Assembly (NCBI GenBank): GCA_041649175.1
Contig: JBAZNR010000003.1
Span: 207,449-271,448, forward strand
DNA length: 64,000 nt
Direction: 5' to 3'
Source of the DNA: Candidatus Omnitrophota bacterium
GTDB taxonomy: Bacteria > Omnitrophota > Gorgyraeia > Zapsychrales > JBAZNR01
Part shown: positions 1 through 64,000 of the stretch, one piece after another
Numbering within the stretch: position 1 is the first letter of the stretch
Layout: each line of letters starts with the position of its first letter
Translations under genes and position numbers: made by a program
Notes under the pieces: generated by a model
Database searches by the model: none
What the model was told of the DNA's origin: nothing
What the model saw: the letters and a program-made list of their open reading frames with translations, nothing else

Positions 1-284
1 TTGTTGGGATGTTGACGATCAGTGATCTGTTGCGTGTTATTGATGAATCGTCCAAAAAAGAAGAAACAGATTTTTATGAACAGGTTTTTCAATTTCGCGA
101 ACGAAAAGTAAAAGAGATCATGTCAACGAAAGTGATCACTGTTTCTCCGCATACAACTTTAGATGTTATTCTCCATATTATGCTTAAAAAAAAGATCCAC
201 GGATTTCCGGTCGTAAAATCAGGGAAATTGATCGGCATTATCGGCCGGCATGATATTTTAAACGCGGTATTTACGTTTTATTAA
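1..284 (+). CDS. CBS domain protein, 5' end outside the window; the reading frame is open upstream of the first ATG
   Basis: CBS-domain-like segment 'STKVITVSPHTTLDVI...HGFPVV...GKLIGIIGRHDIL'; in-frame codons continue to position 1. Confidence 0.5.
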   Translation, partial: VGMLTISDLLRVIDESSKKEETDFYEQVFQFRERKVKEIMSTKVITVSPHTTLDVILHIMLKKKIHGFPVVKSGKLIGIIGRHDILNAVFTFY

Positions 285-311
285 TCGGTGATTTTTTAAA
301 AGGGGAGAAGG

Positions 312-713
312 ATGCTAAAGGAAACCGGATTTGCCATTACGATATCAAGCGGGGTTGTTGTTGCCGAAGAAACAGATACGGCGTTAAGCGTCGCGAATCT
401 TATGCGCGACCACAATATCGGAGCCGTTGTCATTTTAAAGAATGAAAAGATCGTCGGCATTGTCAGCGAAAGAGATATTGTGCGTAAGGTTGTTTGTAAG
501 CAATTATCGGCAAAGACGATCAAGATCAAGCAGATCATGACATCGGAAGTTGTGACGGCCGACATCAAAGACGGCCTTAACAAGATCCATGAGATCATGT
601 GCCAATCTCCTTTTCGGCATCTCCCGATCGTTAAAAGCGGAAAACTGATCGGCATTGTTTCAAGCCGTAATCTCATTTCTTCACTAGCGCCAAAAAATTT
701 TTCAAAAAAGTAA
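312..713 (+). CDS. CBS-pair domain protein
   Basis: Two CBS-like repeats (...GAVVILKNEKIVGIVSERDIV... and ...RHLPIVKSGKLIGIVSSRNLI); SD 'aaggggag' lies upstream of the ATG. Confidence 0.6.
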   Translation: MLKETGFAITISSGVVVAEETDTALSVANLMRDHNIGAVVILKNEKIVGIVSERDIVRKVVCKQLSAKTIKIKQIMTSEVVTADIKDGLNKIHEIMCQSPFRHLPIVKSGKLIGIVSSRNLISSLAPKNFSKK

Positions 714-748
714 CTAAGATATTTAGGAAAATTTAGGATTAGATCTTT

Positions 749-1186
749 ATGTTCGCCTTAAAAAATAGACACAGCGAGCACTTTTGTTTTCCGAGTGATT
801 TAAGGAAGATCAAGGACGCTAGTCAAAAGGTCTTAAGCACGCTTGATGACCTTAAGCTAAACAAATCGGACCTATTTGACATTAAGCTTTGTTTTGAAGA
901 AGCGTTGATCAATGGCATTAAACACGGTAATAAGGGCGATATTCAGTTGAATATTGAGGCGGAAGTTATTAAAGCCGAGAAATATCTTGAGATCATTGTC
1001 CGGGATCAGGGCAGTGGTTTTGATTTCTCGCATTGCGTTGATCCTACAAAGGAAGAAAATTTAATAAAAACATGCGGACGCGGTGTTTTTTTGATCCATA
1101 AATTAATGGACAAAGTTCGGTACGAAAAAAAGGGAAGCTGTGTCCACATGATCAAATACCTTTCTAAAAAAGAAAAAAGTCATTAA
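749..1186 (+). CDS. Anti-sigma regulatory factor / Ser-Thr kinase (RsbW/SpoIIAB-like, GHKL ATPase)
   Basis: GHKL N-box 'EEALINGIKHGN' and G1-box 'DQGSGF'; about 145 aa, typical of RsbW; an STAS antagonist gene follows immediately. Confidence 0.6.
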   Translation: MFALKNRHSEHFCFPSDLRKIKDASQKVLSTLDDLKLNKSDLFDIKLCFEEALINGIKHGNKGDIQLNIEAEVIKAEKYLEIIVRDQGSGFDFSHCVDPTKEENLIKTCGRGVFLIHKLMDKVRYEKKGSCVHMIKYLSKKEKSH

Positions 1187-1196
1187 GGAGGCTTTT

Positions 1197-1529
1197 ATGA
1201 AAATTACTCAAACAGAAAATAATGATTTCGTCGTTGTTGCTATCGACGGAGAAATTGATCTGGATTCCTCTCCGCAGATGCGCAAGATCTTTCAGGAACT
1301 TATGGATAAAGGCAAATCCAGGATCGTTATTGATTTTGAGAAAGTTTCTTATATCGATAGTTCCGGTTTGGCAACCCTTATTGAGATGATGCAAAGGCTC
1401 AAGAAGATCCAGGGGCAGTTAAGCTTGGTGCAAATGTCTGATAAGATTCGCAGTCTTTTCGAAATTACAAAATTAGATAAACTATTCTCTATCCACCGAA
1501 CACAGGCAGAGGCTTTTAAAGCCATATAG
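1197..1529 (+). CDS. Anti-sigma factor antagonist (STAS domain, RsbV/SpoIIAA-like)
   Basis: 110 aa with the STAS motif 'SYIDSSGLATLIE' containing the phosphorylatable Ser; SD 'aaggagg' upstream. Confidence 0.7.
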   Translation: MKITQTENNDFVVVAIDGEIDLDSSPQMRKIFQELMDKGKSRIVIDFEKVSYIDSSGLATLIEMMQRLKKIQGQLSLVQMSDKIRSLFEITKLDKLFSIHRTQAEAFKAI

Positions 1530-1533
1530 GATT

Positions 1534-2331
1534 ATGTTGAAATTCTTCGAGAAGATTGGAAGTGTTGTAAAGTACTGGGTCTTTGTTGTGACAGATTTCA
1601 GTAAGCTTGCCTCAGATACTTTTTTCTGGATCTGCGTGGCGCCTTTTAGAGAAAAGCCCATCAATCGTCTGCGCGTTTTTGAGCAAATGGTTTTTATGGG
1701 AACGCGCTCCATCATCATTGTTTTCTTCGTGACATTTTTTACCGGCGTTGTTCTCGCCATGCAGGCGGCCTATCAATTGGCGCAGGTTGGGGCGACGGTC
1801 TATGTATCAAGCTTGGTCAGCGTTTCTTTGTGTCGTGAGCTGGGCCCTGTTTTAACCGCGCTTGTGATTGCCGGGCGTATCGGTGCCGCGATCACGGCAG
1901 AGATCGGCTCTATGAAGGTTTCCGAGCAAATTGAAGCCTTAGAAGTAATGGCGATCAATCCAGTGCGCTTTTTAGTTGTTCCAAAATTTTTGGCTTTATT
2001 CTTAATGTTGCCGTGTTTAACGATCATTGGGGATTTTTCGGGGATGTTTGGCGGATATCTGATGGGTGTTTTTAATCTGAAGATCAATTCAGCGCTGTAT
2101 ATTCAAACGACATTGAAGTTTTTATCGCTCAAAGATATTTACACGGGGCTTTCAAAATCTTTCGTTTTTGCGGCCATTATCGCTTTGGTAGGCTGTTACC
2201 AAGGATTGAAAACAAAAGAAGGCGCGGTGGGCGTAGGGCAGGCGACAACATTAAGCGTGGTGGTCAGTTTTATTTTGATCATTTTAGCGGATTGTATTTT
2301 AACCGGTATTTATTATTTCTCAAATTTATAA
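1534..2331 (+). CDS. mlaE: Phospholipid ABC transporter permease MlaE
   Basis: Polytopic membrane protein with MlaE-like hydrophobic segments, followed directly by ABC ATPase and MCE genes in the order mlaE-F-D. Confidence 0.7.
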   Translation: MLKFFEKIGSVVKYWVFVVTDFSKLASDTFFWICVAPFREKPINRLRVFEQMVFMGTRSIIIVFFVTFFTGVVLAMQAAYQLAQVGATVYVSSLVSVSLCRELGPVLTALVIAGRIGAAITAEIGSMKVSEQIEALEVMAINPVRFLVVPKFLALFLMLPCLTIIGDFSGMFGGYLMGVFNLKINSALYIQTTLKFLSLKDIYTGLSKSFVFAAIIALVGCYQGLKTKEGAVGVGQATTLSVVVSFILIILADCILTGIYYFSNL

Positions 2332-2332
2332 A

Positions 2333-3136
2333 ATGGAACAGAAAAAGATCGCTATTTCCGTTAGGGATTTGCACCGATCGTTTAATAACCGCAAGGTTTT
2401 AAACGGAGTGAATCTTGATATCTACGAAGGCGAGATCTTTGTCATCATGGGCGGTTCGGGATGTGGGAAAAGCACTCTGTTGCGCCATATGATCGGAGCG
2501 TTAACGCCCGACATGGGAAAAGTTTTCTTTGGGGGTCGGGACCTGACAACGCTGACATCCGCCGAGAAAGAAAAGATCCAGAGAAAATTCGGGATGTCTT
2601 TTCAATCGTCGGCATTACTTGATTCTCTTAGCGTTGAAGATAATGTCAGCTTGCCTTTAAAAGAACATACAAAGCTTGATCCGCATATCATTAGCATTGT
2701 TGTGCGGATGAAATTAGGATTGGTGGGCTTGCGCGGCTTTGAACATTTGATGCCCAGCATGCTTTCGGGCGGGATGAGAAAACGTGTTGGTTTGGCCCGG
2801 GCGATCTCTATGGATCCGGAGATCGTTTTTTACGATGAGCCTACCGCCGGCCTTGACCCGATCGTCTCGGCGGTGATCGACAAGCTTATCGTTGATCTCA
2901 GTAAAAAACTTTTGATCACTTCGGTGGTCGTTACTCATGATATGAACAGTGTTTTTCGCATCGCGGACCGCATTGCCATGCTTCATGCCGGACAGGTTTT
3001 GGAGATCGGCACGCCCGATGAAATAAGAAATTCAAAAAATAAAATGGTTCAGCAATTTATCAAAGGCGAAACCGAGGGCCCGGTCAATTTTATCGACAAA
3101 GGCGATGGGCTTCTCGAGGATTTGATCAAGGAATAA
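2333..3136 (+). CDS. mlaF: Phospholipid ABC transporter ATP-binding protein MlaF
   Basis: Walker A 'GGSGCGKST', ABC signature 'LSGGMRKRVGLARA', Walker B 'IVFYDEPTAGLD'. Confidence 0.8.
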   Translation: MEQKKIAISVRDLHRSFNNRKVLNGVNLDIYEGEIFVIMGGSGCGKSTLLRHMIGALTPDMGKVFFGGRDLTTLTSAEKEKIQRKFGMSFQSSALLDSLSVEDNVSLPLKEHTKLDPHIISIVVRMKLGLVGLRGFEHLMPSMLSGGMRKRVGLARAISMDPEIVFYDEPTAGLDPIVSAVIDKLIVDLSKKLLITSVVVTHDMNSVFRIADRIAMLHAGQVLEIGTPDEIRNSKNKMVQQFIKGETEGPVNFIDKGDGLLEDLIKE

Positions 3137-3167
3137 TTTTCTGGAATCATAAACTTAAGGAGATTTT

Positions 3168-3779
3168 ATGAAGATAACAAATGAAATGAAAATCGGGATC
3201 ATGGTGACCATCGTGGCGGGGATGCTGCTCGTTTTAACATTTCAAGTGGGCAGTTTTAGTTTTACAAAAAAAGGCTATGAGGGAAAGATCTACTTTAATA
3301 ACATCGATGGGGTGGAATTAAACGCTCCGGTGCGTCTTAACGGCCTGGAGATCGGCCTTATCAAAGACATCAAATTAGTTTATGACAGCGAAACAAAAAT
3401 GGAACTTACCGTTTGGTTGGATGAAAAAGCCAAGCTAAGGGAAGGGGCGCAAGCCTATATCAAGATCATGGGCATGTTAGGCGAAAAGTATGTTGAGTTA
3501 ACGGCCGGTGAAAAAGAAACTTCGTTTTTGCAGCCCGGTTTTGTTATCGTTGGGGTTGAGCCGGTTAATTTTGAACGCCTGTTGGCTAAAGGGGATTCGA
3601 TCGCGACATCTCTCGATGGGATCGCGAAAAACTTAAACGAACGGCTAACCGTTAACCGTCAGGCCCTAGATGATATTGTGGCCAATCTCAATCTGGCAAG
3701 TAAAAACCTCGAAGAATTAAGCGGCGATCTAAAAGTAAATCCTTGGAAGCTTTTATACAAGCCAAAGGAAAAGAAATAA
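3168..3779 (+). CDS. mlaD: MCE-domain periplasmic substrate-binding protein MlaD
   Basis: N-terminal TM anchor followed by an MCE-like domain; position after mlaEF; SD 'aaggag' upstream. Confidence 0.6.
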   Translation: MKITNEMKIGIMVTIVAGMLLVLTFQVGSFSFTKKGYEGKIYFNNIDGVELNAPVRLNGLEIGLIKDIKLVYDSETKMELTVWLDEKAKLREGAQAYIKIMGMLGEKYVELTAGEKETSFLQPGFVIVGVEPVNFERLLAKGDSIATSLDGIAKNLNERLTVNRQALDDIVANLNLASKNLEELSGDLKVNPWKLLYKPKEKK

Positions 3780-3804
3780 CGCCGCTGTCTTAATTCCTTA
3801 AAAG

Positions 3805-5760
3805 ATGTTCTCAAAACCTCCACTGCTACCTCTGCATTTACGAAATCAAATTTGGCGCCCCGTTATTTTATTTTTCTTTTTTGTCCTCGTTGTGCTGATT
3901 TCTAATAGCCGGATACTTGACCCTTATGAAAACATTTTTTTAGACCTACGTTTTAAATCTCGCCCGATCCAACCGTTCTCCGATAAAATTGTCCTCATTG
4001 AATTATCCGACGACAGCATTCAGCAGTTAGGCTTTTGGCCTATTCCGAGGGATTTTCATGCTAGCCTTATCGATGTTTTAAAGCAAAGCGGTGTTAGGCA
4101 GGTGATGTTTGATCTTATTTTTACCGACGCGAGCCAAGAGGATGATAAATTCTATACGTCGATAAAAAATGCGGGAAATGTTTATCTTCCGTTTGTTCTT
4201 CAGCCTGACGAAGAGAAAAAATCAAATGCTTTTGTAAGTGCTCAAAATATTGTTGCGCCGCTTTTGCCCAGATTTACTTCCGTTATTGCCGGCTCAGGAC
4301 ACATCAATTCTTTTAAAGATAGCGATGGGAAAACCCGCTGGTCGCCTTTATTTATCCAATTTCAAGGTAAGAATTATCCCCAGATCACCTTGCGCATGGC
4401 TTGTGATTATCTCGGGATCCCTTTTGAGCCGATCAGCTATTCTGGCGGTTTTATTTCGATTGGTAACAAGCTGAAGATTCCAACGCTTCCCAATGGCTCC
4501 ATGCTGGTCAATTACGCGGGGCGTTGGCAGGATACATTTCGTCATTATTCTTATGTGGATATTTTGGCCGCCTGGCAAGAAGCACAAAACGGAGAAAAAC
4601 CGCGCATTGATTTAAACAGCTTGAAAGATTCGGTGTGTTTTGTTGGGTTAACAGCGACGGGAACGCCCGACTTGCAGGCTATTCCTTTTCAGAATAATTA
4701 TCCGCTGGTCGGTTTGCACGCGAATGTTCTTAATAGTATTTTGCTTGATCGATATATTCATCGCGCCGGGCGAACCATAAACTGTATCATTCTTTTTGTA
4801 TTTTTACTGATCGTTTTGGCAACACATTTTCTTAAAAAGAATCAGCCGATCATTGCTTTGGCGGCAACTGTATTTTATTCCGCCGTATTTGCGGCGGTTG
4901 CGTTCGGTGTTTTTATTTTCTTTGGGATCTGGATCGATCTTTTTTATCCCTTGATGGTCACCGGCCTTGCTTACATCGGCGTAACGATCTATGACTTGTT
5001 CCAGGAAGGGAAAAAGCGTGAACTTTTAGAAAAAGAATTATCGATCGCCAAAACGATCCAGGAAAGCTTTTTACCTCTTCCTATTGAGAAATTTCATAGC
5101 GCACAGATCGCGGCACATATGACGCCCGCAAAACATGTTGGGGGTGATTTTTATGATATGCGTGTTTTGGAAAATGAGAGGATCGGAGTTTTGATCGGTG
5201 ATGTGTCCGGTAAAGGCGTCGGTGCGGCCTTGGTCATGGCGGAGGCGATCTCGCTTTTTCGTATGCTTGTCCATCAGATTGAGGAGCCGAGTAGCTTGTT
5301 GACTCGGCTAAATGAGGAGATCGTTAAAGATAGCAAATCCAATGTATTTATAACGGCGGTCTATCTGGTTTTTGACCCAAGATCAAAAAAAATCTCTATG
5401 TCGAGCGCTGGCCATGTGGCGCCGATCTTGTTTCAGGGGGCGGAGAATAAAATCCATAAAGTTGAATTCTCCGGTGGAATGCCGCTTGGGCTAATGTCCG
5501 GGGCGGAATTTTCACAGGAAGAGGTTATTTTGGGTAAAGGGGATGAAATTGTTTTGTGTACGGATGGTGTTTTAGAGGCGCGGAATCCTAAGAAAGAAGA
5601 GTTTGGTGAAGAGCGGCTTTTTTCTATTTTGAAGAAAACACGTTTGCAAGCGGCGAAAGATGTTCTGCGGGCAATTGAAGGGGAAATCAAGATTTTTGCC
5701 GGCAAGGCGCGTTATCATGATGATTTTACTCTTGTTGTTTTAAAAGAGGGCGATGGATGA
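3805..5760 (+). CDS. CHASE2 sensor domain fused to a PP2C/SpoIIE-family Ser phosphatase (RsbU-like)
   Basis: N-terminal TM, then an extracytoplasmic domain of about 300 aa, then 3-4 TM segments (CHASE2 topology). C-terminal PP2C block 'GGDFYD...GDVSGKGVGAALVMA...CTDGVLEA...HDDFTLVV'. Confidence 0.6.
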   Translation: MFSKPPLLPLHLRNQIWRPVILFFFFVLVVLISNSRILDPYENIFLDLRFKSRPIQPFSDKIVLIELSDDSIQQLGFWPIPRDFHASLIDVLKQSGVRQVMFDLIFTDASQEDDKFYTSIKNAGNVYLPFVLQPDEEKKSNAFVSAQNIVAPLLPRFTSVIAGSGHINSFKDSDGKTRWSPLFIQFQGKNYPQITLRMACDYLGIPFEPISYSGGFISIGNKLKIPTLPNGSMLVNYAGRWQDTFRHYSYVDILAAWQEAQNGEKPRIDLNSLKDSVCFVGLTATGTPDLQAIPFQNNYPLVGLHANVLNSILLDRYIHRAGRTINCIILFVFLLIVLATHFLKKNQPIIALAATVFYSAVFAAVAFGVFIFFGIWIDLFYPLMVTGLAYIGVTIYDLFQEGKKRELLEKELSIAKTIQESFLPLPIEKFHSAQIAAHMTPAKHVGGDFYDMRVLENERIGVLIGDVSGKGVGAALVMAEAISLFRMLVHQIEEPSSLLTRLNEEIVKDSKSNVFITAVYLVFDPRSKKISMSSAGHVAPILFQGAENKIHKVEFSGGMPLGLMSGAEFSQEEVILGKGDEIVLCTDGVLEARNPKKEEFGEERLFSILKKTRLQAAKDVLRAIEGEIKIFAGKARYHDDFTLVVLKEGDG

Positions 5761-5772
5761 TAGGGGTGAGGC

Positions 5773-6195
5773 GTGTCCGAAGAGTTAGTTTCTGGCTTTA
5801 GGGTGAGCCATCAGGCTATTGTAGATATTTTTGACAGGACTCAGCTGGTTGCTCGTTCCTATCTTCAAGCAAAACCGTTTATTCGTGAAATGGAGGCTAT
5901 TCTTTTAGTCCATTTTAACCATCAGGATAAGGAGTTATTTGATCGATTGCGCGAGCTGTTTCGCTCAGACCGAGAATCTGAGAAAATGATCGAATTTTTA
6001 ACCCACGATCTCAAGGATATTAAAATAAAGTTCCTTATCTTTTTTGAAAAACATTCCGGAGAAGTCCTGGATACCAATTGGCGTAGTTTTCCCGTAGATT
6101 TCCTGCAATTTCATCGCGAAGTGCTTGCCAGGATTAAAGTTGAAGAAAGTTACCTTTTCCCACTCATTGTAAAATTACCCTCCAAAGCGCCTTAG
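5773..6195 (+). CDS. Hypothetical protein, possibly a hemerythrin-like HHE cation-binding domain
   Basis: GTG start; helical protein with spaced His/Glu pairs (HFNHQDKE..., HREVLARIKVEE); weak. Confidence 0.3.
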   Translation: MSEELVSGFRVSHQAIVDIFDRTQLVARSYLQAKPFIREMEAILLVHFNHQDKELFDRLRELFRSDRESEKMIEFLTHDLKDIKIKFLIFFEKHSGEVLDTNWRSFPVDFLQFHREVLARIKVEESYLFPLIVKLPSKAP

Positions 6196-6312
6196 CACGG
6201 AAACCGATTTCCCAGGAACACAGGCTTTTACCTCAAAAAAAATCCCTGCCAACTTGCCATTTGGCATTTCATCGGCTATACTTAAGTTGACAATTAGGTA
6301 CAGTCGAATAAC

Positions 6313-6410
6313 ACTCGATTGATAAGGGCAAACCATCCGAAAGGATGGGACGCAAAACTATAGAGTCCACACCTTTGGCGCAAGTCAAAGACGGATAGTC
6401 AGTTGCCGGT
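6313..6410 (+). promoter_or_regulatory. c-di-GMP-I (GEMM) riboswitch aptamer
   Basis: Near-identical to the conserved GEMM-I core 'GGCAAACC-AUCC-GAAA-GGAUGG-GACGCAAAAC'. P2 is a perfect 6-bp stem with a GAAA tetraloop. A P3 hairpin (ACUAU..CC..CUUUG-loop-CAAAG..GG..AUAGU) and a P1 closing stem (CGAUUG/CAGUUG) follow; TTGACA lies at 6287. Confidence 0.7.
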
Positions 6411-6426
6411 TGGGTTTTTTTATGGC

Positions 6427-6459
6427 GCCTACTCCTTATTCATGAGTAGGCATTTTTTT
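6427..6459 (+). terminator. Intrinsic terminator (riboswitch expression platform)
   Basis: 8-bp stem gcctactc/gagtaggc with a 9-nt loop, followed by a run of 7 T. Confidence 0.6.
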
Positions 6460-6479
6460 GGCGTTGGAGATCGTTTGAA

Positions 6480-6526
6480 GGCGCCTGCCCTTATCATAGC
6501 CACGGAAAGGGCAGGCGCCTTTTGTT
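6480..6526 (+). terminator. Second terminator-like hairpin immediately upstream of the RBS
   Basis: Perfect 13-bp stem ggcgcctgccctt/aagggcaggcgcc with a 14-nt loop, followed by ttttgtttt. Confidence 0.5.
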
Positions 6527-6538
6527 TTGGAGAGAAAA

Positions 6539-7279
6539 ATGGAAAAAAAGCTTAAAAAATTAGGAATAACGGTTATCGCGCTGATGGTGTTTTGCGCGCT
6601 ATTTTTGCCAAGCCTTTACGCGCAGGACGCTATTAAGGTAGCGATCATCGATTCCGGCGCGCTAGCTTACGTGGATGGATCTATAAGCTTTACGGATTAT
6701 CCTGCCAATATTGACCCCTTGGATCATGGAACGCAAATCGCAAAGTTGATCCGAAAAGACAATCCTAGCGCTAAACTTTTTATGCTTCAGGTTTGTAGTA
6801 AACAACAGGGAAAGTTCGTTCCTTCCAGGGAAGCTGTTTTTGCGGCGATCAAATGGGCGGTTGATAATCGTGTTGATATCGTCAATATGTCTTTAGTGAT
6901 GCGGTTTGATGAAGTTCTTGAAAAGGCTATCACGAATGCGGCGGTTAAACATGGAATTATTTTTGTTGCGGCGAGCGGCAATCATACGATGGCAAGTCAT
7001 TTTGCGAGTGATGCGAGTGGATATGTTTATAAAGCGAAAAAAGATATAAAGCCCGCTTTTCCTTCTTCCTGTCCTTTTGTTATTTCAGTCGGAGCCATCG
7101 ATCGCCACGGTAAGGTGGCTCCGTATTCCAGTAAAGATAGCGATGTTTATGCGGACGGTCATCATCAGCAACAAGAAGGAACATCTTTTTCCTGCGCCAG
7201 AATTACAGCAAAAGTTGTTCAGATCCTTTCCTCTTATCCGGATGCGCAGAAAAGCGCCATCCTGCAATTACTCTCCTAA
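6539..7279 (+). CDS. Secreted subtilisin-like serine peptidase (S8 family, small)
   Basis: Signal peptide; catalytic-triad motifs 'VAIIDSG' (Asp), 'DHGTQIA' (His), 'GTSFS' (Ser). The ATG at 6539 is preferred over the TTG at 6527 because SD 'ggagag' precedes it. Confidence 0.65.
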   Translation: MEKKLKKLGITVIALMVFCALFLPSLYAQDAIKVAIIDSGALAYVDGSISFTDYPANIDPLDHGTQIAKLIRKDNPSAKLFMLQVCSKQQGKFVPSREAVFAAIKWAVDNRVDIVNMSLVMRFDEVLEKAITNAAVKHGIIFVAASGNHTMASHFASDASGYVYKAKKDIKPAFPSSCPFVISVGAIDRHGKVAPYSSKDSDVYADGHHQQQEGTSFSCARITAKVVQILSSYPDAQKSAILQLLS

Positions 7280-7342
7280 AAAAGCTTAAAATTCTTAAAA
7301 TCTCCGTTTATCCCTTTTTACCAGTCAAATAGTTCTCTCGTC

Positions 7343-7371
7343 TTGACAATGGGGTTTTTAAAGGTTATAGT
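7343..7371 (+). promoter_or_regulatory. Sigma70-like promoter
   Basis: TTGACA, 17-nt spacer, TATAGT, about 60 nt upstream of the 7433 start. Confidence 0.5.
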
Positions 7372-7432
7372 TATCCTACCTTTGCAGTCTTTCTGTTTTT
7401 AAAAAACAAATCAAAAAGGAGTAAACTGGTCA

Positions 7433-8611
7433 ATGATAAGAAAATATGTTTTTCTGCAGGTTTTTCTTCTTGCTTTCTTTCTTTGTGTGGGAATTGCTTT
7501 TTCTGTTAATGCTGCCGATGAGCCTTCCGGAGTAAACACGCCTCAAATCGTCTATGTCCAAGGAGATGTTTCCATCAATCTTTCAGGGGAAGAATGGATT
7601 TCAGCTTCAAAAGGATTAAGCCTTAACGCAAATGCGGCCGTCAAGACTTCTGATGATTCGTACTGCGATATTGCCTTTGATGCTGATCAAAAAAATATTG
7701 TCAGCGTTGGTCCGAATTCCGAGATCAAGATCGGAAGTGATTTTCAGCAGGTGAATATATCAGCGGGGCGCGTGTTTTCGAGGATCCGCGGGCTAAAGGA
7801 AGGTTCTCGCTTTGAAATTGTCACGCCTCAAGCTGTTGCCGGCGTACGAGGGACAGCATGGGAATCTATTGTTACCAGCAAAAGTGAATTTAAGGTTAAA
7901 GAAAATACTGTGTACGTTAACGGGCTTAGCCTAGGCCAAGTGACAACGACAGCCGATGTTTTAGAAGGAAAAGGGATCGAAGTTGGCGATGACGGTAGCT
8001 TGGGTGATCTTTCCGATCTATCTCAGGATGATTTAGATCACATGAATCAATGGTCGGGCCGCATTGATCAAACTCTCGGAAATTCTTCAACTGAAGGGAA
8101 AGATTGGAAAAAGATCGTTGAGAATTATGACGGCGATTCGTCAAATCTTTTTGAAGAAGTTATGCAAGAAGAAGAGGGAGGGTTTGAAGGCGCTTTTGCA
8201 TCCGGCGGAAACGGCAATGAAGGATTTATTCTGGCTCGGACGACAGGAGGAGCCGGAGATGGTGGCGGAATTCCCGGTGGCGATATTGTTCCGGGGTCGT
8301 TTATCGAGCCTCAGGGAGGGTCTGGTGGCAACGGTGGCGGTGGTGGCGGCGGAGTGCATCCGGGGCATGGATGCTATATTGGCCAGCCCAATTGTACCGG
8401 CAACTATTTAATTCCGAAACCATGGCCGGGCCTTAAGCCCAAACCGGTTAAACCGGATAATGCGCATGTTATTCCGGGCAACAATGTCGTGATTGTTAAT
8501 CCGAATATTCCTCAGCCGCCAGCGGATCTAAATTTAGATGCGTGCGTTGATTGCGGCGCAGTGAATGATGTCGCGCAATTAAACAACGAATCAAAGGGTA
8601 AAGGGAAGTAG
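7433..8611 (+). CDS. Secreted FecR-domain-like protein with a Gly-rich low-complexity region and a Pro/Lys-rich C-terminus
   Basis: Signal peptide; N-terminal region resembles a FecR/anti-sigma sensor fold (VYVQGDVSIN...); long GGxGGGGG tract; C-terminal 'PKPWPGLKPKPVKP'. Confidence 0.4.
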   Translation: MIRKYVFLQVFLLAFFLCVGIAFSVNAADEPSGVNTPQIVYVQGDVSINLSGEEWISASKGLSLNANAAVKTSDDSYCDIAFDADQKNIVSVGPNSEIKIGSDFQQVNISAGRVFSRIRGLKEGSRFEIVTPQAVAGVRGTAWESIVTSKSEFKVKENTVYVNGLSLGQVTTTADVLEGKGIEVGDDGSLGDLSDLSQDDLDHMNQWSGRIDQTLGNSSTEGKDWKKIVENYDGDSSNLFEEVMQEEEGGFEGAFASGGNGNEGFILARTTGGAGDGGGIPGGDIVPGSFIEPQGGSGGNGGGGGGGVHPGHGCYIGQPNCTGNYLIPKPWPGLKPKPVKPDNAHVIPGNNVVIVNPNIPQPPADLNLDACVDCGAVNDVAQLNNESKGKGK

Positions 8612-8635
8612 TAGAAATTTTAAAGAGAAGTGTAA

Positions 8636-8675
8636 AGAGCGGCTCCGGCAAAACGCCGGAGCCGCTCTTTTTTTA
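8636..8675 (+). terminator. Rho-independent terminator
   Basis: Perfect 13-bp stem agagcggctccgg/ccggagccgctct with a 7-nt loop, followed by 7 T. Confidence 0.8.
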
Positions 8676-8770
8676 AATCGAAAACTTAATAGTATTTGAC
8701 ACTGATTTATATTTTCCGCTATACTAACTACTAATATTTATTCTCTGGTCAATAGTTTTAAGTTTTACTT

Positions 8771-9982
8771 ATGAAATCAAAACGTTTCCTGATGCTTTCT
8801 ACGGCTTTTCTTTTTTGTTGTTTTGTTCGCCCTGCCTTTTCTGGTCCGGCTACAAAGCCTCTTCTGCCTATTTTTGATTTTCTCAATGATATTGAATATA
8901 CGAGCCGTTTTAAGATTGAATATGACGACAATATTTTCTCTGTCGAGGACAGGCAAGATTCTGATTTCCGCCAGGTTTTTACTCAGGGGCTTAGCTATCG
9001 TCTTCCAAAAGAAAACTACTATTTCGAGTGGGGATACACGGGAAATTATGCTTATTATGATCAAGAAGCCACAGGGCTTTTGGGGCATTCTGCCAATGTC
9101 CTTTATTCCTACCGTCCGTTCAGCAATGTCTCGATAGGTTTGCGCGATGATTATAATTGGCTTGGCGACAGCAAGATCTCCACAACTTTAGGAGACCGTG
9201 TTTTTGCTTTAGGTTATATTCAAAATACTCCGGCCGTCGAAGTCAAATATGAGCTCAGCCCGTCATATACACTAAAGGCGGATACGTATTATCAATTTCT
9301 CGATGTTGTGGATAGCTCCAATGATGACTTTATTGATAATAAACGCGTGGGTATTTCTTCGCAGTTGGAATATAATTTTACACCCCAGAAAAGTTTAGTT
9401 GGATTCTTAGGGCTTGGATATAGCCGCATTGATTTTTCTCAAACTGTTGAGAAGGCTTCGACAACGCAGCGGCTATTCGTTGGGGTGACGGAGAAAATTC
9501 CGGGATTGATCAAACTAACACAAGAAATTGGTTTTGCGGATATCGATATGGAAGAAAACTCCAATATGGATGACGCGAACATCGACTACAAGTTTTCCGC
9601 GGAAACAATTTTTTCCGTTTATACAAAACTTAACCTTGCGATAAATCTTAGCACCAGAAATCCGTCTTTAAGAAGTGATTATACGCAATACACCAGCAAT
9701 GCCGCTGTTTTAGGGGTCAGTCATGTGATCAGCCCAAAAACGTCGGCGGGACTTAGCTATTCTTACGAAGATCAAGATTTTTTGGCTTCGGATGTTTTGA
9801 TCGGTCAGCCCAAAGTGCATAAAAATACGCGTGTTCAAGGCTTGGAATTTGACATCGTTCGTAAAATTAAATCATGGTTGACGCTTGATTTGAAATACGA
9901 ATATACCAAGCGCGATACCGATTTTGAACAAGAAGGGTATATCGACAACAGATACAGCGCTACGTTTACGGTAAAATATTAA
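8771..9982 (+). CDS. Putative outer-membrane beta-barrel protein
   Basis: Signal peptide; alternating amphipathic strands rich in Y/T/S; C-terminal aromatic residue (…TFTVKY). A TTGACA-n18-TATACT promoter lies at 8696-8725. Confidence 0.45.
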   Translation: MKSKRFLMLSTAFLFCCFVRPAFSGPATKPLLPIFDFLNDIEYTSRFKIEYDDNIFSVEDRQDSDFRQVFTQGLSYRLPKENYYFEWGYTGNYAYYDQEATGLLGHSANVLYSYRPFSNVSIGLRDDYNWLGDSKISTTLGDRVFALGYIQNTPAVEVKYELSPSYTLKADTYYQFLDVVDSSNDDFIDNKRVGISSQLEYNFTPQKSLVGFLGLGYSRIDFSQTVEKASTTQRLFVGVTEKIPGLIKLTQEIGFADIDMEENSNMDDANIDYKFSAETIFSVYTKLNLAINLSTRNPSLRSDYTQYTSNAAVLGVSHVISPKTSAGLSYSYEDQDFLASDVLIGQPKVHKNTRVQGLEFDIVRKIKSWLTLDLKYEYTKRDTDFEQEGYIDNRYSATFTVKY

Positions 9983-9986
9983 TCTC

Positions 9987-10550
9987 ATGAAAAAAAATAT
10001 TTTTAGTTTCGGATTGTTGTTTGCAGCGGTGGCAACGCTTATATTCTTAGGGAGTGCCTTGGCACAGGACCAGGAGGAGCCGCAACGCTTGACACAAGAG
10101 GAATTTGCGGTTGAGTTGGTGCGTCAAATGCGCATGGATCAATTGTTGCCAACGGCGGCGTTGCCGAGCGACTGCGTGGAATTGTTAGATCGCATCGGGA
10201 TCGCGCCGCTAAAAGGATGGAACCATAAAGCCTTTTTAACGCGAGAAGAATATTTAGTGATCATGGCCAAGGCTCATGGAAGAGAAGGCATTGTCCATGA
10301 AAAGGCTGTAAGCGTCGAAGAGAAAAACAGGGAAGTTATTAATGTTAAGTGGCAAGAGGCGCAACAGAAGTCCGGACAGTGGTTGTCTTTGGATGAACTG
10401 CTAAATAATCGCGAATATTTTCCTCAAGGCGCGCCGAAAAGTCCCTATGGCGTAAAATATAAAGACGCCAATGGTGACCATAAAGTTGACCCCTTGTTTT
10501 TACCGATCGCTGACTTAATAAAAATGACAGAGATTTTCTCGTCACGTTGA
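9987..10550 (+). CDS. Secreted hypothetical protein
   Basis: Signal peptide ending 'ALAQD'; no recognisable domain. Confidence 0.4.
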   Translation: MKKNIFSFGLLFAAVATLIFLGSALAQDQEEPQRLTQEEFAVELVRQMRMDQLLPTAALPSDCVELLDRIGIAPLKGWNHKAFLTREEYLVIMAKAHGREGIVHEKAVSVEEKNREVINVKWQEAQQKSGQWLSLDELLNNREYFPQGAPKSPYGVKYKDANGDHKVDPLFLPIADLIKMTEIFSSR

Positions 10551-10566
10551 TAAAATTGAGCTAACT

Positions 10567-11049
10567 ATGAAGAAATTATCCGTTTTAATTGCTTTAGTGT
10601 TTATCTTGACCGGCTGTGCCCGCGTAACCGAAGTAACTAAAGCGCTTTGGGGCTCTTCGACGAGGGCTCTTGAAGATTCCCGCGTTGATGCTATTTCAAA
10701 AACCTTTCCGTGCTCTTTCGATGATTCCTTTAATGAGGTTTTAAAGATTGCGGCCGCCGGTGTTCCCGCTCCCGTTTTAACCGATGCGGATGACGATGCC
10801 AACGCCAACGCTAGCGTGAGCGCTGAAGAAGTGAAGCTGACAGTTTTTATTAAAGACCGGAAGCGAAGCCGTATTGTCCTGATGAATATTCCTAATAGTA
10901 TTCCAACGACCGAAGTTGGGGTTTTTTTCTTGAGCCTTGGCCCGAGCGAAACAAAAATTGAAATTGCTTCGCTGAGCCCATCAGCTAAAACGACCGCTGC
11001 AGAAATATTATTCTCAAGGCTAAGCCAGGCATTTCCCGCTATCAAATAG
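10567..11049 (+). CDS. Lipoprotein, hypothetical
   Basis: Lipobox 'ILTGC' after an N-terminal hydrophobic segment. The + strand is preferred over the overlapping antisense ORF 10542-11045. Confidence 0.5.
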   Translation: MKKLSVLIALVFILTGCARVTEVTKALWGSSTRALEDSRVDAISKTFPCSFDDSFNEVLKIAAAGVPAPVLTDADDDANANASVSAEEVKLTVFIKDRKRSRIVLMNIPNSIPTTEVGVFFLSLGPSETKIEIASLSPSAKTTAAEILFSRLSQAFPAIK

Positions 11050-11056
11050 AAAACTT

Positions 11057-11326
11057 ATGGTTAGAGTTGATATTTTGATCCAACCAAGCCAAGATTGCTC
11101 GCAGACAGAAAAAGCGATACGGGTTGCCTCGAAAATCGCCAATGTTCCGGTCCAGGTCAATAAAACAAGTAAATTTGCAGAGTATGCTCATTGCGCTATT
11201 AATCCGTCTCAAACGCCGATCATTATTATAAGCGGGCATGTTGAATTTGCCGGCCGAACGCCTGAAGTTGATATTGTAGCGAAGAAATTAGTCGAATATA
11301 ACCGTCAGTCAAATCCAAACTTTTAG
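11057..11326 (+). CDS. Small thioredoxin-fold-like hypothetical protein (ArsD-like architecture?)
   Basis: 89 aa with a beta-alpha-beta pattern 'VRVDILIQPSQDCS...PIIIISGHVEFAGRTP'; single Cys, no CxxC. Confidence 0.25.
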   Translation: MVRVDILIQPSQDCSQTEKAIRVASKIANVPVQVNKTSKFAEYAHCAINPSQTPIIIISGHVEFAGRTPEVDIVAKKLVEYNRQSNPNF

Positions 11327-11334
11327 CTATTCCC

Positions 11335-11850
11335 ATGATCGAACACGAACTTCTTTTTTTAGGTTTACTGATGCGCGGTCCAAAACATGGCTACGAAATT
11401 AAACGCCAGATCGAAGACGAATTATTTCCATTTATCGGCTTAAAGATCAAATCTATCTATTATCCTCTAAAGAAAATGGAAGAATTAGGTTTGGTGAATA
11501 AAGATGTCGGGCGGGAAGGGAAATGGCCGGAAAAATTTGTTTACAGCATCACGCCAAAAGGCGAAAAGATCTTTAATCACCTGATCAATGAAAGCTTTTT
11601 ATCTATCGAAAGGCCGTATTTTAACGTTGATTTGGCGCTATATTTCTTGCAATACGTTGACCGGAAAATTGCCTGGCGCAGATTGAAAGCCAGGGTTATT
11701 CTTTTGAGGAGAATTCGCCGCGACTTAGAGGGAATGAAATCAACCATCAAATCAGCCGATGTTCATCTCCAGATCATCTTGGAACACGAGTTAGATCTAG
11801 TGACCGCAGAAATAAAATCCATCGACCGCCTTATTGATACTCTCGAATAG
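11335..11850 (+). CDS. PadR-family transcriptional regulator
   Basis: N-terminal winged helix 'GPKHGYEIKRQIEDE...YYPLKKMEELGLV' typical of PadR; C-terminal coiled-coil extension. Confidence 0.7.
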   Translation: MIEHELLFLGLLMRGPKHGYEIKRQIEDELFPFIGLKIKSIYYPLKKMEELGLVNKDVGREGKWPEKFVYSITPKGEKIFNHLINESFLSIERPYFNVDLALYFLQYVDRKIAWRRLKARVILLRRIRRDLEGMKSTIKSADVHLQIILEHELDLVTAEIKSIDRLIDTLE

Positions 11851-11974
11851 TTCATCCAAACCCTACCTTTTCAGCTCCTTTATATATAAGTATTTATCTG
11901 TAATATTTTCTTGACAAAGGGGAATTGCGTATTAAAATCAGACTAGTAAAATTTAACTATTTAGGGGGTTTTCT

Positions 11975-13498
11975 ATGAAAGTTAAGCAATTGCTAGAGGA
12001 TAGAGCGCTGGTTTTTGCTCAAAAACCGGCGGTTATCTTCAAAAATAACATAATTACCTTCAGCCAGCTGCGCGATAATGTCTTTAAGCTAGTCGACGCG
12101 CTTAAAGCCTGCGGTGTTTCCAAAGGTGATAAAGTTGCTATTTTTTTGCCAAATTGCCCGGAATATGTGTACAGCTATTTAGCTCTTTTTTCGTTAGGCG
12201 CGGTCGTTGTTCCTCTTGATTTTATGTTAAAGATTGATGAGTTAACGGCGTGTTTAGATCATTCTGAAACCAAGTTTTTGATCGCCAAGCAAAATAATGA
12301 TGTTCTTCTTCGCGATGTCCAAAATAATGTTTCCAGCTTGAGCAAAATTATTGTTCTGGGCGAAGAAATTCCCGGAACGATCTCATTCGAGAGAATTGTT
12401 TCATCGGCAAAAGCTCAGGCGCCGGCCGTTGATGTTAATGACCAAGACCCGTCGCTGATTATGTATACGTCCGGAACAACCGGAAAGCCAAAGGGAATTT
12501 TGCTTAACTATCGTCATCTCAACGGTTCTCCGAAGGCGATGGAACATTTTGTAGATTTGTCCGACAAAGATGTGAAATTATCGGCGCTTCCGCTTAGCCA
12601 TATCGCCGGGCTTATTTATATTCAAAATTGCCTGATGTTCGGGATCACGTTAATTTTAATGGAACGGTTTCATCCCGTGGAATTCTTGAAAAATGTGGAA
12701 CAATACAAGGTTACATGTTTTCATGTTGTACCGGCGATGTATACGGCATTTTTGATGTTAAAAGAAATTGAGAAATTTAACTTATCTTCTTTGCGCTGGA
12801 TCGTTGTTTTTGGCGCACCTAGTTCTCCGGAGTTGTTGCGCCGTTTTCACCAGTATTGCCCTAACGCGCGTTTTCTAAACGGCTGGGGTATGACCGAAAC
12901 CTGTCCGCCTAATACCGTAACGCCTTTAGGAAGCGATAAAATTGAAAGCGTGGGCAAGCCTTCGCCGCATTGTGAGATTAAAATTGTTAATGAAAATGAT
13001 ATTGAAGTTAAATCCACAGAAATTGGCGAAGTTGTTATTCGCGGCTGGGTGGTGATGGACGGATATTATAAAGATCCGGAAACGAACAAAGAACTCATCC
13101 GTAACGGTTGGTTTCATACGGGTGATCTGGGGCGGTTTGACCAAGAAGGATACTTGTATATCGTCGGACGCAAGAAAGAGATGATCAAAGTCGGCGGACA
13201 AATTGTTTACGCGCCGGAAGTGGAAGCGGCTTTGCATAAACACGCGGCCGTTTTTGAAGTGGCGGTTGTCGGAATTCCTGATCAGCTGCGTGGAGAAGCG
13301 GTGAAGGCATTTGTTTCTTTGAAAGAAAAGGGAAGCGTTTCGGCGGAAGACTTACGTTATTTCGCGCGTGAGCATTTGGCGCATTTTAAAGTTCCGCATG
13401 AGATTGAAATTTTAGATGTTTTGCCAAAGAATAGAACGGGGAAGATCGATAAAGAACTATTAAAGAGAGGATTAGACAATGTCAGAAATGAAGCGTGA
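11975..13498 (+). CDS. AMP-dependent synthetase/ligase (acyl-CoA or aryl-CoA ligase)
   Basis: AMP-binding motif 'YTSGTTGKPKG'; A8-like 'GWFHTGDLGRFDQEGYLYIVGRKKEMIK'; C-terminal 'PKNRTGKI'. Confidence 0.8.
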   Translation: MKVKQLLEDRALVFAQKPAVIFKNNIITFSQLRDNVFKLVDALKACGVSKGDKVAIFLPNCPEYVYSYLALFSLGAVVVPLDFMLKIDELTACLDHSETKFLIAKQNNDVLLRDVQNNVSSLSKIIVLGEEIPGTISFERIVSSAKAQAPAVDVNDQDPSLIMYTSGTTGKPKGILLNYRHLNGSPKAMEHFVDLSDKDVKLSALPLSHIAGLIYIQNCLMFGITLILMERFHPVEFLKNVEQYKVTCFHVVPAMYTAFLMLKEIEKFNLSSLRWIVVFGAPSSPELLRRFHQYCPNARFLNGWGMTETCPPNTVTPLGSDKIESVGKPSPHCEIKIVNENDIEVKSTEIGEVVIRGWVVMDGYYKDPETNKELIRNGWFHTGDLGRFDQEGYLYIVGRKKEMIKVGGQIVYAPEVEAALHKHAAVFEVAVVGIPDQLRGEAVKAFVSLKEKGSVSAEDLRYFAREHLAHFKVPHEIEILDVLPKNRTGKIDKELLKRGLDNVRNEA

Positions 13499-14231
13499 TA
13501 TTCATTTAACCGGAAAAGACTTAATGGGCATGGTTCAGCTTCGTCCAAGCGATATTGGAAAATATGCCATCGTTCCCGGGCCCAAAGAGCGGCTGGATAG
13601 CTTGCTTAAAAAGATCGAAAATCCGGTTAAGAATTTTTCTTTTATGGAATATACGATGTATACCGGAATGCATGCCGGAACAAAAATTACCGCGATCAAT
13701 GGCGGACGTTTTTCGGCAGATACGGCGATTACGACGGAAATTCTGTGTAACGCCGAAGCGCAATATATGATCCGCATCGGAAGCTGTGGTGTTTTACGCG
13801 AAGATATTAAGGTCGGAGATTTGATCGTTGCGGACAGTGCTTTGCGTGGTGACGGCGTAACGCCGTATTATGTGGATAGCAATTTTCAGCCCCAGGCGGA
13901 TAGCGCGGCAACAAAAACACTGATCGATGTTGCCAAGCAGTCGGGCTTAAATGTCCATACGGGTAAAGTTTGGTCGACGGATGCGATTTTGCGCGAGACA
14001 AAAGACGTGGTCAACGGCGCTATTAAGAAAGATGCGATCGCGGTAGATATGGTCACGTCGGTTTTCTTAACGCTGGCTCAACTTTATAAAGTGCGGGCTG
14101 TCGCGATTTTAGCAGTAAGTGACAACATTATTACCGGCGAAATGGGATTCTTAAATCCCGGTTATTATATGGCGGAAGGGGCGATGATCTCCATCGCCTT
14201 AAATTGGGTTAAGAAACTCGAGAATAAATAA
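13479..14231 (+). CDS. Nucleoside phosphorylase, PNP/UDP family 1 (purine/uridine/MTA-type)
   Basis: 'IRIGSCGVL...GDLIVADSALRGDG' phosphorylase core; 250 aa; lies upstream of MtnA/MtnB-like genes. Confidence 0.6.
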   Translation: MSEMKRDIHLTGKDLMGMVQLRPSDIGKYAIVPGPKERLDSLLKKIENPVKNFSFMEYTMYTGMHAGTKITAINGGRFSADTAITTEILCNAEAQYMIRIGSCGVLREDIKVGDLIVADSALRGDGVTPYYVDSNFQPQADSAATKTLIDVAKQSGLNVHTGKVWSTDAILRETKDVVNGAIKKDAIAVDMVTSVFLTLAQLYKVRAVAILAVSDNIITGEMGFLNPGYYMAEGAMISIALNWVKKLENK

Positions 14232-14234
14232 TTC

Positions 14235-15203
14235 ATGAAAGAATCTCCACTATTTTGGCCGGTGCAGTTTAAAGGAAGTTATTTTCTCGTTTTAGACGAG
14301 ACATTGATTCCCAAAAAACTTCACTATGTAAAAGTGGATAGCGTCAAAGCGGCGGTGGACGTTATCCGTCAGATGAAGACGCGCGCCTTTGGACAGTTTT
14401 TGGTTGTATTAAGCACATTTTTGGTTGTTCTTAAAAAAAGCGAGAAAAAAGACTCTGGGCAGCTTTTTGAAGCTCTTCAAAAAGCTGCCCAAGCCCTAAA
14501 CGCCAGCCGTCCGACTTTTCCGTTTTCTGAAGTGACGGGAATGGTTTTGCATTGGGCCAATCAAGCTCTTCAAGAAAAAAAAGATTTGGTATCGTTTTTG
14601 GAAAAGAATATTAACGGATTTTTATCCGGAATTCGCGCACGTCGTTTGGAACGAGTAAATCGTATTGCCGAATTAATGAAAGAGGGAAGTCGTGTTTTAA
14701 CACATTGTAATGTGAGCGGTGAGCTCGCCATGGCAGCATCCATTTGTCAGGAGCAGAAAAAACAAATTAGCTTTTTTGCTACAGAAACGCGTCCTTTTTT
14801 ACAAGGTGCTAAATTAACGTGTTGGGAACTGCAAAGAATAGGCGCTGACGTGACGTTGATCGCTGATAATGCCATCGGAACTTTGTTCGGCAATCACCTG
14901 ATCGATATGGTGATCGTCGGCTCTGATCGTTCCTGCGCTAACGGAGATTTTGCCAATAAGATCGGAACATATCAAATCGCTGTTTTGGCCAAAGAATTCA
15001 ATGTTCCGTTTTATGCCTTAACTCAGCCGTCGAATAAAATTCCCAAAGGCGACGATATTCCTATTGAAATTCGCGATGAGAAAGAATTATTAGAATTTAA
15101 CCGTAAGCGCATTGCCCCAAAAGCAGTGAAAGGTTTTTATCCGGGATTTGATGTCGTTACGCGCGATTTTATTAAAGAGGCCATTGCCATCAATGTTAAT
15201 TAA
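14235..15203 (+). CDS. mtnA: 5-methylthioribose-1-phosphate isomerase-like (MtnA/eIF-2B family)
   Basis: 'VLTHCNVSGELA', 'TETRPFLQGAKLTCWEL', 'VIVGSDRSCANGDFANKIGTY', C-terminal 'YPGFDVVT' are hallmarks of the eIF2B/MtnA fold. Confidence 0.65.
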   Translation: MKESPLFWPVQFKGSYFLVLDETLIPKKLHYVKVDSVKAAVDVIRQMKTRAFGQFLVVLSTFLVVLKKSEKKDSGQLFEALQKAAQALNASRPTFPFSEVTGMVLHWANQALQEKKDLVSFLEKNINGFLSGIRARRLERVNRIAELMKEGSRVLTHCNVSGELAMAASICQEQKKQISFFATETRPFLQGAKLTCWELQRIGADVTLIADNAIGTLFGNHLIDMVIVGSDRSCANGDFANKIGTYQIAVLAKEFNVPFYALTQPSNKIPKGDDIPIEIRDEKELLEFNRKRIAPKAVKGFYPGFDVVTRDFIKEAIAINVN

Positions 15204-15675
15204 TAGTAAGCGTTCTTGCATTTTGTTGCATGGATTAATTCGCGATGAATTCTTGAAAGGTCTTCTCCAAGAAAAAGCGGAAAGTATTGTGGTTTTGGAA
15301 GGGCGGCCACATTTGTCCGGAGCGAAAATATTATGCGCGAAACTTCTTAAAAATAAAATCACACCAACGCTAATCAGTGACAATATGAGTGGTTTTCTTT
15401 TCTTTAAAGATTGCGTAAAGGAAGTTTGGCTGGCGTATCAGGAGAAAAATGAACAAGGCGCGCTGTGTGATTGTGGGGGGCTTATCTTAGGTGTTCTGGC
15501 AAAACGTCATGGCGTTTCGCTGCGCCTGTTTCCATCTGGGCGCCGCCAGGATCTTATGGCTAAGGAAAGGGATATCTTTTATTTTAACAAAATGCGTGTC
15601 GCGCCCAAAGGCGTCAAGGGGTATGTACCGCTTTTAGAATGGGTTCCTAATGAATATATTACGAAAGCTAATTAA
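15148..15675 (+). CDS. Truncated MtnA/eIF-2B-like paralog (C-terminal half only)
   Basis: Aligns with the C-terminal half of the preceding gene ('EGRPHLSGAKILCAKLL...TLISDN', 'RVAPKGVKGYVPLLEWV'); overlaps the previous gene by about 55 nt. Confidence 0.4.
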   Translation: MMSLRAILLKRPLPSMLINSKRSCILLHGLIRDEFLKGLLQEKAESIVVLEGRPHLSGAKILCAKLLKNKITPTLISDNMSGFLFFKDCVKEVWLAYQEKNEQGALCDCGGLILGVLAKRHGVSLRLFPSGRRQDLMAKERDIFYFNKMRVAPKGVKGYVPLLEWVPNEYITKAN

Positions 15676-16684
15676 TCCTATGAATAAAATCAAACAATTA
15701 AAGCAAGAGATCATCGAGATTGGAAAACTCATGTGGGATAAAAATCTCGCGACGGGTTTAAACGGAAATATCAGCGCGCGCGTTGAAACGGACAAGATCC
15801 TTTTAACGGCGCGCGGAACTTGCCTTGGAAAACTTAAAGAAAATGAACTTCTTTTAATGAACTTAAAAGGAGAGGTCTTAGAGCCGGGAACAGCGTCCAG
15901 CGAAAAATTATTACACATCGAGATCTATAAGAATTTTCCGGAAGTCACGGCCATTGTTCATACACATACATCGTATACAAACGGATTTTTTGCGGTGAAT
16001 AAAACCCTAACGCCTTCCACCTTTGAAACCAAATTTTATTTAGGGGAAGTGAAAGGCATTGACCAAACAACGCCGTCTGTCACGGATGCCGCGCCGGTGA
16101 TCGATGGGCTAAAAAGCAACAATATCGTTGTTTTACGCAATCACGGAACGGTGGCGATGGGAAAAAGTCTCTTTGATTGCTTTCTGCTCATTCAAGCTTT
16201 AGAAGAAGCGATCATTGTCGATAGCGTCAGCCGTTTATATCAGTTGAATTCGGTTTCTTCTCAGGGTTCAAGTGCAAAGGCGCCAGCGCAATCGTTAGCC
16301 CAAGAAAAGAAATATAAATTATTTTCCCAGGAACAAGTTGATGAAATTGTGCGGCTCATCAATGGCGATCAGGTTTTAAAAGACCTAGGGAAGAAAACCC
16401 AGATGAATATGGATTTGGCGGTTAAATTGAATGAAACCGGCGAGGTATTTAGTTTTTCATTTCAAAATGGACAAATCGCCAAAGTGGGCAGTGATGAAAA
16501 CGCGGAATTCTTGATCTCGGCTTCCAAAGATATTTGGCGGGCTGTTTTTAACCGCGAAATAGATCCCTTTGTGGCGACGACGCAAAAGAAAATGAATTTG
16601 CGCGGGGATTTCGCCAAGATCTCGCGTTGGTATGCGCCTTGCAGCCGCATTTTTGAACTTTGGCAAAGAGCACCTGTGGAATAA
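15650..16684 (+). CDS. Class II aldolase/adducin-domain protein (MtnB/Ald2-like) fused to a C-terminal SCP2-like domain
   Basis: 'LNGNISARV', 'AIVHTHTSY', 'VVLRNHGTVAMG' aldolase-II motifs; SCP2-like tail of about 110 aa; start may be the ATG at 15680. Confidence 0.6.
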   Translation: MNILRKLINPMNKIKQLKQEIIEIGKLMWDKNLATGLNGNISARVETDKILLTARGTCLGKLKENELLLMNLKGEVLEPGTASSEKLLHIEIYKNFPEVTAIVHTHTSYTNGFFAVNKTLTPSTFETKFYLGEVKGIDQTTPSVTDAAPVIDGLKSNNIVVLRNHGTVAMGKSLFDCFLLIQALEEAIIVDSVSRLYQLNSVSSQGSSAKAPAQSLAQEKKYKLFSQEQVDEIVRLINGDQVLKDLGKKTQMNMDLAVKLNETGEVFSFSFQNGQIAKVGSDENAEFLISASKDIWRAVFNREIDPFVATTQKKMNLRGDFAKISRWYAPCSRIFELWQRAPVE

Positions 16685-16691
16685 AAGAATT

Positions 16692-18191
16692 ATGAAAACA
16701 GTAAGCGACATCAGCCAATTCGAATTATTTATAGACGGAAAGAAACAAAAACCGTTATCAGGGCGGTATTTTGACAGCATTAGTCCGTCGACAGGCGAGA
16801 TCGTCGCCAGATTGGCCGATGGTAATGTGGATGACGCGAAAGCGGCTATTGCCGCGGCCAGGCGAGCTTTTGACGCGGGAATTTGGACAAAATGTTCCGT
16901 TCCTGAGCGAGGAAAGTATTTGATTCGCATTGCCGAACTTATTCGGGAGAACGCAAAAGAGCTAGCGCAATTAGAATGCATTGATACCGGAAAGACAATT
17001 AAACAAACAACATTTATTGACGTTCCGACTTGCGCGGATACGTTTGAATATTTTGGAAAAATTGAACAGCCGTTACAGGAGAGCTATTTGGCTGTTGCCG
17101 CGCCGGTCAAAAGCTTGATCCGACGTGAACCCGTTGGTGTTGCGGGTTGTGTTATTCCATGGAATTATCCCTTGATCATGGCGGCTTGGAAAATTGCTCC
17201 GGCATTGGTTTCCGGGAATGCGATCGTTTTTAAGCCGGCACAATTAGCCAGTGTTTCTATTATGCGATTAGCCGAGATCATTGAACATGCCGGATTGCCT
17301 AAGGGTGTTATTAATTTTGTTTCCGGAAGCGGACAAAGTGTGGGAAGCGAGCTAGCACGAAACGCGGATGTGGATATGATAAATTTTACCGGAAGTACGG
17401 CAACGGGTCAGGAAATTATGCGACTCGCCGCCTCCAATACAAAAAAAATCTGTCTGGAGCTCGGCGGCAAGTCGCCGAACATCATTTTCGCCGATTGCGA
17501 CTTAGAAGCAGCCGTGGGTGGGGCTATGTCAGCGATCTTTATGAATCAAGGGCAAATGTGCACGGCAGGTTCGCGGCTTTTATTAGAAGATAAAATTTAT
17601 GATGAATTCATGGCCGCGCTTATCAAAAAAACCAAAGCCTTGAAGATCGGCAACAGTATTAATTACGATACGGATTTTGGTCCACTCATTAGCGCGCAAC
17701 AAAGAGAGCAGGTTTTAAATTTCATTAAGATCGGCATTAAAGAAGGCGCAAAATTATCGTGTGGCGGGAAAATCCCGGAATCAGCTGATTTAAAAAACGG
17801 ATTTTTCTTAGAGCCGGCCATTTTTGAAAATGTGAAGAATTCCATGACGATCGCGCAAGAAGAGATTTTCGGGCCGGTTTTGGCAGTCATAAAATTTTCC
17901 GGCGAAGAGGAAGCCGTAAAAATCGCCAATGATACAAAATACGGCTTAGCCGCATGTGTATGGACAAAAGATCCCCAAAAAGCAAATACGGTCGCGCGCC
18001 AACTTCGTTGCGGGACAGTGTGGATCAATACGTATGGCGGATTTTATAATGAAGCGCCGTTTGGCGGATACAAACAAAGCGGTTTTGGCAGAGAATTAGG
18101 TACCGACGGGCTTTTAGAATACAGCCAAGTCAAACATATTTGCGCTGATCAAACGCCCGGCGGAAGGCCTTTAGTGTCGGGGTGGTTTTGA
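16692..18191 (+). CDS. NAD(P)-dependent aldehyde dehydrogenase
   Basis: ALDH motifs 'VIPWNYPL', 'ELGGKSP', catalytic Cys context 'QGQMCTAGSR', 'EEIFGPV'. The ATG at 16692 is chosen rather than the overlapping upstream start. Confidence 0.8.
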   Translation: MKTVSDISQFELFIDGKKQKPLSGRYFDSISPSTGEIVARLADGNVDDAKAAIAAARRAFDAGIWTKCSVPERGKYLIRIAELIRENAKELAQLECIDTGKTIKQTTFIDVPTCADTFEYFGKIEQPLQESYLAVAAPVKSLIRREPVGVAGCVIPWNYPLIMAAWKIAPALVSGNAIVFKPAQLASVSIMRLAEIIEHAGLPKGVINFVSGSGQSVGSELARNADVDMINFTGSTATGQEIMRLAASNTKKICLELGGKSPNIIFADCDLEAAVGGAMSAIFMNQGQMCTAGSRLLLEDKIYDEFMAALIKKTKALKIGNSINYDTDFGPLISAQQREQVLNFIKIGIKEGAKLSCGGKIPESADLKNGFFLEPAIFENVKNSMTIAQEEIFGPVLAVIKFSGEEEAVKIANDTKYGLAACVWTKDPQKANTVARQLRCGTVWINTYGGFYNEAPFGGYKQSGFGRELGTDGLLEYSQVKHICADQTPGGRPLVSGWF

Positions 18192-18294
18192 CTGAACAGC
18201 CCGAGAGTAGTTGGCATATTTTTATTAACAAACATTGTTCGATTGATAAAGAAGCTTCGAAAAACTTAACACAAACAAAAAGGGGGAAGTCAGC

Positions 18295-19776
18295 ATGAAA
18301 GCTTTATTCTTAACACCACCGTTAAAAGCGTGGGATTCCCACGGATTTCATAGAGCGGCCAATCAAATGCACGCGCAATTGGCGGCGTATCTGCGTGAAA
18401 AGAAAATTTGCGATGTGGCGGTTTTAGATTGCCGCGCTTTTGATATGGATTGGGACGGCATGATGAAAAAAGTTGCCGAAATAAAACCTGATTTTGTTTT
18501 TGTCGGCGAACTGCTTCATTCGACTTGCGGTGCTGCCGTTATTTGGTACTTTAATGAGGGCTTACGCCTCATCAAGGAAAAATATCCCAATGTGAAAACA
18601 ATTGCCGGCGGGCTTTGGTATTCCGGAGATTATGAGCGGCAAATGCGCCTTAACCCCACCATTGATTACATTATGCTCGGGGAAGCCGAATTGACTTTAG
18701 AAGAGCTTATCGTCAATATTAAATCCGGAAATAAAAAGAAAGAGCGCGATATTGACGGTTTAGTTTCTCGCGCAGCAGACGGAACGATTGCTCTAGGTCC
18801 GCATCGCGATCTTATTCCCGACTTAAATGTTCTTCCAATGCCGGCTTATGACCTATTCCCGATGGATAAATACGTTGGGCACACATATTGGAAACCGTTC
18901 GCGGAACTGATGACTTCGCGTGGCTGTCCGGGGAAATGCCATTTTTGTTATGAGTGGGCGCTGTATGATTCGCGCACAGCGACGAAAGATTTTACGTCAT
19001 GGCGTGGATTAAAAGGAAAACGTATCGTGGATGAATTAGATATCTTAGAAAAGCAGTACGGAATTACCACGATCGTTTTTCAGGATGATGCTTTTAATAC
19101 CGATACGCAAGCCATGATCGAGTTTTGTGAAGAAAAACTTAAGCGCGGCAATAAAATTGATTGGGTTTGCCTTGGTCGCGCCGACCAGTGGATCGCTCAA
19201 CACGATATTTTGCCTTTGATGAAGAAGGCCGGTTTATTCTTGGCGCTCACAGGTGTTGAGGTTGAAGACGACCTAAGTTTGCACAAAACAGGCAAGGGTG
19301 TGACGATTGATCAAATCAAGAAAACGATCAAGATCTTGCGCGATCAGGATATAGGATCGGTCGGAACAGTTCTGGTCGGCCTTAAAGAAGATACGGAAGC
19401 CAAGATCAAGGAACGCCTTCGCGTGGCGGATGAAATTGATGCGGATATTTTCGCGCTGGATTATCTAACGCCTGTTCCTAATTCGCCCGACTGGCGCTAT
19501 GCCATCAAGAAGGGCTGGTTTGATCCGGACAAGATCGACTTAAGGGTTTGGGATTTTCAGCACCCCGTCATTCCGACGGATTTTCTTTCCATCGAAGAGG
19601 TGGGGCGTTTAGGCGCTTGGTGTATGCGGGAATATTATTCCAAACCGGAACGCATTCATCGCATCATGGACAGCAATTACGATATGAAGGTTAAATTGTG
19701 CGTGAAAGACTTTATGGATAATATTGCCAAATGGGAGAAGAATTCCCGTGTTGGCGCACAAGCGGCTGCTGTTTAA
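18295..19776 (+). CDS. B12-binding-domain radical SAM enzyme (class B)
   Basis: N-terminal cobalamin-binding-like domain and the radical SAM cysteine motif 'CPGKCHFC'; 493 aa. Confidence 0.65.
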   Translation: MKALFLTPPLKAWDSHGFHRAANQMHAQLAAYLREKKICDVAVLDCRAFDMDWDGMMKKVAEIKPDFVFVGELLHSTCGAAVIWYFNEGLRLIKEKYPNVKTIAGGLWYSGDYERQMRLNPTIDYIMLGEAELTLEELIVNIKSGNKKKERDIDGLVSRAADGTIALGPHRDLIPDLNVLPMPAYDLFPMDKYVGHTYWKPFAELMTSRGCPGKCHFCYEWALYDSRTATKDFTSWRGLKGKRIVDELDILEKQYGITTIVFQDDAFNTDTQAMIEFCEEKLKRGNKIDWVCLGRADQWIAQHDILPLMKKAGLFLALTGVEVEDDLSLHKTGKGVTIDQIKKTIKILRDQDIGSVGTVLVGLKEDTEAKIKERLRVADEIDADIFALDYLTPVPNSPDWRYAIKKGWFDPDKIDLRVWDFQHPVIPTDFLSIEEVGRLGAWCMREYYSKPERIHRIMDSNYDMKVKLCVKDFMDNIAKWEKNSRVGAQAAAV

Positions 19777-19799
19777 AAAAGAATCAAAACGGAAAGAAT

Positions 19800-20075
19800 A
19801 TGATGAATAGCCAAGAGCAAGTTATCTGGGAAGATGAGTCGTTAAAGAAGTTCAATAAAATGATCGCGCGCATTCCACTTTTTCATCGGGAGATCGCGCG
19901 TAAAGTTGCTTTTAAAAAAGCAGAGTTAAACGCGAAAGAACGCGGCTCAAAAAAGGTTGAAGAGCCCGACATTATCAAGGCGTTTTTCTCGGAAGTTCCA
20001 ATGACATTTTATAGCTTGATGATCAAACTTTTAGAAGACGCGGGTTTTGATTATAAGCGTTATGTGGCGAAGTAA
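19800..20075 (+). CDS. Small protein with a PCP_red-like domain (often paired with B12-rSAM/BchE-type enzymes)
   Basis: About 90 aa helical protein beginning MMNSQEQ with SD 'ggaaag'; similarity to PCP_red recalled from memory only. Confidence 0.3.
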   Translation: MMNSQEQVIWEDESLKKFNKMIARIPLFHREIARKVAFKKAELNAKERGSKKVEEPDIIKAFFSEVPMTFYSLMIKLLEDAGFDYKRYVAK

Positions 20076-20526
20076 GTTGGAACTTAATCATCACTCTATT
20101 TTTATTTCGGCGCCGATCGATGCGGTTGGCGCACAAATTGTTCTTTGGGGCGAGGCGTCGTGGTGGCCCAAAAGATGTTCGATGAAATTTATTCCCGAAG
20201 ACGGTGGGGAAATTAAAGTCGGAAAAAAATTTAAGCAAAAAGTTTTATTTCCCTCAGCGCCAAGCTGGACGGTTTGCGTGACCAGGCTTATTTTAAATCG
20301 GGAGATCGAACGCACATTTTTAGACGGGATCTTTAGCGGAAAAGAAACCGTGACGACAAAAAATGTTGCGCAAGGAACACAAGTTGATTATGTAATGGAT
20401 TTCAAGATCAACGGAAGTTTCAATCAAGTTTTGTGGCGAATTATTTTTCGGCGGCTTCATGACCGTAATATTAAGCTGATCTTGAGAAGTTTAAAAGATT
20501 TTATGGAAAAAAAGAGTTTGAAATGA
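20047..20526 (+). CDS. Hypothetical protein, possibly SRPBCC (Bet v1-like) fold
   Basis: About 155 aa with a beta-rich pattern; weak; overlaps the preceding ORF. Confidence 0.3.
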   Translation: MIISVMWRSKLELNHHSIFISAPIDAVGAQIVLWGEASWWPKRCSMKFIPEDGGEIKVGKKFKQKVLFPSAPSWTVCVTRLILNREIERTFLDGIFSGKETVTTKNVAQGTQVDYVMDFKINGSFNQVLWRIIFRRLHDRNIKLILRSLKDFMEKKSLK

Positions 20527-21524
20527 TAATTGCGGTTATTGGAGCGGGGGCGATCGGTTCGGTGGTAGCGGCTTATTTGCATAAAACGGGAGTTGATGTT
20601 GTTCTCGTCGGCCGCGAAAACCAAGTGAATGCCATCAAACGGTCGGGTTTGAAGATAAACGGTGTGCGCGGCGAAGAAATATTTCGCGTTCCGGCATTAA
20701 CACGTTTAGATAAAAAATATGATCTAACGATCTTTACGGTTAAAACCCAAGACCTAGAAGATGCTTACGCGCAAAATAGTGAGTTTCTTTTAGAAAATTC
20801 TTTAATTCTTTCTACTCAAAACGGTGTTCAGGCGGACAATATTTTAAGCGGCCATTTTGAGAAAGAGAATATGCTCAGCAGTATTGTGATGTTTGGCGCG
20901 ACGTATATTGAGCCGGGTGTTGTTACTTTTAATTTTGAAGGCGATTGGATCTTAGGAAAGCCGTTTATTTCGGTGGACAAAGAAGTTCGCGATATTGCCG
21001 AGATCCTAAAGAAAGCATTTACGGTCGCGGTCTCGACGAATATCGTCGGGATGAAATGGCTTAAACTTTTTGTCAATTTCAATAATTGTCTTCCGGCTTT
21101 GATCGGAAAATCTATGCAAGAAACTTTTACCGATATGGATTTTTGTAAATTAAGCGTCATGCTTCTTAAAGAAGGTATCGCGGTCACAGAAAAAGTCGGC
21201 ATAGAACTTGTATCTTTACCGTCTTTTCCGGCGGAAAGAATTTTTGGATTGACCAAAATGCCCTTAGACCAAGCGGCGGGCATCATGAATAAAACCTTAA
21301 CCGGTTTAAGCAAAGAGCCTTTATACGGCTCCATCTTGCAGAGCATCTTGCGTCAAAAGGCAAGCGAGATCGATTTTATTAATGGGGAAGTTGTTTTATT
21401 AGGAAAACAAGTCCAATCAATGGCGCCATTAAACTTGAAAGTTGTTGATCTTGTCCATAGGGTTGAGCGTGAGCGGCGTTTTTTTACACCGGAAGAAATA
21501 AAGAAAGAATTTAGTCTAAATTAA
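20523..21524 (+). CDS. 2-dehydropantoate 2-reductase family (ApbA/PanE) NAD(P)H oxidoreductase
   Basis: Rossmann motif 'IAVIGAGAIGSVVAAYL'; ApbA-like length and C-terminal helical domain. Confidence 0.6.
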   Translation: MIIAVIGAGAIGSVVAAYLHKTGVDVVLVGRENQVNAIKRSGLKINGVRGEEIFRVPALTRLDKKYDLTIFTVKTQDLEDAYAQNSEFLLENSLILSTQNGVQADNILSGHFEKENMLSSIVMFGATYIEPGVVTFNFEGDWILGKPFISVDKEVRDIAEILKKAFTVAVSTNIVGMKWLKLFVNFNNCLPALIGKSMQETFTDMDFCKLSVMLLKEGIAVTEKVGIELVSLPSFPAERIFGLTKMPLDQAAGIMNKTLTGLSKEPLYGSILQSILRQKASEIDFINGEVVLLGKQVQSMAPLNLKVVDLVHRVERERRFFTPEEIKKEFSLN

Positions 21525-21554
21525 AAAACATCATCGATCGGAGAATTGTCCTTA

Positions 21555-22817
21555 ATGGAAAAACGAAGAGTTGTGATAACGGGAGTTGGGATCGTTTCGC
21601 CTAATGGCGTCGGAAAAGAAGCGTGTTGGAAGGGGATGATCAACGGCGTTTCAGCGATAAAACGCGTGACAGAATTTGATGTCTCCATGTTCAATACCAA
21701 GATCGCCGCGCAAGCTAGGGATTTTGATCCGCTAAAATTAGGGCTCACATCAGATGAGGCAATTCGCATGGACCGGTATGTGCAATTTGCTATGGTCGGC
21801 GCGCGGATGGCCTTAGAAGACGCCAAATTAGACTTAAGCAAAGTTAATCGTGAGCGTATGGGCGTTTCTTTAGCGAACGCGATCTGCGGAACAAAATATA
21901 TGGAAGAAGAATTCGCGCTGGTGACCGATAACGGAAAAAATCCTATTAATCCGGCGATGGTTCGCCCGCATCTTTATGACGCTTCCATGTTCAATACGCC
22001 TTCTAGCGAAATTTCTACCAAATATAATTTAATGGGAATTTGTAATACGATCTCAACCGGGTGTACCGCCGGAACCGATTCGGTGGGATTTTCTTTTGAA
22101 GCCATTCAAGACGGAGAAGTTGATGTCATGATCGCGGGTGCCAGCGAAGCGCCGATCACGCCCATCACTTTTGGCGCTTTTGACGTGGTCAATGTCCTGT
22201 CGGTCCATAATGATGAACCGGAAAAAGCATCGCGCCCTTTTGACTCGAAACGAAACGGCTTTGTCATTTCCGAGGGTTGCGGGCTTGTTATCTTGGAAGA
22301 ATTAAATCACGCGTTAAAACGTGGAGCAAAAATTTATTGCGAAGTGGTTGGTTTTGGTACGACCTGTAACGCCTATCATATGACCGACTTGCCTGCGGAA
22401 GGCGAGGCCATGACGGATTCCATTAATTTAGCCATGGAAGATGCGGGCATTAAACCTAGAGATATTGACTATATTAACGCGCACGGTTCATCGACAAAAC
22501 AAAATGATGTTTTTGAAACCAATGCCTACAAAGCATCGCTGGGCGAATATGCTTACAAAATTCCTATCAGTTCTTTAAAGTCCATGATCGGCCACCCCCT
22601 CGCCGGCGCTAATGGCGTTGAGATCGCGGTTTGCGCGCTTATTTTTGAGCGTAATATTTTACCGCCGACGATCAATCAAGAATCTCCTGACCCGCAGTGT
22701 GATCTGGATTATGTTCCCAATGTGGCACGCGAAAAGAAAATAAACTGTATGCTAAAAACAAGTTCCGGATTTTCCGGCGTTCATTCTTCGATGGTTTTTA
22801 GGAGGTATAATGAATAA
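21555..22817 (+). CDS. Beta-ketoacyl synthase, active KS (KS-alpha-like)
   Basis: Active-site Cys 'ISTGCTAGTDSVG'; His motifs 'INAHGSSTKQND' and 'SMIGHPLAGANG'; SD 'ggagaa' upstream. Confidence 0.8.
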   Translation: MEKRRVVITGVGIVSPNGVGKEACWKGMINGVSAIKRVTEFDVSMFNTKIAAQARDFDPLKLGLTSDEAIRMDRYVQFAMVGARMALEDAKLDLSKVNRERMGVSLANAICGTKYMEEEFALVTDNGKNPINPAMVRPHLYDASMFNTPSSEISTKYNLMGICNTISTGCTAGTDSVGFSFEAIQDGEVDVMIAGASEAPITPITFGAFDVVNVLSVHNDEPEKASRPFDSKRNGFVISEGCGLVILEELNHALKRGAKIYCEVVGFGTTCNAYHMTDLPAEGEAMTDSINLAMEDAGIKPRDIDYINAHGSSTKQNDVFETNAYKASLGEYAYKIPISSLKSMIGHPLAGANGVEIAVCALIFERNILPPTINQESPDPQCDLDYVPNVAREKKINCMLKTSSGFSGVHSSMVFRRYNE

Positions 22818-24057
22818 GATAGCCATTACAGGCCTGGGGATCGTATCTCCCAGTGGAATTGATAAGCGAATTTTCTGGTCTAATTTAAAGGCCGGTAAAT
22901 CAACGGTAGGACGCATTGAACGCTTTGACGCGTCGCTTTATCCGTCGCATGTGGCGGGGCAAGTTCATGAATTAGACGCCTATAGCCACGTGTCTTCGCG
23001 CCTTTTAAAGAAGATCGATCTTTTTTCGCATATGGCGCTGGTAGCTTCCGAAATGGCTATCAAAGACGCGCATTTGGATCTTACGAAAGAAAATTTAAAA
23101 CGTGCCGGAATTTTTATGGGAAATGCCATCGGCGGCTGGTTGTATGCCGAAACAGAATTGCGGGATCTATATATTGAAGGCCGTGAAGGGGTGAGTCCTT
23201 TTATGGCTTCCGCGTGGTTTCCGGCGGCGCCGCAAGGGCAAATTTCCATTAACTACGGAATTAAAGGTTACAGCAAAACGGTTGTTGCGGATCGGGCAAG
23301 TTCTTCTATGGCTATTGCTTATGCCGCGAAGAATCTCGTTCACGATAGGAATGATTTTATTTTAGCCGGCGGCATGGAAGCTCCGGTAACGCCTTACGGA
23401 CTTTTATGCTGTAATACGTCGGGTGTTTTAACGAGGCGTAATGATTTGCCACATAGTGCTTATCGTCCGTTTGATAAAACGCGTGACGGGTTGGCGATCG
23501 GTGAGGGGGCTGGCGTTGTTATTTTAGAACGCCCCGAGCGCGCGCAAAAAAGAAATGCCAGAACGTATGCCTACATTACCGGCTACGGAACGACAACAGA
23601 TGGCGTCAATAGAATTGAACCTGCCGCCGATGGTGTTCAGCTAGCGCGGGCTATTTCTATGGCGCTGGATGATGCCGGTTTAGAGCCGAAACAAATTGAT
23701 TATATTTGCGCCGACGGATCAGCAACACAGATCGGCGATATTAGTGAAACAAGGGCTATCAAAAAAGTGTTTAACGGTTACGCGAAGAAAATTCCTGTTT
23801 CCGCGCCGAAGTCTATGTTCGGAAATCTTTTAGGCGCTTCAGGCGCGGCGGATGTGATCGCGACGATCTTAGCCATGCGCTATGGAACTGTTCCTCCGAC
23901 GATCAACTATGAAACACCGGACCCAGAGTGCGATTTAGATTATTGTCCTAATAAAGCGCAAGCTAAAGAAATTAAAAACGCGCTGGTGATCTCTCGCGGG
24001 CGGGGCGGAATTAATACGGCGTTGGTTTTAGAAAAGAACAAGGAGCAGAAGCCATGA
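22810..24057 (+). CDS. Beta-ketoacyl synthase homolog lacking the active-site Cys and His (CLF/KS-beta-like partner)
   Basis: KS fold throughout, but the Cys position reads 'VADRASSSMAIA' and the His motif is replaced by 'ICADGSATQIGD'; translationally coupled to the upstream KS by an ATGA overlap. Confidence 0.7.
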   Translation: MNKIAITGLGIVSPSGIDKRIFWSNLKAGKSTVGRIERFDASLYPSHVAGQVHELDAYSHVSSRLLKKIDLFSHMALVASEMAIKDAHLDLTKENLKRAGIFMGNAIGGWLYAETELRDLYIEGREGVSPFMASAWFPAAPQGQISINYGIKGYSKTVVADRASSSMAIAYAAKNLVHDRNDFILAGGMEAPVTPYGLLCCNTSGVLTRRNDLPHSAYRPFDKTRDGLAIGEGAGVVILERPERAQKRNARTYAYITGYGTTTDGVNRIEPAADGVQLARAISMALDDAGLEPKQIDYICADGSATQIGDISETRAIKKVFNGYAKKIPVSAPKSMFGNLLGASGAADVIATILAMRYGTVPPTINYETPDPECDLDYCPNKAQAKEIKNALVISRGRGGINTALVLEKNKEQKP

Positions 24058-24248
24058 AAAAATTATATCGTTCAGAAACAGATAAGAAAATAGCCGGTGT
24101 TTGCGGCGGCCTTAGCGAATACTTTGACATTGACCCGGTGATCTTTCGCATTCTTTTTGCGGCATTGTTTTTTGTGGGTGGGTTTGGGCTTTTGCTTTAT
24201 ATCATCATGTGGTTTGCGGTTCATTCAAAATCAAATATAAAAAATTAA
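24054..24248 (+). CDS. PspC-domain small membrane protein
   Basis: 'IAGVCGGLSEYFDIDPVIFRILF' is a canonical PspC motif, followed by one TM segment. Confidence 0.6.
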   Translation: MKKLYRSETDKKIAGVCGGLSEYFDIDPVIFRILFAALFFVGGFGLLLYIIMWFAVHSKSNIKN

Positions 24249-24278
24249 AACACAAATTGCTTAAAAGAGGAGAGAAAG

Positions 24279-24536
24279 ATGTCAATAGAAGCAAGTGCCT
24301 TAACGGCAGAGCAAAGAGTTAAGAATATTCTCAAAAAAGTTTTGGATATTGACCCCAGCGAAGTTAAGTCGGATGCGAAACTTGACCAATCGTTGGGAAT
24401 TGATTCAACCGAGATGGTGGAGATTTCCGTCGGAGTCAAGAAGGAATTTAATGTTCCCATTGCCGATAACGAGATCAAAAAGACTTTTTCGGTGAATGAT
24501 ATTCTTAATGTCCTAAAAACAAAAGGCATAAAATAG
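24279..24536 (+). CDS. Acyl carrier protein
   Basis: 85 aa with 'LGIDSTEMVEI' around the phosphopantetheine-Ser; SD 'agaggagag'. Confidence 0.75.
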   Translation: MSIEASALTAEQRVKNILKKVLDIDPSEVKSDAKLDQSLGIDSTEMVEISVGVKKEFNVPIADNEIKKTFSVNDILNVLKTKGIK

Positions 24537-24540
24537 CTAT

Positions 24541-24600
24541 CAGCCTTCAGTCTTCAGCTTTCAGCAGCTGATGACTGATGACTGATGACTGAAAGCTGGA
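24541..24600. repeat. Composite palindrome: 10-bp stem cagctttcag/ctgaaagctg enclosing a (atgactg)x3 tandem, with ttcag heptad repeats on the left
   Basis: Read directly from the sequence; a related core agctttcag...ctgaaagct is at 50549-50580. Confidence 0.7.
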
Positions 24601-24602
24601 AA

Positions 24603-25406
24603 ATGAAAATCATCGACCTTAGCCTTCCCATTGATGACAGTTTGAAAGAAACGCATGCGGCCACCATTGAGCGTATTGCGCACAAAGCGGGCGTTGAGCA
24701 TTTTAACTGGGTGGTGATGAAAAACCAACCCGGCGGCGAAGAACGTTTTAATAAAGGCGAACGCGTCGCAACACCTCAGGAAATTCCTGACGGCGAAATG
24801 CTTTCCTTAGAGATCGTTAATTCTTCCGTGCATATGGGCTCGCACGTGGATGCGCCGTTTCATTATGGCTCAACCTGCGAAGGGAAGCCTTCCAAGCAAA
24901 TTATGGATATTCCGCTGGAATGGTGCATAGGCCCCGGCGTTGTTTTGGACTTCTCTCATTTGAAATTTCCTGATTTTATTGACAAAGAAAAAATTGTGGC
25001 AGCGCTTAAAAAAATCAGTTATACACTTAAAAAAGGCGACATCGTTCTTTTGCGCACCGACGGAGATAAGCTTTTGGGCACAGATGATTACGTTAATAAA
25101 TACGTCGGATGCGTTCCTAGCGCTATTGAATATCTTTTAGATAACGGCATCAAGATGATGGGCATTGATACGATCGGTTTAGATCGTCCATGCTTTTTAA
25201 TGTTCAAAGAATTTTTAACAACGAAAGACAAAAGCAAGATTTGGCCGTGCCACTTTTTAGGCCGCAAGAGGGAATATTGCCATATGGAACGTCTGGGGAA
25301 TTTAAAAGCAATTCCCAAGCCTTTTGGATTTACTGTTTCTTGTTTGCCGGTAAAAGTTAAGAACGCAGGCGCAGGTTGGTGCCGCGCTATTGCGTTATTA
25401 GAATAG
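24603..25406 (+). CDS. Cyclase-family protein (PF04199-like; kynurenine formamidase / polyketide cyclase family)
   Basis: 'HMGSHVDAPFHY' metal-binding motif, 'LLRTDGD', 'GIDTIGLD'; the ATG at 24603 is preferred. Confidence 0.65.
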   Translation: MKIIDLSLPIDDSLKETHAATIERIAHKAGVEHFNWVVMKNQPGGEERFNKGERVATPQEIPDGEMLSLEIVNSSVHMGSHVDAPFHYGSTCEGKPSKQIMDIPLEWCIGPGVVLDFSHLKFPDFIDKEKIVAALKKISYTLKKGDIVLLRTDGDKLLGTDDYVNKYVGCVPSAIEYLLDNGIKMMGIDTIGLDRPCFLMFKEFLTTKDKSKIWPCHFLGRKREYCHMERLGNLKAIPKPFGFTVSCLPVKVKNAGAGWCRAIALLE

Positions 25407-25432
25407 TAAGCAGCGCGGCACCAACCCCCGCG
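25375..25432. terminator. Hairpin with 15-bp perfect stem ggttggtgccgcgct/agcgcggcaccaacc, followed by a second small hairpin tgatttac-gaa-gtaaatca
   Basis: Read directly from the sequence; the left arm overlaps the last codons of the cyclase gene. Confidence 0.5.
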
Positions 25433-25532
25433 CTTTGATTTACGAAGTAAATCAGCAGGGGGATGAAGTAGAGTAGTTGTGATCATTGATTAAAGATAAA
25501 GCCGTTTAAACGAAACACGTGGGGGTACGAAA

Positions 25533-26453
25533 ATGCTAAAACAATATAAGATCATCGAGCATAAACTTGTTGAAAGTGAAGAGGGTGGCTGTCCGGTTTT
25601 AGTTTATGTCTGTCCGGATGAGAAAGAAAGAAAGCATCTGGTGGAAGAACTAAAAATTGACGAGCATAACGTCCATTCCGCCTTAGACCCTAATGAGTTG
25701 TCCCGTGTGGAGTTTGACGAAAATCATGCCGTTGTTATCATTAAGCGCCCAAAACGATATTCGTCCGAAGATAATTTTATTTTCAAGATCTCATCCATTG
25801 GTTTATTCATTTTTCCGGATAAATTAGTCGTCATTCGAGCCGAAGATGCCGCTATCTTTGACGCGCGTGAATTTCAAAAGATACAGACCATTCAAGATGT
25901 TGTTTTGCGCATTATTCGACGCTGTATCTTACATTTTGAAGAGCATTTACACGTTTTGCAGGCGATCTCCGATGAGTTGGAAGAGAAGATCAACCAATCC
26001 ATGGAAAATAAACAACTGCATAATATGTTCGGGCTAGAAAAAAGCCTGGTGTATTACTTAAAAGCCATTAGCTCCAATTCCAGGGCGATTGAGAAGCTGA
26101 AAGTTAATACGGCAAAATTAAATTTCAATACCGACAATGTGGAATACTTAGACGATCTCGCTATCGAAAACAGCCAATGTTACGAACAGGCGAATACCTA
26201 TTCTCAGGTTCTTTCCAGTCTTATGGATGCCCGGGTTTCTATCGTCAGCAATAACTTGAATATTTTGATTAAAAAGTTAACTTTTGTCATGATCAGCATT
26301 ATGGTTCCGACGCTTATCATTAGCGCGTTTTCCATGAATGTTAAGCTTCCTATGGATCAAGAGCATTCCATGATCCCGTTTTGGATCATTATGAGCTTGT
26401 CTATTGTTGCCGGTGCGGCGGTTTATTTGATCTGGAGATTTAAAAAACTTTAA
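25533..26453 (+). CDS. CorA-like divalent cation channel (variant SMN motif)
   Basis: Cytoplasmic domain plus two C-terminal TM segments, with 'FSMNVKLP' at the CorA GMN position. Confidence 0.6.
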   Translation: MLKQYKIIEHKLVESEEGGCPVLVYVCPDEKERKHLVEELKIDEHNVHSALDPNELSRVEFDENHAVVIIKRPKRYSSEDNFIFKISSIGLFIFPDKLVVIRAEDAAIFDAREFQKIQTIQDVVLRIIRRCILHFEEHLHVLQAISDELEEKINQSMENKQLHNMFGLEKSLVYYLKAISSNSRAIEKLKVNTAKLNFNTDNVEYLDDLAIENSQCYEQANTYSQVLSSLMDARVSIVSNNLNILIKKLTFVMISIMVPTLIISAFSMNVKLPMDQEHSMIPFWIIMSLSIVAGAAVYLIWRFKKL

Positions 26454-26480
26454 ATTTGTTACAAGCGAAAGGACGAATAC

Positions 26481-26981
26481 ATGGCAACGACAAGAAATTC
26501 AATTGTGATCAATGCGCCTTACAGTTTGGTTTTTGACATCTCCAATAAGATCGAACGCTGGACGGAACTTTTTGGCAAAGAATATGTCAAAGCCGAAGTG
26601 TTGGAGCGCAAGGGAAATGAGATCACCTTTCGGCTTACCGACGATGAGAATAAAAGCTGGGTTTCCAAGCGCTGGCTGGATAAGGAACATAAATTCGCGG
26701 TCGCTTCGCGCCATGAGCCGATGTTTCCGTTTAAATATATGAAGATCGTCTGGTTTTATATTGAAACGCCGGAAGGAATAGAAATGATCTGGGTTCAGGA
26801 TTTTGAAATGGATCCTAAATTCACTAAATTTACTTCAGAGCAGATCGCAGGATTTATTAATCAGCACTCGCAGCATAATTTGAAAATCTTTAAGAAAGTG
26901 ATTGAAGATGAAGCGAAGTTGTCCCGACGCGACGACGTTTCATCGTCGGTCGGGATGCCGACTTCAACTAAAAAGCATTAA
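26481..26981 (+). CDS. SRPBCC-superfamily polyketide cyclase/dehydrase-like protein
   Basis: About 165 aa; N-terminal 'IVINAPYSLVFDISNKIERWTELF' matches the start of Polyketide_cyc2/TcmN-type aromatase-cyclases. Confidence 0.55.
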   Translation: MATTRNSIVINAPYSLVFDISNKIERWTELFGKEYVKAEVLERKGNEITFRLTDDENKSWVSKRWLDKEHKFAVASRHEPMFPFKYMKIVWFYIETPEGIEMIWVQDFEMDPKFTKFTSEQIAGFINQHSQHNLKIFKKVIEDEAKLSRRDDVSSSVGMPTSTKKH

Positions 26982-27115
26982 AAAAACGTCGGCAAAAAAG
27001 AGGCCTCTCAATTAGCGACAAAAAAATAATCTTCATTTCTTTATGTCTGGGTAATATTGCCGTTTCTTTCAATAACGGCGCTGTTGCCGCCGCCATTCCC
27101 ACCATCGCGCAAAGT

Positions 27116-28189
27116 TTGAACCTTTCCGATATTACGGTTGCAAGGGTCGTTCCGTTTTACATGATCCCTTATGGCTTAGGAGCTCTGCTTTACGCGCCGC
27201 TCACGCGTTTTTTTTCCTATCGGCTAACTTTACTGATGGCGATGATCGTTTATGCGATCGCGAGTTTGGCAGCGGGATTGAGCCAATCGCTTAATTTCAT
27301 GCTTTTTTCGCTTGTGGCAGCCGGGGCAGCCGGGGCCAGCTCAACACCGTTAAGCTTAATGTTGATCGGCGATCTTTTTGAGAAAAATATCCGCGGACGG
27401 ATGATCGGAGGATTTTTTGGATTAAGTTTTCTTTCGTCATTGGCCGGAATGATCGTGATGGGTATTTTTGATTGGCGCTGGCTTTTTTTTGTTCCGGCGG
27501 TCGTTGCGGCCATCAACGCTTTATCCTGGGCGGCCTTAAACCAAAAACTTTTAAACTCCTGCCATCAGAAAAATATCAATTATATTACCGCGTTTTTAAA
27601 GCCTGATATCCGCAACATTTTTATTTTTATTTTCATTACCAGCTTTTTATATCATGGCGTGCAAAAATGGTACGGTGTTTATCTTTCGCAGGAATACGGC
27701 TTTGGCAAAGAGCTGGTGAGCTTTGTCCTTATTGCCGCCGCGCTTTGCGGGCTTTTGGGCCAGCAGATCGGCGGATTTTTATCGGATAAACGGGGAAGGT
27801 TATTCGCCTGCTACACAGGGCTAGCTATTTTGGCGGTTGGTATTATGCTTTTATCCGGGCATTATCCGTTCGCGCTTTTGACGTTTGTTTTAGGCCTGAT
27901 CACGATCGGCTGGACGGTGTGCCATAATTCGGTTTCCACTATTCTTACCGATTTTCCCGATGAAGACCGTCCGATCATGGCCAGCCTTAATTCCGGCGTG
28001 CGCTTTGTCAGCGGCGGTTTAGGATTTTCTTTGAGTAAATATTTTGTGGAGAAAAGTTTTAGCTTAACATTTTTAGCATTTGGTGCTTTAATATTCTTAT
28101 TAATATTCTACGTAAAATTGATATTAGAGCGAAGCGTTATCAAAAATGAAACAACACATGACATCATTGGAGGGGAATTGAATGGATAA
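27116..28189 (+). CDS. MFS transporter (true N-terminus probably about 35 codons upstream at a non-canonical start)
   Basis: Hydrophobic helices throughout. The in-frame upstream sequence encodes a typical MFS TM1 (...IIFISLCLGNIAVSFNNGAVAAAIPTIAQSL...) but contains no ATG/GTG/TTG. Confidence 0.55.
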   Translation: MNLSDITVARVVPFYMIPYGLGALLYAPLTRFFSYRLTLLMAMIVYAIASLAAGLSQSLNFMLFSLVAAGAAGASSTPLSLMLIGDLFEKNIRGRMIGGFFGLSFLSSLAGMIVMGIFDWRWLFFVPAVVAAINALSWAALNQKLLNSCHQKNINYITAFLKPDIRNIFIFIFITSFLYHGVQKWYGVYLSQEYGFGKELVSFVLIAAALCGLLGQQIGGFLSDKRGRLFACYTGLAILAVGIMLLSGHYPFALLTFVLGLITIGWTVCHNSVSTILTDFPDEDRPIMASLNSGVRFVSGGLGFSLSKYFVEKSFSLTFLAFGALIFLLIFYVKLILERSVIKNETTHDIIGGELNG

Positions 28190-28955
28190 TTTGAAAGGAA
28201 AAACGGCGGTGATCACCGGGGCTAGTCGCGGCATAGGAAAGGCGATCGCGCTGCGATTGGCGGAAAAAGGAATTAATCTCGTGTTGGCCGCGCGCACCAA
28301 AGACACTTTGGATGAGGCGGTTAAGGATATTAAAGCCAAAACCGGCGTTAAAGTGATCGGAGTTCCGACGGATGTGGCCAAGCTCGAGGATCTAAAAAAT
28401 TTAACCGAAGCCGCTTATAAAGAGTTTAAAGTTGTGGATATTTTGGTCAATTGCGCCGGAGTTTCCAGTCAATTTCCGTTTGAAAAACAACCCATAGAAG
28501 ACATGGAAAAACTCGCGCATACCAATTATTTGGGCTATGTGCGGCTTATCCGTTTACTTATTCCGCAAATGATCGAGCGCAAAAAAGGTTCCATTATCAG
28601 CGTCGTGTCGGGTTCAACACTGGTAGATCCGATCCCGCGCACGTTTTTAACGTATAGTTCTTTAAAAGTGGGCTTACGCGCTTTTTTAAAAGGATTGTTT
28701 TGGGAAATGCGCGATCACGGAATCAAGGTCACATCCATTTTGCCCGGTGTGGTGGATAGCGACTTAACGGGGCATTTGCAAGATATTGCCAAAGAGCAAA
28801 AAGATCGTTTGATGTCGCCCTCTGCTGTGGCTGATATGGTGGAATACGCGCTGTCCGTTCCGGAAAATGCCTGCCCGCTGGAATTAGCGGTCATCAATCA
28901 GCAAACGCCGTGGACGAAGCCAGTCATAGACTACAAACAACAACAGGCGAAATAA
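28182..28955 (+). CDS. Short-chain dehydrogenase/reductase (ketoreductase-like)
   Basis: 'TGASRGIGKAIA' Rossmann motif; the YxxxK context has Y replaced ('SSLKVGLRA'); 'NCAG'; 257 aa. Confidence 0.7.
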   Translation: MDNLKGKTAVITGASRGIGKAIALRLAEKGINLVLAARTKDTLDEAVKDIKAKTGVKVIGVPTDVAKLEDLKNLTEAAYKEFKVVDILVNCAGVSSQFPFEKQPIEDMEKLAHTNYLGYVRLIRLLIPQMIERKKGSIISVVSGSTLVDPIPRTFLTYSSLKVGLRAFLKGLFWEMRDHGIKVTSILPGVVDSDLTGHLQDIAKEQKDRLMSPSAVADMVEYALSVPENACPLELAVINQQTPWTKPVIDYKQQQAK

Positions 28956-28956
28956 A

Positions 28957-29328
28957 ATGATGATGCGAAATATTTTCTTAAGTATTTTCCTTATTGTAAA
29001 TAGCGGTTGTGCGGCGGCCATTGTTGGCGGCGCGGCCGTGGGCGCTGTTGCGGTTTCCCAGGATTTTGCCACCACCTCGGTGGATGTCAATTACAAAAGA
29101 GCCTGGAGCATTGCTAATGAACAATTAAAAAAGATCGGGGAAGCGAAGCGCACATTCCAAAAGATCGGCGAGATCAATGCCATCGTGGAAGGCTCAACCG
29201 TGCGCGTGAAGATCTCAAAGCTGACCGAGCGCACCGTAGATATAAAGGTGTCCGCTCGAAAAAATATGCTGCCGAATACAGAACTGGCGCAGACGATTCT
29301 TGCGGCAATTCTACGTAAACTTCAATGA
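28957..29328 (+). CDS. Lipoprotein, hypothetical
   Basis: Lipobox 'VNSGC'. Confidence 0.45.
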   Translation: MMMRNIFLSIFLIVNSGCAAAIVGGAAVGAVAVSQDFATTSVDVNYKRAWSIANEQLKKIGEAKRTFQKIGEINAIVEGSTVRVKISKLTERTVDIKVSARKNMLPNTELAQTILAAILRKLQ

Positions 29329-29332
29329 GCAA

Positions 29333-29600
29333 GCCCAGCACTAATTTTGCCATGTATTATGTATACGTATTAAGAAGCAAAGCTGACAACCAATTGTACT
29401 ACGGCTATACCAATAATATCGAAAGGCGATTTGCGGAACACAATATAGATTTTGAATGGGATTTGATTTATTATGAAGCTTTCTTCTCTGAAAAAGATGC
29501 GCGGTTACGAGAGCGAAAGCTAAAAGATTATGGGCAATCAAGAACTCATCTTAAAAATAGAATTCAACATTCTTTGAAAAGACAAAATTAGTGCTGGGCA
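29333..29600. repeat. Pair of perfect 16-bp inverted repeats (gcccagcactaatttt / aaaattagtgctgggc) bracketing the GIY-YIG ORF; identical to the rrn terminator stem arms
   Basis: Left arm 29333-29348, right arm 29584-29599; the same arms form the hairpin at 37731-37770. Confidence 0.85.
29352..29591 (+). CDS. Small GIY-YIG nuclease-family protein (COG2827/UPF0213-like)
   Basis: 'YYVYVLRS...QLYYGYTNNIERRFAEHN' GIY-YIG motif; about 80 aa; the ATG at 29352 is preferred. Confidence 0.75.
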   Translation: MYYVYVLRSKADNQLYYGYTNNIERRFAEHNIDFEWDLIYYEAFFSEKDARLRERKLKDYGQSRTHLKNRIQHSLKRQN

Positions 29601-29630
29601 TTTCCGGAAATAAAAAAACGGAGAAATGAA

Positions 29631-29864
29631 ATGGACAAAACAGTTAAGGTTTTTAAGAAAAACAAGTTTCAGGAAATTCGCGTTGGGATCAGGGAATTTA
29701 AGGGCAATGATTTGATCGACATCCGCACCTGGACGCAAACGCAAGGAACCGAAGAAATGGTTCCCACCGCCAAAGGTGTGTCGCTTAACATCAGCCTTTT
29801 AAACGAACTCAAAGACGCGCTGGTGCAGGTTGAGAAGGAATTAAAAGAAAGCAGAATGATTTAA
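29631..29864 (+). CDS. PC4-like transcriptional coactivator / ssDNA-binding protein (YdbC-like)
   Basis: 'EIRVGIREFKGNDLIDIRTWTQTQGTEEMVPTAKGVSLNISLLNEL' matches the bacterial PC4 pattern. Confidence 0.55.
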   Translation: MDKTVKVFKKNKFQEIRVGIREFKGNDLIDIRTWTQTQGTEEMVPTAKGVSLNISLLNELKDALVQVEKELKESRMI

Positions 29865-29915
29865 TTTGCCCATACAACTTTTATATTAGAAAAGGCAAAT
29901 CAAGAAGGGAATTAA

Positions 29916-31169
29916 ATGTTGAAAAAAATCGTTTTGTTTAGAGGGATTATTATTTCTGGAGCTATCTTGTTTCTTGGTGGCTTGACTGCCTTTAGTCAAG
30001 ATGCACCTAAGATGGATAAAGTGGATTTTGTTAAGAAAATTAAGGAAGTGAATGCGATCTACACGAGGTTACAAGAAAGCCAGCCGAATCTTTATTTTGA
30101 GAAGAATTTCAACCATTCGACCGTTGGAACTACTTATCGTAAAGGGAAGTATCTTGTTAAAAAAATGTGCTCTCAGTCGACATCTGGACAGACTGCTTGC
30201 TTTCCTTTAATAATTAATATTATCGATCCAGATAAAAGTTTACGCGACATCTATCCCTCTAAGGTGTTTTGCTCATCAACAAGTTCCTCTGTGCCAGGTG
30301 AAAAACTGGCTCCATTTTCTACTTGTCTCGATGGAGGACAGCTGTTTATTTTTCCTGGCGCAACGGATGATTTCAAGCTACTTCGTTTTCATGAAGATGA
30401 CTTATATGACAATCGTAATGTTTGGATTACAGAATTTATTTCTGAAGGCAGTATAAATAAATATGTGTTCGATCAAGAAACAGGTTTGTGTCTCTTGGAA
30501 CAAGAAGCAAGTAAGGATGGAATGATTTTAAATGTAATATCTAGAGAAAATATAACAACAAATTCATCTAAAGATCCAGTAAATCTCGATGGGATTATTG
30601 GGGAGAAATTGACAGAGTATCAGCGCCAAAAGATAGCACAAGACAAGAGTGTAAAAAGATCCCAGAAAGAATCCACAAACACATTTTGGTTTTCTTTAGC
30701 TCTGATAATTCTTTTTACCACAATATATCTTCTGCAAATGAGAACTTTCTATAAAAGCTGGCTTTTTATTCTATTGTTTTGGGTTGTGGGGGGCGTTGAT
30801 ATTCTTTTGGGTGGGTTTTGCGCATTGGTAGTTATTTTCTCACTATTAGCTAACTCATCTCTGAGCGGTATTGGAGGCGCGATACTGCCGATTTATGTTG
30901 GAATTGCGTTTTTTTTGTTAGCAGGCATAGGACTCTTTGCAAAGAATAGCTTTTTAAGGAAAATCAGTTGGTGGCTTCATATCGCTTCCTCTTTAATTGT
31001 AGTTTTTTTGACTTTCATTGCATGGATATCTTTAGGTCAAGACGCAGATATCTTTGCAATTCTTATTTGGCCTTTTGGCTGGGCAATCTTTACTGCTATT
31101 CTTTTCTTAACACCGACTATTACAAAGTATTTCTTTGAAGACTCTTCTGAGAAATCACCTAAAGCTTAA
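29916..31169 (+). CDS. Membrane protein: secreted N-terminal domain plus C-terminal multi-TM region, hypothetical
   Basis: Signal peptide, soluble domain of about 240 aa, then 5-6 TM helices. Confidence 0.4.
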   Translation: MLKKIVLFRGIIISGAILFLGGLTAFSQDAPKMDKVDFVKKIKEVNAIYTRLQESQPNLYFEKNFNHSTVGTTYRKGKYLVKKMCSQSTSGQTACFPLIINIIDPDKSLRDIYPSKVFCSSTSSSVPGEKLAPFSTCLDGGQLFIFPGATDDFKLLRFHEDDLYDNRNVWITEFISEGSINKYVFDQETGLCLLEQEASKDGMILNVISRENITTNSSKDPVNLDGIIGEKLTEYQRQKIAQDKSVKRSQKESTNTFWFSLALIILFTTIYLLQMRTFYKSWLFILLFWVVGGVDILLGGFCALVVIFSLLANSSLSGIGGAILPIYVGIAFFLLAGIGLFAKNSFLRKISWWLHIASSLIVVFLTFIAWISLGQDADIFAILIWPFGWAIFTAILFLTPTITKYFFEDSSEKSPKA

Positions 31170-31178
31170 AACTGAAAT

Positions 31179-32096
31179 ATGCTAAAAATCATCGACTCAC
31201 ATTCCCATTGTATTCCCCTCGAAGTTGCGCAGAAGACTGCTTTTTTTAAAGTTGGTTGGTCGGATGCGGATAAGCAATTGGCGGCGATGGATGAACAGGG
31301 CATCGCGAGGTCGCTTCTTTTGTATCCAACGAGCGATGCCCATATTCAAATGGGCGGATGGAAAAACCTGGCGGAAGCTTATAATGCCGGTATCGCCAAA
31401 ATCGTTAAGCAACATTCCGATCGGTTTATCGGTGCCGGAATATTAGCGATCGATAATGAAAAAAATCTTTCCGAAAGCTTAAAGCAATTTTCCGATTACG
31501 GCTTTCCGGTTATTTCACTTGCGTCGAGCTATGAAGGGAAGTATTTGGATGAAGGGATTTTTTTCGCTGTGTATGAATATGCCGCGGCGAAAAAAATCCC
31601 TATTCATATTCATCCGCAAATTATGAATCCTATCGGCGAAGACCGCGTGCGCGACCCGCTTCTTTCTCCGGTTCTTGAATATGTTTTTGATGTTTCCATG
31701 TGTATCGGAAAACTGATGATGAGTGGGACATTTTTGAAATTTCCTTCCGTGAAATTTATCTTCGCGCATTACGGCGGCGTCCTTCCTTTAGTTAAAGAAC
31801 GTTTTGATAATACTTATTTAATGCTTCGCAAAAGAGAATTTGTTAAAGATTTGGGAAAAGTTCCCAGCGAATATTTAAAAAATATTTATTTTGATACCAG
31901 CGGCTCCAAATCGCTTGCGTCACTTTTATGCGCGCTGGAAGTAACTGATGCTTCGCATATTTTATGGGGAAGTGATCATCCGGCCAATCAAAATACAAAA
32001 GCTTCCATTGATGCGATTTTGGCTTCACAAATCTCATCTTCGGATAAAGAAAAAATTCTTTCTCAGAATATTTTAAGCTTACTTTCGCGCTCTTAA
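31179..32096 (+). CDS. Amidohydrolase-2 family metal-dependent hydrolase (TIM barrel)
   Basis: N-terminal 'IIDSHSHCIP', internal 'IHIHP', 'FAHYGG', C-terminal 'WGSDHP' metal ligand pattern. Confidence 0.6.
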   Translation: MLKIIDSHSHCIPLEVAQKTAFFKVGWSDADKQLAAMDEQGIARSLLLYPTSDAHIQMGGWKNLAEAYNAGIAKIVKQHSDRFIGAGILAIDNEKNLSESLKQFSDYGFPVISLASSYEGKYLDEGIFFAVYEYAAAKKIPIHIHPQIMNPIGEDRVRDPLLSPVLEYVFDVSMCIGKLMMSGTFLKFPSVKFIFAHYGGVLPLVKERFDNTYLMLRKREFVKDLGKVPSEYLKNIYFDTSGSKSLASLLCALEVTDASHILWGSDHPANQNTKASIDAILASQISSSDKEKILSQNILSLLSRS

Positions 32097-32182
32097 AAAC
32101 CGCTTATTTTCTCCTCGAGAAATTTTCTTTTAAGTCCCTAAGTCATTGATTTGCCTATCATTTAAATTTCGGTAAATATTTC

Positions 32183-32211
32183 TTGACAAAATTAGGATGT
32201 TCTGTTATTTT
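32183..32211 (+). promoter_or_regulatory. Putative rrn promoter with an AT-rich UP-like element
   Basis: TTGACA, 17 nt, TATTTT, preceded by tttaaatttcggtaaatattt. Confidence 0.4.
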
Positions 32212-32371
32212 TGTTGAACCTCGTAAGACATCTTATCTTTTGGGGCGTTCTTCAAGTTCTTAAAAAAATATTTAGAATCTTTTGGAATGAAATTTAAAAA
32301 AGACATTCCTTTTTTTGCGAGTGTCTTATTTTTTCGTTCTTTCTCATCTTGTTGTCATTTTAAAGCCAAGT

Positions 32372-33941
<1,570 letters not shown>

Positions 33942-34110
33942 TTTTTTTAATTCTGCGCTTGCGCAAAATTAAGAACAAGAAAGACATTAACCCGAAGTAC
34001 AGTAAGCAAATGAAGAGCAATCAATACTCTTCAATGACTTGGTTTTATTTCTTATCAAAGGCTAGCTACGGGCCCGATTTTGGGCCGATGACTAATCGGC
34101 CGAACAATTA

Positions 34111-34183
34111 GGGCCCATAGCTCATCTGGTAGAGCACCGTGCTGATAACGCGGGGGTGAGTGGTTCGAGTCCACTTGGGCCCA
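34111..34183 (+). tRNA. tRNA-Ile (anticodon GAU)
   Basis: Cloverleaf with acceptor GGGCCCA/UGGGCCC, anticodon loop cuGAUaa, T-loop GGTTCGAGTCC; CCA not encoded. Confidence 0.85.
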
Positions 34184-34291
34184 TGATTTTTGTTTGCAGT
34201 GCAAACAAAAATCACTCCGAGAGAGCGATAGCGACCGAGGAGCAACCATTAAAGATATTCGTGATAGAATATTTAATCTTATGGAATTCAC

Positions 34292-34367
34292 GGGGCTGTA
34301 GCTCAGCTGGGAGAGCACCTGCTTTGCAAGCAGGGGGTCAGGAGTTCGATCCTCCTCAGCTCCACCA
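34292..34367 (+). tRNA. tRNA-Ala (anticodon UGC)
   Basis: GGGGCUGUAGCUCAG...UUGCAA...GGUUCGAUCC...CUCCACCA; G3:U70 present; CCA encoded. Confidence 0.9.
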
Positions 34368-34560
34368 ATTTTTACTTTGATAAGATATTTAAAATAAACA
34401 GCTTTAAAAATGACAGCAGGATAAAAAGCTTTTCTTTGCATGTTATGAACACGTGCAAAATCGCTCTTTGACAATTACGCAACAAAGGTAAAGGCACACA
34501 AATAAAGCCGTATATTCATGTTTGTTTTGTCGCAAGATGAAACAAATATAATTAATTATT

Positions 34561-37536
<2,976 letters not shown>

Positions 37537-37606
37537 TGGTATTATTCTTATCATATGTGAACACAATACGGCTTTCGCTTTTGTTGCGTAATTGTCAGGA
37601 ATATTT

Positions 37607-37723
37607 CTCGGTAACATTACTAGAGGGGCAACACCCGTTCCCATACCGAATACGGAAGTTAAGCCCTCTAAGGTCGATGGTACTCTAGTCGTAAGGCTAT
37701 GGGAGAGTAGAAAGTTACCGGGT
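37607..37723 (+). rRNA. rrf: 5S ribosomal RNA
   Basis: Helix I CUCGGUAAC/GUUACCGGG; 'CCGAAUACGGAAGUUAAGC' loop C/helix III region; length about 117. Confidence 0.8.
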
Positions 37724-37730
37724 TAATTTA

Positions 37731-37776
37731 GCCCAGCACTAATTTTGACTTTGTCAAAATTAGTGCTGGGTTTTTT
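37731..37776 (+). terminator. rrn operon intrinsic terminator
   Basis: Perfect stem gcccagcactaatttt / aaaattagtgctggg with a 9-nt loop, followed by 6 T. Confidence 0.85.
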
Positions 37777-37910
37777 ATTTGCCTTCGCTGTAAAGCGAGA
37801 AGGCGAATCCCGACGAGTGTGGTGAAATTATCAAAGAGAATTTCGCCGCAGATTACGAGTCGGGGTAGTTTTGCTTAATTTCACCTTCCCAAAATTCCCA
37901 AAAAACTTCC

Positions 37911-37938
37911 TTGACAAATTACTTAGCTATGCTAATAT
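37911..37938 (+). promoter_or_regulatory. Sigma70-like promoter for the marR-tolC-RND operon
   Basis: TTGACA, 16 nt, TAATAT, about 30 nt upstream of the MarR start. Confidence 0.55.
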
Positions 37939-37966
37939 TTAGCGAAGCTAAGTACTGGAGGTTCAA

Positions 37967-38404
37967 ATGTCCCAAGCCGAAAATATCGCGAAACAAATGT
38001 CACAGCTTTTACCGACGCTTATCCGTCATATGTACCCGTATGTTTTTCAGCCTCTAAAACTTCCTCCATCCCAGGTTCTAGCCATCACGACATTGTTTGA
38101 AAAAGGGAATTGCCACTTGTGCGATCTAAGTCATGAAATGCATATCTCGGCTCCGACCGTAACCGGGATAATTAATCGCCTAGAGAAATCCGGGTATGTT
38201 AAGCGCACGGCTGATTCTAGCGACAGGCGAGCGTTTACCATTAGCCTGACAGCCAAAGGGGAAAAGATATTATTGGAATTTCGCGAGAATATCCGTAAGC
38301 GTTGGCAAGTTATTCTTAGCCAGCTTCCTCAAGATGAGCAGGAAAATATTTTAAGAACGGTGACAAAAATTACACGAGGGCTTACCCATGAAGCGGCATC
38401 ATAA
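37967..38404 (+). CDS. MarR-family transcriptional regulator
   Basis: wHTH 'LCDLSHEMHISAPTVTGIINRLEKSGYVKRTADSSDRRAFTISLTAKGE'. Confidence 0.8.
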   Translation: MSQAENIAKQMSQLLPTLIRHMYPYVFQPLKLPPSQVLAITTLFEKGNCHLCDLSHEMHISAPTVTGIINRLEKSGYVKRTADSSDRRAFTISLTAKGEKILLEFRENIRKRWQVILSQLPQDEQENILRTVTKITRGLTHEAAS

Positions 38405-39884
38405 AGTATTCATTTATTGCTTGGCCGGATTTGTTTACGGTGTTTTGCCGTGCGCCTTAGCCCAAGAGGCTTCTACCCAAGAAGTCCTTATTAGGGAAAG
38501 CTATCCCTTATCCCTGGAAGAGGCAACACAGCTGGCTTTGCGCAATAACTTTGACGTTCAGCTGGCAAAATATGACGCAAAAATTTCCCGGACCAATAAA
38601 CAATCGTCCAAATCTATTTATGATACCGTGATTGATGCCGAAATCCGTTATCAAAATGATCAAAGCAAGCGAACGTCAACTTTGATGGGAACTAAGGTCA
38701 TTGACAACGACTACAATATTGGCCTTAGCAAAAAGCTTCCGACGGGGACGACCGTCGGTGTTGATATGAACAATAACCGTAATTGGTCGAATTCTTCCTT
38801 TGTCACGTCGAGTCTAAGCCACGATTCTTCTTTGGCTGTTTCGGTCAAGCAAGCTTTGGGAAAGAATTTTTTTGGAATAGAGGACCGAAGCAATATCAAA
38901 ATGACGCTTAAGGATGTGGAAAGCGCCGAGTATGTTTCCATGGAAAAAATTGAAAATGCGGTCATTGAAGTTCAAAAAGCTTACTGGGACCTGGTTTTAG
39001 AAGCTGAGCGCTTGGGAATCGCGCAGGGAATTGCCGAAGAAGCGAAAAAACTTTATGATCTCCACGAAGAGAAGATAAAAAACGGCTTAGTAGAATATCC
39101 GGAATTGTATGCCTCTCAAGCGAATTATAAAAGACGTTTGAATGAATTAAAGATCATCCAAAATAATTTTGAAACAAAGGGAAATGTCCTTAAACTTTTA
39201 CTGAATATCCCTGATGACGCTCCGGTCATTGTTCCGCAAGACATTCTTTCTTTATCATCGGAGAAGCAATCCAATGACCAATCTTTACAGAAGGCTTTCG
39301 CAAGTCGCTATGATTATAAAAAAGCTCGTAGTGTTTTGAGCAAACAAGAAATAAAAATAACTCTCAAAGAAAATAGCCTTTGGCCGGAGATCAACTTAAC
39401 AGCTTCTTTGGCGCGAAATGGATTAGGCGATCATTTTAAACAAGCCGTCGAAGAAATATCCGAGCAAGATAATCCTAATTTAACCGCCGGCCTTACCGTC
39501 AGCTTTCCTTTAGAAAATAATAAGGCACTTGGTGAGCTTAAGGCTTCGCAGCTGGAGAAAGTTAAATCATTGCTTGAGCTTAAAAAGCTGGAACGCCATA
39601 TTATGATCGACGTGATCGACAGGGTAAGGGATTGCAATGTTTTTAATGAAGTTGCCGCGAGTCAAGTTGAAATTGCTGACATTGAACGAAGAAAATTAGA
39701 AGAAGAGCAAAAGCGTTTTAATTACGGCCGTTCTAATACGGATACCATTATTCGTTTTCAACAAGACTATCTTCAATCTCAGTTCGATGCCGCTCAATCA
39801 AAATTTAATTATTACATCTCCTTGATCAATTTAAAGCATCAAGAGGGGTTTTTGTTAATCGATCATTTAGACAAAGAGATTTAA
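38388..39884 (+). CDS. TolC-like outer membrane efflux protein (OEP family)
   Basis: Signal peptide; two OEP-type repeats with long helical heptads; 498 aa. Confidence 0.7.
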   Translation: MKRHHKVFIYCLAGFVYGVLPCALAQEASTQEVLIRESYPLSLEEATQLALRNNFDVQLAKYDAKISRTNKQSSKSIYDTVIDAEIRYQNDQSKRTSTLMGTKVIDNDYNIGLSKKLPTGTTVGVDMNNNRNWSNSSFVTSSLSHDSSLAVSVKQALGKNFFGIEDRSNIKMTLKDVESAEYVSMEKIENAVIEVQKAYWDLVLEAERLGIAQGIAEEAKKLYDLHEEKIKNGLVEYPELYASQANYKRRLNELKIIQNNFETKGNVLKLLLNIPDDAPVIVPQDILSLSSEKQSNDQSLQKAFASRYDYKKARSVLSKQEIKITLKENSLWPEINLTASLARNGLGDHFKQAVEEISEQDNPNLTAGLTVSFPLENNKALGELKASQLEKVKSLLELKKLERHIMIDVIDRVRDCNVFNEVAASQVEIADIERRKLEEEQKRFNYGRSNTDTIIRFQQDYLQSQFDAAQSKFNYYISLINLKHQEGFLLIDHLDKEI

Positions 39885-39888
39885 GGCA

Positions 39889-42800
39889 ATGAAGCTCACA
39901 GAGTTTTCCATAAGAAATTCGCTTTTAGTTAACTTAATTTCTGTTTTTATCTGGACGATGGGAATTATCGCGATGTTCAATGTCAATCGCGACGCCTTTC
40001 CTAATGTCAGCATGGATGTCCTTACGGTTACAACCGTGTATTCCGGAGCTCCGGCCGAAGATGTTGAGAAATTAGTGACGATTCCTTTGGAAAATGAAAT
40101 TAAGGGAGTCAGCGGAATTAAAGAAATGACTTCGACGTCCGAGGAAGGAATTTCTTCTATTGGGATTACCATTGAACCGAAAATAAAAGATAAAAAACAG
40201 GTCATTGACGATATAGAACGGGCGGTTGACCGCGTTACGGATTTGCCGGCGGGCGTAAAGGATAAGCCGCTGGTGTCGGAATTAAGGACCAAAGACCGTC
40301 CTGTGATCGAGGTATCTTTATCGGGAGATCTATCCGAGAAAGAAATCCGCCGTTATGCAGAAAGCTTAGAAGATCAGCTTTTAGATATTCGGGGCGTTTC
40401 CACAATTCAGCGTATTGGTTGGCGTGATCCGGAAGTTTGGGTTGAAGTTTCGCCGGACAAGCTTTTGGAATATCACGTTTCTATTGAAGAGTTGATGGCA
40501 GCGTTAGGAAAACGGAATGTTACGCTTCCGGCGGGACAGCTAAGGACGCCGACGACTGAATTTACGGTTCGGGTGAGTGATGAATTTGAAAACACACAGG
40601 AAATTGAAGAAACGGTCATTCGCGGCAATGATGCCGGAGTTAATTTAAAGGTCAAAGACATTGCGCGTGTTGTGGAAAGCTTTGAAGATGAAACTCGCAT
40701 TGCCAAGGTGGACGGGAAAAAAGCTCTTGGCATGGTGGTGGTTAAAAGTGAATATGCCGATGTTGTCAAAGTGGTCAAGGAAGTTAAAGAAGTTTTAGGA
40801 CAATTTAAATCAAATGTTCCCGGAGAGGTAAAACTAAAGACAGCCAATGACTTTTCCTATTATGTTGAGCGAAGACTAGGTGTGCTTATTAGTAACGGCA
40901 TTATGGGTTTTTGTTTGGTGGTTATTGTCCTGTTCATTTTTATGGACCCTATTCCGGCTGTCATGACAGCCATCGGTATTCCGTTCGCCCTATTTTTTAC
41001 TTTTATGGTGATGTCGTTTACCGGCATGACCATTAATTTGGTATCTATGCTGGGGCTTATTATCGTTTTGGGGATGTTAGTGGATGATGGCATTGTTGTT
41101 TCAGAGAATATTTATCGGCATTTGGAAAAAGGAATTTCAGTTAAGGAAGCTGTTGTTAAAGGTTCACATGAAGTTATGTGGCCGGTGGTAGCAAGCATTT
41201 CTACAACTTGGTCAGCTTTTTTACCGCTTATGTTCATGACGGATATGATCGGGAAATTTATCAAGGAAGTTCCCATGGTTGTCATTATCGCATTGGCGGC
41301 TTCACTGATTGAGGCGTTTATTTTTCTTCCCGCGCATTTATCCGATTTTATTAAGATCAAGGCGAGCTTCTTTGAAAATGGCAATGGAAAACATCATAAA
41401 GAAAAGAAATGGATAAAGGATCTTTTGCAGTTTTATCGTAACACCTTAAGCAAGCTCATTGATCATCGGTATAAAATTATTTTTACTTCTTTTGTCCTTT
41501 TTGTCGCGCTTCTTGCGGTTGCGGCGACAAAAATGAGAGTTGTTCTTTTTGGCGGAGAAGGGTTGGAATATTTCTATGTTCGTTGCGAAGCGCCCAAAGG
41601 AACTTCTTTGGAACGAATGAATGAGATGATCGTGCCCATAGAAAATATGGTTGCGGGAATTCCAAAGGTAGAGTTAAATTCATTTCGCAGTTACATCGGC
41701 TCCATCGAAGAAGAAGGCGGCTGGGATCCGAATTCTAAGCGCGGAACGCACTTGGCGCAAATCACGGTTTTCTTAACACCGTTTCAAAAGCGAGAACGTG
41801 GTCCTCAGGAGATCATCGAATCAATTCGTCCGCAGCTTGAGAAGATTGAAGGATTTGACCGGCTCTATTTCTTTACTTCAAAAGAAGGACCGCCAACGGG
41901 CCGTTCTATTGAAGCGGGAATAAAAGGCGAAGATTTTGGTATTCTGCAGCAGATTGCCGGGGAGTTTAAGGATTATCTAAAAACAGTTCCCGGTGTTTCC
42001 GATGTTGATACAAGTTATCAATTTGGAAAAAAACAATTTCGTGTTGTGATCGATGAGTCAAAAGCGAATCAATTTGGATTGACCATTGGTGATGTTGCCG
42101 CAGCCGTCAGAAATGCTATTAAAGGCGGAGTGGCTACGACTATTAAGCCCTTGAAAGCAGATAAGGAAATTGAGGTTCTCGTGCGCTTTCCGGAAGATAA
42201 AAGGCGAGACAGGGATGTTTTTAATAAAGTTTTAGTTCCGAATAATACCGGAAAGTTAATTCTCTTAACGGCTGTTGCCAGGGTGGAAGAAATTGAGGGT
42301 GTTTATATCATCGGGCATATGGATGGAAAAAGAGTTATTACAGTGACCGGGGAAGTTGACGGGAAAAATGCGACTTCACTTAAGGTTAACCAGCTGTTAC
42401 AGAAGAAATTTGAAGATATCAGCCAAAGGTATCCAGGATACGGCGTTAAATACAGCGGTGAATTTGAAGATCAGCTAGAATCTATGGGGAATCTGCTAAG
42501 GTCTTTCTTATTTGCTTTGTTTTTGATCTTTATTATTCTAACGGCTATGTTCAAATCGTTAATTCAGCCGATGATCGTTATGTTGGCCATTCCTTTTGGT
42601 ATCGTGGGAGTTATTTTAGCTTTTCTTATTCACGGAAAACCTTTAGGATTTTTTGCTTTTATGGGTTTGGTGGGATTAGCCGGCGTTGTGGTCAACAATT
42701 CTATCGTCATGGTGGATTTTATCAATAATCTTCGCCGAGAAGGCCATGACAGGCGCTCTTCAATTCTCGAAGCTTGCCAGGTACGTTTGCGGCCTATTTT

Positions 42801-43032
42801 AATGACAACGATCACAACGATCGTCGGGCTGATTACGGTCGCCTATGGAATTGGCGGAAGTGATCCGTTCTTAAAACCGATGGGGCTTGCCCTTGTTTGG
42901 GGATTGTTCTTCTCGACACTTTTAACGCTTTTCTTGCTTCCTTGCGTTTACGCGATGGTGGACGATATCGCGTTAAAGATCCTTCATAAGTCGACCGTTA
43001 AAGTTGTCCCGGTCGACAGCCAGCAGATTTAA
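39889..43032 (+). CDS. RND superfamily efflux transporter (AcrB/HAE1-like, 12 TM)
   Basis: 1047 aa, two large periplasmic loops, conserved TM4 'GLIIVLGMLVDDGIVVSENI'. Confidence 0.8.
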   Translation: MKLTEFSIRNSLLVNLISVFIWTMGIIAMFNVNRDAFPNVSMDVLTVTTVYSGAPAEDVEKLVTIPLENEIKGVSGIKEMTSTSEEGISSIGITIEPKIKDKKQVIDDIERAVDRVTDLPAGVKDKPLVSELRTKDRPVIEVSLSGDLSEKEIRRYAESLEDQLLDIRGVSTIQRIGWRDPEVWVEVSPDKLLEYHVSIEELMAALGKRNVTLPAGQLRTPTTEFTVRVSDEFENTQEIEETVIRGNDAGVNLKVKDIARVVESFEDETRIAKVDGKKALGMVVVKSEYADVVKVVKEVKEVLGQFKSNVPGEVKLKTANDFSYYVERRLGVLISNGIMGFCLVVIVLFIFMDPIPAVMTAIGIPFALFFTFMVMSFTGMTINLVSMLGLIIVLGMLVDDGIVVSENIYRHLEKGISVKEAVVKGSHEVMWPVVASISTTWSAFLPLMFMTDMIGKFIKEVPMVVIIALAASLIEAFIFLPAHLSDFIKIKASFFENGNGKHHKEKKWIKDLLQFYRNTLSKLIDHRYKIIFTSFVLFVALLAVAATKMRVVLFGGEGLEYFYVRCEAPKGTSLERMNEMIVPIENMVAGIPKVELNSFRSYIGSIEEEGGWDPNSKRGTHLAQITVFLTPFQKRERGPQEIIESIRPQLEKIEGFDRLYFFTSKEGPPTGRSIEAGIKGEDFGILQQIAGEFKDYLKTVPGVSDVDTSYQFGKKQFRVVIDESKANQFGLTIGDVAAAVRNAIKGGVATTIKPLKADKEIEVLVRFPEDKRRDRDVFNKVLVPNNTGKLILLTAVARVEEIEGVYIIGHMDGKRVITVTGEVDGKNATSLKVNQLLQKKFEDISQRYPGYGVKYSGEFEDQLESMGNLLRSFLFALFLIFIILTAMFKSLIQPMIVMLAIPFGIVGVILAFLIHGKPLGFFAFMGLVGLAGVVVNNSIVMVDFINNLRREGHDRRSSILEACQVRLRPILMTTITTIVGLITVAYGIGGSDPFLKPMGLALVWGLFFSTLLTLFLLPCVYAMVDDIALKILHKSTVKVVPVDSQQI

Positions 43033-43493
43033 TTCTTCAGCATTTTTTCTTGCCGGAAGGCGTAATAAAAACAGGCCAAATACGAAGGGAAAATAACCGC
43101 CAGAAGAATGGCGGCTGTTGAAAGGGCGATCCAGGGTTGCGTGTAAAAAATCGACCGTAAAAATTGCGTTTCGTAAGAGTGTCCGATCAAGTCAAGGCCA
43201 AATCGCGAAAAAAAGAAAATTTGCCAAACTATAGGATGCAAAAAGGGCTTACGATAGGCGTATAGAAAAATCGGAATAAGCGCGAAAAGGCTAATGGCCG
43301 CGCTAGCGATGTTAAGATGATAGGAAAGTTGATATTCCGGGTGGAACGCCGTTAAAACATGATAATACGCGTAGACGACGGACTCGGAATGCAGGATCCC
43401 GATGAAATTCCCCAGAGTTACGGGCACAAAAAAGAAAAGGTAGATCTTCCAGCGTAATTTCATTCCTGAAGCCATGGCGATATTATGCCACAA
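43029..43493 (-). CDS. Small polytopic membrane protein, hypothetical
   Basis: 4-5 hydrophobic helices; convergent with the RND gene. Confidence 0.4.
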   Translation of the reverse strand: MWHNIAMASGMKLRWKIYLFFFVPVTLGNFIGILHSESVVYAYYHVLTAFHPEYQLSYHLNIASAAISLFALIPIFLYAYRKPFLHPIVWQIFFFSRFGLDLIGHSYETQFLRSIFYTQPWIALSTAAILLAVIFPSYLACFYYAFRQEKMLKN

Positions 43494-43614
43494 GCCTTAA
43501 AAATCTCAACGGCTAATTCTTTTAAGACAATTTCTTTGATTTTACATTTTATTTGCGATAAGATGAAATTCAGTTTTCTTATCTTCGAGGATAACTTCAA
43601 AAGAGGTTTTTAGA

Positions 43615-44013
43615 ATGGACCAAGAAGCTAATCAAATTATGGAGCAACTTTGCGCGTCCGATACTCGTTATCGGCGCGATGCGTATGATTTTATTCTGGA
43701 GGCCCTTTCATTTACTCAAAAGAAGTTCCGGCGCGTAAAACATGTTTCCGGAAAAGAACTCTTAGAGGGAGCTAAAGAGCTTTTGATCTCACGATTTGGC
43801 CCGATGACCCTGTCTGTTTTAGAATATTGGGGCATTAAAACGACCGAAGATTTTGGGTATATCGTTTTTAATTTGGTCGAGCACAAGATCCTTAGCCGCA
43901 CAGATGAAGATTCCATGGAAGATTTTAAAAACGGCTATGATTTTCAAAAAGTTTTTAACGCGGAGTATCAGGAAAAGTTAGCGAAGCAGATCCGCAAATT
44001 ACGAGGCACTTAA
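43615..44013 (+). CDS. Hypothetical cytoplasmic protein
   Basis: 132 aa; SD 'aaagaggt'; no motif recognised. Confidence 0.35.
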   Translation: MDQEANQIMEQLCASDTRYRRDAYDFILEALSFTQKKFRRVKHVSGKELLEGAKELLISRFGPMTLSVLEYWGIKTTEDFGYIVFNLVEHKILSRTDEDSMEDFKNGYDFQKVFNAEYQEKLAKQIRKLRGT

Positions 44014-44035
44014 CCTTTTAAAAGGAGAGAAACTA

Positions 44036-44590
44036 ATGATGTCATTTTGGATCTTTATTGCTCTCGTTGTGCTGGCTGTTCTTTGGTACGTGGGAATTTA
44101 CAATAACATCATTCGATCAAAATTAAACACAGAAAATGGCTGGTCGCAGATCGATGTTCAGCTCAAGCGCCGACATGATCTTATCCCCAATTTGGTAGAA
44201 ACAGCCAAGGGTTATATTTCGCACGAACGGGGAACGCTGGAAGCCGTGACCAAAGCCCGTCAGCAGGCGGTGGATGCCAGTGGCCTTAAAAATAAACAGG
44301 AAGCGGAAAACTTTCTTTCGCAAACCTTGCGCAGCCTCTTTGCGATTGTGGAAAATTACCCGAATTTAAAAGCGGATCAACATATGTTACGCCTTCAGGA
44401 AGAATTGACATCAACGGAAAACAAAATTGCCTTCGCCCGTCAATATTATAATGATGAGGTAGCGCGTTTTAATACGTTGATCCAATCTATTCCGACGAAT
44501 TTTGTCGCGGCGATAGCGCAGTTCAAGCCTTTTGAATTTTTCCAAGTGCAAGACGCGACCGAACGGCAAGCCCCAAGCGTTAAATTCTAA
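44036..44590 (+). CDS. LemA family protein
   Basis: N-terminal TM then 'YNNIIRSKLNTENGWSQIDVQLKRRHDLIPNLVETAKGY' LemA signature. Confidence 0.75.
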   Translation: MMSFWIFIALVVLAVLWYVGIYNNIIRSKLNTENGWSQIDVQLKRRHDLIPNLVETAKGYISHERGTLEAVTKARQQAVDASGLKNKQEAENFLSQTLRSLFAIVENYPNLKADQHMLRLQEELTSTENKIAFARQYYNDEVARFNTLIQSIPTNFVAAIAQFKPFEFFQVQDATERQAPSVKF

Positions 44591-44621
44591 ACCCACTTTT
44601 TAGCTAAACGGTTGGCTTTTC

Positions 44622-46298
44622 ATGCCGTATTCTTTCACAAAAATCGAAGAAGACAAAACCCGAACCATCGGTTTTGTCTTCCTTTTTTTGATCCTCTTTT
44701 ATTTTGTTTCGGCGTGGATTTTGTCCGTAGTGATCAAAAATCTCTTGGCGATGGAATCCGTTGAGCGCATGGCGTATGTGGTGGCGGGGCCGGAGCTTCG
44801 GTTTTATTTTCTTAGCTTACCGGAAACTTTTCTGATCTTGTTATTGGCGTGCGCGGTTGGGGCGATCCACTGGTTTATAACTGCTCAAAATTTGATCCCA
44901 CGCATCTTAAAAGTTTTATCCGCTGGTCCGGTTAATCTCAAAGACAGTTACCATCATGTTTTCCAGAACATCATTGATGAAGTTTCTGTCGCAACCGGCG
45001 GAAAGAAAATGGAAGGCGTTGTTGTTCCGGTAACCGCGATGAATGCGTTCGCGCTTACGGATTTTAGCGGGCGATCGATCATTGGAGTCACCGAAGGGCT
45101 TTTGGCGAAATTATCGCGCGCTCAGCTTGAAGCCGTGGTGGGCCACGAAGCGGCGCATCTTGTGACCGGCGATTGCTTGGCAACGACCATGACCAGTTCT
45201 TTGTTCAAGATCTATGGCTCAGCGATGACCTATATGAATAAAGCCATGGGAGGCGGAGAGAATCGAATGTTTCGCTCAAGGGCAAGCGGTTCGGCTATTA
45301 TCATTTATCTAGTCTTGGCTGTTATCAATTTCTTTGGAATGTTACTGAATATGTTTATTTCTCGGCAGCGTGAATTTCGGGCTGATTCGGTGGCGGTACG
45401 ATTAACACGCGATCCGTTAAGCCTGGCGGAGGCATTATATTTAATTTCTCATCGCTGGCGAGGAGCGTCGCTTCCCGGAGAAGAGCTAGATGCCATTTTT
45501 ATCATTAATCCGCGTTTTAGCCGCCTTGATGAGAAAGAAAGCATTTTTGCCGATCTATTCTCAACGCATCCGCCGGTTCAAAAGAGACTAGACATCCTTC
45601 TTGATATGGCGCATGCGGACGCGCAGGCTTTAGAGCAGAAATTAAAGGATAGTCTAAGGCCGCGGCAAATTCCGGCGGAGTCCGCCGTGCCAACTGCTGT
45701 GACAAATTCTCAAACACAATGGCTTGTCCACAATAACGGACAATGGCTTGGGCCATTTTTCTTAAGAGAAATGACAGAGTTCTCTTGGCTTACGCCGGAA
45801 ACGTGGATTAAAAAAATGGGCGCAGAACATATTGCGCGCGCCTATGAAGATAATGAAATTAATCAGTTGCTTCGCAAGGCAGAGGCTTTGTCGGCATTTC
45901 AATGTCCGCGTTGCCGTGTCGCGCTGATGGAGGTTTTGTACGAAGGCGCGCCGGTTTATAAGTGCGTGACATGTTACGGAATTCTTTTAGAAGAAAATGA
46001 TGTGAGTAAAGTTTTAGCCAGGGAAGAAATGGGATTTTCGAAAGATGTTATCCGCGAATCGGAGATCTTAAAAAATCAGCAGAAGTTCTGGGGACCTAGA
46101 AAAATATCAGCTCAGTCGCAAGATAATCTGACATGTCCGGGGTGCAAACACGTAGCAACAAAAATGGTGCGGATGTTTTATAGCGCGGTCTATCCTATTG
46201 AAATTGATAAGTGTATTTTTTGCGGCAAATTGTGGTTTGACCGTCACGAATTGGAAATTCTGCAATATCGCATTGAAGAAAATAGAAAGTTAGAATAA
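44622..46298 (+). CDS. M48-family zinc metallopeptidase (HtpX-like) with C-terminal paired zinc-ribbon modules
   Basis: HExxH 'VGHEAAHLVTGD'; TM segments; C-terminal CPRC...CVTC and CPGC...CIFC pairs. Confidence 0.65.
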   Translation: MPYSFTKIEEDKTRTIGFVFLFLILFYFVSAWILSVVIKNLLAMESVERMAYVVAGPELRFYFLSLPETFLILLLACAVGAIHWFITAQNLIPRILKVLSAGPVNLKDSYHHVFQNIIDEVSVATGGKKMEGVVVPVTAMNAFALTDFSGRSIIGVTEGLLAKLSRAQLEAVVGHEAAHLVTGDCLATTMTSSLFKIYGSAMTYMNKAMGGGENRMFRSRASGSAIIIYLVLAVINFFGMLLNMFISRQREFRADSVAVRLTRDPLSLAEALYLISHRWRGASLPGEELDAIFIINPRFSRLDEKESIFADLFSTHPPVQKRLDILLDMAHADAQALEQKLKDSLRPRQIPAESAVPTAVTNSQTQWLVHNNGQWLGPFFLREMTEFSWLTPETWIKKMGAEHIARAYEDNEINQLLRKAEALSAFQCPRCRVALMEVLYEGAPVYKCVTCYGILLEENDVSKVLAREEMGFSKDVIRESEILKNQQKFWGPRKISAQSQDNLTCPGCKHVATKMVRMFYSAVYPIEIDKCIFCGKLWFDRHELEILQYRIEENRKLE

Positions 46299-46328
46299 AG
46301 AGCTAGTATTTTAATAAAAGGAGAATAA

Positions 46329-46748
46329 ATGAAGCCGTATATCTGGGCGCTTATGACAGCGCTGGTGTGGGGATGTGTTCCTGTTTTAGAAAAATTGGGT
46401 TTAGCCAAAATGCCTGTTTTGGTAGGGATTTTTTACCGCAGTTTCGGAGTTATCATAGGGATGATGCTCATCGTATTTTTTAAATTTAATTTACTGAAAG
46501 AATCTTTGGCCAATATCCCGTTTGGGGTTTTTTATCTTGTCGTCGGAGGATTTCTCGCCAGCGTCGTCGGACAGATCATGTTCTATCACGCGCTTCAGGG
46601 CGGGGAAGCTTCCAAGGTTGTTCCTCTGGCGGCGTCTTATCCTCTTATTAGTTTTCTGATCGGAGCAATCTTTCTGGGAGAGTCGGTCACGGCGGCAAAA
46701 TTAGGTGGATTATTTTTTATTATCTTGGGAGTTATTCTACTCAAATAA
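46329..46748 (+). CDS. Small EamA/DMT-family membrane protein (4 TM)
   Basis: 139 aa, four helices, EamA-like 'MTALVWGCVPVLEK'. Confidence 0.5.
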   Translation: MKPYIWALMTALVWGCVPVLEKLGLAKMPVLVGIFYRSFGVIIGMMLIVFFKFNLLKESLANIPFGVFYLVVGGFLASVVGQIMFYHALQGGEASKVVPLAASYPLISFLIGAIFLGESVTAAKLGGLFFIILGVILLK

Positions 46749-46754
46749 TTATTT

Positions 46755-48848
46755 ATGCGAACATTTGATCCCAGCGAAACGTCGGTCCAATTCTTAAAAG
46801 GCGTTGGCCCTTCCAAGAAAAAACTTTTCTTCCAGCTCGGTGTCGAGACGGTCGAGGATTTGCTGTATTTTTTTCCTCGTCGTTACGAAGACCGCACGAA
46901 TTTAACATCCATTGATAAAGTAAATATTGGAGAAGAGCATACGATCTCGGGAGAGGTCATGGATTTTCACGGGAAGAAAAGCTGGTTCCAGCGTAAACAC
47001 GTTACAGAGATCTTGGTGAACGACGGAACGGCAAAAATTTCCTGCATTTGGTTCAACCAGCCTTATCTCGAACGTTATTTTCAAACCGGAACAAAAGCGG
47101 TTTTTCACGGCAAGGTTGGCATGTATAAAGACACATTGCAGATGGTTGCTCCGGAATACGAAATCATCGATGATGAAGATGACGGAGAAAATCTTAACTT
47201 AGGGCGCATTGTTCCAATTTATCCTTTGACGCGGGGAATCACACAGCGCTATTTGCGCCGAACGATCAAGCGGGCGCTTGATCAATACGCCAATCATGCA
47301 AAAGATATTTTATCGTATGAATTGCGCCAGAAATATCATTTGGAGAATTTAGTTAAAAGCCTGATCAATCTTCATTTCCCGGAAACACTACAGATGCAAG
47401 AGCAGGCTTACAAAAGAATTTCTTTTGAAGAGTTCTTTCTTTTTCAGGTTTCGGTTTTACTGCGCCGGATGAACATTGTTCGCCAGCAGGGTGTGGCGCA
47501 TAAAATTGATGATTCGCTTCTATCGGAGTTTTCCGGTTCATTTGATTTTAAACTTACGCAAGCGCAGGAAAAAGTGATCAAGGAAATCGCGTCTGACATG
47601 AAAAATCAAGCGCCGATGCATAGGCTCTTACAGGGCGATGTCGGTTCGGGAAAAACCGTGGTGGCGCTTTTTGGATGCGTGGCGGCGAAACGTAACGGTT
47701 TTCAAAGTGTCTTTATGGCTCCGACGGAAATTTTAGCCCAACAGCATTATGAAGTCTTGAAAGGCTTTATCAAGAAATCTTCGTTTAAAAATATTCGTTT
47801 AGAGCTTTTGATCGGCAGTACGCCGGAAGACGAAAAAGAAAAGATCTGCAAAAAAGCGCAATCCGGAGGCGTTGACCTTATTGTCGGAACGCATGCGCTT
47901 ATCCAAGAAAATTTAAGTTTTAAGAATTTAAGTTTCGCGGTCGTCGATGAGCAGCATAAATTCGGTGTGCGCCAACGCGCGCTTCTTTCGGCCAAGGGAA
48001 TGAATCCTGATATTTTGGTCATGACGGCAACACCCATTCCGCGCACGCTTTGTTTGACGCTTTACGGAGATCTGGATATTTCTATTCTCAATGAAATGCC
48101 GCCGGGGCGAGGCATTACGAAAACAGTTTTATTCTCGGAAGAAGAAGCGCTTAAGGCGTATGAATTTGCGCGAGGTATTATGCGCGGCGGCCATCAGGCT
48201 TATATTATTTATCCGATCGTGGAAGAATCTCAAAAACTTGATATGAAAGCCGCCAAAATAATGTTCGAAGAATTTAAGAAAAAAGAATTCAAAGATTTTA
48301 GGGTCGGGCTTGTCCATGGGCAGATGAAAAAAGCTCAAGCCCAAAGTACGATGGAACAATTCAAAAAGAAAGAAATCGATATTTTAGTTGCCACAACAAT
48401 TTTAGAAGTCGGTGTTGACGTTCCCAATGCGGCTGTTATGATTATCGAACATGCCCAGCGCTTTGGGCTTTCTCAGCTTCATCAATTGCGCGGACGGGTA
48501 GGGCGCGGCAAAGATAATGCGACTTGTATTTTGATCGCTAACCCGACAACGGCTGACGCCAAGGCGCGCTTAGAAGCTATTTTATCTACATCCGATGGTT
48601 TTAAGATAGCGGAAAAGGACTTATTGATCCGCGGGCCCGGGGAATTTTTTGGCCGCCATCAACACGGGCTTAACGAATTAAAGATAGCCAATCCCTTGAC
48701 ACAGTTGGATATTCTGGAATTAGCCAGGGCGGAGGCCATTGAGCTGACAAAAACGGATCCTAAGTTGCAACATCCGTCCCATATGGTGATCAAAGCATTA
48801 ATTGAAAAACGCTATCCGTCCTATTTGGCGATGGCGATGGCAGGCTAA
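46755..48848 (+). CDS. recG: ATP-dependent DNA helicase RecG
   Basis: Wedge domain, Walker A 'GDVGSGKT', DEAH-like 'VVDEQHKFG', helicase motif VI 'QLHQLRGRVGRG'. Confidence 0.85.
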   Translation: MRTFDPSETSVQFLKGVGPSKKKLFFQLGVETVEDLLYFFPRRYEDRTNLTSIDKVNIGEEHTISGEVMDFHGKKSWFQRKHVTEILVNDGTAKISCIWFNQPYLERYFQTGTKAVFHGKVGMYKDTLQMVAPEYEIIDDEDDGENLNLGRIVPIYPLTRGITQRYLRRTIKRALDQYANHAKDILSYELRQKYHLENLVKSLINLHFPETLQMQEQAYKRISFEEFFLFQVSVLLRRMNIVRQQGVAHKIDDSLLSEFSGSFDFKLTQAQEKVIKEIASDMKNQAPMHRLLQGDVGSGKTVVALFGCVAAKRNGFQSVFMAPTEILAQQHYEVLKGFIKKSSFKNIRLELLIGSTPEDEKEKICKKAQSGGVDLIVGTHALIQENLSFKNLSFAVVDEQHKFGVRQRALLSAKGMNPDILVMTATPIPRTLCLTLYGDLDISILNEMPPGRGITKTVLFSEEEALKAYEFARGIMRGGHQAYIIYPIVEESQKLDMKAAKIMFEEFKKKEFKDFRVGLVHGQMKKAQAQSTMEQFKKKEIDILVATTILEVGVDVPNAAVMIIEHAQRFGLSQLHQLRGRVGRGKDNATCILIANPTTADAKARLEAILSTSDGFKIAEKDLLIRGPGEFFGRHQHGLNELKIANPLTQLDILELARAEAIELTKTDPKLQHPSHMVIKALIEKRYPSYLAMAMAG

Positions 48849-48850
48849 TT

Positions 48851-49414
48851 ATGAAAATCCTAAGCGGAACATTAAAAGGGCGCAACTTCTTCATGCCCAA
48901 TGAAATTCGCCCAACACCCGACAAAGTGCGTAAGGCGGTCTTTGATATTTTAGGCCATGACCTTTCGGGTTTAACTTTCCTGGAGCTTTTTGCCGGTAGC
49001 GGGTCGGTTGGTTTTGAGGCGATCTCCAATGGCGTTAAGCAGGCTGTTTTAGTAGAGGGAAGTATTCGCTGCTGCGCGATCATCAGCGATAATATAACTG
49101 CCTTAAAGATAAAGACTTATGACGAGAAGGGTTTTTTTTGCCAGGTGATGAACGCGGATTGCTTTGCGGCGATCGAGCAACTGCAGGCGCAGAAAAAACT
49201 TTTCGATATTGTCTTCGCCGATCCGCCGTATAACGTGGAGCTGGCAAAAAAAACCTTGAAAACCCTAAGTGCCTGTGATATATTACAGCGCAATTGTTTC
49301 GTAATAATCCAACATGACAAAAAGGAATCTCTACCTGAATCAGAAGGTAGATTTCTTATTATAAAGCAAAAAAAATACGGCACATCTTGCCTATCCGTTT
49401 ATCAAGGACAATAA
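48851..49414 (+). CDS. rsmD: 16S rRNA (guanine966-N2)-methyltransferase RsmD
   Basis: 'LELFAGSGSVGFEAISNG', 'FADPPY' N6/N2-MTase motif; 187 aa. Confidence 0.75.
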   Translation: MKILSGTLKGRNFFMPNEIRPTPDKVRKAVFDILGHDLSGLTFLELFAGSGSVGFEAISNGVKQAVLVEGSIRCCAIISDNITALKIKTYDEKGFFCQVMNADCFAAIEQLQAQKKLFDIVFADPPYNVELAKKTLKTLSACDILQRNCFVIIQHDKKESLPESEGRFLIIKQKKYGTSCLSVYQGQ

Positions 49415-49897
49415 ATGAGTCGAAGAGCGATCTATCCGGGCAGTTTTGACCCTGTTACCTATGGCCATATTGATCTTATCAAGCGCGCAACTCAGATCTT
49501 TGACGAAGTTATTGTGGGCGTTGCGCACAATCTTCACAAAAAGCCGCTTTTTTCCCTCGAGGAACGCCTGGAGCTTTTAAAGGCCGCTACCCGCGGTATT
49601 AAGCGCATTCATGTTGAAGTTTTTGACGGCTTGGTGGTGGATTACGCGCATTCCAAGAAAATTAATGTGATCATTCGGGGTTTACGGATGATCTCAGATT
49701 TTGAGTATGAATTTCAGATGGCGTTGACCAATCGAAGATTAGCCGATGATGTTGAAACTGTTTTCTTGATGCCCTCAGAAGGGTATTCGTATCTTTCCTC
49801 AACGCTTTTAAAAGAGGCCGCGGCTTTAGGCGCGGATGTGACCAGCTTTGTCCCGTCATTTGTGGCCAAAAAGCTTAAAGAACGTCTACGAAAATGA
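49415..49897 (+). CDS. coaD: Phosphopantetheine adenylyltransferase
   Basis: 'AIYPGSFDPVTYGHIDLI' HxGH motif; 160 aa; 'ISSTLLKE'. Confidence 0.85.
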   Translation: MSRRAIYPGSFDPVTYGHIDLIKRATQIFDEVIVGVAHNLHKKPLFSLEERLELLKAATRGIKRIHVEVFDGLVVDYAHSKKINVIIRGLRMISDFEYEFQMALTNRRLADDVETVFLMPSEGYSYLSSTLLKEAAALGADVTSFVPSFVAKKLKERLRK

Positions 49898-50304
49898 AAA
49901 TTAAAGTCCGGGACATTTCAGCGTCCGGCATTGAGATCGTAAAAGATATTTGGCCGAAAGACTTAGGATTAGATGAGAATGATTTTCGGTCGACGGCGCC
50001 TTTAAAAATTCTGCTGGACGCCTCTCGTGTGGGCGATACGGTTTTAGCAAAAACGATCGTTCAGGGAACATTTTCGCATACGTGCGTTCGTTGTCTTGAG
50101 CCGGTGGAATTTACAAGAGACGAAGAGTATTCGTTCGATTATCCGGTTTCAACGAATATGGACACTTTGGATATCGGGGAAGATATCCGGCAGGAATTGA
50201 TCTTAGGATTGCCGGTGCAAATTTTATGCCAAGATGATTGTCGTGGGCTTTGCACAAAGTGCGGAGTGAATTTAAATAAAGAGCAGTGTAAGTGCTCAAA
50301 ATAG
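49894..50304 (+). CDS. yceD: YceD/DUF177 family protein (large ribosomal subunit accumulation)
   Basis: Position upstream of rpmF; C-terminal CxxC...CxxC 'CQDDCRGLCTKCG'. Confidence 0.6.
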   Translation: MKIKVRDISASGIEIVKDIWPKDLGLDENDFRSTAPLKILLDASRVGDTVLAKTIVQGTFSHTCVRCLEPVEFTRDEEYSFDYPVSTNMDTLDIGEDIRQELILGLPVQILCQDDCRGLCTKCGVNLNKEQCKCSK

Positions 50305-50343
50305 TTAGAAGTTGCATCGTAACCTTCAGAAGGAGTATTGAAT

Positions 50344-50550
50344 ATGCCATTACCAAAGAGACAGCATTCCAAACAGCGCGGGCGTAAACGCCGTACACAT
50401 TGGAAGATCCGGGTTCCGGGTTTTAGCGTTTGCTCGCAGTGCAAGAAACCCATTTTGCCTCATCGCGTTTGCCCGTTTTGCGGCGCGTACAAAGGCCAGC
50501 AGATCGTCGAAGTTGCGGTAAAAGCGGACAAGAAAAAGAAAAAAGGCTAG
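50344..50550 (+). CDS. rpmF: 50S ribosomal protein L32
   Basis: 'PKRQHSKQRGRKRRTHWKI...C-x2-C...C-x2-C'; SD 'aggag' 8 nt upstream of the ATG at 50344. Confidence 0.85.
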   Translation: MPLPKRQHSKQRGRKRRTHWKIRVPGFSVCSQCKKPILPHRVCPFCGAYKGQQIVEVAVKADKKKKKG

Positions 50551-50580
50551 CTTTCAGCTGTCAGCTGAAGACTGAAAGCT
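50549..50580. repeat. Palindromic hairpin agctttcag-ctgtcagctgaagact-gaaagct (same core as 24555-24597)
   Basis: Read directly from the sequence; likely a weak terminator/attenuator between rpmF and plsX. Confidence 0.6.
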
Positions 50581-50595
50581 TTAAAGGAGTTTCTC

Positions 50596-51579
50596 TTGAA
50601 AATCGTCGTTGATGCGATGGGCGGTGATTACGCGCCGACAGCTGTTATTGCCGGGGCTATCAGCGCCATTAAAGAATTAAATGTCAAAATTGTTTTTGTC
50701 GGACAAGAAGATGTTATTAAAAAAGAATTAAGCCGCTATCAATATTCTCCGGAAGATGTCGAGATCGTCCATGCGCCGGAAGCCATTGATATGCATGAGC
50801 CGGCCACATCCAGTATCCGCACGAAAAAAAATTCTTCCATTTCTATCGGAGTTAATCTTTTAAAACAACCATCTTATGATGCTTTTGTCAGCGCCGGAAA
50901 TACCGGCGCGGTCGTTTGTGCGGCTACTATTTATTTAGGGATGATCAAAGGCATTGACCGGCCCGGCATCGGTTTAGTTATTCCAACCTTAAATCGTTTT
51001 GCTTTTCTTATTGATGTTGGCGCCAATCCTGACCCAAAACCGGAACACCTTTTGCAATATTCGCTGATGAGCCGTGTTTACGCGCAGGAAGTTTTAAGAA
51101 TTGAAAATCCGTCGGTAGGACTTTTAAACATCGGCGAAGAAGAAGGCAAGGGAACTGATTTTGCCAAAGAAACACACAAGCTTCTTTCTGAACGTGTTAA
51201 AAATTTTATCGGTAATGTTGAGCCGAATGAACTTTTTTCCGGAAAATGCAGTTGTATCGTTAGTGACGGATTTACCGGAAATATCATGATCAAAGTCTCT
51301 GAAGGATTAATGGAATCCATCGCCACACTTCTAAAACGCGAGATCAAAAAAAGCCCCATGGCCTTAGCCGGAGCCGCACTTTTAAAACCTTGCCTTAATG
51401 ATATTAAAAAATATGCCGATTATTCCGAATATGGCGGAGCGCCTTTGCTTGGCGTTAACGGCATTGTCATGATCAGCCACGGCCGCTCTAGCCCAAAAGC
51501 TATAAAAAATGCCATTCGCGCGGCCAAGCGAGAAGTTGAACACAACATTCTTGCGGCGATCATCAAAGAGGTTGGTTGA
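50596..51579 (+). CDS. plsX: Phosphate acyltransferase PlsX
   Basis: 'KIVVDAMGGDYAP' N-terminus, 'SAGNTGA', 'DGFTGN'. Confidence 0.85.
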   Translation: MKIVVDAMGGDYAPTAVIAGAISAIKELNVKIVFVGQEDVIKKELSRYQYSPEDVEIVHAPEAIDMHEPATSSIRTKKNSSISIGVNLLKQPSYDAFVSAGNTGAVVCAATIYLGMIKGIDRPGIGLVIPTLNRFAFLIDVGANPDPKPEHLLQYSLMSRVYAQEVLRIENPSVGLLNIGEEEGKGTDFAKETHKLLSERVKNFIGNVEPNELFSGKCSCIVSDGFTGNIMIKVSEGLMESIATLLKREIKKSPMALAGAALLKPCLNDIKKYADYSEYGGAPLLGVNGIVMISHGRSSPKAIKNAIRAAKREVEHNILAAIIKEVG

Positions 51580-52565
51580 TGCGTCACGTCGGTATTCTCG
51601 GTTTAGGATCTTATCTTCCCGAACAAAAACTTACCAATTCAGATCTAGCAAAAATTGTCGAAACATCCGATGAGTGGATCATGTCACGCACCGGCATTAA
51701 AGAACGCCGTGTGGTCGCCAAAGGCGAAAAAACAAGTGATCTGGCTATCGGCGCCGCCAAAGATGCTTTAAAAAATTCTCATCTTGATGCTTCCAAGATC
51801 GATTTGATCGTGGTGGCAACCGTCACTCCTGATAGCAATTTTCCCTCGGTGTCTTGTTTGGTTCAAAAAGCCATTGGCGCCAAACATGCCGCCGGATTTG
51901 ATATCAGCGCGGCTTGCGCGGGTTATCTTTACGCGCTTACAACCGCCAAACAATTTATCCAAACCGGGCTTTATAACTGCGCGCTGGTCATTGCCGCCGA
52001 AAATATGACTTCCATTATTGATTGGACCGATAGAGGCACGTGCGTTTTGTTTGGCGACGGAGCAGGGGCTTGCGTTTTAGGCGTTGAAGAAAAGAAAAAT
52101 CACGGCATTCTTGCCGATCATCTGGAGAATTTTGGAAATCTCTCTGATTTGATGTCGGTGGTCGTCGAAGGAAGGCGTCATCCGTCTCAAAAGGCGGCTG
52201 AAAAATCCAAATTGCCTTATGTGGTGATGGACGGAAAAGAGATCTTTAAAGTCGCGGTCAATTCCATGGCCGAGGCGGTTGAAAAAGTCGCTAAAAAAGC
52301 AGGCTTAAAACTATCTGATATCGATTGCATCGTTCCGCATCAGGCCAATGACCGTATTATTTCGGCGGTGGCAAAAAAGCTGGATGTCCCGAAAGAAAAA
52401 ATCTTTATCAATATTGATAAATATGGAAATATGTCCGCCGCCTCCATTGCGGTGGCTTTTCATGAAGCGGTACAGCAAGGCCGAATTAAAAAAGGTGATT
52501 ATGTGGCGCTGGTGGCATTCGGTGCTGGCTTGGTTGCGGCGGCGAATATCGTGAGGTGGGCATGA
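51576..52565 (+). CDS. fabH: 3-oxoacyl-ACP synthase III
   Basis: Active-site Cys 'AACAGYLYAL', 'VPHQANDRI', 'GNMSAAS'; 329 aa. Confidence 0.85.
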   Translation: MMRHVGILGLGSYLPEQKLTNSDLAKIVETSDEWIMSRTGIKERRVVAKGEKTSDLAIGAAKDALKNSHLDASKIDLIVVATVTPDSNFPSVSCLVQKAIGAKHAAGFDISAACAGYLYALTTAKQFIQTGLYNCALVIAAENMTSIIDWTDRGTCVLFGDGAGACVLGVEEKKNHGILADHLENFGNLSDLMSVVVEGRRHPSQKAAEKSKLPYVVMDGKEIFKVAVNSMAEAVEKVAKKAGLKLSDIDCIVPHQANDRIISAVAKKLDVPKEKIFINIDKYGNMSAASIAVAFHEAVQQGRIKKGDYVALVAFGAGLVAAANIVRWA

Positions 52566-53485
52566 AAAATATTGCATTAATATTTCCCGGTCAAGGCGCG
52601 CAAAAGGTTGGCATGGGCAAAGAATTCTTTGAAAGCTCAGCCGCGGCCAAAGAGATCTTTCAAAAAGCTGATGATATTTTAAAGGTCAATTTATCCGACG
52701 TTATTTTTAACGGCCCCGCCGAAAAACTCACCTCAACGGCTTTTTGTCAGCCGGCGATCTTTACTTTTAGTGTTGCCGCTTTAAAGGCGTTTGAGGCTCA
52801 TCCAAAATTTAAAGATATTTCGCCAACATTTTGCGCCGGATTAAGTTTAGGCGAATACTCGGCGCTGGTTTCTTGCAATGCGCTTTCCTTTGAAGAAGGA
52901 TTGAAGCTCGTAGAGCGGCGTTCTTTTTTCATGGATGAAGCAACGCGTAAAGAAAAAGGCGCCATGGCGGCGGTGATCGGCTTTCCAAAAGATCTTTTAA
53001 GCGAAATATGCAAAGAAACAGGCGCTCAAGTGGCTAATTTTAATTCACCGGAGCAGATCGTGATCACCGGTGAAGCACAAAAGGTTGCGGCGGCTTGCGA
53101 GAAAATTCGCGCTCAAGGTGCCAAGACAGTTATTCCTTTGGATGTAGCGGGAGCGTTTCACTCCAGCCTTATGCAGTCTGCCGTCGGCCCATTTGAACAG
53201 GAATTAGCAAAAGCAAAATTCTTAACGCCAAAATTTCCTATCCTTAGTAATGTTGACGCTGTTGCAACAACGGATGCGCGGCTTATTCGTGAAAACTTAG
53301 CTAAGCAAATTACATCATCGGTGCGCTGGGACGATTCTGTTCGTTTTATGGCTCAGCAGGGCATTACGGAGTTTATTGAGATTGGTCCGGGTAAGGTCCT
53401 CAAAGGACTTATGCGCAAGATCAATCCCGCTTTAAAAGTTTACAACATCGAAACCCTAGCTGATTTAGAAGCGCTTCCATTTTAG
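52556..53485 (+). CDS. fabD: Malonyl-CoA:ACP transacylase
   Basis: 'IFPGQGAQKVGMG', active-site 'GLSLGEYSA', 'AFHS'. Confidence 0.85.
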   Translation: MGMKNIALIFPGQGAQKVGMGKEFFESSAAAKEIFQKADDILKVNLSDVIFNGPAEKLTSTAFCQPAIFTFSVAALKAFEAHPKFKDISPTFCAGLSLGEYSALVSCNALSFEEGLKLVERRSFFMDEATRKEKGAMAAVIGFPKDLLSEICKETGAQVANFNSPEQIVITGEAQKVAAACEKIRAQGAKTVIPLDVAGAFHSSLMQSAVGPFEQELAKAKFLTPKFPILSNVDAVATTDARLIRENLAKQITSSVRWDDSVRFMAQQGITEFIEIGPGKVLKGLMRKINPALKVYNIETLADLEALPF

Positions 53486-53541
53486 TTTGCGCGTATCATC
53501 AACCTTCCTAAGCAGTTAAAGCTAATTCCTCGTATTCTTTC

Positions 53542-53570
53542 TTGACGGTTGCCTTCCGTTCGCCTAATAT
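53542..53570 (+). promoter_or_regulatory. Sigma70-like promoter
   Basis: TTGACG, 17 nt, TAATAT, upstream of the hotdog gene. Confidence 0.5.
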
Positions 53571-53585
53571 AAATACATATACATT

Positions 53586-54017
53586 ATGCCGGAACTGACT
53601 TTTGACGAATTGCGAAAAATTCTACCTCAAGCGTATCCTTTCTTGATGATCGACAGAGTTGTTGATTACAAAGAAGGCGAAAGTCTCGTCGCTGTTAAAA
53701 ATATCACGGCTAATGAATGGTGTTTTGAAGGCGATCCGGAAAACGGGGTTTTCCCCGAAACGCTTCTCATGGAAACCGCCGCGCAAGCCGGCATCATCTT
53801 GCATCATTTAAGTAAAATTAAGGAGGGTGAAAATCCCATTTTTTTCTTAGGAAAAACCACCGCGAATTTTTTAGGTCAAGCAAAGATCGGCGATCAGTTG
53901 CAGATCAAGGTTTCAAACGGAAAAATGCTCGATACAAGCGGATATTGCACAATTAATATCTTATCCAAAGAAGAAAAGATCGCGGATGTTGAGATCTTTT
54001 ATAAGGTGAAAAAATAA
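53586..54017 (+). CDS. FabZ/FabA-like hotdog-fold protein lacking the canonical catalytic His
   Basis: 'YPFLMIDRVVDY...VAVKNITANEWCFEGDPENGVFPETLLMETAAQ' aligns with the FabZ 'FxGHFP' region, but His is replaced (PENGVFP). Confidence 0.55.
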   Translation: MPELTFDELRKILPQAYPFLMIDRVVDYKEGESLVAVKNITANEWCFEGDPENGVFPETLLMETAAQAGIILHHLSKIKEGENPIFFLGKTTANFLGQAKIGDQLQIKVSNGKMLDTSGYCTINILSKEEKIADVEIFYKVKK

Positions 54018-55246
54018 TGGCCGCAGGAAAGAATTATAAACGTGTTGTTATTACCGGGCTTGGCGTGGTTTCTTCTTTAGGGATTGGCTGGGAAGATTTT
54101 TGGCCGAACATCATGGCCGGTAAAAGCGGCATTAGTAAAATTGAATCCTTCGATACAGCTCCCTACGACCGTCACTTTGGCGGGGAAGTTAAGAATTTCA
54201 ATCCTGAGCATTTTATCGATAAGCGAAAAATCCCCCAATTAGGCCGCGCGTCGCAAATGGCTATCGCGGCAAGTAAACTCGCCCTTAAGGATGCAAAAAT
54301 TAAACTGGATGAGTTGGCAAAGCGAAAATGCGGCGTTTGCATCGGAACGACGATGGGGGAATCTCAGGCCATCGAAAGCATGGTCAAGCAGATTACGGAT
54401 TCAGGGCGGTTTAACGCAAAGAAAATCCTTATTTTAGAATATCCGGCTGATTCAATTGCGGCAAATGTTTCCCGTTATTTTGGTTTTAAAGAAAGAAGCT
54501 TTTTATTTGCTAATGCTTGTGCGGCGGGTAATTATTCTATTGGCTATGCTCACGATCTGATCTCATCCGGAAAAGCGGAGTATATGCTTGCCGGTGGCGC
54601 TGACGCTTTGTCGCGCATTGCTTTTACCGGTTTTGGCCGGCTTTACGCGATGGCGCCGGAGAAATGCCAACCTTTTGATAAAAATCGCAAAGGAATGATG
54701 TTGGGAGAAGGTTCCGGGATCCTTTTTCTAGAAAGCTTGGATAGCGCAAAGAAACGAAAAGCCCATATTTATGCCGAAATTTTAGGATACGGTTTGTCCT
54801 GCGATGCTTTTGAAATGACGGCGCCAAAGATTGAAGGTGTTGTCAAGGCTATGGAAAGATCAATTAAGCAATCTGGAATTCAAAAAGAGGAGATCAGTTA
54901 TGTGAGCGCTCACGGAACGGGAACTCCTGAAAATGATACAGCCGAATGTCAGGCGATCAATAAGGCCCTCGGCTCAAACACTCCTAAGGTTCCGGTCAGT
55001 TCTATTAAATCGATGTTGGGCCATACCATGGGAGCAGCCGCGGCTCTTGAAGCCATTGCGTGCTGTTTATCCATTGAAAAGCAAGAAGTCCCGCCGACCA
55101 TAAATTTAGAAGCGCAGGACCCTGAGTGTAAAATTGATTGCGTTCCCGGTAAAGGGCGCAAACACAAAGTTGGGACAGTGTTGAATAATTCCCAGGCGTT
55201 TGGCGGAAATAACGCGTGTGTAGCCATGCGACGCTATGCTCAATAA
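54017..55246 (+). CDS. Beta-ketoacyl-ACP synthase I/II (FabF/FabB-like)
   Basis: Active-site Cys 'ANACAAGNYSIGYA', 'SAHGTGTPENDTAE', 'SMLGHTMGAAAALE'. Confidence 0.8.
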   Translation: MAAGKNYKRVVITGLGVVSSLGIGWEDFWPNIMAGKSGISKIESFDTAPYDRHFGGEVKNFNPEHFIDKRKIPQLGRASQMAIAASKLALKDAKIKLDELAKRKCGVCIGTTMGESQAIESMVKQITDSGRFNAKKILILEYPADSIAANVSRYFGFKERSFLFANACAAGNYSIGYAHDLISSGKAEYMLAGGADALSRIAFTGFGRLYAMAPEKCQPFDKNRKGMMLGEGSGILFLESLDSAKKRKAHIYAEILGYGLSCDAFEMTAPKIEGVVKAMERSIKQSGIQKEEISYVSAHGTGTPENDTAECQAINKALGSNTPKVPVSSIKSMLGHTMGAAAALEAIACCLSIEKQEVPPTINLEAQDPECKIDCVPGKGRKHKVGTVLNNSQAFGGNNACVAMRRYAQ

Positions 55247-56891
55247 TGAACTTCATCTCAATCCGTTTGCGATTTCAAATTTGCTGACGGCGTTTACTTG
55301 CATTATCCTCTCAGCCATTCTCTTTCTTTGCGGTAAAACAAAATTAAGTTTTGTTTATGGTTTGCACACATGTTGTGTCGCTCTCTGGGGTTTTGGGGGC
55401 TTTCTCTCGACGTCCAGTGTTTCCAGTGTAAGCGCATTTTTCTGGTGGAAGATTGCTTTTTCTGCAGTTATATTTATTCCAATCTTGTTTTTGCATGCCA
55501 TTTTCATTTTAGTTTCTCAGCGTAATATTCTTATTTTATTAGCATGTTATAGTGCGGGAGTATTCTTTCTAGTCTTAAATTTCAATGGAGTACTTTTTAC
55601 CGATGTTATGTTTATGTTTGATTCTTTTTATTACCTAAGGGGTAAATGGCCTTATTTAGCACTCTTCATCTGTTGGATTCTCGCGGTAGTTTACGGACAC
55701 TATCTTCTTATACGATTTATTGGTGAACAAAAAGACAAACATTACTTACTCTTCGTTACGTCAACTATTGTGGGCTTCTTAGGTGGTGCGTCAAATTTTC
55801 TGCCAGGATTCGGCATTAACTTATATCCTATTGCAAGCTTTCTGATTCCTGTATATTTTGTGGTAATTTCATATGCAGTATTAAAACATCAGATACTTGA
55901 CATAAATCTTATTATCCAAAAAAGCGTTGTTTATTCAATCTCAGTTGCAATTATTACAGCTATATATTTTATGTTTATTCTGGGAATTGGGCAGCTATTC
56001 CAGGGGCTAATTGGGTCGCAGTCTTTTTTGATGAATTTATTTGCTGTTTTGATGATTGCGATTTTATTCAATCCCTTGAGGGAGCAGGTTCAGCGGTTTA
56101 TTGACCGATATTTCTTTCAAGGAACCTTGGAATCTTTGGCTCAGGAAAAGCAGCGTTTGCAACAGGAGCTTTATCACAAAGAAAAACTTGCCTATATCGG
56201 CCAGCTTGCGAGTTCTGTTGTTCATGAAATAAAAAACCCGCTAACAGCCATAAAAACTTTTGTTGATTATTTACCGCAGAAATATAATGATGTGGATTTC
56301 AGAGAAAAGTTTTCTCGCCTTATTCCCGGAGAAGTTGAGCGTATTGATAGAGTGGTGGGGCAATTATTAAACCTCGCGAAGCCTCGGCAAGTTAACTTAA
56401 AGCCCCTTAATGTTTTAACCGTGATCGATACAACGCTTGCGCTTTTGCAAGACAATCTTACCTTAAAGAAAATCAGTGTTCAGAGAGATTTTTCCGTAAA
56501 TGAAGCTATAATAAATGGTGATGAAGAACAGCTTCGCCAGGTGTTCTTAAATTTGTTTCTAAATGCTATTCAGGCGATGGATAAAGGGGGAACGCTTACT
56601 GTTGAGGCTAAAGACTACAGACCAAAGACCAAAGCCCAGAAATCAGATGATCCTTTAGTCTTGAGTCTTGAGTCTGGAGTCTATCAAATTACGATAACCG
56701 ACACCGGTTGTGGAATTTCCGAAGAGAGCTTGAAGAAGCTTTTCACGCCTTTTGTAACAACAAAAAAGGATGGGATTGGTTTAGGTCTTAGTATTTCGCA
56801 AGAAATTATTCTGTCGCATGGTGGGATGATTATGGCTGAAAGTAAATTAGGCAAGGGAACAAAATTTACGATTGAATTACCGAGGGATTGA
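55236..56891 (+). CDS. Sensor histidine kinase with an N-terminal 7TM receptor module (7TMR-DISM-like)
   Basis: Seven hydrophobic helices, then HisKA 'VHEIKNPLTAI', then HATPase N-box 'FLNAIQAM' and G-boxes 'DTGCGIS...GIGLGLSIS'. Confidence 0.75.
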   Translation: MLNNELHLNPFAISNLLTAFTCIILSAILFLCGKTKLSFVYGLHTCCVALWGFGGFLSTSSVSSVSAFFWWKIAFSAVIFIPILFLHAIFILVSQRNILILLACYSAGVFFLVLNFNGVLFTDVMFMFDSFYYLRGKWPYLALFICWILAVVYGHYLLIRFIGEQKDKHYLLFVTSTIVGFLGGASNFLPGFGINLYPIASFLIPVYFVVISYAVLKHQILDINLIIQKSVVYSISVAIITAIYFMFILGIGQLFQGLIGSQSFLMNLFAVLMIAILFNPLREQVQRFIDRYFFQGTLESLAQEKQRLQQELYHKEKLAYIGQLASSVVHEIKNPLTAIKTFVDYLPQKYNDVDFREKFSRLIPGEVERIDRVVGQLLNLAKPRQVNLKPLNVLTVIDTTLALLQDNLTLKKISVQRDFSVNEAIINGDEEQLRQVFLNLFLNAIQAMDKGGTLTVEAKDYRPKTKAQKSDDPLVLSLESGVYQITITDTGCGISEESLKKLFTPFVTTKKDGIGLGLSISQEIILSHGGMIMAESKLGKGTKFTIELPRD

Positions 56892-58293
56892 GTTGAAAAA
56901 GGAAGAATACGACGTAATCATTGTTGGCGCCGGGATAGGCGGATTGGTTTCTGCTTCTTATATAAGTAAGGCAGGAAAGAAAGTCTTAGTTTTGGAATGT
57001 TCAAGGCATAGTGGGGGATGTTGCGCATCGTTTGAGGCGAATGGTTTTCAGTTTGATCCTTTTGTTCATTCTCTTGGTAGCTGTAGAAAGGGTGGACGTG
57101 TTTCTAGCTTTCTTTCTGAATTTAAACTGAACGGTAAATTATCTATTCAGAGATATAATCCTTCTGATATTGTGATTAGCGGAGAAAAGCAAATTAGATT
57201 TTGGAATACTAGAAAAGCTTTGCTTGAGGAGCTTTCCGCAAACTTTCCAGAGGAAGGTATCGCTATCCATAATTTCTTATCATTTGTTTCTAGTTCAAGC
57301 GAGAAAGTTCTCCTGATTCGCTTGCAGGGTCTTAGTCTTGCGGAGTTATTGGACAGTTATTTCAAGAATAGTCTCTTAAAATCAGTCTTGGGGGTATTGA
57401 TACTGGGAAATGCAGGGCTTCCCCCGTCTCTTGTGTCTGCTTATTTTTCTGTTTTTGTTTTTAGGGACTTTATTTTTGATGGGGGCTACTATGTAAAGGG
57501 TGGGATACAAGAGTTTGCGAATGTAATTGCTGAGAATCTAAATAGAATGGGAGCTGACATTCTATTTGCCTCAGAAGTAAGTTCAGTACAAAACTCTGAT
57601 CAAATCTTTGATGTCACTACTGTAGACGGACGAAGTTATCGCAGCCAAAAAGTAATTTTAAATTGTTCCATTTATGAGTCGAATCGGATTCTTAATACTG
57701 AGAGAGAAAAAATTCCTTGTGACATTAAGCCTTCTTTATCAGCATTTACATTGTATTTGGGCATGGATGACAAGCTTGCTATTGACGATAATCTGCTCGC
57801 CAATGTTTGGTACTTACCACAGCCAAACTTGGAAAAAATGTATGCAGATATTTCTTCCGGAAATTTTACCAGTAAGAATGTTTATCTCTTGATGTATTTC
57901 TCAGAGTTTTTCCGGAAGAAGAAAAATAAGACCATCTCTATTTTTGTTAATGCGCCATATTCTGAAGATTTGTTTGGAAAAAATAAAGATGGCCAGTTTA
58001 TAAATGACATTCTCTCTAAAGCAGAGGTGGTTGTTCCTCAGCTTAGAAAGCATATAGTATTCCTAAAGAATTTTTCTCCAGTTGGAATTAATAAATATAT
58101 TCGAAGCTATATGGGCGCAACCTATGGTGCTTCTCCGACAGTTGCCCAATGTTACAACCGAAAAGTTTTACAGCGTCTAAATTCAGTTCCAAAATTATAT
58201 TTTGTTGGGCATTGGACAACACAAGGTTTCGGCGTTCCAGCTGTTGTGGATTTAGCAAGGCGAAAAGCAGGGCAAATTCTAAACGAGAATTGA
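56872..58293 (+). CDS. FAD-dependent oxidoreductase (CrtI/amine-oxidase-like)
   Basis: 'YDVIIVGAGIGGLVSA...VLVLE' dinucleotide-binding motif; about 470 aa. Confidence 0.65.
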   Translation: MNYRGIELKKEEYDVIIVGAGIGGLVSASYISKAGKKVLVLECSRHSGGCCASFEANGFQFDPFVHSLGSCRKGGRVSSFLSEFKLNGKLSIQRYNPSDIVISGEKQIRFWNTRKALLEELSANFPEEGIAIHNFLSFVSSSSEKVLLIRLQGLSLAELLDSYFKNSLLKSVLGVLILGNAGLPPSLVSAYFSVFVFRDFIFDGGYYVKGGIQEFANVIAENLNRMGADILFASEVSSVQNSDQIFDVTTVDGRSYRSQKVILNCSIYESNRILNTEREKIPCDIKPSLSAFTLYLGMDDKLAIDDNLLANVWYLPQPNLEKMYADISSGNFTSKNVYLLMYFSEFFRKKKNKTISIFVNAPYSEDLFGKNKDGQFINDILSKAEVVVPQLRKHIVFLKNFSPVGINKYIRSYMGATYGASPTVAQCYNRKVLQRLNSVPKLYFVGHWTTQGFGVPAVVDLARRKAGQILNEN

Positions 58294-58300
58294 GCATTAA

Positions 58301-59386
58301 ATGATAAAAAGAGACACAATATTGTTAACCGGCGGAACTGGCATGGTTGGATCTTTTATGCTCTATTTATTATTGCTCAAAGGCCATAAGGTTTTCTGTT
58401 TAGTCAGGAAAAATCCAGGAGTGTCTTCAAGAAAACGAGTAGTTGATGTTTTAAAATTCTGGGGAGGAAAAAATTTTCTTGCTAAGAAACATCTAAGATT
58501 TTTAAACGTAATTGATGGCGATATCACTAAGGTTAAATTGGGAGTATCTTCAATAGTTCAAGAAAAGCTTTGTCGCGAAATTAATGCAATATTTCACTTT
58601 GCGGCGTTGACTAATTTTAAGTGTTCGTCAGAAATCTTAACTGATGTAAATATTCGCGGGACGCGAAATATCTTAGATTTTGGAGTAAATTGCTTACACC
58701 ATGGAAATCGCGTGAAAGTCTATCACATGAGCACGGCTTATGTTTGCGGTAGTTATAAAGGGCGTTTTTCAGAGGCCGATTTTGATTTAGGTCAGTCGTT
58801 TACTATCCCGTATGAGTGGAGCAAATTTGAAGCAGAGAAAATTGTTAGACAGTATCGGGGGAAGGGGCTGGAAGTTGATATCTTGAGAGCACCCGCGATA
58901 ATCGGAGAGGCTGCTACTGGGAAAGCATTAACTTTTAGTCAATCGTTTTATCAAGCGCTCAGAATATTAAGCAAGAGAATATTTTCAGAGTTACCATGCA
59001 AAAATACAAGTTTTAATATCGTTTTTATTGATGATCTTTGCAAAAGCATCTATCGTATTTTCTCAAAGTCGACCTTAAAAAATTCCTGCTACCACTTGTT
59101 TAATTCTACGCCACTACCCGTTGATAATTTCTTATTGCTTGCAAGTAAGTTTTTAAGGATCAAAGCTCCTAAGTTTATATACCCGAATCGGAAATGGCAG
59201 AAAAAACTTACAGCTACAGAAAGAGCTATACTGAAATTTAATTTTTCATTCTTGTCTAGAAAGCTAAAATTGGATTCTAGAAAAACTAATCGTTATTTGC
59301 AGGAGATTGGATTCCAATTTTTGGAATATAAAAATAATCATCTTAAAAAAATATTGTTTTACATGAAAAACTCGAAAGCAATTTAA
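58301..59386 (+). CDS. NAD-dependent epimerase/dehydratase-fold protein (thioester reductase / fatty acyl-CoA reductase-like NAD_binding_4)
   Basis: 'LLTGGTGMVGSFML', 'YHMSTAYVCG', 'YEWSKFEAEKIV' (YxxxK). Confidence 0.55.
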   Translation: MIKRDTILLTGGTGMVGSFMLYLLLLKGHKVFCLVRKNPGVSSRKRVVDVLKFWGGKNFLAKKHLRFLNVIDGDITKVKLGVSSIVQEKLCREINAIFHFAALTNFKCSSEILTDVNIRGTRNILDFGVNCLHHGNRVKVYHMSTAYVCGSYKGRFSEADFDLGQSFTIPYEWSKFEAEKIVRQYRGKGLEVDILRAPAIIGEAATGKALTFSQSFYQALRILSKRIFSELPCKNTSFNIVFIDDLCKSIYRIFSKSTLKNSCYHLFNSTPLPVDNFLLLASKFLRIKAPKFIYPNRKWQKKLTATERAILKFNFSFLSRKLKLDSRKTNRYLQEIGFQFLEYKNNHLKKILFYMKNSKAI

Positions 59387-59389
59387 GAA

Positions 59390-61567
59390 ATGAACATTTT
59401 TTCAATACCACCTTTTATAATTTCATTATTCCAAATTGCTCTTGGAGTAATAGTTTATACTCGAAATCAAAAGAATATTCTTAATCGCTTATTTGCGCTC
59501 CTATGTTTTGTAAGCAGCATGTGGCTACTTTTTTATTCTTTTGGATATGGAAGAGGGAATAGTGAGCAAAATGCAGATTTATTCTTTAGAATCGGTTACA
59601 CCGGTGTTATTTTTATTGCAGTCATTGCATTTCACTATACATTAAAATTTCTACGAGTCCAGAATATTCAGCTGCTTATAATTTCTGCATATTTCTTAGG
59701 CATGATTTGGGTTTCTTTGTTATGGGCATCTCATTTGTTAATAGACAAAGTAAGGCTTTACTCTTGGGGATATTATCCACAGGCAGGTATTTTACATCCC
59801 CTGTTCCTAGTTTTCTTTATTGGGATTGCTAGCACAATTTCGACAATGTTATTTTATTTTTTCTGGAAAAAAAGAGATCAGCTATCAACTCGGCAAATTT
59901 CTCAAATTAAATACCTCTTTCTTGCTTTATTTGTCTATAACTTTGCTTCGGTTGACTTTTTACCAAACTACGGACTTGAAATATATCCACTTGGCTACTT
60001 GCCTGCATTCATCTTTCTAATTGTTATTGGATATACAATAATTCGATATCGTTTAATGGATATTTCATTGGCAATCACTCGAACAAGTATTTTCATAGCA
60101 ACGTATTCACTCATTCTTGGCATTCCCTTTGCTCTCGCCTTTGGATATCAGGAGAGATTGATTTCTGCTCTTGGAAAAAATTGGTGGATGGTGCCTTTGA
60201 TCAGTTCGACCGTGCTTGCTACCGCTGGGCCGTTTATTTATCTTTTTATCCAAAAAAGGGCGGAGGATAGATTACTACAGGAACAGCGCCGTTATCAGAT
60301 GACGCTTCGTCAAGCTTCCAGCGGGATGAGTAAGATCAAGGATCTAAAGAAACTTTTAAGGATGATCGTCCACATTGTGACCCGAACTGTTCATTTGGAG
60401 CACAGCCAGGTTTATCTGTACGACAGCACTGATAAGAAATTCTTCCTGGAAGCGACCCGCAATAAAGGCGCGACTAAGCCTAGCGCTGTTATCAGCATTG
60501 ATTCGCCCCTCATCAGATATTTGTTTGGCATGCGCGAACCCATTGTCTACGAAGAAATAAAGCAGCGTACGCAAGATTATAGCGATGCTGAATTAAGTCA
60601 AGTTGAAGAAAACCTTCGTCAGCTGGATGCCGCTGTTGTTATTCCCAGTTTTGTGGAAAATAAATTATTGGCGATCATTGTTTTAGGAAAAAAACTTTCC
60701 GGAAAACTCTATAGCGAAGACGATTTGGCGGTGTTTTCTATTCTGGCCAACCAGGCGGCGCTTGCCATTGAGAATGCTCAATTTTACGAAGATATTAAGC
60801 GCACTCAAGAACAGCTTTTTCAAGCTGAAAAAATGGCCACCATCGGGACCATGGCCGACGGGCTTTCCCACCAGATCAATAATCGTTTGCACGCGCTTGG
60901 ATTTATTGCCGGCGACGCCTTAGACACCATCCGCCTAAAAAAAGAGATCAAAACACCCGAGGAGGCGCAAAGCATTTTAGCCGATCTGGAGCGCTCGCTT
61001 ACTCGCATTCAAGATAATGTCAAGCAAGGCGGAGAAGTTGTTCAGGGGCTTTTGAAATACACCCGTAAAGGCGAAGCCGGATTTTCTCCGGTGGATTTTA
61101 GCCAGCTATTAACGGCTTCTATTGAAATGGCCGGATATAAAGTTAAACTTGATCAGATCTCGATTGTTAAAGATTTCTCCGAAGATATCCCGAAGATCCT
61201 GGGGAATTTTACCCAGCTTCAGGAAGTGTTTTTTAATTTGATCGATAATGCGTATGACGCTATGATGCAAAGGAAAGTTGAGCAGAAAGAGCCCGACTAT
61301 AAAGGGAAAATAAATATTTCCGCGAGACGGCTGGAGGGTAAAATAGAGATCGGTGTTTTGGATAATGGCATTGGCGTTAAGGATGAAGATTCCCGAAAAC
61401 TGTTTACGCCGTTTTTTACTACAAAGTTGTCCAGCAAAAAAGGAACAGGGTTAGGGCTTTACGTTATCCAAAAGATCATTGAAGATAATCATGGCGGAAA
61501 AGTTTCCATGTCGTCGGAATATATGACGGGAACGCTTGTTACGATATTATTGCCAACAGTTAATTAG
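59390..61567 (+). CDS. Sensor histidine kinase: 7TM receptor module, GAF domain, HisKA, HATPase
   Basis: Seven N-terminal helices; GAF-like central region; 'LSHQINNRLHAL' H-box; 'LIDNAYDAM' N-box; 'DNGIGV...GTGLGLYV' G-boxes. Confidence 0.75.
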   Translation: MNIFSIPPFIISLFQIALGVIVYTRNQKNILNRLFALLCFVSSMWLLFYSFGYGRGNSEQNADLFFRIGYTGVIFIAVIAFHYTLKFLRVQNIQLLIISAYFLGMIWVSLLWASHLLIDKVRLYSWGYYPQAGILHPLFLVFFIGIASTISTMLFYFFWKKRDQLSTRQISQIKYLFLALFVYNFASVDFLPNYGLEIYPLGYLPAFIFLIVIGYTIIRYRLMDISLAITRTSIFIATYSLILGIPFALAFGYQERLISALGKNWWMVPLISSTVLATAGPFIYLFIQKRAEDRLLQEQRRYQMTLRQASSGMSKIKDLKKLLRMIVHIVTRTVHLEHSQVYLYDSTDKKFFLEATRNKGATKPSAVISIDSPLIRYLFGMREPIVYEEIKQRTQDYSDAELSQVEENLRQLDAAVVIPSFVENKLLAIIVLGKKLSGKLYSEDDLAVFSILANQAALAIENAQFYEDIKRTQEQLFQAEKMATIGTMADGLSHQINNRLHALGFIAGDALDTIRLKKEIKTPEEAQSILADLERSLTRIQDNVKQGGEVVQGLLKYTRKGEAGFSPVDFSQLLTASIEMAGYKVKLDQISIVKDFSEDIPKILGNFTQLQEVFFNLIDNAYDAMMQRKVEQKEPDYKGKINISARRLEGKIEIGVLDNGIGVKDEDSRKLFTPFFTTKLSSKKGTGLGLYVIQKIIEDNHGGKVSMSSEYMTGTLVTILLPTVN

Positions 61568-61654
61568 GGGATAGCGGTTAGCGAATAGCGTATAGCACTT
61601 AGGGTTTTGAGGTTATCCGCTAAACGCTGTACGCTACACGCTAAAAAGGAAACT
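61565..61654. repeat. Heptad repeat array: (tagcgNN)x4 followed by the inverse (cgctaNN)x4
   Basis: gatagcggttagcgaatagcgtatagca ... ccgctaaacgctgtacgctacacgctaaaa, between the HK stop and the RR start. Confidence 0.7.
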
Positions 61655-62011
61655 ATGCTAAAACTGCTTATTGTAGATGATGAAGTTGATATTCGAGAAT
61701 TTGCCGGGAATTTTTTCCGCAAACGCCAAATTGATGTTTTTACAGCCTCCGGCGGTAATGAAGCTTTGCGTTTGATCGACCAGGAAAACCCCAATTTAGT
61801 TTTGTTGGACGTGCGCATGGAGGAGATGAACGGCATTGATGTTTTAAAAACTTTGCGAAACCGCAACAATCCTGTTAAAGTTATTATGGTGACCGGAGTA
61901 GAGAACACCGAAACCATCCGCGAAGCCAATTCACTCGGTGTGGCTGGATATATTCACAAGCCGTTGGTTCTGGAAGAATTGGAAAAAGTTGTTTTAAAAG
62001 AACTTCAATAA
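61655..62011 (+). CDS. Single-domain response regulator (CheY-like receiver)
   Basis: 'LLIVDDE', phospho-acceptor 'LVLLDVRM', 'KVIMVTG', 'YIHKP'; SD 'aaagga'. Confidence 0.8.
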   Translation: MLKLLIVDDEVDIREFAGNFFRKRQIDVFTASGGNEALRLIDQENPNLVLLDVRMEEMNGIDVLKTLRNRNNPVKVIMVTGVENTETIREANSLGVAGYIHKPLVLEELEKVVLKELQ

Positions 62012-62044
62012 AAAGGGGATAGGGGTAAGCCCTAAACGCTACGA

Positions 62045-63223
62045 ATGCCCGTCAATTATAAGAAAGAACTCGAATCCGCCAGCAGGTCAATGATCCTCAT
62101 CCATGAGCCGAAAACGCTCATCAAGCTCATTGTGCGTATGATCGTGCGCAAAGTGCAAATAAAGCACGCGGCCATGATCCTATTCGATCCGCAAAAAGAC
62201 GCTTACGTTTTGACCATCTCCAAAGGCGAAACCGGAATAAAGATCCCAGCCGGTTTCGCGCGCTTCGACCGCAATAATCCTCTCATTAAACTTTTTACGC
62301 AAAGAAATGTCAAGCTTCCTGGTAACCGTGACGCGCTTTTAGTTCACGATTTAAACACGCTGCTTTGGCAAGACAGTGTTATAAAAAACGGCAATGGCGA
62401 TGCAAAAGAATTCTTGCACACGGTCGGCCAGCAATTGCAGATGTTTAACGCGGTGGCGTGTGTTCCGGCGTATTTTCAAGATTCGCTTTTAGCTCTTCTT
62501 CTTTTAGGCGAGAAAACGGACGCGACGGGCTTTGACCAAGAAGAATTGGGATTTTTCTCAGCGCTGGCGTCTGATGTCGCCATGGCTATTAAAAACGCCC
62601 AGCTTTTCGATGATCTTAAAAAAGAAGCCGAGCGTAACCGAAGCCTTTTTATCCGCACCACCATTGCCTTGGCGTCCGCCATTGAAGCCAAAGATAAATA
62701 CACGCGCGGCCATACCGAGCGGGTTACCAAATATTCTTTGGCGATAGCTCGTCAAATGGCCGAAAATAAAAGCGTTAATTTTGAAGCGTCTTTTTTTGAA
62801 AATCTTTATATTGCCGGACTTTTGCATGATATCGGTAAAATAGCTATTCCTGAAGCCATTCTTTGCAAGACCGATAAATTAACGGCGGAAGAATTTGAAA
62901 TTATGAAACAGCATCCCGTGCGCGGAGTTGAAATTTTGCGCCCTATTACCGAGTTTGAAGATTGTATTCACGGAGTGAAATATCATCACGAACGCTATGA
63001 CGGGAAAGGTTACCCCGAAGGATTGAAAGGGGAAGATATTCCGATGACGGCGGCTGTTATTGCCGTTGCCGACACCTTTGATGCCATGACGACCAACCGC
63101 ACTTATCGTAAAGCCCTCACCAAAGACGAAGCCATCACTGAGATCAAGAAAAACTCCGGTATTCAATTTAACCCCAAGCCCGCCCGGGCTATTGTGGAGT
63201 TGTTTGAGAAGGGGAAGATTTAG
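62045..63223 (+). CDS. GAF domain fused to HD-GYP phosphohydrolase (putative c-di-GMP phosphodiesterase)
   Basis: 'GLLHDIGKIAIP' HD motif and 'HHERYDGKGYPEGL' GYP motif; N-terminal GAF-like region. Confidence 0.75.
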   Translation: MPVNYKKELESASRSMILIHEPKTLIKLIVRMIVRKVQIKHAAMILFDPQKDAYVLTISKGETGIKIPAGFARFDRNNPLIKLFTQRNVKLPGNRDALLVHDLNTLLWQDSVIKNGNGDAKEFLHTVGQQLQMFNAVACVPAYFQDSLLALLLLGEKTDATGFDQEELGFFSALASDVAMAIKNAQLFDDLKKEAERNRSLFIRTTIALASAIEAKDKYTRGHTERVTKYSLAIARQMAENKSVNFEASFFENLYIAGLLHDIGKIAIPEAILCKTDKLTAEEFEIMKQHPVRGVEILRPITEFEDCIHGVKYHHERYDGKGYPEGLKGEDIPMTAAVIAVADTFDAMTTNRTYRKALTKDEAITEIKKNSGIQFNPKPARAIVELFEKGKI

Positions 63224-63244
63224 GCAAGATCCGGAAAGGCTGCC

Positions 63245-63604
63245 TTAAGACTGCTTTCGAATTGTTTCTAAGATTTCTTCCGACTTAAACGGCTTGACGA
63301 TGTATCCATCAGCTCCTAAACGAATAGCTTCTTGAGCGGTTTCCACACTCTTGTATCCCGTAACCATGACGACCTTAACGTCCGGCCTTGCCTCTTTGAT
63401 CTGCCTTAAAGTTTCCAGGCCATTGACTTTGGGCATTTTAATGTCGATCAAAACAATTCCGATGTCCTTGGAATTCTTTAAGCATTCCAAGCATTGCTCT
63501 CCGCTTTCTGTGGCGATCAGGTCGTAGTGGTCGCTTAAGATAAGCTTTAAGGATTCTCTAATGCTTTCTTCGTCGTCGCAAATTAGTACTTTCAGCTTAG
63601 ACAT
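63245..63604 (-). CDS. Single-domain response regulator (CheY-like receiver)
   Basis: 'KVLICDDE', 'VLIDIKMP', 'VVMVTGY', 'GYIVKP'. Confidence 0.8.
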   Translation of the reverse strand: MSKLKVLICDDEESIRESLKLILSDHYDLIATESGEQCLECLKNSKDIGIVLIDIKMPKVNGLETLRQIKEARPDVKVVMVTGYKSVETAQEAIRLGADGYIVKPFKSEEILETIRKQS

Positions 63605-63647
63605 ATTTTCCTCCGATTGTGTCTGTTGCAGTCATTTTACTTAGTTC

Positions 63648-64000
63648 CTACAGCGATACAGGGCTCGCCATGCACAACGCGCGTGTTGAAGCCTTTCCCT
63701 TATTAGAGAAGCTGTGCGGCAGGGAAGCGTCAAAGTAAAGGGAGTTATTTTTGCTTAAAGAGTAGGTCTCGCCACCGATCTTGGCTTCCAAAGATCCATC
63801 TAAAACATAGAGAAACTTTTCTGTTCCGAACGAACTTTGCTCGACATTTGTCTTTCCGCCCGGCTCCAGCTTAAGTAGAACAGGCATCATTTTCTTATTT
63901 AAGACTTGCGCGGTAAGGATCTCGTAAGAAGACCTATCGCTATGAACAAAGATGCCGGGATCTTTACTTTCTTTTTGAAGGTCAACCTTGCGGTCTTCGG
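63648..64000 (-). CDS. Cupin-domain protein; N-terminus lies beyond the window (reading frame open to position 64000)
   Basis: Cupin_2-like 'KFLYVLDGSLEAKIGGETYSLSKNNSLYFDASLPHSFSN'. The in-frame sequence upstream of the first Met carries no stop up to the window edge. Confidence 0.45.
   Translation of the reverse strand, partial: EDRKVDLQKESKDPGIFVHSDRSSYEILTAQVLNKKMMPVLLKLEPGGKTNVEQSSFGTEKFLYVLDGSLEAKIGGETYSLSKNNSLYFDASLPHSFSNKGKASTRALCMASPVSL

Follow-up and report, generated by a model that had tools for sequence, protein, structure and literature searches.

The leader of a secreted S8 (subtilisin-like) serine peptidase gene from Omnitrophota is probably a canonical c-di-GMP-I riboswitch, and most likely one that works as a kinetic transcriptional OFF switch. 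It lies in a stretch of 64,000 nucleotides that we analysed computationally (the 64-kb window, to which all positions refer; Table 1). The evidence consists of the identity and conservation of the aptamer, the hairpins that follow it, a complementarity between aptamer and hairpins that includes one compensatory change, and a predicted order of folding. The complementarity is the new observation: a strand of the aptamer core, here called J, matches both predicted terminators downstream, over 8 nt in T1 and 11 nt in T2.

Table 1. Features of the peptidase leader and of the surrounding window
Feature	Position	Strand	Basis or detail
Promoter	6254..6282	+	-35 TTGCCA 6254-6259, 17-nt spacer, -10 TATACT 6277-6282
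Conserved TTGACAATT box	6287..6295	+	Sequence conservation
c-di-GMP-I (GEMM-I) aptamer	6314..6414	+	Rfam match and RNAalifold on orthologues
Candidate switching strand J, UGAUAAGGGCA	6320..6330	+	Complementarity to T2 and T1
T7 run just 3' of P1	6415..6421	+	Read from sequence
Predicted terminator T1	6427..6459	+	8-bp perfect stem, 9-nt loop, then A and U7
Predicted terminator T2	6477..6528	+	15-16 bp stem, then U-tract UUUUGUUUU
Shine-Dalgarno GGAGAG (6529-6534) and ATG (6539-6541)	6529..6541	+	Read from sequence
S8 (subtilisin-like) serine peptidase, 246 aa	6539..7279	+	Pfam PF00082
GAF and HD-GYP protein, putative c-di-GMP phosphodiesterase	62045..63223	+	Pfam HD_5 (E=7.7e-39) and GAF

The peptidase gene and its orthologues

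Read from the ATG at 6539, the peptidase agrees with protein P0001 from end to end, and it is 100% identical to a protein named 'S8 family serine peptidase [Candidatus Omnitrophota bacterium]'. It matches Pfam Peptidase_S8 with 76 bits against a cut-off of 21.8, the S8 family profile matches mature subtilisin BPN' across the whole domain (E=4.6e-22), and the catalytic residues D38, H63 and S216, together with N148, are invariant in 18 homologues. The protein starts with a Sec-type signal peptide, judged by eye, and is without a propeptide.

A metagenome scan and 10 exact-protein look-ups yielded 17 orthologous loci on Omnitrophota-type contigs (L numbers below), which together with the window make 18 leaders. 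The same aptamer stands before the same S8 gene in 17 of 17 loci, and judged by sequence a c-di-GMP riboswitch is kept upstream of the secreted S8 gene in all 18 leaders examined. The original prediction had put a minimal secreted S8 peptidase under the control of the leader, in agreement with the Pfam match, the signal peptide and the constancy of the gene; it had also proposed a check of leader architecture in orthologous loci, where aptamer, terminator(s) and S8 gene recur throughout. A scan of genome contigs with generic subtilase patterns and the S8 alignment gave, among the matches listed, distant subtilases only (24–37% identity).

The predicted promoter has 10 of 12 consensus matches, and every locus with available 5' flank (16 loci) has the pattern CTTGyc-N17/18-TATACTT ahead of the aptamer. 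Transcription is predicted to start near 6289. The earlier interval had been opened at a TTGACA at 6287; the conserved promoter is found upstream of it instead. Around that position, TGACAATT sits 25–30 nt 5' of the aptamer TTGATAA in the window and in 8 orthologous loci. As a -35 element the TTGACAATT box can be dismissed, since no -10-like hexamer lies at a fixed distance from it among the loci, and a pairing of the box with the 5' strand of P1 was also rejected (about -2.5 kcal/mol, absent from most minimum free energy (MFE) folds).

The aptamer and its class

A cmscan search of the whole window returned a match to the c-di-GMP-I clan (CL00126) at 6318-6411 on the forward strand, scoring 62.3 bits where the gathering score is 59 (E=2.6e-12). 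The top Rfam model is RF03167 (c-di-GMP-I-GGC), and one more family of the clan also reaches at least its gathering score on the window, where it is masked by clan competition. RF01051 scores 72.4 bits against a gathering score of 35 on L167, an ortholog whose aptamer is near-identical to that of the window; the figure is for L167 only, the window's own RF01051 score being masked by clan competition.

All the elements of the class are present. P1 is extended to 8 bp (6314-6321 / 6407-6414), four of its eight pairs being G-U. It is followed by the P1a hairpin CCAUCC-GAAA-GGAUGG at 6333-6348, with the GAAA loop at 6339-6342, by the linker GGGACGCAAAAC at 6347-6358 and by P1b at about 6357-6404. 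This P1/P1a/P1b architecture, with a GNRA tetraloop on P1a, is supported by covariation: for 11 orthologous aptamers RNAalifold predicts 29 pairs, and compensatory changes are seen at 13 of these, distributed over P1, P1a and P1b. The leader as a whole folds with z = -4.2 against shuffles. The GEMM-I aptamer with a GAAA-capped hairpin that had been predicted for this leader is thus present with all its elements and a clan match above gathering, both for RF03167 and for the second clan member; the clan had been named correctly, and it is the specific model, RF01051, that was displaced as best-scoring on the window by RF03167. An aptamer-core regular expression run over the window found 6325 as its only site, and a second aptamer candidate, GATAAAGGCAAAT at 1305, was discarded, being inside a coding region.

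The cmscan alignment places the ligand-contact bases at G6327, A6354 and C6406, which from structural knowledge we take to be G20, A47 and C92 in Vc2 numbering. All three are invariant in all aligned orthologues, and the sole variation near the binding site is at position 19, where L167 and L169 have A in place of G. Because these contact bases are the canonical G20/A47/C92, the aptamer is by its sequence an ordinary member of the c-di-GMP-I class despite its top model. That it should belong to the GGC variant, with an altered binding site and possibly another ligand, is scarcely credible, even though RF03167 is the top-scoring family for the window and for most orthologues. We read 'GGC' as G20/G47/C92, in line with the model consensus. 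The RF03167 consensus is ACGC-G-AA; the window and every orthologue have ACGC-A-AA, A6354 lying in the window sequence ACGC-A-AAAC, and G20 and C92 are canonical as well. Moreover, RF01051 wins outright on L167, and on the window the second clan family passes its gathering score. The aptamer also lacks the hallmark of a 3',3'-cGAMP riboswitch (GEMM-Ib), which is A, not G, at position 20: G6327 is kept in all orthologues.

Two predicted terminators between aptamer and gene

The T1 stem (GCCUACUC / GAGUAGGC, 6427-6434 / 6444-6451) is 100% complementary and is followed by a T7 run at 6453-6459, with a hairpin energy of -11 to -13 kcal/mol. Across the 18 loci, five of its eight pairs show compensatory changes and a T-run is invariably found on its 3' side. 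The T2 arms (6478-6492 / 6507-6521) form 15 bp, also 100% complementary, around a 14-nt loop; the hairpin energy is -28.6 to -32.5 kcal/mol and the U-tract lies at 6520-6528. Both are predicted intrinsic terminators, G+C-rich hairpins followed by a U-tract, and correspond to what had been reported: an 8-bp perfect terminator stem with T7, found as described, and a second perfect, GC-rich 13-bp hairpin, whose pairs (6480-6492 / 6507-6519) prove to be the core of the 15-bp T2. A consensus terminator scan with a loop limit of 8 nt listed neither, because the loops of T1 and T2 exceed that limit. Three loci (L166, L167 and L168) have a single terminator only.

T1 and T2 resemble tandem duplicates, the repeat running from a T-run through GGCGCCT to UUGGAGA past the U-tract. 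GGCGCCT opens both hairpins (6424-6430 and 6480-6486), as had been noted; the alternative pairing proposed on that basis does not hold as a conserved feature, since the T1 5' arm and T2 3' arm are 79% complementary and pair in no predicted fold. A relay, with the 3' arm of T1 paired to the 5' arm of T2, was rejected too: it has 7 of 8 pairs in the window, with one mismatch, is absent from nascent folds and fails where the stems differ (L086, L164 and L169, checked by hand).

A U-run directly after P1 is found in 6 of the 18 leaders (the window, L162, L164, L166, L169 and L170). The T7 run of the window, which is absent from the original prediction, could be a pause site or, with P1 as its stem, a P1-closed terminator.

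The aptamer core strand matches both terminators

Strand J is the 5' core strand of the aptamer and includes G20-C22. Its 11 nt are a perfect (100%) complement of 6486-6496, a site (UGCCCUUAUCA) in the 5' arm and loop of T2, and the duplex has an energy of -17.1 kcal/mol (p=0.002, 500 shuffles). J forms 8 contiguous pairs with 6433-6440 in T1 (site UCCUUAUU). When all aptamer 9-mers were scanned against the downstream leader without bias, the J region was the top scorer in the window, and the same scan across loci made the J segment the best or near-best downstream partner in most of them. The 11-nt match between 6320-6330 and 6486-6496 is absent from the first reading of the sequence.

The complementarity recurs in 18 of 18 leaders. 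Over 33 hairpins, the longest J-complementary run averages 8.2 nt against 5.05 in shuffles, and runs of at least 8 nt occur in 67% of the hairpins against 2.5% of shuffles. The run always lies at the junction of 5' arm and loop (YGCYCUUAUC), in constant register. A combined shuffle test gives p of about 2e-8, for loci that are related to one another. Moreover, where L167 and L169 have AUAAAGG for AUAAGGG in the core strand, each of the three hairpins in these two loci has CUUUAUC for CYCUUAUC, so that a G-C pair becomes A-U through changes on both sides; this covariation is one position in two loci, perhaps sister lineages, in a core strand that is otherwise near-invariant.

MFE folds of nascent transcripts give an order to these pairings. 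In the window, J:T1 is predicted for transcripts ending at 6440-6448 and J:T2 for those ending at 6492-6512; T2 itself forms only from 6516 onward, and each terminator wins once its 3' arm exists. Across loci, J pairing is predicted for 20 of 28 hairpins. At the gene-proximal terminator it appears in 15 of 16 loci, and among the 12 loci with two terminators J:T1 is used in 5 and unused in 7. J covers 9 stem nucleotides of T2 and 2–3 of T1, plus loop nucleotides there, and in the window the outer 8 bp of T2 (AAGGCGCC / GGCGCCUU) lie outside its reach. Control of T1 may be poor or absent. At equilibrium, each terminator has the advantage in stability over the antiterminator helix that competes with it (for T2, about -30 vs -17 kcal/mol), and an OFF-switch model therefore depends on kinetics.

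A different candidate antiterminator, in the style of Cd1, would use GGRYAGUC, in the 3' strand of the aptamer, as the partner of GCCUAC in the T1 arm. The two show some complementarity; the pairing was rejected because the U/C variation in the aptamer is unmatched by A/G variation in T1 (checked by hand, the pairing fits about 10 loci and fails in 6).

A proposed kinetic OFF switch and its alternatives

In the mechanism that we infer, c-di-GMP would bind the aptamer, would act against expression, and would control both terminators and not just the gene-proximal one. Transcription would begin from the TTGCCA/TATACT promoter, and the aptamer would emerge first. With c-di-GMP bound, the core strand would be locked in the aptamer, G20 contacting the ligand and G21 and C22 pairing with C46 and G45. 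T1 and T2 would then fold freely and RNA polymerase would stop before the S8 gene, with T2 as a backstop for read-through past T1. In the absence of c-di-GMP, the weak, G-U-rich P1 and the junction would stay open, and free J would pair with each emerging junction of 5' arm and loop, over 8 bp in T1 and then 11 bp in T2. This pairing would delay nucleation of the hairpins, polymerase would clear the U-tracts and the protease would be made. Low c-di-GMP would thus lead to extracellular or periplasmic proteolysis. Because P1 and the terminators do not overlap, aptamer and terminators can be present together, as expected of an OFF switch built like Cd1 (PMC9262584); and the conserved pairing of J gives the direction, namely that c-di-GMP should turn the protease gene off.

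It is a tentative further step, and one we would not rely on, that a single J strand, drawn from the ligand-contacting 5' core and not from the 3' strand of P1, is passed during transcription from T1 (8 bp) to the better-matched T2 (11 bp), so that one ligand decision is checked at two or three termination points, P1 and its U7 run serving as a first, aptamer-embedded terminator when ligand is bound. If true, the leader would be a very low-leak OFF switch. An arrangement in which only T2 is controlled by the riboswitch and T1 is either a constitutive partial attenuator or the end of an aptamer RNA of about 165 nt that could function independently (for example, as a c-di-GMP-binding small RNA) strikes us as unlikely. 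It would account for the coverage of 9 stem nucleotides by J in T2 against 2 in T1, for the contrast between gene-proximal and T1 pairing in the nascent folds (15 of 16 against 5 of 12), and for the loci L166, L167 and L168, which manage with one terminator. Nevertheless, nearly every T1 hairpin keeps CUUAU at its arm/loop junction, even though the loops of terminators tend to drift; the T1 of L169 switches to CUUUAUC along with its core strand, a joint change that would be puzzling if J and T1 never came together; and a strong constitutive T1 would largely silence the gene.

The reverse direction, an ON switch in which c-di-GMP prevents termination and induces the protease, is very unlikely. 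Some riboswitches of the GEMM-I family are ON switches, for example that of pilM (PMC9262584). Here, however, neither terminator overlaps the 3' strand of P1 or any other part of the aptamer, and since they share no aptamer sequence the folded aptamer cannot block them. The sole conserved competitor of the terminators is the very strand that the ligand-bound aptamer needs, and the U-run directly after a ligand-stabilized P1 in six leaders points to ligand-promoted termination. Nor do we find much to recommend the idea that a protein or another RNA binds the repeated GCCURCYCUUAU hairpins, whose match to the aptamer would then be incidental; this reading is highly improbable. T1 and T2 do look like tandem copies of one module, and the GCCUAC stem sequence is more conserved than a plain terminator requires. 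Yet the motif is found nowhere else in the 64-kb window, what is conserved in it coincides exactly with its J-complementary stretch, always in the same register, and it co-varies with J in L167 and L169.

Comparison with known systems

Vc2 of Vibrio cholerae, the RF01051 type, and the leader described here have in common the three-helix aptamer, the GNRA-capped hairpin, G20/A47/C92 and the position in a 5' UTR; the core strands AAGGGCAAACC and GGGACGCAAA of Vc2/RF01051 also occur in the Omnitrophota aptamer. The differences are a slightly better score with RF03167, an 8-bp P1 rich in G-U pairs and the host, an Omnitrophota MAG. RF03167 itself gives the top covariance score for the window, above gathering, yet the window has A and not G at position 47.

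A mechanistic parallel is Cd1, upstream of flgB in Clostridioides difficile, a c-di-GMP-I transcriptional OFF switch in which a transient antiterminator competes with aptamer and terminator; the terminator wins at equilibrium and the decision is kinetic (PMC9262584). The antiterminator of Cd1 is formed by the aptamer 3' strand 'A' and strand T (PMC9262584). As in Cd1, aptamer and terminator can coexist in the Omnitrophota leader and the antiterminator is transient in predicted folds. Unlike in Cd1, the partner strand is the 5' core strand, with G20-C22, and it is matched by two successive terminators.

In C. difficile, class I c-di-GMP riboswitches generally switch transcription off, and the secreted protease PPEP-1/ZmpI (CD2830) is under the control of one such riboswitch (PMC11477304). 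The likeness is a c-di-GMP-I riboswitch immediately before the gene of a secreted protease, and the biological reading given above, proteolysis when c-di-GMP is low, parallels the repression of PPEP-1. The enzymes differ: PPEP-1, whose adhesin substrates are known, is a zinc metalloprotease, whereas the gene described here encodes a minimal S8 serine peptidase in an unrelated phylum. Our literature search found no paper on c-di-GMP riboswitches in Omnitrophota, its sole hits there being the preprint and the published version of one paper on a ComFB receptor, and none that pairs a c-di-GMP riboswitch with a subtilisin or with tandem terminators.

Implications

The leader is a further case of a known riboswitch type, with an expression platform that is moderately interesting. 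An aptamer whose binding site is canonical can score higher with RF03167 than with RF01051, and position 47 should therefore be inspected before a 'GGC variant' call is accepted. Among the 18 leaders the number of terminators varies (one, two or more), as does the presence of a U-run behind P1 and of large insertions in the aptamer; the candidate antiterminator is the 5' core strand throughout. These leaders are thus a natural test set for the construction of kinetic OFF switches and for the way in which tandem terminators sharpen them.

The wider window adds some context. The HD-GYP gene that had been placed downstream is confirmed, at about 55.5 kb, and HD and GYP motifs are visible in its translation; as a link to the riboswitch it is only circumstantial. 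GGDEF and EAL motifs were found in no long ORF of the window. A tie between the S8 peptidase and the neighbouring FecR/LipL45-like gene would be speculation.

Probable control by a c-di-GMP riboswitch is now placed in Omnitrophota, which are known almost entirely through metagenomes, and a conserved candidate target is identified there, a minimal, propeptide-less secreted subtilase. This offers a first handle on c-di-GMP signalling in Omnitrophota; by analogy, proteolysis at low c-di-GMP may accompany departure from a sessile or attached state.

Results

The leader of the S8 peptidase gene matches the original description: an aptamer-like core (AUUGAUAAGGGCAAACC-AUCC-GAAA-GGAU-GGGACGCAAAACU...GGAUAGUCAGUUGCCGGUU) with a T7 run behind it, two predicted intrinsic-terminator hairpins (T1 and T2), GGAGAG and the ATG at 6539. 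T1 is GCCUACUC(9 nt)GAGUAGGC followed by A and T7, and T2 is AAGGCGCCUGCCCUU(14 nt)AAGGGCAGGCGCCUU followed by UUUUGUUUU. A repeat search bears out the claim of two tandem perfect hairpins with T/U-tracts, both starting with GGCGCCT. The 254-nt leader folds better than shuffled sequence (z = -4.18; 0 of 200 shuffles equally good). A consensus terminator scan lists neither hairpin, because their loops exceed the 3-8 nt that it accepts.

T1 and T2 are apparent duplicates of one module. Direct repeats lie on the 5' side (TTTTATGGCGCCT / TTTGAAGGCGCCT, a T-run plus GGCGCCT) and on the 3' side (UUGGAGA after each U-tract, TTTGGCGTTGGAGA / TTTTGTTTTGGAGA) of the hairpins. As a result of this duplication, an SD-like GGAGA also follows T1. 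By eye, a TTG opens a 26-codon frame spanning T2.

The aptamer had been expected to match RF01051. Its membership of the c-di-GMP-I clan stands, at a score above the gathering threshold, but the best Rfam model is another. The sole riboswitch match in the whole window (cmscan, Rfam 15) is to RF03167, c-di-GMP-I-GGC, with 62.3 bits (gathering score 59; E=2.6e-12). Only the best family per clan was reported. At gathering thresholds, a second, overlapping family from this clan exceeds its own threshold within 6280-6440. This hidden family is almost certainly RF01051, because RF01051 has a gathering score of just 35 bits and the window aptamer does not carry the UAU variant's U/U bases.

Which class does the aptamer belong to? 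With Vc2 (V. cholerae) numbering anchored on C44 of GGGAC44-G45-C46-A47, the ligand-contact bases G20, A47 and C92 correspond to G6327, A6354 and C6406. We take the name GGC to mean G20/G47/C92, in line with the model consensus; the cmscan alignment sets the RF03167 consensus ACGC-G-AA against ACGC-A-AA in the window at position 47. Because all three contacts are canonical, and both G47 of the GGC variant and A20 of cGAMP riboswitches are lacking, the binding-site bases lead us to file the window aptamer as a putative canonical c-di-GMP-I aptamer. We treat the top score of RF03167 as a scoring quirk, one that probably reflects lineage-specific similarity elsewhere in the model. A47 aptamers, in the window and in most orthologues, score better under RF03167 than under RF01051, so that automated annotation would label them as the variant class.

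The architecture is conserved. A metagenome scan gave eight loci (L081-L088, with an aptamer in L081-L087), and L161-L170 came from ten exact-protein look-ups. Each of the 17 loci with a close S8 orthologue has a GEMM-I aptamer some 60 to 250 nt 5' of the gene, and a T1-like hairpin with a T-run is present in all leaders. Compensatory changes affect five of the eight T1 pairs in the 18-sequence alignment. A second hairpin with a T-run sits just 5' of the SD in most leaders; L166, L167 and L168 have one terminator only, and the second element of L163 appears instead to sequester the SD. The promoter CTTGyc-N17/18-TATACTT is kept in all 16 leaders with 5' flank. Aligning 11 insertion-free aptamers gives a 29-pair consensus structure, with compensatory double changes in 13 pairs, that includes an 8-bp P1 (CUCGAUUG / CCGGUUGAG).

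Rfam scores of the orthologous aptamers run from 72.4 bits (RF01051, L167) down to ~30 bits. L161, L164 and L170 give no Rfam match; in these loci the aptamer is cut off at the contig end or has large insertions, and can still be plainly seen. Four aptamers carry two extra hairpins (~55-85 nt) between GGGRC and GCAAAAC, which places them between core positions C44 and G45. They keep the remaining aptamer and P1 (L164 fold z = -6.3), reach only 30-35 bits in Rfam or go undetected, and look like a five-way-junction variant of GEMM-I. In two further loci an insertion of 40-50 nt branches P1a, and the AUCCGAAAGGAU tetraloop hairpin is kept. L167 has a second c-di-GMP-I match (RF01051, 43.3 bits) ~2.4 kb 3' of S8, near the contig end.

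A box, TTGACAATT(T/A), lies 25-30 nt 5' of the aptamer TTGATAA in nine leaders. Its spacing is fixed to the aptamer and variable to the -10 hexamer. It is nearly palindromic (ATTG-A-CAAT), resembles the 5' core strand of the aptamer (UUGAYAA) and pairs weakly with the P1 5' strand; possible roles are those of an RNA element or of an operator bound by a DNA-binding protein.

The 5' arms of T1 and T2 show unusual sequence conservation (GCCURCYCUUAU). This prompted a scan, locus by locus, of all aptamer 9-mers against the leader downstream of that aptamer. In most loci the best or near-best duplex is formed by UUGAUAAGGGCAAAC, the 5' core strand (J), always at the terminator 5'-arm/loop junction. 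An independent repeat search found J (TGATAAGGGCA) fully complementary to T2 (TGCCCTTATCA) over 11 nt. The energy of this duplex is -17.1 kcal/mol, where dinucleotide shuffles of the leader average -9.1 (p=0.002); J:T1 has eight contiguous pairs. Across 33 hairpins in 18 leaders, the longest J-complementary run averages 8.2 nt against 5.05 for shuffles, and runs of at least 8 nt occur in 67% of hairpins against 2.5% of shuffles. Every one of the 18 leaders has at least one such hairpin. Combined by Fisher's method, the shuffle tests of the individual loci give ~2e-8, a value that overstates independence as the loci are related. J forms the binding pocket and is hence nearly invariant, leaving little room for covariation. 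Only L167 and L169 have AUAAAGG in J (G19 to A), and in 3/3 of their hairpins CUUUAUC replaces CYCUUAUC, a G-C to A-U exchange matching J. The motif GCCTRCYCTTAT does not recur in the 64-kb window.

The regulated gene encodes a 246-residue protein (Pfam Peptidase_S8) that is 100% identical to a Candidatus Omnitrophota MAG protein listed by NCBI as 'S8 family serine peptidase'. A further 36 proteins match at E <= 0.001; ~34 are close homologues of similar size, most ~230-265 aa, and the few named ones are from Omnitrophota or Omnitrophota-type MAGs. D38, H63, S216 and N148 are invariant in the family alignment, and the family profile aligns with the mature domain of subtilisin BPN' over its full length (E=4.6e-22). 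Among the best PDB matches of the family are 266-residue BPN' entries, which we take to be variants with the calcium loop deleted. The catalytic Asp lies ~7 residues past a typical Sec signal peptide (MEKKLKKLGITVIALMVFCALFLPSLYA/QD, by eye). Because this peptide runs directly into the catalytic domain with no I9-type propeptide, the term 'minimal secreted subtilase' is apt. The Cys of MLQVC (C86) is also invariant (window and homologues P0002-P0035).

The genes 3' of S8 have their own strong promoter-like sites and vary among orthologous loci, which makes S8 the conserved regulated target. Synteny around the riboswitch is kept in L162, L164, L167 and L169. The predicted downstream HD-GYP gene is real, and shows only that c-di-GMP turnover is encoded in the genome; the 64-kb window has no GGDEF or EAL motifs. 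It also holds a complete rRNA operon.

Coordinates of features in the window and in orthologous loci
Feature	Locus	Positions	Strand	Details
CHASE2-SpoIIE (PP2C) phosphatase, small hemerythrin-like protein	window	3805-6195		upstream synteny
Promoter	window	6254-6282
Box	window	6287-6295
Box	L081	2704-2712
Box	L082	377-385
Box	L083	276-284
Box	L085	1932-1940
Box	L086	2790-2798
Box	L162	2092-2100
Box	L164	2192-2199
Box	L169	1758-1765
P1	window	6314-6321 / 6407-6414
Aptamer (RF03167)	window	6318-6411	+
J	window	6320-6330
T7 run directly 3' of P1	window	6415-6421	+
T1 module	window	6418-6470
T1 stem	window	6427-6434 / 6444-6451	+	8 nt, 100% complementary
J:T1 site	window	6433-6440
GGAGA after T1	window	6466-6470
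T2 module	window	6474-6533
TTG	window	6475
T2 stem	window	6478-6492 / 6507-6521	+	15 nt, 100% complementary
J:T2 site	window	6486-6496
S8 peptidase ORF	window	6539 to 7279	+
FecR/LipL45-like, putative beta-barrel (BBP2_2 / PEP-CTERM-associated OMP-like), ~185-aa protein	window	7433-10550		downstream synteny
rRNA operon	window	32372-37723		16S, two tRNAs (34111-34183, 34292-34364), 23S, 5S
HD-GYP gene	window	62045-63223
Aptamer, two-hairpin insert	L162	about 2113-2270
Aptamer, two-hairpin insert	L164	2216-2402
Aptamer, two-hairpin insert	L166	about 2272-2433
Aptamer, two-hairpin insert	L170	about 1-178		5' end cut
Aptamer, branched P1a	L087	710-846
Aptamer, branched P1a	L168	1253-1384
Second c-di-GMP-I match	L167	4167-4226

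Discussion

J includes the ligand contact G20 as well as G21 and C22, the pairing partners of C46 and G45 (RNA consensus columns 19/45 and 20/44). While it is part of the folded aptamer, J is unavailable for pairing with a terminator arm. The terminators share no nucleotides with P1 or other aptamer parts, so aptamer and terminators can coexist. We folded growing window transcripts by MFE without a ligand term. J:T1 appears for 3' ends 6440-6448 and the T1 hairpin from 6452; J:T2 (11 pairs) appears for 6492-6512 and the T2 hairpin from 6516. Across loci, nascent folds contain the J:terminator duplex in 20/28 hairpins, and for the gene-proximal terminator in 15/16 loci. From the exclusivity of J, the coexistence of aptamer and terminators and these modelled folds, we judge it reasonably probable that the terminators are released, and the S8 gene switched off, when c-di-GMP binds, and that in ligand-free RNA J serves as a transient antiterminator. 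In this model the J:terminator helix would be an alternative closing helix in place of P1.

Both terminators win at equilibrium, so the model rests wholly on kinetics, and the outer 8 bp of window T2 lie outside the J cover. T1 may be weakly regulated or constitutive, because J covers mostly its loop, with 2-3 stem nucleotides, and J:T1 forms in only 5/12 nascent folds. A U-run (5-7 nt) lies 0-1 nt past the extended P1 3' end in 6/18 leaders (window, L162, L164, L166, L169 and L170), including all four with insertion-bearing aptamers. Two roles are conceivable, each compatible with an OFF switch: a pause site giving time for ligand binding or, in combination with an 8-9 bp P1 stabilised by ligand, a first terminator embedded in the aptamer.

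The aptamer belongs to a well-known class. In the Cd1 OFF switch, aptamer and terminator compete with a transient antiterminator that eventually refolds to the terminator (PMC9262584). As in Cd1, the window aptamer and terminators can coexist, and nascent folds give the antiterminator first and the terminator later; unlike Cd1, where the antiterminator comes from the 3' aptamer strand, the conserved partner here is the 5' core strand (PMC9262584). Our literature search found a single paper that brings together Omnitrophota, c-di-GMP and riboswitches, on ComFB receptors, and none that links c-di-GMP-I riboswitches to subtilisin or to tandem terminators. To our knowledge, three things are apparently undescribed: a c-di-GMP-I riboswitch in Omnitrophota, its fixed association with a minimal S8 family, and an expression platform with two tandem terminators complementary to the 5' ligand-contact strand.

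In C. difficile, too, a class I c-di-GMP riboswitch precedes a secreted protease gene, PPEP-1, and the class I riboswitches there are reviewed as transcriptional OFF switches (PMC11477304). By analogy, the S8 protease may act when c-di-GMP is low; that it targets surface proteins, for instance the FecR/LipL45-like product encoded next to it, is speculation.

Follow-up and report, generated by a model that had tools for sequence, protein, structure and literature searches.

Why would an Omnitrophota genome keep a nucleoside phosphorylase, a sugar-phosphate isomerase, an aldolase and an aldehyde dehydrogenase (ALDH) beside a radical SAM enzyme: to recycle by-products of SAM chemistry or to supply a biosynthetic cluster? 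The initial annotation of the 64-kb stretch of DNA analyzed here (the window) favored recycling and placed five consecutive genes at 13479-19776. All five were recovered at these positions, and they and the other cluster features given below lie on the forward strand. They are not consecutive, since a half-size IF-2B paralog sits between the isomerase and the aldolase, and the proposed unit was too narrow: an AMP-ligase upstream and a ketosynthase/chain-length-factor/acyl carrier protein/cyclase (KS/CLF/ACP/cyclase) set downstream also belong to it.

Gene content and order of the cluster

The cluster is headed by a PadR-family regulator (11335-11850; Pfam PadR, 43.5 bits), which lies directly 5′ of the ligase gene in most Omnitrophota loci. 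The best sigma-70-like match in the region (TTGACA-16-TAAAAT, 11911-11938, 11 of 12 positions) lies 37 nt upstream of the ligase start and is a consensus match only. Next come a FadD-like AMP-dependent acyl-CoA/ACP ligase (11975-13498; Pfam AMP-binding, 291 bits, plus AMP-binding_C), a PNP_UDP_1 phosphorylase (PNP; 13479-14231; Pfam, 119 bits), an IF-2B/MtnA-like isomerase (14235-15203; Pfam IF-2B, 169.5 bits), and the half-size paralog (open reading frame 15148-15675, probable ATG at 15193; Pfam IF-2B, 33 bits). These are followed by a class II (Zn) aldolase fused to an SCP2 domain (open reading frame 15650-16684, NCBI start 15680), an ALDH (open reading frame 16632-18191, likely ATG at 16692; Pfam Aldedh, 590 bits), and the B12-binding radical SAM enzyme (18295-19776; Pfam B12-binding and Radical_SAM). 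Start and stop codons overlap by 20 nt between ligase and PNP and by 11 nt between the isomerase and its paralog, suggesting translational coupling at both junctions. The overlooked features of the locus were thus three: the dead half-size IF-2B gene, the ligase overlapping the PNP start, and the KS/CLF/ACP/cyclase set.

The downstream genes begin with a small DUF2621/PCP_red-like protein (19800-20075; Pfam DUF2621, 31.9 bits; start inferred from where orthologue alignments begin), which is kept even where the radical SAM gene is missing, and a variably present small protein (20047-20526) that is probably SRPBCC/START-like; the window copy has no Pfam match, and its ortholog in locus L058 weakly matches Polyketide_cyc2. 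An ApbA/PanE-family, ketopantoate-reductase-like oxidoreductase (20523-21524; Pfam ApbA and ApbA_C; TIGR00745, 167 bits, over the cutoff of 141) precedes a ketosynthase (21546-22817) that is predicted to be active from its Pfam match and its alignment with the housekeeping FabF, in which the Cys-His-His triad is intact. Its partner is a CLF-like dead ketosynthase (22810-24057; Cys to Arg, His to Asp, His to Asn). A dedicated acyl carrier protein (24279-24536; Pfam PP-binding, 36 bits; LGIDS motif), a PF04199 "putative cyclase" (24585-25406) that is kept after KS/CLF in related loci, and an SRPBCC polyketide cyclase/dehydrase-like protein (26481-26981) follow, and the tail of the cluster holds an MFS transporter (27116-28189) and an SDR ketoreductase-like gene (28182-28955). 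The housekeeping fab operon is separate, at 50596-55246.

Among related loci pooled across collections, with duplicates between collections left in, the order ligase-PNP-isomerase-half-size paralog-aldolase/SCP2-ALDH occurs in all 83 that span ligase to ALDH, a recurrence far beyond chance. In Omnitrophota, every related locus that is long enough has the full order from PadR through ALDH and, usually, radical SAM to KS, CLF, ACP and cyclase, and KS is present in 59 of the 59 loci with enough downstream sequence.

Phosphorylase, isomerase and half-size paralog

The PNP is not MtnP/MTAP-like. NCBIfam places it closest to uridine phosphorylase (102 bits) and DeoD (97 bits), in both cases far under the cutoff, and there was no match to the MTAP model; it is a predicted divergent member of the hexameric (DeoD/Udp-like) type with an altered sugar site. 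Arg38, Arg99, Ser102 and Ser214-Asp215 are invariant in 92 orthologues, so that the Ser-Asp pair of purine specificity is in place and, of three phosphate arginines, two remain. Glu181 of Escherichia coli PNP is replaced by Val192 (in "DMV"), an invariant Val in this subfamily, and Arg43 (E. coli PNP numbering) by Met56/Glu57. Met18, likewise invariant, aligns with a His of the Streptococcus pyogenes uridine phosphorylase structure 3qpb, which we take to be the 5′-OH-binding residue. Characterized family members conserve a ribose-binding Glu and a phosphate Arg that this PNP lacks, so it may use another sugar or work in another way.

The gene at 14235-15203 encodes a putative full-length MtnA-like sugar-1-phosphate isomerase of the IF-2B family. 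Its scores against NCBIfam MtnA models (231 bits, subfamily cutoff 271, and 208 bits) fall below the equivalog cutoffs, it just clears the eIF-2B_rel subfamily (186.1 versus 185.85), and the R15P isomerase model gives 122 bits only, far under the MtnA-model scores. The best PDB matches are the MtnA structures 1t9k and 2yrf, and the MtnA "THCN" Cys and "GSDR" Asp are kept. The half-size paralog covers Pfam profile positions 130 to 270, the Rossmann-like C-terminal domain only, and is 31% identical to residues 174 to 316 of the full-length protein. It lacks the catalytic Cys and Asp, with GSDR changed to AYQE. The paralog occurs in all 83 loci, and the two proteins form a single fusion of 505 to 523 amino acids in L059 and L148 to L151; it is probably a noncatalytic partner of the isomerase.

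Aldolase-SCP2 fusion, ALDH and ligase

The C-terminal SCP2-like domain that had been noticed on the aldolase is real by several measures. Pfam scores for Aldolase_II (127.5 bits) and SCP2 (23.6 bits) both exceed the gathering score, the family profile matches the SCP2 structures 1wfr (E = 3.6e-7) and 2cx7 (7.5e-7) as well as the SCP2-like domain of sec-alkylsulfatase, and in an AlphaFold2 model (pLDDT 88.5) two domains fold well, with a disordered linker between them (residues 204 to 222). The fusion is strictly conserved. The catalytic domain keeps its Glu and all three Zn histidines, and N40, S42, E85, H89, H104, H106, E126 and H165 do not vary among 25 members, whose identity falls as low as 28%. 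The family profile aligns over the full domain with FucA (115 bits) and DrdA (6btd, 105 bits), whereas MtnB dehydratases align over the N-terminal half only; Foldseek gives E of about 5e-13 against DrdA, to which sequence identity is only about 24%. Sequence and fold searches also rank YgbL (3-oxo-tetronate-4-P decarboxylase) among their top matches, with NovR weaker. Grouping with fuculose-1-P aldolases had been named as evidence against a shunt; a FucA match is indeed seen, but this comparison does not discriminate, because DrdA, a characterized 5-deoxyribulose-1-P aldolase with about the same score, is itself FucA-like. Acetaldehyde or methylthioacetaldehyde as products would need no SCP2 domain and do not explain its presence.

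As the initial annotation proposed, the ALDH is positioned to oxidize the released aldehyde. It is a predicted NAD(P)-dependent hydrolytic enzyme of betaine-aldehyde-dehydrogenase-like type (NCBIfam BADH, 599 bits versus a cutoff of 669; CoA-acylating MMSDH model, 271 bits only) with the catalytic motifs ELGGKSP and GQMCTAGSR, and this type argues for flux from aldehyde to acid. The ligase scores 467 bits against the long-chain-fatty-acid-CoA ligase subfamily PRK06187 (cutoff 476). Its closest solved structures are FadD5, FadD13, feruloyl-CoA synthetase and MenE, with acetyl-CoA synthetase lower, so that it lies nearer to medium/long-chain and aromatic acid ligases than to acetyl-CoA synthetase.

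The radical SAM enzyme and related loci

The radical SAM protein, which carries a CxxxCxxC motif, is predicted to be BchE/HpnJ-like and orthologous to neither (BchE, 176 bits versus 481; HpnJ, 130 versus 578). Its gene is present in 67 of 71 Omnitrophota loci; in L020, L107 and L115 the ALDH is followed directly by the next gene, and L137 likewise lacks it. Because the module persists in these three or four loci, it is not there to serve the neighboring radical SAM enzyme, contrary to the salvage link first proposed. A second, soil clade (Methylomirabilota, Binatia and Acidobacteriota) encodes PNP, a fused isomerase and half-size paralog, aldolase/SCP2 and ligase, then a HetI-like PPTase; no radical SAM gene was found within 10 kb of these Methylomirabilota-type modules. 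Neither KS nor ACP was found within 10 kb either, and priming of a polyketide synthase (PKS) therefore cannot be the general role.

Across arrangements, the module always occurs with a FadD-like ligase and near carrier-protein machinery, namely KS/CLF/ACP in Omnitrophota and the PPTase in the soil clade. This weakens a plain salvage reading, since a salvage shunt needs neither. The ligase directly adjoins the aldolase/SCP2 gene in independent arrangements (L059, L063, L060/L061 and L148 to L151). As aldehyde-oxidizing partner, the window and L064 have ALDH, and L060 and L151 have a Mo aldehyde oxidoreductase nearby; this exchange fits an oxidation step that is required but replaceable.

Proposed route

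We consider that there is an even chance that these genes form an extended DHAP-shunt-type nucleoside-cleavage module ending in an activated acid, not a discarded aldehyde; the module is probably a biosynthetic feeder within a polyketide/lipid gene cluster rather than a simple recycling device. We infer its substrates, its products, which way flux runs and the transfer to ACP as follows. The DeoD-like phosphorylase would split a purine 5′-deoxy or 5′-substituted nucleoside, most parsimoniously 5′-deoxyadenosine and/or 5′-methylthioadenosine (MTA), into base and sugar-1-phosphate. The isomerase with its catalytically dead partner would yield the ketose-1-phosphate, and the Zn-dependent aldolase would cleave this to DHAP and an aldehyde that the SCP2 domain may hold or hand on. 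ALDH would then form the acid, which the ligase would adenylate to acyl-AMP and thioesterify, feeding carrier-protein chemistry; in Omnitrophota the product would serve as primer for the KS/CLF/ACP system of the same cluster. That system does not strictly need a starter from outside, since a KS/CLF heterodimer whose partner is dead can prime itself by decarboxylating malonyl-ACP (preprint 10.64898/2026.05.19.726425). Of the original DHAP-shunt proposal, the enzyme logic from nucleoside through sugar-1-phosphate and ketose-1-phosphate to DHAP, aldehyde and acid is the most coherent reading. The salvage link to the radical SAM enzyme fails, the phosphorylase is not an MtnP ortholog, and plain salvage is weakened.

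Comparison with characterized systems

Several known systems share part of this logic. The DrdK/DrdI/DrdA pathway of Bacillus thuringiensis, attributed to Beaudoin et al. in 2018, reportedly disposes of 5-deoxyribose. Our aldolase domain matches DrdA (solved as 6btd/6btg, according to PDB titles) over its full length, and the isomerase family is common to both; here, however, the entry enzyme is a phosphorylase and not a kinase, the aldolase is only distantly similar and bears SCP2, and ALDH and ligase are extra. The DHAP shunt (MtnP or MtnN plus MtnK, MtnA and Ald2) of Rhodospirillum, Rhodopseudomonas and ExPEC E. coli likewise runs from a 5′-deoxynucleoside through 5-deoxypentose-1-phosphate and ketose-1-phosphate to DHAP and aldehyde; its isomerase is of the MtnA family and its class II aldolase is FucA-like (PMC10986504). 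It differs in having MtnP in place of a DeoD/Udp-like enzyme with an altered sugar site, in lacking the obligatory dead half-paralog and the SCP2 domain, in reducing or excreting the aldehyde where we propose oxidation and adenylation, and in not being set in carrier-protein biosynthetic contexts.

The fluoroacetate pathway of Streptomyces cattleya and Nocardia brasiliensis (FlA, FlB phosphorylase, isomerase, aldolase, aldehyde dehydrogenase) is the one characterized route that turns a 5′-substituted 5′-deoxyadenosine into a substituted acetic acid by such an enzyme series, its isomerase being MtnA-like and its aldolase fuculose-type (PMC3999930). The cluster shares this five-step logic to the acid, but its phosphorylase is of another type, ligase and KS/CLF follow the acid, and no fluorinase/chlorinase (DUF62) gene was found in the 64-kb window. 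In the HpnH/HpnG (adenosylhopane to ribosylhopane) and MqnE/MqnB (aminofutalosine) systems, a PNP-superfamily enzyme strips the base from a 5′-C-linked hydrophobic adenosine adduct (PMC13459092), and an SCP2 domain that binds lipid, carried by the enzyme two steps on, would suit such a substrate. The cluster PNP falls below the HpnG cutoff (42 bits versus 187), its radical SAM enzyme below the HpnJ cutoff, and no HpnH/MqnE-type radical SAM or squalene-hopene cyclase gene was found in the window or the soil-clade loci.

The downstream genes resemble type II PKS and KS-CLF systems outside actinobacteria in pairing an intact-triad KS with a triad-less partner and in having a dedicated ACP, PF04199 cyclase, SRPBCC proteins, SDR and AMP-ligase, but the active-site position of the CLF holds Arg and not Gln. 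Omnitrophica KS-CLF pairs are cataloged in PMC10132072, and an amxFabF heterodimer is described from anammox (preprint 10.64898/2026.05.19.726425). In our literature search, no described type II PKS or FAS-like cluster had a feeder made of nucleoside phosphorylase, isomerase and aldolase.

Alternative explanations

A self-contained housekeeping shunt that salvages or detoxifies 5′-deoxyadenosine and MTA to adenine, DHAP and acetaldehyde or methylthioacetaldehyde, and on to acetate or methylthioacetate, would make the position beside radical SAM and PKS-like genes incidental or convenient. Its enzyme logic is that of the published shunt (PMC10986504), its substrates are universal, which fits the lack of a dedicated substrate-making enzyme co-located in the soil clade, and a radical SAM gene adjoins most Omnitrophota modules. 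We nevertheless regard it as unlikely, given that the module stays where that gene is absent, that the PNP is not MtnP-like, that the SCP2 fusion is so strictly kept, that PadR/MarR-type regulators stand over the module, and that the link to the ligase and to PPTase or ACP/KS is constant. KO-assigned MTA phosphorylase occurs in 70 to 99% of class Gorgyraeia outside Pluralincolimonadales (preprint 10.64898/2026.06.07.730766); if that is a different gene, the cluster PNP would be a second, specialized enzyme.

The closeness of the PNP to general Udp/DeoD enzymes would also suit an ordinary nucleoside, with ribose-1-phosphate passing via ribulose-1-phosphate to DHAP and glycolaldehyde, then glycolate and a glycolyl-thioester, much as in the non-carboxylating pentose-bisphosphate route. 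The haloarchaeal ribulose-1-phosphate aldolase model does weakly match the window copy of the aldolase (55 bits) and the soil clade (72 bits), far under its cutoff of 300, but the isomerase is MtnA-like and not R15P-isomerase-like, no ribose-1-phosphate kinase or RuBP phosphatase is present, and the invariant Met at the 3qpb His position and Val at the position of the Glu that binds the ribose 2′/3′-OH disfavor a canonical ribonucleoside; this makes the route quite improbable. The slimmest chance belongs to the aldolase-like domain being no sugar-phosphate aldolase but a decarboxylase, dehydratase or oxygenase of the class II aldolase superfamily (like OtnC/YgbL, PhtC, NovR or MtnB) acting on an SCP2-held hydrophobic acid or polyketide intermediate, with PNP and IF-2B in another role. 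The YgbL and NovR matches are compatible with it, as are L060 and L061, which pair aldolase/SCP2 with ligase and lack PNP and IF-2B. Against it, PNP and IF-2B flank aldolase/SCP2 in both major clades (IF-2B immediately 5′ in L059 and L062), none of the FucA-type Zn and Glu residues varies, and an aldehyde-oxidizing enzyme accompanies aldolase/SCP2 in several arrangements.

Implications

If the activated-acid route that we prefer is true, the breakdown of SAM-derived nucleosides here extends to an activated fatty-type acid inside a polyketide/lipid cluster across the uncultivated phylum Omnitrophota.

Gene content and order of the cluster

A continuous run of genes on the forward strand occupies positions 11335-28955. 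It opens with a PadR regulator (11335-11850) and continues with six genes that we refer to as the module: a FadD-like AMP-ligase (11975-13498), a PNP_UDP_1 phosphorylase (PNP; 13479-14231), a full-length IF-2B/MtnA-like isomerase (14235-15203), a half-size IF-2B paralogue (ORF 15148-15675, probable ATG at 15193), a class II aldolase with a C-terminal SCP2 domain (ORF 15650-16684, NCBI start 15680), and an aldehyde dehydrogenase (ALDH; ORF 16632-18191, probable start 16692). Downstream lie a B12-binding radical SAM enzyme (rSAM; 18295-19776), a small DUF2621-like protein (from about 19800), a small protein that is probably SRPBCC-like (20047-20526), an ApbA/PanE-type reductase (20523-21524), a ketosynthase (KS1; 21546-22817) and its dead partner (KS2; 22810-24057), an acyl carrier protein (ACP; 24279-24536), a PF04199 cyclase (24585-25406), CorA (25533-26453), an SRPBCC protein (26481-26981), an MFS transporter (27116-28189), and an SDR (28182-28955). 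The initial annotation described five consecutive genes within 13479-19776 as a DHAP-shunt-like cluster salvaging methylthioadenosine (MTA) or 5'-deoxyadenosine (5'-dAdo) for the adjacent rSAM. ORF and domain assignments bear out all five genes and their positions; overlooked were the half-size IF-2B gene inside that interval and, just beyond it, the ligase and the ketosynthase, chain-length-factor-like (CLF) and ACP genes.

The CorA Mg2+ transporter gene splits the cyclase from the SRPBCC gene, an arrangement otherwise found only in L003 among 52 loci compared, and therefore probably entered the cluster as a lineage-specific insertion. Upstream of the PadR gene, the region 8771-11326 encodes a putative beta-barrel protein (weak BBP2_2 match), a thioredoxin-fold protein, and two proteins with signal-peptide or lipoprotein-like N termini and no Pfam match. 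In many related loci, a 160-amino-acid gene found here (10567-11049) is kept just ahead of PadR or no more than ∼1.5 kb away, and the cluster may therefore begin before its regulator. Farther upstream, a c-di-GMP-I-GGC riboswitch aptamer (6318-6411; 62.3 bits, over the gathering score) precedes a subtilase-family gene (6527-7279), which is followed by a FecR-domain protein. On the other side of the cluster, a bacterial rRNA operon (32372-37723) is directly followed by a MarR regulator, an outer-membrane efflux protein, and an AcrB-type RND pump (37967-43032).

A distinct phosphorylase subfamily

The PNP scores highest with the NCBIfam model for uridine phosphorylase (102 bits), closely followed by DeoD (97 bits). 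Neither score comes near its cutoff, and the MTA/SAH nucleosidase model (52 bits) also falls short. No NCBIfam model for MTAP, MtnP, or MtnK matches the PNP, a result that concerns orthology, activity on MTA or 5'-dAdo being a separate matter. The enzyme falls in the hexameric DeoD/Udp branch; among solved structures, its nearest relatives are DeoD-type PNPs of Bacillus and the uridine phosphorylase of Streptococcus pyogenes. Aligned to the Bacillus PNP, it retains the phosphate ligands Arg38, Arg99, and Ser102 along with Ser214-Asp215, a hallmark pair of purine-type catalysis. The sugar site is altered. The "EME" motif has become "DMV," with Val192 at the Glu position, which we take from established structures to correspond to Glu181 of Escherichia coli PNP, the residue that binds the ribose 2'- and 3'-hydroxyls. 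Met56/Glu57 stand in place of the intersubunit phosphate ligand Arg43, and Met18 occupies the position of an aligned N-terminal His in 3qpb (H-x6-D spacing), presumably the 5'-OH-binding His of uridine phosphorylases. The protein lacks the canonical contacts to both the ribose hydroxyls and the 5'-OH. Because these substitutions are invariant across 92 orthologues and common to a distant second clade (see below), the sequences identify a distinct subfamily, defined by loss of a residue conserved elsewhere in the family, and not a decayed copy.

A probable two-part isomerase

The full-length isomerase keeps the catalytic Cys ("THCN") and Asp ("GSDR"). Its best PDB matches are MtnA proteins (153 bits with Thermotoga maritima MtnA), and it scores under both MtnA equivalog cutoffs (208 versus 279 and 231 versus 271 bits), barely clears the eIF-2B_rel subfamily cutoff (186.1 versus 185.85), and is distant from the ribose-1,5-bisphosphate isomerase model (122 bits, cutoff 314). 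The half-size paralogue aligns with the Rossmann-like C-terminal domain of the isomerase at 31% identity, lacks both catalytic residues, and stands next to the full-length gene in every case. In the second clade (L059, L148 to L151), the two are fused into a single protein of 505 to 523 amino acids, Rosetta-stone evidence for joint function of the two separate Omnitrophota proteins. The half-size protein may be a pseudo-enzyme subunit; to our knowledge, none has been described for an MtnA-like isomerase.

An aldolase fused to an SCP2 domain

Across 25 family members, some as little as 28% identical, the aldolase domain keeps the FucA-type residues N40, S42, E85, H104, H106, and H165; E85 and the three Zn-binding histidines (H104, H106, H165) are invariant. 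HMM and profile scores stood in for a formal tree with Ald2, MtnB, and FucA reference sequences. The family profile matches the whole domain of FucA from Streptococcus pneumoniae (115 bits) and Thermus thermophilus (112 bits) and of Bacillus thuringiensis DrdA (6btd; 105 bits), whereas it aligns only its first 125 positions with an Aquifex MtnB-like protein and reaches 39 bits over the N-terminal third of human MtnB (4m6r). Conversely, MtnB models cover only residues 13 to 118 of the window aldolase (60 to 66 bits, cutoffs 137 to 226), and the Ru1P aldolase model scores 55 bits against a cutoff of 300. These full-domain versus partial matches assign the catalytic domain to the aldolase type and not the dehydratase type; the domain is about equally distant from FucA and DrdA, and the scores do not separate a FucA-like from a DrdA-like enzyme. 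Pfam finds no enolase-phosphatase or dioxygenase gene within the 64-kb window.

The SCP2-like domain noted originally at the C terminus is also genuine (Pfam SCP2, 23.6 bits; gathering score, 21.3). Profile searches match it to 1wfr (3.6e-7), 2cx7 (7.5e-7), the SCP2-like domain of a sec-alkylsulfatase, and human SCP2. AlphaFold2 (pLDDT 88.5) predicts a separate, confidently folded domain at residues 223 to 344 (block-mean pLDDT 80 to 97) after a disordered linker; a Foldseek search of the PDB with the whole model gave only aldolase-domain matches among the matches listed. The SCP2 domain is conserved to the same degree as the catalytic domain, and we found no literature combining "class II aldolase" with "SCP2."

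Aldehyde oxidation, acid activation, and carrier-protein genes

The ALDH scores 599 bits with a betaine-aldehyde-dehydrogenase-like model and only 271 with a CoA-acylating model, which assigns it to the hydrolytic type and sets the predicted direction from aldehyde to acid. A reverse, nucleoside-synthesizing direction is unlikely, as ALDHs of the hydrolytic type are irreversible. The ligase resembles medium/long-chain or aromatic acid ligases and not acetyl-CoA synthetase. KS1 has an intact Cys-His-His triad; KS2 carries Arg, Asp, and Asn at the same positions and is CLF-like. At the active-site position where CLFs carry a Gln associated with decarboxylative priming, the window protein has Arg, and so does its counterpart in L058, a more distant Omnitrophota-like locus. 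Together with the dedicated ACP (PP-binding, 36 bits), the active KS and its adjacent triad-less homologue make up a type II PKS-like set. KS-CLF pairs of "Candidatus Omnitrophica" have been catalogued and are uncharacterized (PMC10132072), and antiSMASH "ladderane"-type calls have been reported from Omnitrophota MAGs (PMC9902471); we found no literature on the combination of KS/CLF, rSAM, and nucleoside phosphorylase.

A separate housekeeping operon, plsX-fabH-fabD-fabZ/A-like-fabF, lies at 50596-55246. A histidine kinase gene follows it in the region 50596-59386, and then come genes for an amine-oxidase/phytoene-desaturase-like flavoprotein (56872-58293) and for a fatty-acyl reductase-like protein of the "male sterility" NAD_binding_4 type (58301-59386). 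These may form a second lipid-modifying set.

Conservation in Omnitrophota with and without the radical SAM gene

We compared the window proteins by tblastn and blastp with 144 related loci, pooled from collections without de-duplication. The conserved order is PadR-ligase-PNP-isomerase-half-size paralogue-aldolase/SCP2-ALDH-rSAM-DUF2621-(small)-ApbA-KS-CLF-(ACP)-cyclase-(SRPBCC-MFS-SDR), at 55 to 86% amino acid identity. Four genes separate ligase from ALDH in all 83 loci that have both ends, and the KS is present in each of the 59 genuine loci with >9 kb of downstream sequence. The entire cluster is also found in L058 at 46% identity, and an alignment-based metagenome scan recovered only close Omnitrophota relatives (56 to 68% identity). 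A Firmicutes locus, L053 (L053 to L056 match at 23 to 27% identity), was set aside as uninformative outgroup context, having AraD beside AraA. Several "uncultured Planctomycetales" records and L050 (CAWHLK010000043.1) carry the Omnitrophota-type cluster under "Planctomycetales" or "uncultured archaeon" labels, which are probably taxonomic mislabels; all genes of L050 contain numerous frame breaks, seen as fragmented tblastn matches, and the record is probably a low-quality long-read assembly.

The rSAM is present in 67 of 71 loci. It is cleanly absent from L020, L107, and L115, where the DUF2621 gene starts 6 to 14 nt after the ALDH (junctions at 12527-12541, 12551-12558, and 4870-4877 of the respective loci), and is missing from L137 as well. 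This Omnitrophota sub-lineage lacks the rSAM and the small SRPBCC-like gene and keeps all other cluster genes, an apparent natural knockout that could show what the rSAM contributes to the product. Retention of DUF2621 in loci without the rSAM led us to reject it as an rSAM accessory protein. The rSAM itself scores 130 bits with the HpnJ model (cutoff 578).

A second clade and other arrangements

When all 1.84 billion representatives were scanned (E < 1e-30), the search recovered ∼45 clusters with the aldolase-SCP2 two-domain architecture. One branch, with NCBI names in Methylomirabilota, "Candidatus Binatia," and Acidobacteriota (here, the soil clade), comprises 940 proteins (E < 1e-30); after 90% identity clustering, the Omnitrophota-type search yielded ∼640 proteins and the soil-clade search 940. 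The soil-clade operon reads MarR, Fe-S/CCG oxidoreductase, PNP, long IF-2B, aldolase/SCP2, ligase, small protein, and HetI-like phosphopantetheinyl transferase (PPTase). Its PNP has the same "DMV" signature as that of the window, and its FadD-like ligase belongs to the same NCBIfam subfamily. Neither a radical SAM gene nor a ketosynthase lies within 10 kb of the soil-clade module. L151 and L060 have a molybdenum aldehyde oxidoreductase near the module, and other variants pair aldolase/SCP2 with ALDH and ferredoxin (L064) or with the ligase (L063, L060/61). What regularly accompanies the SCP2-aldolase is therefore the ligase, first and foremost, along with the special PNP, the MtnA-like isomerase pair, and an aldehyde-oxidizing enzyme of variable type; the rSAM does not belong to this set.

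The Fe-S/CCG-domain oxidoreductase (TfrB/LdhH/GlpC-like; L148 6323-7546, L151 6488-7690) is the first operon gene, ahead of the PNP. The small protein directly 3' of the ligase (L148 12619-12978, L151 12522-12842, L060 12205-12516) is conserved, about 103 to 119 amino acids long overall and 106 to 119 in the loci with the compact operon, with the motif ENRxWIExF..GDLMHT...PHKTTVYEHPRTMI and no Pfam or NCBIfam match. We rejected it as a carrier protein, as it has no conserved Ser or Ppant attachment motif.

Proposed pathway and alternatives

From these enzymes we infer a five-step route. A purine 5'-deoxy or 5'-substituted nucleoside would undergo phosphorolysis, the resulting sugar-1-phosphate would be isomerized from aldose to ketose, and retro-aldol cleavage would give DHAP and R-CH2-CHO; the aldehyde would then be oxidized to R-CH2-COOH, and the acid adenylated and thioesterified. 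The most economical substrate would be a universal metabolite, 5'-dAdo (R = H) or MTA (R = SCH3), because no substrate-making enzyme accompanies the module in the soil clade. In Omnitrophota, an acetyl- or methylthioacetyl-thioester would prime KS/CLF. The chemistry first proposed for these genes appears right, but salvage on behalf of the neighboring rSAM is not supported, since the module is kept where that gene is absent (L020, L107, L115, L137, and the soil clade).

Steps 1 to 3 are those of the DHAP shunt (PMC10986504), and steps 1 to 4 are those of the fluoroacetate pathway (PMC3999930); unlike either, the module adds step 5 and a link to a PPTase or to ACP/KS/CLF. It also differs from the DHAP shunt in its entry enzyme, which is not of the MtnP type, and the cluster has no kinase, so the MtnN-plus-MtnK entry is absent. 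No match to fluorinase/chlorinase (DUF62, FlA/SalL) was found by Pfam among the window ORFs scanned. The window likewise does not hold the MtnB route of methionine salvage (MtnB with MtnC or MtnW/X, MtnD, and MtnE), and neither the R15P isomerase nor the Ru1P aldolase equivalog of the pentose-bisphosphate route is reached. Similarity to the hopanoid side-chain enzymes HpnG and HpnJ stays below equivalog level (the PNP scores 42 bits with HpnG, cutoff 187), and the window has no HpnH-like rSAM or squalene-hopene cyclase.

Several features fit a two-carbon product poorly: C2 aldehydes have no need of a lipid-carrier SCP2 domain, and the ligase type, the PNP sugar site, and the PadR/MarR regulators, whose usual ligands are hydrophobic or phenolic, are also misfits. 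These keep in play another reading, by analogy, in which the substrate would be a hydrophobic 5'-C-linked adenosine adduct. An enzyme encoded elsewhere and acting like HpnH or MqnE (PMC13459092) would form such an adduct by radical adenosylation, starting from an olefinic lipid or polyketide. The module would trim the ribose to leave only C5' and C4' on the chain, and the acid, longer by two SAM-derived carbons, would be activated; in Omnitrophota, KS/CLF would then elongate it. This would account for the conserved SCP2 domain, for Met in place of the 5'-OH-binding His, and for the FadD/steroid-acid-like ligase, and would mean that lipid biosynthesis draws two carbons from S-adenosylmethionine, a new use of it as a C2 donor. 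We nevertheless consider it improbable, because no adenosylating rSAM is co-located with the module at any locus examined.

If the proposed route from a universal nucleoside is correct, the DHAP shunt is more than a means of disposal or carbon scavenging, and a widespread, uncharacterized offshoot exists that has a phosphorylase subfamily of its own, an isomerase in two parts, and an aldolase fused to SCP2, turning the aldehyde half into an activated acid for carrier-protein biosynthesis. The module is present in at least four largely uncultivated phyla and, in Omnitrophota, invariably forms the start of a KS/CLF cluster. Five soluble enzymes would offer a testable approach to the chemistry of this phylum, which has hardly any cultured members.

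Follow-up and report, generated by a model that had tools for sequence, protein, structure and literature searches.

The 64,000-nucleotide stretch of Candidatus Omnitrophota DNA analysed here (the window) carries two adjacent ketosynthase genes, KS1 (21546..22817, PF00109/PF02801) and KS2 (22810..24057), on the plus strand, as are all features described below. KS1 contains the Cys-His-His triad in the motifs STGCTAG, AYHMT, and AHGSST, as the earlier note on this DNA had read it, and shares the KS-alpha signatures STGCT.G.D, NA(Y/F)HMT, AHGS, and SGF.G. KS2 keeps the KS fold; aligned by MAFFT within 27 sequences that include E. coli FabF and FabB, it carries Arg, Asp, and Asn in place of FabF Cys164, His304, and His341, respectively, so that no active-site Cys or His emerges on proper alignment, again in agreement with the first reading. 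Moreover, KS2 shares the derived signatures of chain-length factors (CLF), namely an acidic residue plus non-Cys, APK, (F/C)AD, and RG.GG. The KS1 stop and the KS2 start overlap by 8 nt, and a 5-nt spacer separates an upstream AGGAGG from the KS2 ATG, which bears out the proposed translational coupling of the pair. By these features, KS1 is the predicted catalytic KS-alpha and KS2 its translationally coupled, predictedly dead CLF (KS-beta).

Neighbour-joining trees of 27–28 sequences, a set that does not contain highly reducing type II KS/CLF pairs, assign KS1 to the KS-alpha clade and KS2 to that of the CLFs, both at 100% bootstrap support, and the joint KS-alpha/CLF clade excludes the FabFs with 97% and 81% in two runs. 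Hence, neither protein branches within FabF/FabB. The best PDB match of KS1 is the actinorhodin KS-alpha (1tqy_A, 401 bits), and both this match and AntD (377 bits) rank above every FabF.

The genes of a discrete acyl carrier protein and two cyclases belong to the same locus. The ACP (24279..24536, PF00550 E 7.6e-9, Ser in GIDSTE), kept in 77/77 loci, falls below every AcpP cut-off (e.g., TIGR00517, 47.2 vs 70.45 bits) and is a dedicated carrier, as judged from these scores, distinct from the housekeeping AcpP. The PF04199 ("OxyN-type") metal-dependent polyketide cyclase (24585..25406, E 7.5e-29), present in 61/61 loci, has an intact HxGxHxDxPxH motif (VHMGSHVDAPFH) and is 41–47% identical to cyclases of type II PKS loci from Clostridium, Ktedonobacter, and Bacillus. 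The SRPBCC protein at 26481..26981 (PF03364/PF10604), found in 53/53 loci, is a TcmN-type mono-domain aromatase/cyclase: its top match is TcmN ARO/CYC (98 bits, E 4e-27), with ZhuI and WhiE next, and the TcmN pocket is conserved throughout (W28, F32, Y35, W65, S67, R69, R82, M91, W95, W108, Q110, and N136). The cyclase-family residues, on which the earlier note had let its reading depend, are thus kept in both proteins. KS-alpha, CLF, ACP, OxyN-type cyclase, and TcmN-type aromatase/cyclase together make up the predicted ancestral-type core set.

The core is flanked by candidate tailoring and export genes. Immediately upstream, an ApbA/PanE-family NAD(P)H oxidoreductase (20523..21524, PF02558/PF08546; TIGR00745 at 167 bits, above the cut-off of 141) occurs in 55/55 loci and also directly 5' of the KS pair in loci L036, L037, and L047. 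It is preceded by an accessory SRPBCC (Polyketide_cyc2-like) protein (20047..20526), detected in 21/55 loci; this "second SRPBCC" of the first reading is, taken singly, a weak match (PF10604 E 0.014) and holds at the family level, where 3/9 orthologues match PF10604 (best E 1.8e-8). The B12-binding radical SAM enzyme (18295..19776, PF02310 + PF04055, BchE/HpnJ-like) contains CxxxCxxC, reaches 175.8 bits with BchE (cut-off 481) and 130 bits with HpnJ, and is kept in 51/55 loci, with a changed position in 2; the orthologue in the Desulfobacterota locus L047 is 57% identical. Its small partner (19731..20075, probable start ~19797), found in 55/55 loci and with an orthologue in L037, is present as described, and its proper match is DUF2621 (PF11084 E 1.5e-7), the suggested PCP_red assignment being sub-threshold (PF08369 E 0.009, 16.5 bits, cut-off 32.5). 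Downstream, a probable MFS exporter (27116..28189, PF07690 E 3.6e-39; 44/53 loci), whose family also follows the ARO/CYC in L047, and a classical SDR oxidoreductase (28182..28955, PF00106 E 2.6e-49) adjoin the aromatase/cyclase gene. The SDR is kept in 42/42 Omnitrophota loci and absent from the relatives outside the phylum (L036, L039, L047, and L049); with generic PDB matches and 30% identity to Streptomyces C-9 ketoreductases, it stands as an SDR, and the label "ketoreductase" given to it before is a generic one. The Amidohydro_2 protein (31179..32096, PF04909 E 2.9e-20), also within the L036, L039, and L047 loci, resembles non-oxidative aromatic-acid decarboxylases, its top PDB matches being LigW, ACMSD, and the gamma-resorcylate, 2,3-DHB, and salicylate decarboxylases. 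A PC4-like small protein (29631..29864, PF02229 E 8e-15) is a frequent passenger between SDR and Amidohydro_2 (31/42 loci). The CorA-like channel (25533..26453, PF01544) is real as a gene, but it occurs in only 2 of 53 comparable loci, with unrelated cargo at the same position elsewhere, and therefore is no conserved member of the operon as had been assumed; CorA, GIY-YIG, DUF3568, and orf417 are insertions, CorA being cargo of an insertion hot-spot.

A second group of genes precedes the PKS half. It starts with an AMP-forming acyl-CoA (or acyl-ACP) ligase (11975..13498, PF00501/PF13193; PRK06187 long-chain-fatty-acid-CoA ligase, 466.8 bits, cut-off 476), which overlaps the next gene and lies 5' of the phosphorylase wherever the flank permits. 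The PNP_UDP_1 nucleoside phosphorylase/nucleosidase (13479..14231, PF01048 E 2e-34; all NCBIfam matches below cut-off), also found in L047, is followed by an MtnA-like sugar-1-phosphate isomerase of the IF-2B family (14235..15203, PF01008 E 1e-49), which passes TIGR00524 narrowly (186.1 vs 185.85 bits) and stays below the cut-offs of the MtnA models. Next are a second, truncated IF-2B gene of uncertain start (15148..15675, PF01008 E 4e-8), comprising the C-terminal half of the fold alone (model positions 130–270 of 280) and with a 148-aa counterpart in L047, and a class II aldolase that carries an SCP2 domain as a C-terminal fusion (15650..16684, PF00596 + PF02036), which occurs as the same fusion in L047 and retains the equivalents of the E. 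coli FucA metal site Glu73/His92/His94/His155. Each of these three genes is present in 34/34 loci. The series closes with a non-acylating aldehyde dehydrogenase (16632..18191, PF00171 E 4e-177; BADH-like, 599 bits, below cut-off), for which an AFOR stands in in L047 and L037. Upstream of the ligase, a PadR-family protein (11335..11850, PF03551 E 3e-11) is a possible operon regulator and recurs in L022 and L075, the sole two loci with a long enough flank. In the PadR/ligase gap, a sigma-70-like match TTGACA-16-TAAAAT (11911..11938) agrees with 11 of 12 positions and is the top hit in 10.5–30.4 kb, as a consensus match only. From its predicted enzymes, the module is the set of the DHAP shunt/5-deoxyribose disposal plus the ligase, following a published phosphorylase/isomerase/aldolase pathway (PMC6079011), and would most likely convert 5'-deoxyadenosine or methylthioadenosine, by-products of SAM, to DHAP and a C2 acid.

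All genes named in the earlier note are found by Pfam profile matches on the plus strand, in the corrected order cyclase-CorA-SRPBCC-MFS-SDR. The interval it had assigned, 19800–28955, omits the B12-radical-SAM gene it listed and is too small altogether, as the unit spans ~11975–32096 and also includes the ligase, the phosphorylase, both IF-2B genes, the aldolase-SCP2 fusion, the aldehyde dehydrogenase, and Amidohydro_2. This operon of roughly 18 genes is conserved almost unchanged across the phylum, which had been overlooked as well: 97 distinct loci show the same gene order with hardly any change in membership, far more than expected by chance, and do so at 16S identities of 87–91%, with KS2 orthologues 66–81% identical, and the operon usually lies directly 5' of an rRNA operon. 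Thus, three aspects are new, namely the larger unit, the order shared by these 97 loci and in part by a Desulfobacterota lineage, and the usual site upstream of the rRNA operon.

We infer the functional tie between the upstream module and the PKS solely from this conserved co-location, which within one phylum could be frozen synteny instead of shared function. It is therefore conceivable, if somewhat doubtful in our view, that only the PKS core from ApbA to SDR plus Amidohydro_2 is a pathway (~18.3–32.1 kb rather than 12–32 kb), with the ligase-to-dehydrogenase genes as a neighbouring housekeeping operon for salvage of SAM by-products and the rRNA operon as a mere neighbour. The phosphorylase/isomerase/aldolase trio is indeed a known stand-alone cluster in many phyla (PMC6079011), vertical inheritance by itself can freeze gene order, and four loci without the B12-radical-SAM gene retain the trio, so that the module is not simply a helper of that enzyme. 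In contrast, the genes overlap or abut without terminator-sized gaps, three lineages pair the PKS with an aldehyde-oxidizing enzyme, either ALDH or AFOR, and the phosphorylase, both IF-2B genes (of which the second is unusual), and the aldolase-SCP2 fusion also adjoin the homologous PKS of a Desulfobacterota lineage, on its other side. This cross-phylum support for the extended unit comes only from one Desulfobacterota lineage (L047, L048, L051, and L052, all of the same arrangement) and the partial loci L036 and L037.

If KS1 and KS2 were the housekeeping FabF-type condensing enzymes of fatty-acid synthesis, this would account for their very high, housekeeping-level conservation across the phylum; they score 466.5 and 410.4 bits against FabF models, both pass the PRK07314 subfamily cut-off, and FabFs are the top PDB matches of KS2. 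However, neither protein reaches the FabF equivalog cut-off of 493.75, the three catalytic residues are all missing from KS2, the ACP misses every AcpP cut-off, and the window has its own plsX-fabH-fabD-FabZ-like-KS3 set at 50.6–55.2 kb, whose KS3 has Cys-His-His, lies outside the KS-alpha and CLF clades, and groups with a FabF-like protein. Contradicted already by residues, clades, and the separate KS3, this identity is barely credible. It is improbable, too, that the pair yields a membrane-bound reduced chain as part of a lipid-type or highly reducing system, be it for an aryl-polyene, an ishigamide-like polyene, or a "ladderane-like" lipid. Clusters called "ladderane" by antiSMASH have been reported from Omnitrophota MAGs in a survey (PMC9902471), and antiSMASH might give this label to a KS and a B12-radical-SAM gene in one locus; the SDR, the fatty-acyl-CoA-ligase-like enzyme, and the SCP2 lipid-binding domain would suit such chemistry, as would the MMPL, DUF1329, LolA-like, and MacB genes in relatives' loci, typical of envelope lipid export. 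Yet dehydratase and enoyl reductase domains are absent from the locus genes, which argues against aryl-polyene and other highly reducing systems, and the radical SAM enzyme reaches 69.6 bits with the ladderane-type model TIGR04072 (cut-off 360). KS1 scores only 219 bits with Iga11 and 143 with AmcF compared to 401 with the aromatic KS-alpha, the TcmN-type and OxyN-type proteins are invariant members, and the nearest named relatives come from producers of aromatic polyphenols. Of the three chemistries offered initially, the aromatic type II polyketide is favored over ladderane and aryl-polyene.

The type II PKS reading of the earlier note is therefore supported by the KS-alpha and CLF placement and the retained cyclase residues. 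The locus is quite probably a genuine "ancestral" non-actinomycete type II aromatic PKS within a long co-directional operon inherited vertically by Omnitrophota. Neither a PPTase, a KSIII, nor an acyltransferase is encoded in the operon; the genome has predicted fatty-acid synthesis genes separate from the PKS, among them the housekeeping malonyl-CoA:ACP transacylase FabD (52556..53485, TIGR00128 333.7 bits, above the cut-off of 260.9), which likely supplies malonyl-ACP in trans. FabD would load malonate onto the ACP, and the KS1/KS2 heterodimer would build an unreduced poly-beta-keto chain of a length set by the CLF tunnel. The TcmN-type protein may then fold and aromatize the first ring(s) and the PF04199 enzyme close a later one, before Amidohydro_2 strips the aromatic acid, once released, of its terminal carboxyl. 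Tailoring of the scaffold without O2 would fall to the ApbA-type reductase, the SDR, and the B12-radical-SAM enzyme, and export of the product to the MFS transporter. Conserved almost unchanged across the phylum, the operon looks like core biology of these tiny bacteria rather than an occasional antibiotic cluster. This degree of conservation speaks for an aromatic product of physiological importance, for instance a pigment, a redox-active molecule, or a molecule for interactions, and against a dispensable antibiotic.

Our literature search found no pairing of Omnitrophota with ketosynthases, and a 2023 CLF catalogue already lists Omnitrophica KS/CLFs, uncharacterized and under the phylum name only (PMC10132072), so that "poorly described" was a fair description. 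The closest named relatives of KS2 are the CLFs of the clostrubin producers C. beijerinckii/puniceum (45–46% identity) and of Ktedonobacter (41–42%), along with a Desulfobacterota CLF; their loci share KS-CLF-ACP-PF04199-SRPBCC, often plus Amidohydro_2 and ApbA. Actinomycete CLFs have Gln where KS2 has Arg, and priming may consequently differ. In the Desulfobacterota lineage, the phosphorylase/IF-2B/IF-2B/aldolase-SCP2 genes lie downstream of the PKS, whereas they lie upstream in Omnitrophota. The layout of the core itself matches the KS-CLF-ACP-TcmN-OxyN architecture published as ancestral (PMC7693217).

The two adjacent ketosynthases, KS1 (21546-22817) and KS2 (22810-24057), each contain two ketoacyl-synthase domains in the Pfam scan and are translationally coupled as stated in the earlier note: the two reading frames share 8 nt at the KS1 stop and KS2 start, and an AGGAGG lies just 5' of the KS2 start. 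We aligned both proteins with E. coli FabF and FabB, seven FabF-like proteins, two Streptomyces KS-alpha/CLF pairs, and six non-actinomycete pairs. At the positions corresponding to FabF 164/304/341, KS1 carries Cys/His/His and KS2 carries Arg/Asp/Asn. Thus, the triad assigned to the first protein and the absence of an active-site Cys or His from the second are both confirmed, the Cys position of KS2 being occupied by Arg on proper alignment as well. The best PDB match of KS1 is the actinorhodin KS-alpha (401 bits), followed by AntD, and all FabFs score lower. KS2 obtains higher total scores against FabFs in the PDB comparison, a result that initially pointed to a FabF that had degenerated independently. 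This impression is overturned at the level of motifs, as KS2 displays derived CLF states, namely an acidic residue followed by a non-Cys residue, 'APK' in place of 'S(S/T)xK', 'RG.GG' in place of 'GFGG', and '(F/C)AD' where the first His would be; APK and RG.GG are common to Streptomyces CLFs. KS1 shows the KS-alpha states STGCT.G.D, NA(Y/F)HMT, AHGS, and SGF.G. In bootstrapped neighbor-joining trees of modest sampling, from which highly reducing type II pairs and ApeO/ApeC are absent, KS1 falls into a KS-alpha clade and KS2 into a CLF clade (100% each), and neither branches within FabF/FabB; the joint KS-alpha and CLF clade without FabFs receives 97%, or 81% once the third ketosynthase of the window is added.

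Gln at the equivalent of the KS active-site Cys is the hallmark of actinomycete CLFs and is linked to decarboxylative priming. In our alignment, Gln occurs only in the two Streptomyces CLFs, and Arg is found in the window, Desulfobacterota, Clostridium, Ktedonobacter, and Bacillus. Arg at this position is a mark of a non-actinomycete subgroup, and it is no ground for excluding KS2 because the subgroup includes the CLF of clostrubin-producing clostridia. The KS2 family is distinct: when representatives at 50% identity were searched exhaustively, one cluster appeared at 60% identity, from Desulfobacterota MAGs, and the next stand-alone relatives follow at 40-47%. Seven of the eight relatives that we fetched carry (A/S)DRAS-like motifs, and cluster look-ups put names to two of them, a CLF-like protein of Clostridium beijerinckii/C. 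puniceum and the Ktedonobacter racemifer CLF. Candidatus Omnitrophica is one of 14 phyla recorded in a 2023 catalogue of 6,322 CLFs, where it is placed in a largely uncharacterised non-actinomycete clade (PMC10132072). We found no details on 'Omnitrophica' in the supplements of this catalogue, and our literature search returned no paper linking Omnitrophota with a ketosynthase.

Fatty-acid synthesis is encoded apart from the PKS operon in a housekeeping-type cluster, plsX-fabH-fabD-FabZ-like-KS3 (50596-55246), which lacks fabG and acpP between fabD and KS3. Both fabH and fabD pass their TIGR models (TIGR00128 for FabD, 52556-53485). KS3, the third ketosynthase, retains Cys-His-His and lies outside the PKS clades, together with a Verrucomicrobiota FabF-like protein (92%); it has 'DAFEMT' in place of 'DAYHMT' and reaches 422.8 bits against the FabF equivalog cut-off of 493.75. 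Sub-threshold matches to the cispentacin AmcE and AmcF models are also seen for the FabZ-like protein and KS3. FabD could supply malonyl-ACP to the PKS in trans; our scans of window ORFs revealed no ACPS/PPTase.

These data bear on the other chemistries that a ketosynthase pair could serve. KS1 and KS2 as housekeeping FabF/FabB of FAS II is rejected, since both stay below the equivalog cut-off (466.5 and 410.4 bits, respectively, versus 493.75), fall outside the FabF group, and coexist with a separate fab cluster. The earlier note had left open type II polyketide, aryl-polyene, or ladderane-like chemistry. Of these, our data favor an aromatic type II polyketide. We reject a ladderane-type or FAS-like assignment because model scores and phylogeny speak against it, as does the separate fab cluster: the B12-radical-SAM protein of the operon (rSAM, 18295-19776) is BchE/HpnJ-like but far under every equivalog cut-off, including that of the ladderane-type TIGR04072 (69.6 versus 360 bits). 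A highly reducing type II PKS, as for aryl polyenes or ishigamide, should combine a ketoreductase and a dehydratase, lack aromatase/cyclases, and have a KS close to Iga11/ApeO. No dehydratase was found among the operon ORFs, two cyclases are invariant, and KS1 scores only 219 bits against Iga11 (6kxd) compared to 401 bits against the act KS-alpha. AntiSMASH 'ladderane' clusters have been reported in Omnitrophota by a Cariaco Basin study (PMC9902471) and may represent the locus studied here; if loci combining a KS with a B12-radical-SAM gene are so called in Omnitrophota MAGs, the label would mislead.

Pfam and NCBIfam scans recover every gene that had been listed for the locus, i.e. ACP, PF04199 cyclase, SRPBCC, MFS, SDR, CorA, ApbA, and B12-radical-SAM genes, although the actual order is cyclase-CorA-SRPBCC-MFS-SDR and the rSAM gene lies outside the interval first proposed. 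The ACP (PF00550) contains the phosphopantetheine-attachment Ser in a GIDSTE motif, stays below all AcpP cut-offs, and is present in 77/77 loci. The SRPBCC protein downstream (ARO/CYC, 26481-26981) matches TcmN ARO/CYC with 98 bits (E 4e-27), and ZhuI and WhiE match as well. Its TcmN pocket keeps W28, F32, Y35, W65, S67, R69, R82, M91, W95, W108, Q110, and N136, and W63 is missing. One deposited TcmN chain differs from the others solely by Ala at the Arg69 position, suggesting that experiments have targeted this residue. The PF04199 protein (E 7.5e-29) has an intact HxGxHxDxPxH motif (VHMGSHVDAPFH) and is 41-47% identical to cyclases in Clostridium, Ktedonobacter, and Bacillus type II PKS loci; the solved structures related to it are limited to isatin hydrolases and kynurenine formamidases. 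From the motif and these identities, we predict an OxyN-type cyclase.

Among the tailoring genes, Amidohydro_2 (31179-32096) is nearest to non-oxidative aromatic-acid decarboxylases. The SDR (28182-28955) had been described as ketoreductase-like; its family holds, but an act-type C-9 ketoreductase is unsupported, as PDB matches are generic, identity to Streptomyces ketoreductases is 30%, and the gene is missing in non-Omnitrophota relatives. The small partner of the rSAM enzyme, previously called PCP_red-like, is present and better labelled DUF2621. The upstream SRPBCC protein (SRPBCC1, 20047-20526) is weak on its own and gains family-level support from its orthologues; a profile of its family yields no match among PDB sequences.

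The operon genes, from acyl-CoA ligase to Amidohydro_2 (~11975-32096), are all on the + strand and tightly packed, and the gap separating PadR from the ligase contains the top promoter-like match in 20 kb. Further upstream, a c-di-GMP-I-GGC riboswitch (6318-6411; 62.3 bits, gathering score 59) precedes a subtilase-family (Peptidase_S8) gene (6527-7279). We collected 26 species-level Omnitrophota loci by a genome scan and the best 80 of 511 relatives by a metagenome scan; after de-duplication, the 97 distinct loci recovered have one gene order in common. It runs (PadR)-acyl-CoA ligase-phosphorylase (PNP, 13479-14231)-MtnA-like isomerase (IF2B, 14235-15203)-truncated second IF-2B gene (IF2B', 15148-15675)-aldolase/SCP2 (15650-16684)-ALDH-B12-radical SAM-DUF2621-(SRPBCC1)-ApbA, and continues KS-CLF-ACP-cyclase-[insertions]-ARO/CYC-MFS-SDR-(PC4)-Amidohydro_2. 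Counting loci that carry a gene between anchor genes, we find IF2B, IF2B', and aldolase-SCP2 in 34/34 each, DUF2621 and ApbA in 55/55 each, the PF04199 cyclase in 61/61, ARO/CYC in 53/53, and SDR in 42/42. B12-radical SAM (51/55), MFS (27116-28189; 44/53), PC4 (31/42), and SRPBCC1 (21/55) are variable. DUF3568 (2/42), GIY-YIG (1/42), and orf417 (0/42) are lineage-specific. The small GIY-YIG ORF (88 aa; window 29325-29591, L001 about 11360, L006 about 17355) occupies differing intergenic operon positions per genome, as a mobile element would. CorA (25533-26453), counted as a cluster gene in the earlier note, is present but is no cluster member: it occurs in 2/53 loci and sits in the gap between cyclase and ARO/CYC (25406-26481), an insertion hot spot of 0.1-5.7 kb. 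Other cargo is seen in L002 (6400-9940), L003 (7300-11276), L009 (13300-18227), and L017 (11600-13100); judged by eye, some hot-spot ORFs elsewhere resemble nucleotidyltransferase/HEPN-type toxin-antitoxin pairs and a ~600-aa ATPase-like protein, and further ORFs there are unrelated.

A complete rRNA operon with tRNA-Ile and tRNA-Ala in the spacer (32372-37723) follows, with the 16S gene directly 3' of Amidohydro_2 and co-directional (window 31179-33940). At least 30 Omnitrophota loci retain this adjacency (L005, L013, L064, L066, L092, L093, L097, L102, L112, and ~20 more), and it is absent in a more divergent lineage with ~67% KS2 identity (L116, L123, L125-L128). Full-length 16S identity to the window is 86.8-91.3%, and KS1 is 78-85% identical in the same loci. 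Directly after the 5S rRNA gene (37967-43032) lie the genes of a MarR regulator, an efflux protein of the outer membrane (OEP), and an RND pump of the AcrB type; this set confirms a diderm envelope and could also provide an export route. Several MAGs that carry the Omnitrophota-type operon with 73-81% KS2 identity and unchanged synteny bear the title 'uncultured Planctomycetales bacterium' (L001-L004, L008, L009, L020, L021, L026), which is probably an error of taxonomic labelling within the PVC group.

Outside Omnitrophota, the neighborhoods of KS2 relatives have KS-CLF-ACP-PF04199-SRPBCC in common, with Amidohydro_2 and ApbA frequent. The Desulfobacterota lineage (60% KS2 identity) reads MMPL-DUF1329-B12-radical SAM-AFOR-ApbA-x-KS-CLF-ACP-cyclase-ARO/CYC-MFS-AFOR-Amidohydro_2-flavoprotein-PNP-IF2B-IF2B'-aldolase/SCP2. 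Here, the phosphorylase, IF-2B, and aldolase-SCP2 genes again adjoin the PKS, on the opposite side from Omnitrophota, and a ferredoxin-dependent aldehyde oxidoreductase (AFOR) stands in place of ALDH; this arrangement provides cross-phylum support for the extended unit. A third lineage (L036/L037), with partial loci, contains SRPBCC1-like, DUF2621-like, AFOR, ApbA, KS, CLF, ACP, cyclase, ARO/CYC, and Amidohydro_2 genes. A Cys-rich domain of ~80 aa (CxxGxKxGD...GFCxGAYHxLFP...CPDGG; no Pfam match recorded) lies beside KS/CLF in non-Omnitrophota relatives (L047 8029-8619; L036 1179-1448 and 1600-1851; L039 11260-11787). It is duplicated in Desulfobacterota, split in L036, and ACP-fused in C. beijerinckii, and the window encodes no counterpart. 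In a low-GC stretch of the window (56000-60000; 0.35-0.39 versus about 0.43), a gene for a fatty-acyl-reductase-like NAD_binding_4 protein (58301-59386) follows one for an amine-oxidase-type flavoprotein (56872-58293). The latter is not a displaced orthologue of the flavoprotein encoded after Amidohydro_2 in L036/L047, as it matches neither the L047 protein nor its L036 orthologue and is only 26% identical to the other L036 amine oxidase.

The upstream module contains a clustered phosphorylase, MtnA-like isomerase, and FucA-like class II aldolase that keeps the metal-site Glu and three His, the gene set of the DHAP shunt for 5-deoxyribose disposal, in which 5'-deoxyadenosine is converted to DHAP and acetaldehyde (PMC6079011, PMC12632272). 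That these salvage genes solely serve the by-product of the B12-radical-SAM enzyme is weakened by the four loci that keep the module in the absence of the rSAM gene. Alternatively, the ligase, phosphorylase, isomerase, aldolase, and the ALDH encoded 3' of the aldolase might, speculatively, constitute a linear pathway that yields an activated C2 starter.

At the level of sequence, our analysis establishes a minimal PKS with cyclases, a separate FAS, and a conserved operon. In the mechanism that we propose, FabD would load the ACP, KS1/KS2 would build an unreduced chain, and the TcmN-type and OxyN-type proteins would cyclise it. Amidohydro_2 would then decarboxylate the cyclised product, ApbA, SDR, and rSAM would tailor it without O2, and the MFS transporter would export it. 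Genes for lipid export in relatives (MMPL, DUF1329, LolA-like, and MacB), together with the SCP2 domain and the fatty-acyl-CoA-ligase-like enzyme, hint at a hydrophobic, envelope-associated product. A far-reaching and in our view improbable extension is that the ~18-gene operon constitutes one integrated, phylum-defining pathway from a SAM by-product via a C2 starter to an aromatic compound with a core role. The phosphorylase, isomerase, aldolase-SCP2, ALDH, and ligase branch would then make the activated PKS starter, acetyl from 5'-deoxyadenosine or methylthioacetyl from methylthioadenosine, possibly by analogy to Streptomyces cattleya, where the same first three enzyme types convert 5'-fluorodeoxyadenosine to fluoroacetaldehyde (mentioned in PMC6079011). 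The BchE-like rSAM would perform O2-independent oxygenation, methylation, or C-C coupling, and the product would be a membrane-associated, possibly quinone-like aromatic acting as redox carrier, oxidative-stress shield, or host-interaction factor in anaerobic nanobacteria. If true, this product would be a polyketide of primary-metabolism status.

The same order in 97 loci, the KS-alpha conservation, and the usual adjacency to the rRNA operon suggest that the product is integral to Omnitrophota life. Usually, type II PKSs are antibiotic or pigment clusters that occur sporadically in actinomycetes and are mobile by horizontal transfer; in contrast, an ancestral-type PKS is here fixed in a phylum that is uncultured and consists of very small bacteria. 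The conserved pairing of the PKS with a B12-radical-SAM enzyme, an aromatic-acid decarboxylase-like protein, and a SAM-by-product salvage module hints at O2-free tailoring of aromatic polyketides, which is little explored. The KS/CLF/ACP trio and the two cyclases form a clonable target, and since non-actinomycete KS/CLFs, the Ktedonobacter pair, have been expressed in E. coli (bioRxiv 10.1101/2020.05.18.102780; PMC6638757), the Omnitrophota proteins may be useful for engineering.

The PKS core is already of known type, and what is new is the fixed extended operon, the anaerobic-style tailoring with a salvage module, and the phylum-wide vertical conservation. The ancestral architecture is KS-CLF-ACP-TcmN-OxyN, with clostridial CLFs in an early-diverging clade (PMC7693217). 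In Clostridium beijerinckii/C. puniceum, the clostrubin producers and, as a further likeness, anaerobes, CLF WP_077837155, which we infer from PMC7693217 to be 'ClrB', is 45-46% identical to KS2 and has the same (A/S)DRAS motif with Arg at the Cys position. The Clostridium KS is 48-50% identical to KS1, and the locus shares the PF04199 cyclase (46%), TcmN-like SRPBCC (43%), and Amidohydro_2 (32%). It differs by its own PPTases, KSIII, FrsA-like hydrolases, an ABC exporter, and an ACP fused to the Cys-rich domain, and lacks B12-radical SAM, ApbA, SDR, DUF2621, and the phosphorylase/isomerase/aldolase/ALDH module. Compared to the DHAP shunt (DrdK/DrdI/DrdA), this module has the same three enzyme types and an intact metal site. 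However, its aldolase is always fused to SCP2, a lipid-binding domain (also in L047, 20878 onward), the MtnA-like gene is always followed by the truncated second IF-2B gene, which encodes just the C-terminal half (also in L047, 20243-20689), an acyl-CoA ligase gene precedes the set, and the set is embedded in a PKS operon.

The den (dendrubin), ant (AQ-256), and pcy systems and the Ktedonobacter racemifer minimal PKS combine KS-CLF-ACP with TcmN/OxyN cyclases as in the window (PMC7693217). The Ktedonobacter proteins, whose CLF has been studied in E. coli (bioRxiv 10.1101/2020.05.18.102780), are 41-42% (CLF), 50-51% (KS), 41% (cyclase), and 40% (ARO/CYC) identical to ours. While den, ant, and pcy have duplicated TcmN-TcmN, Omnitrophota have one TcmN-type protein and, in some lineages, a divergent second SRPBCC. 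Moreover, ancestral-type clusters use O2-era tailoring (FAD monooxygenases, cupins, SAM methyltransferases), in place of which the window has B12-radical SAM, an ApbA reductase, and a decarboxylase-like protein. With actinorhodin (PDB 1TQY) and other Streptomyces pairs, the window shares heterodimer logic and KS-alpha and CLF motifs, but identity is only 47% for KS1 and 34-36% for KS2. Unlike actinomycete CLFs, KS2 has Arg for Gln, and unlike Streptomyces, the window encodes neither a di-domain ARO/CYC nor an act-type C-9 ketoreductase.
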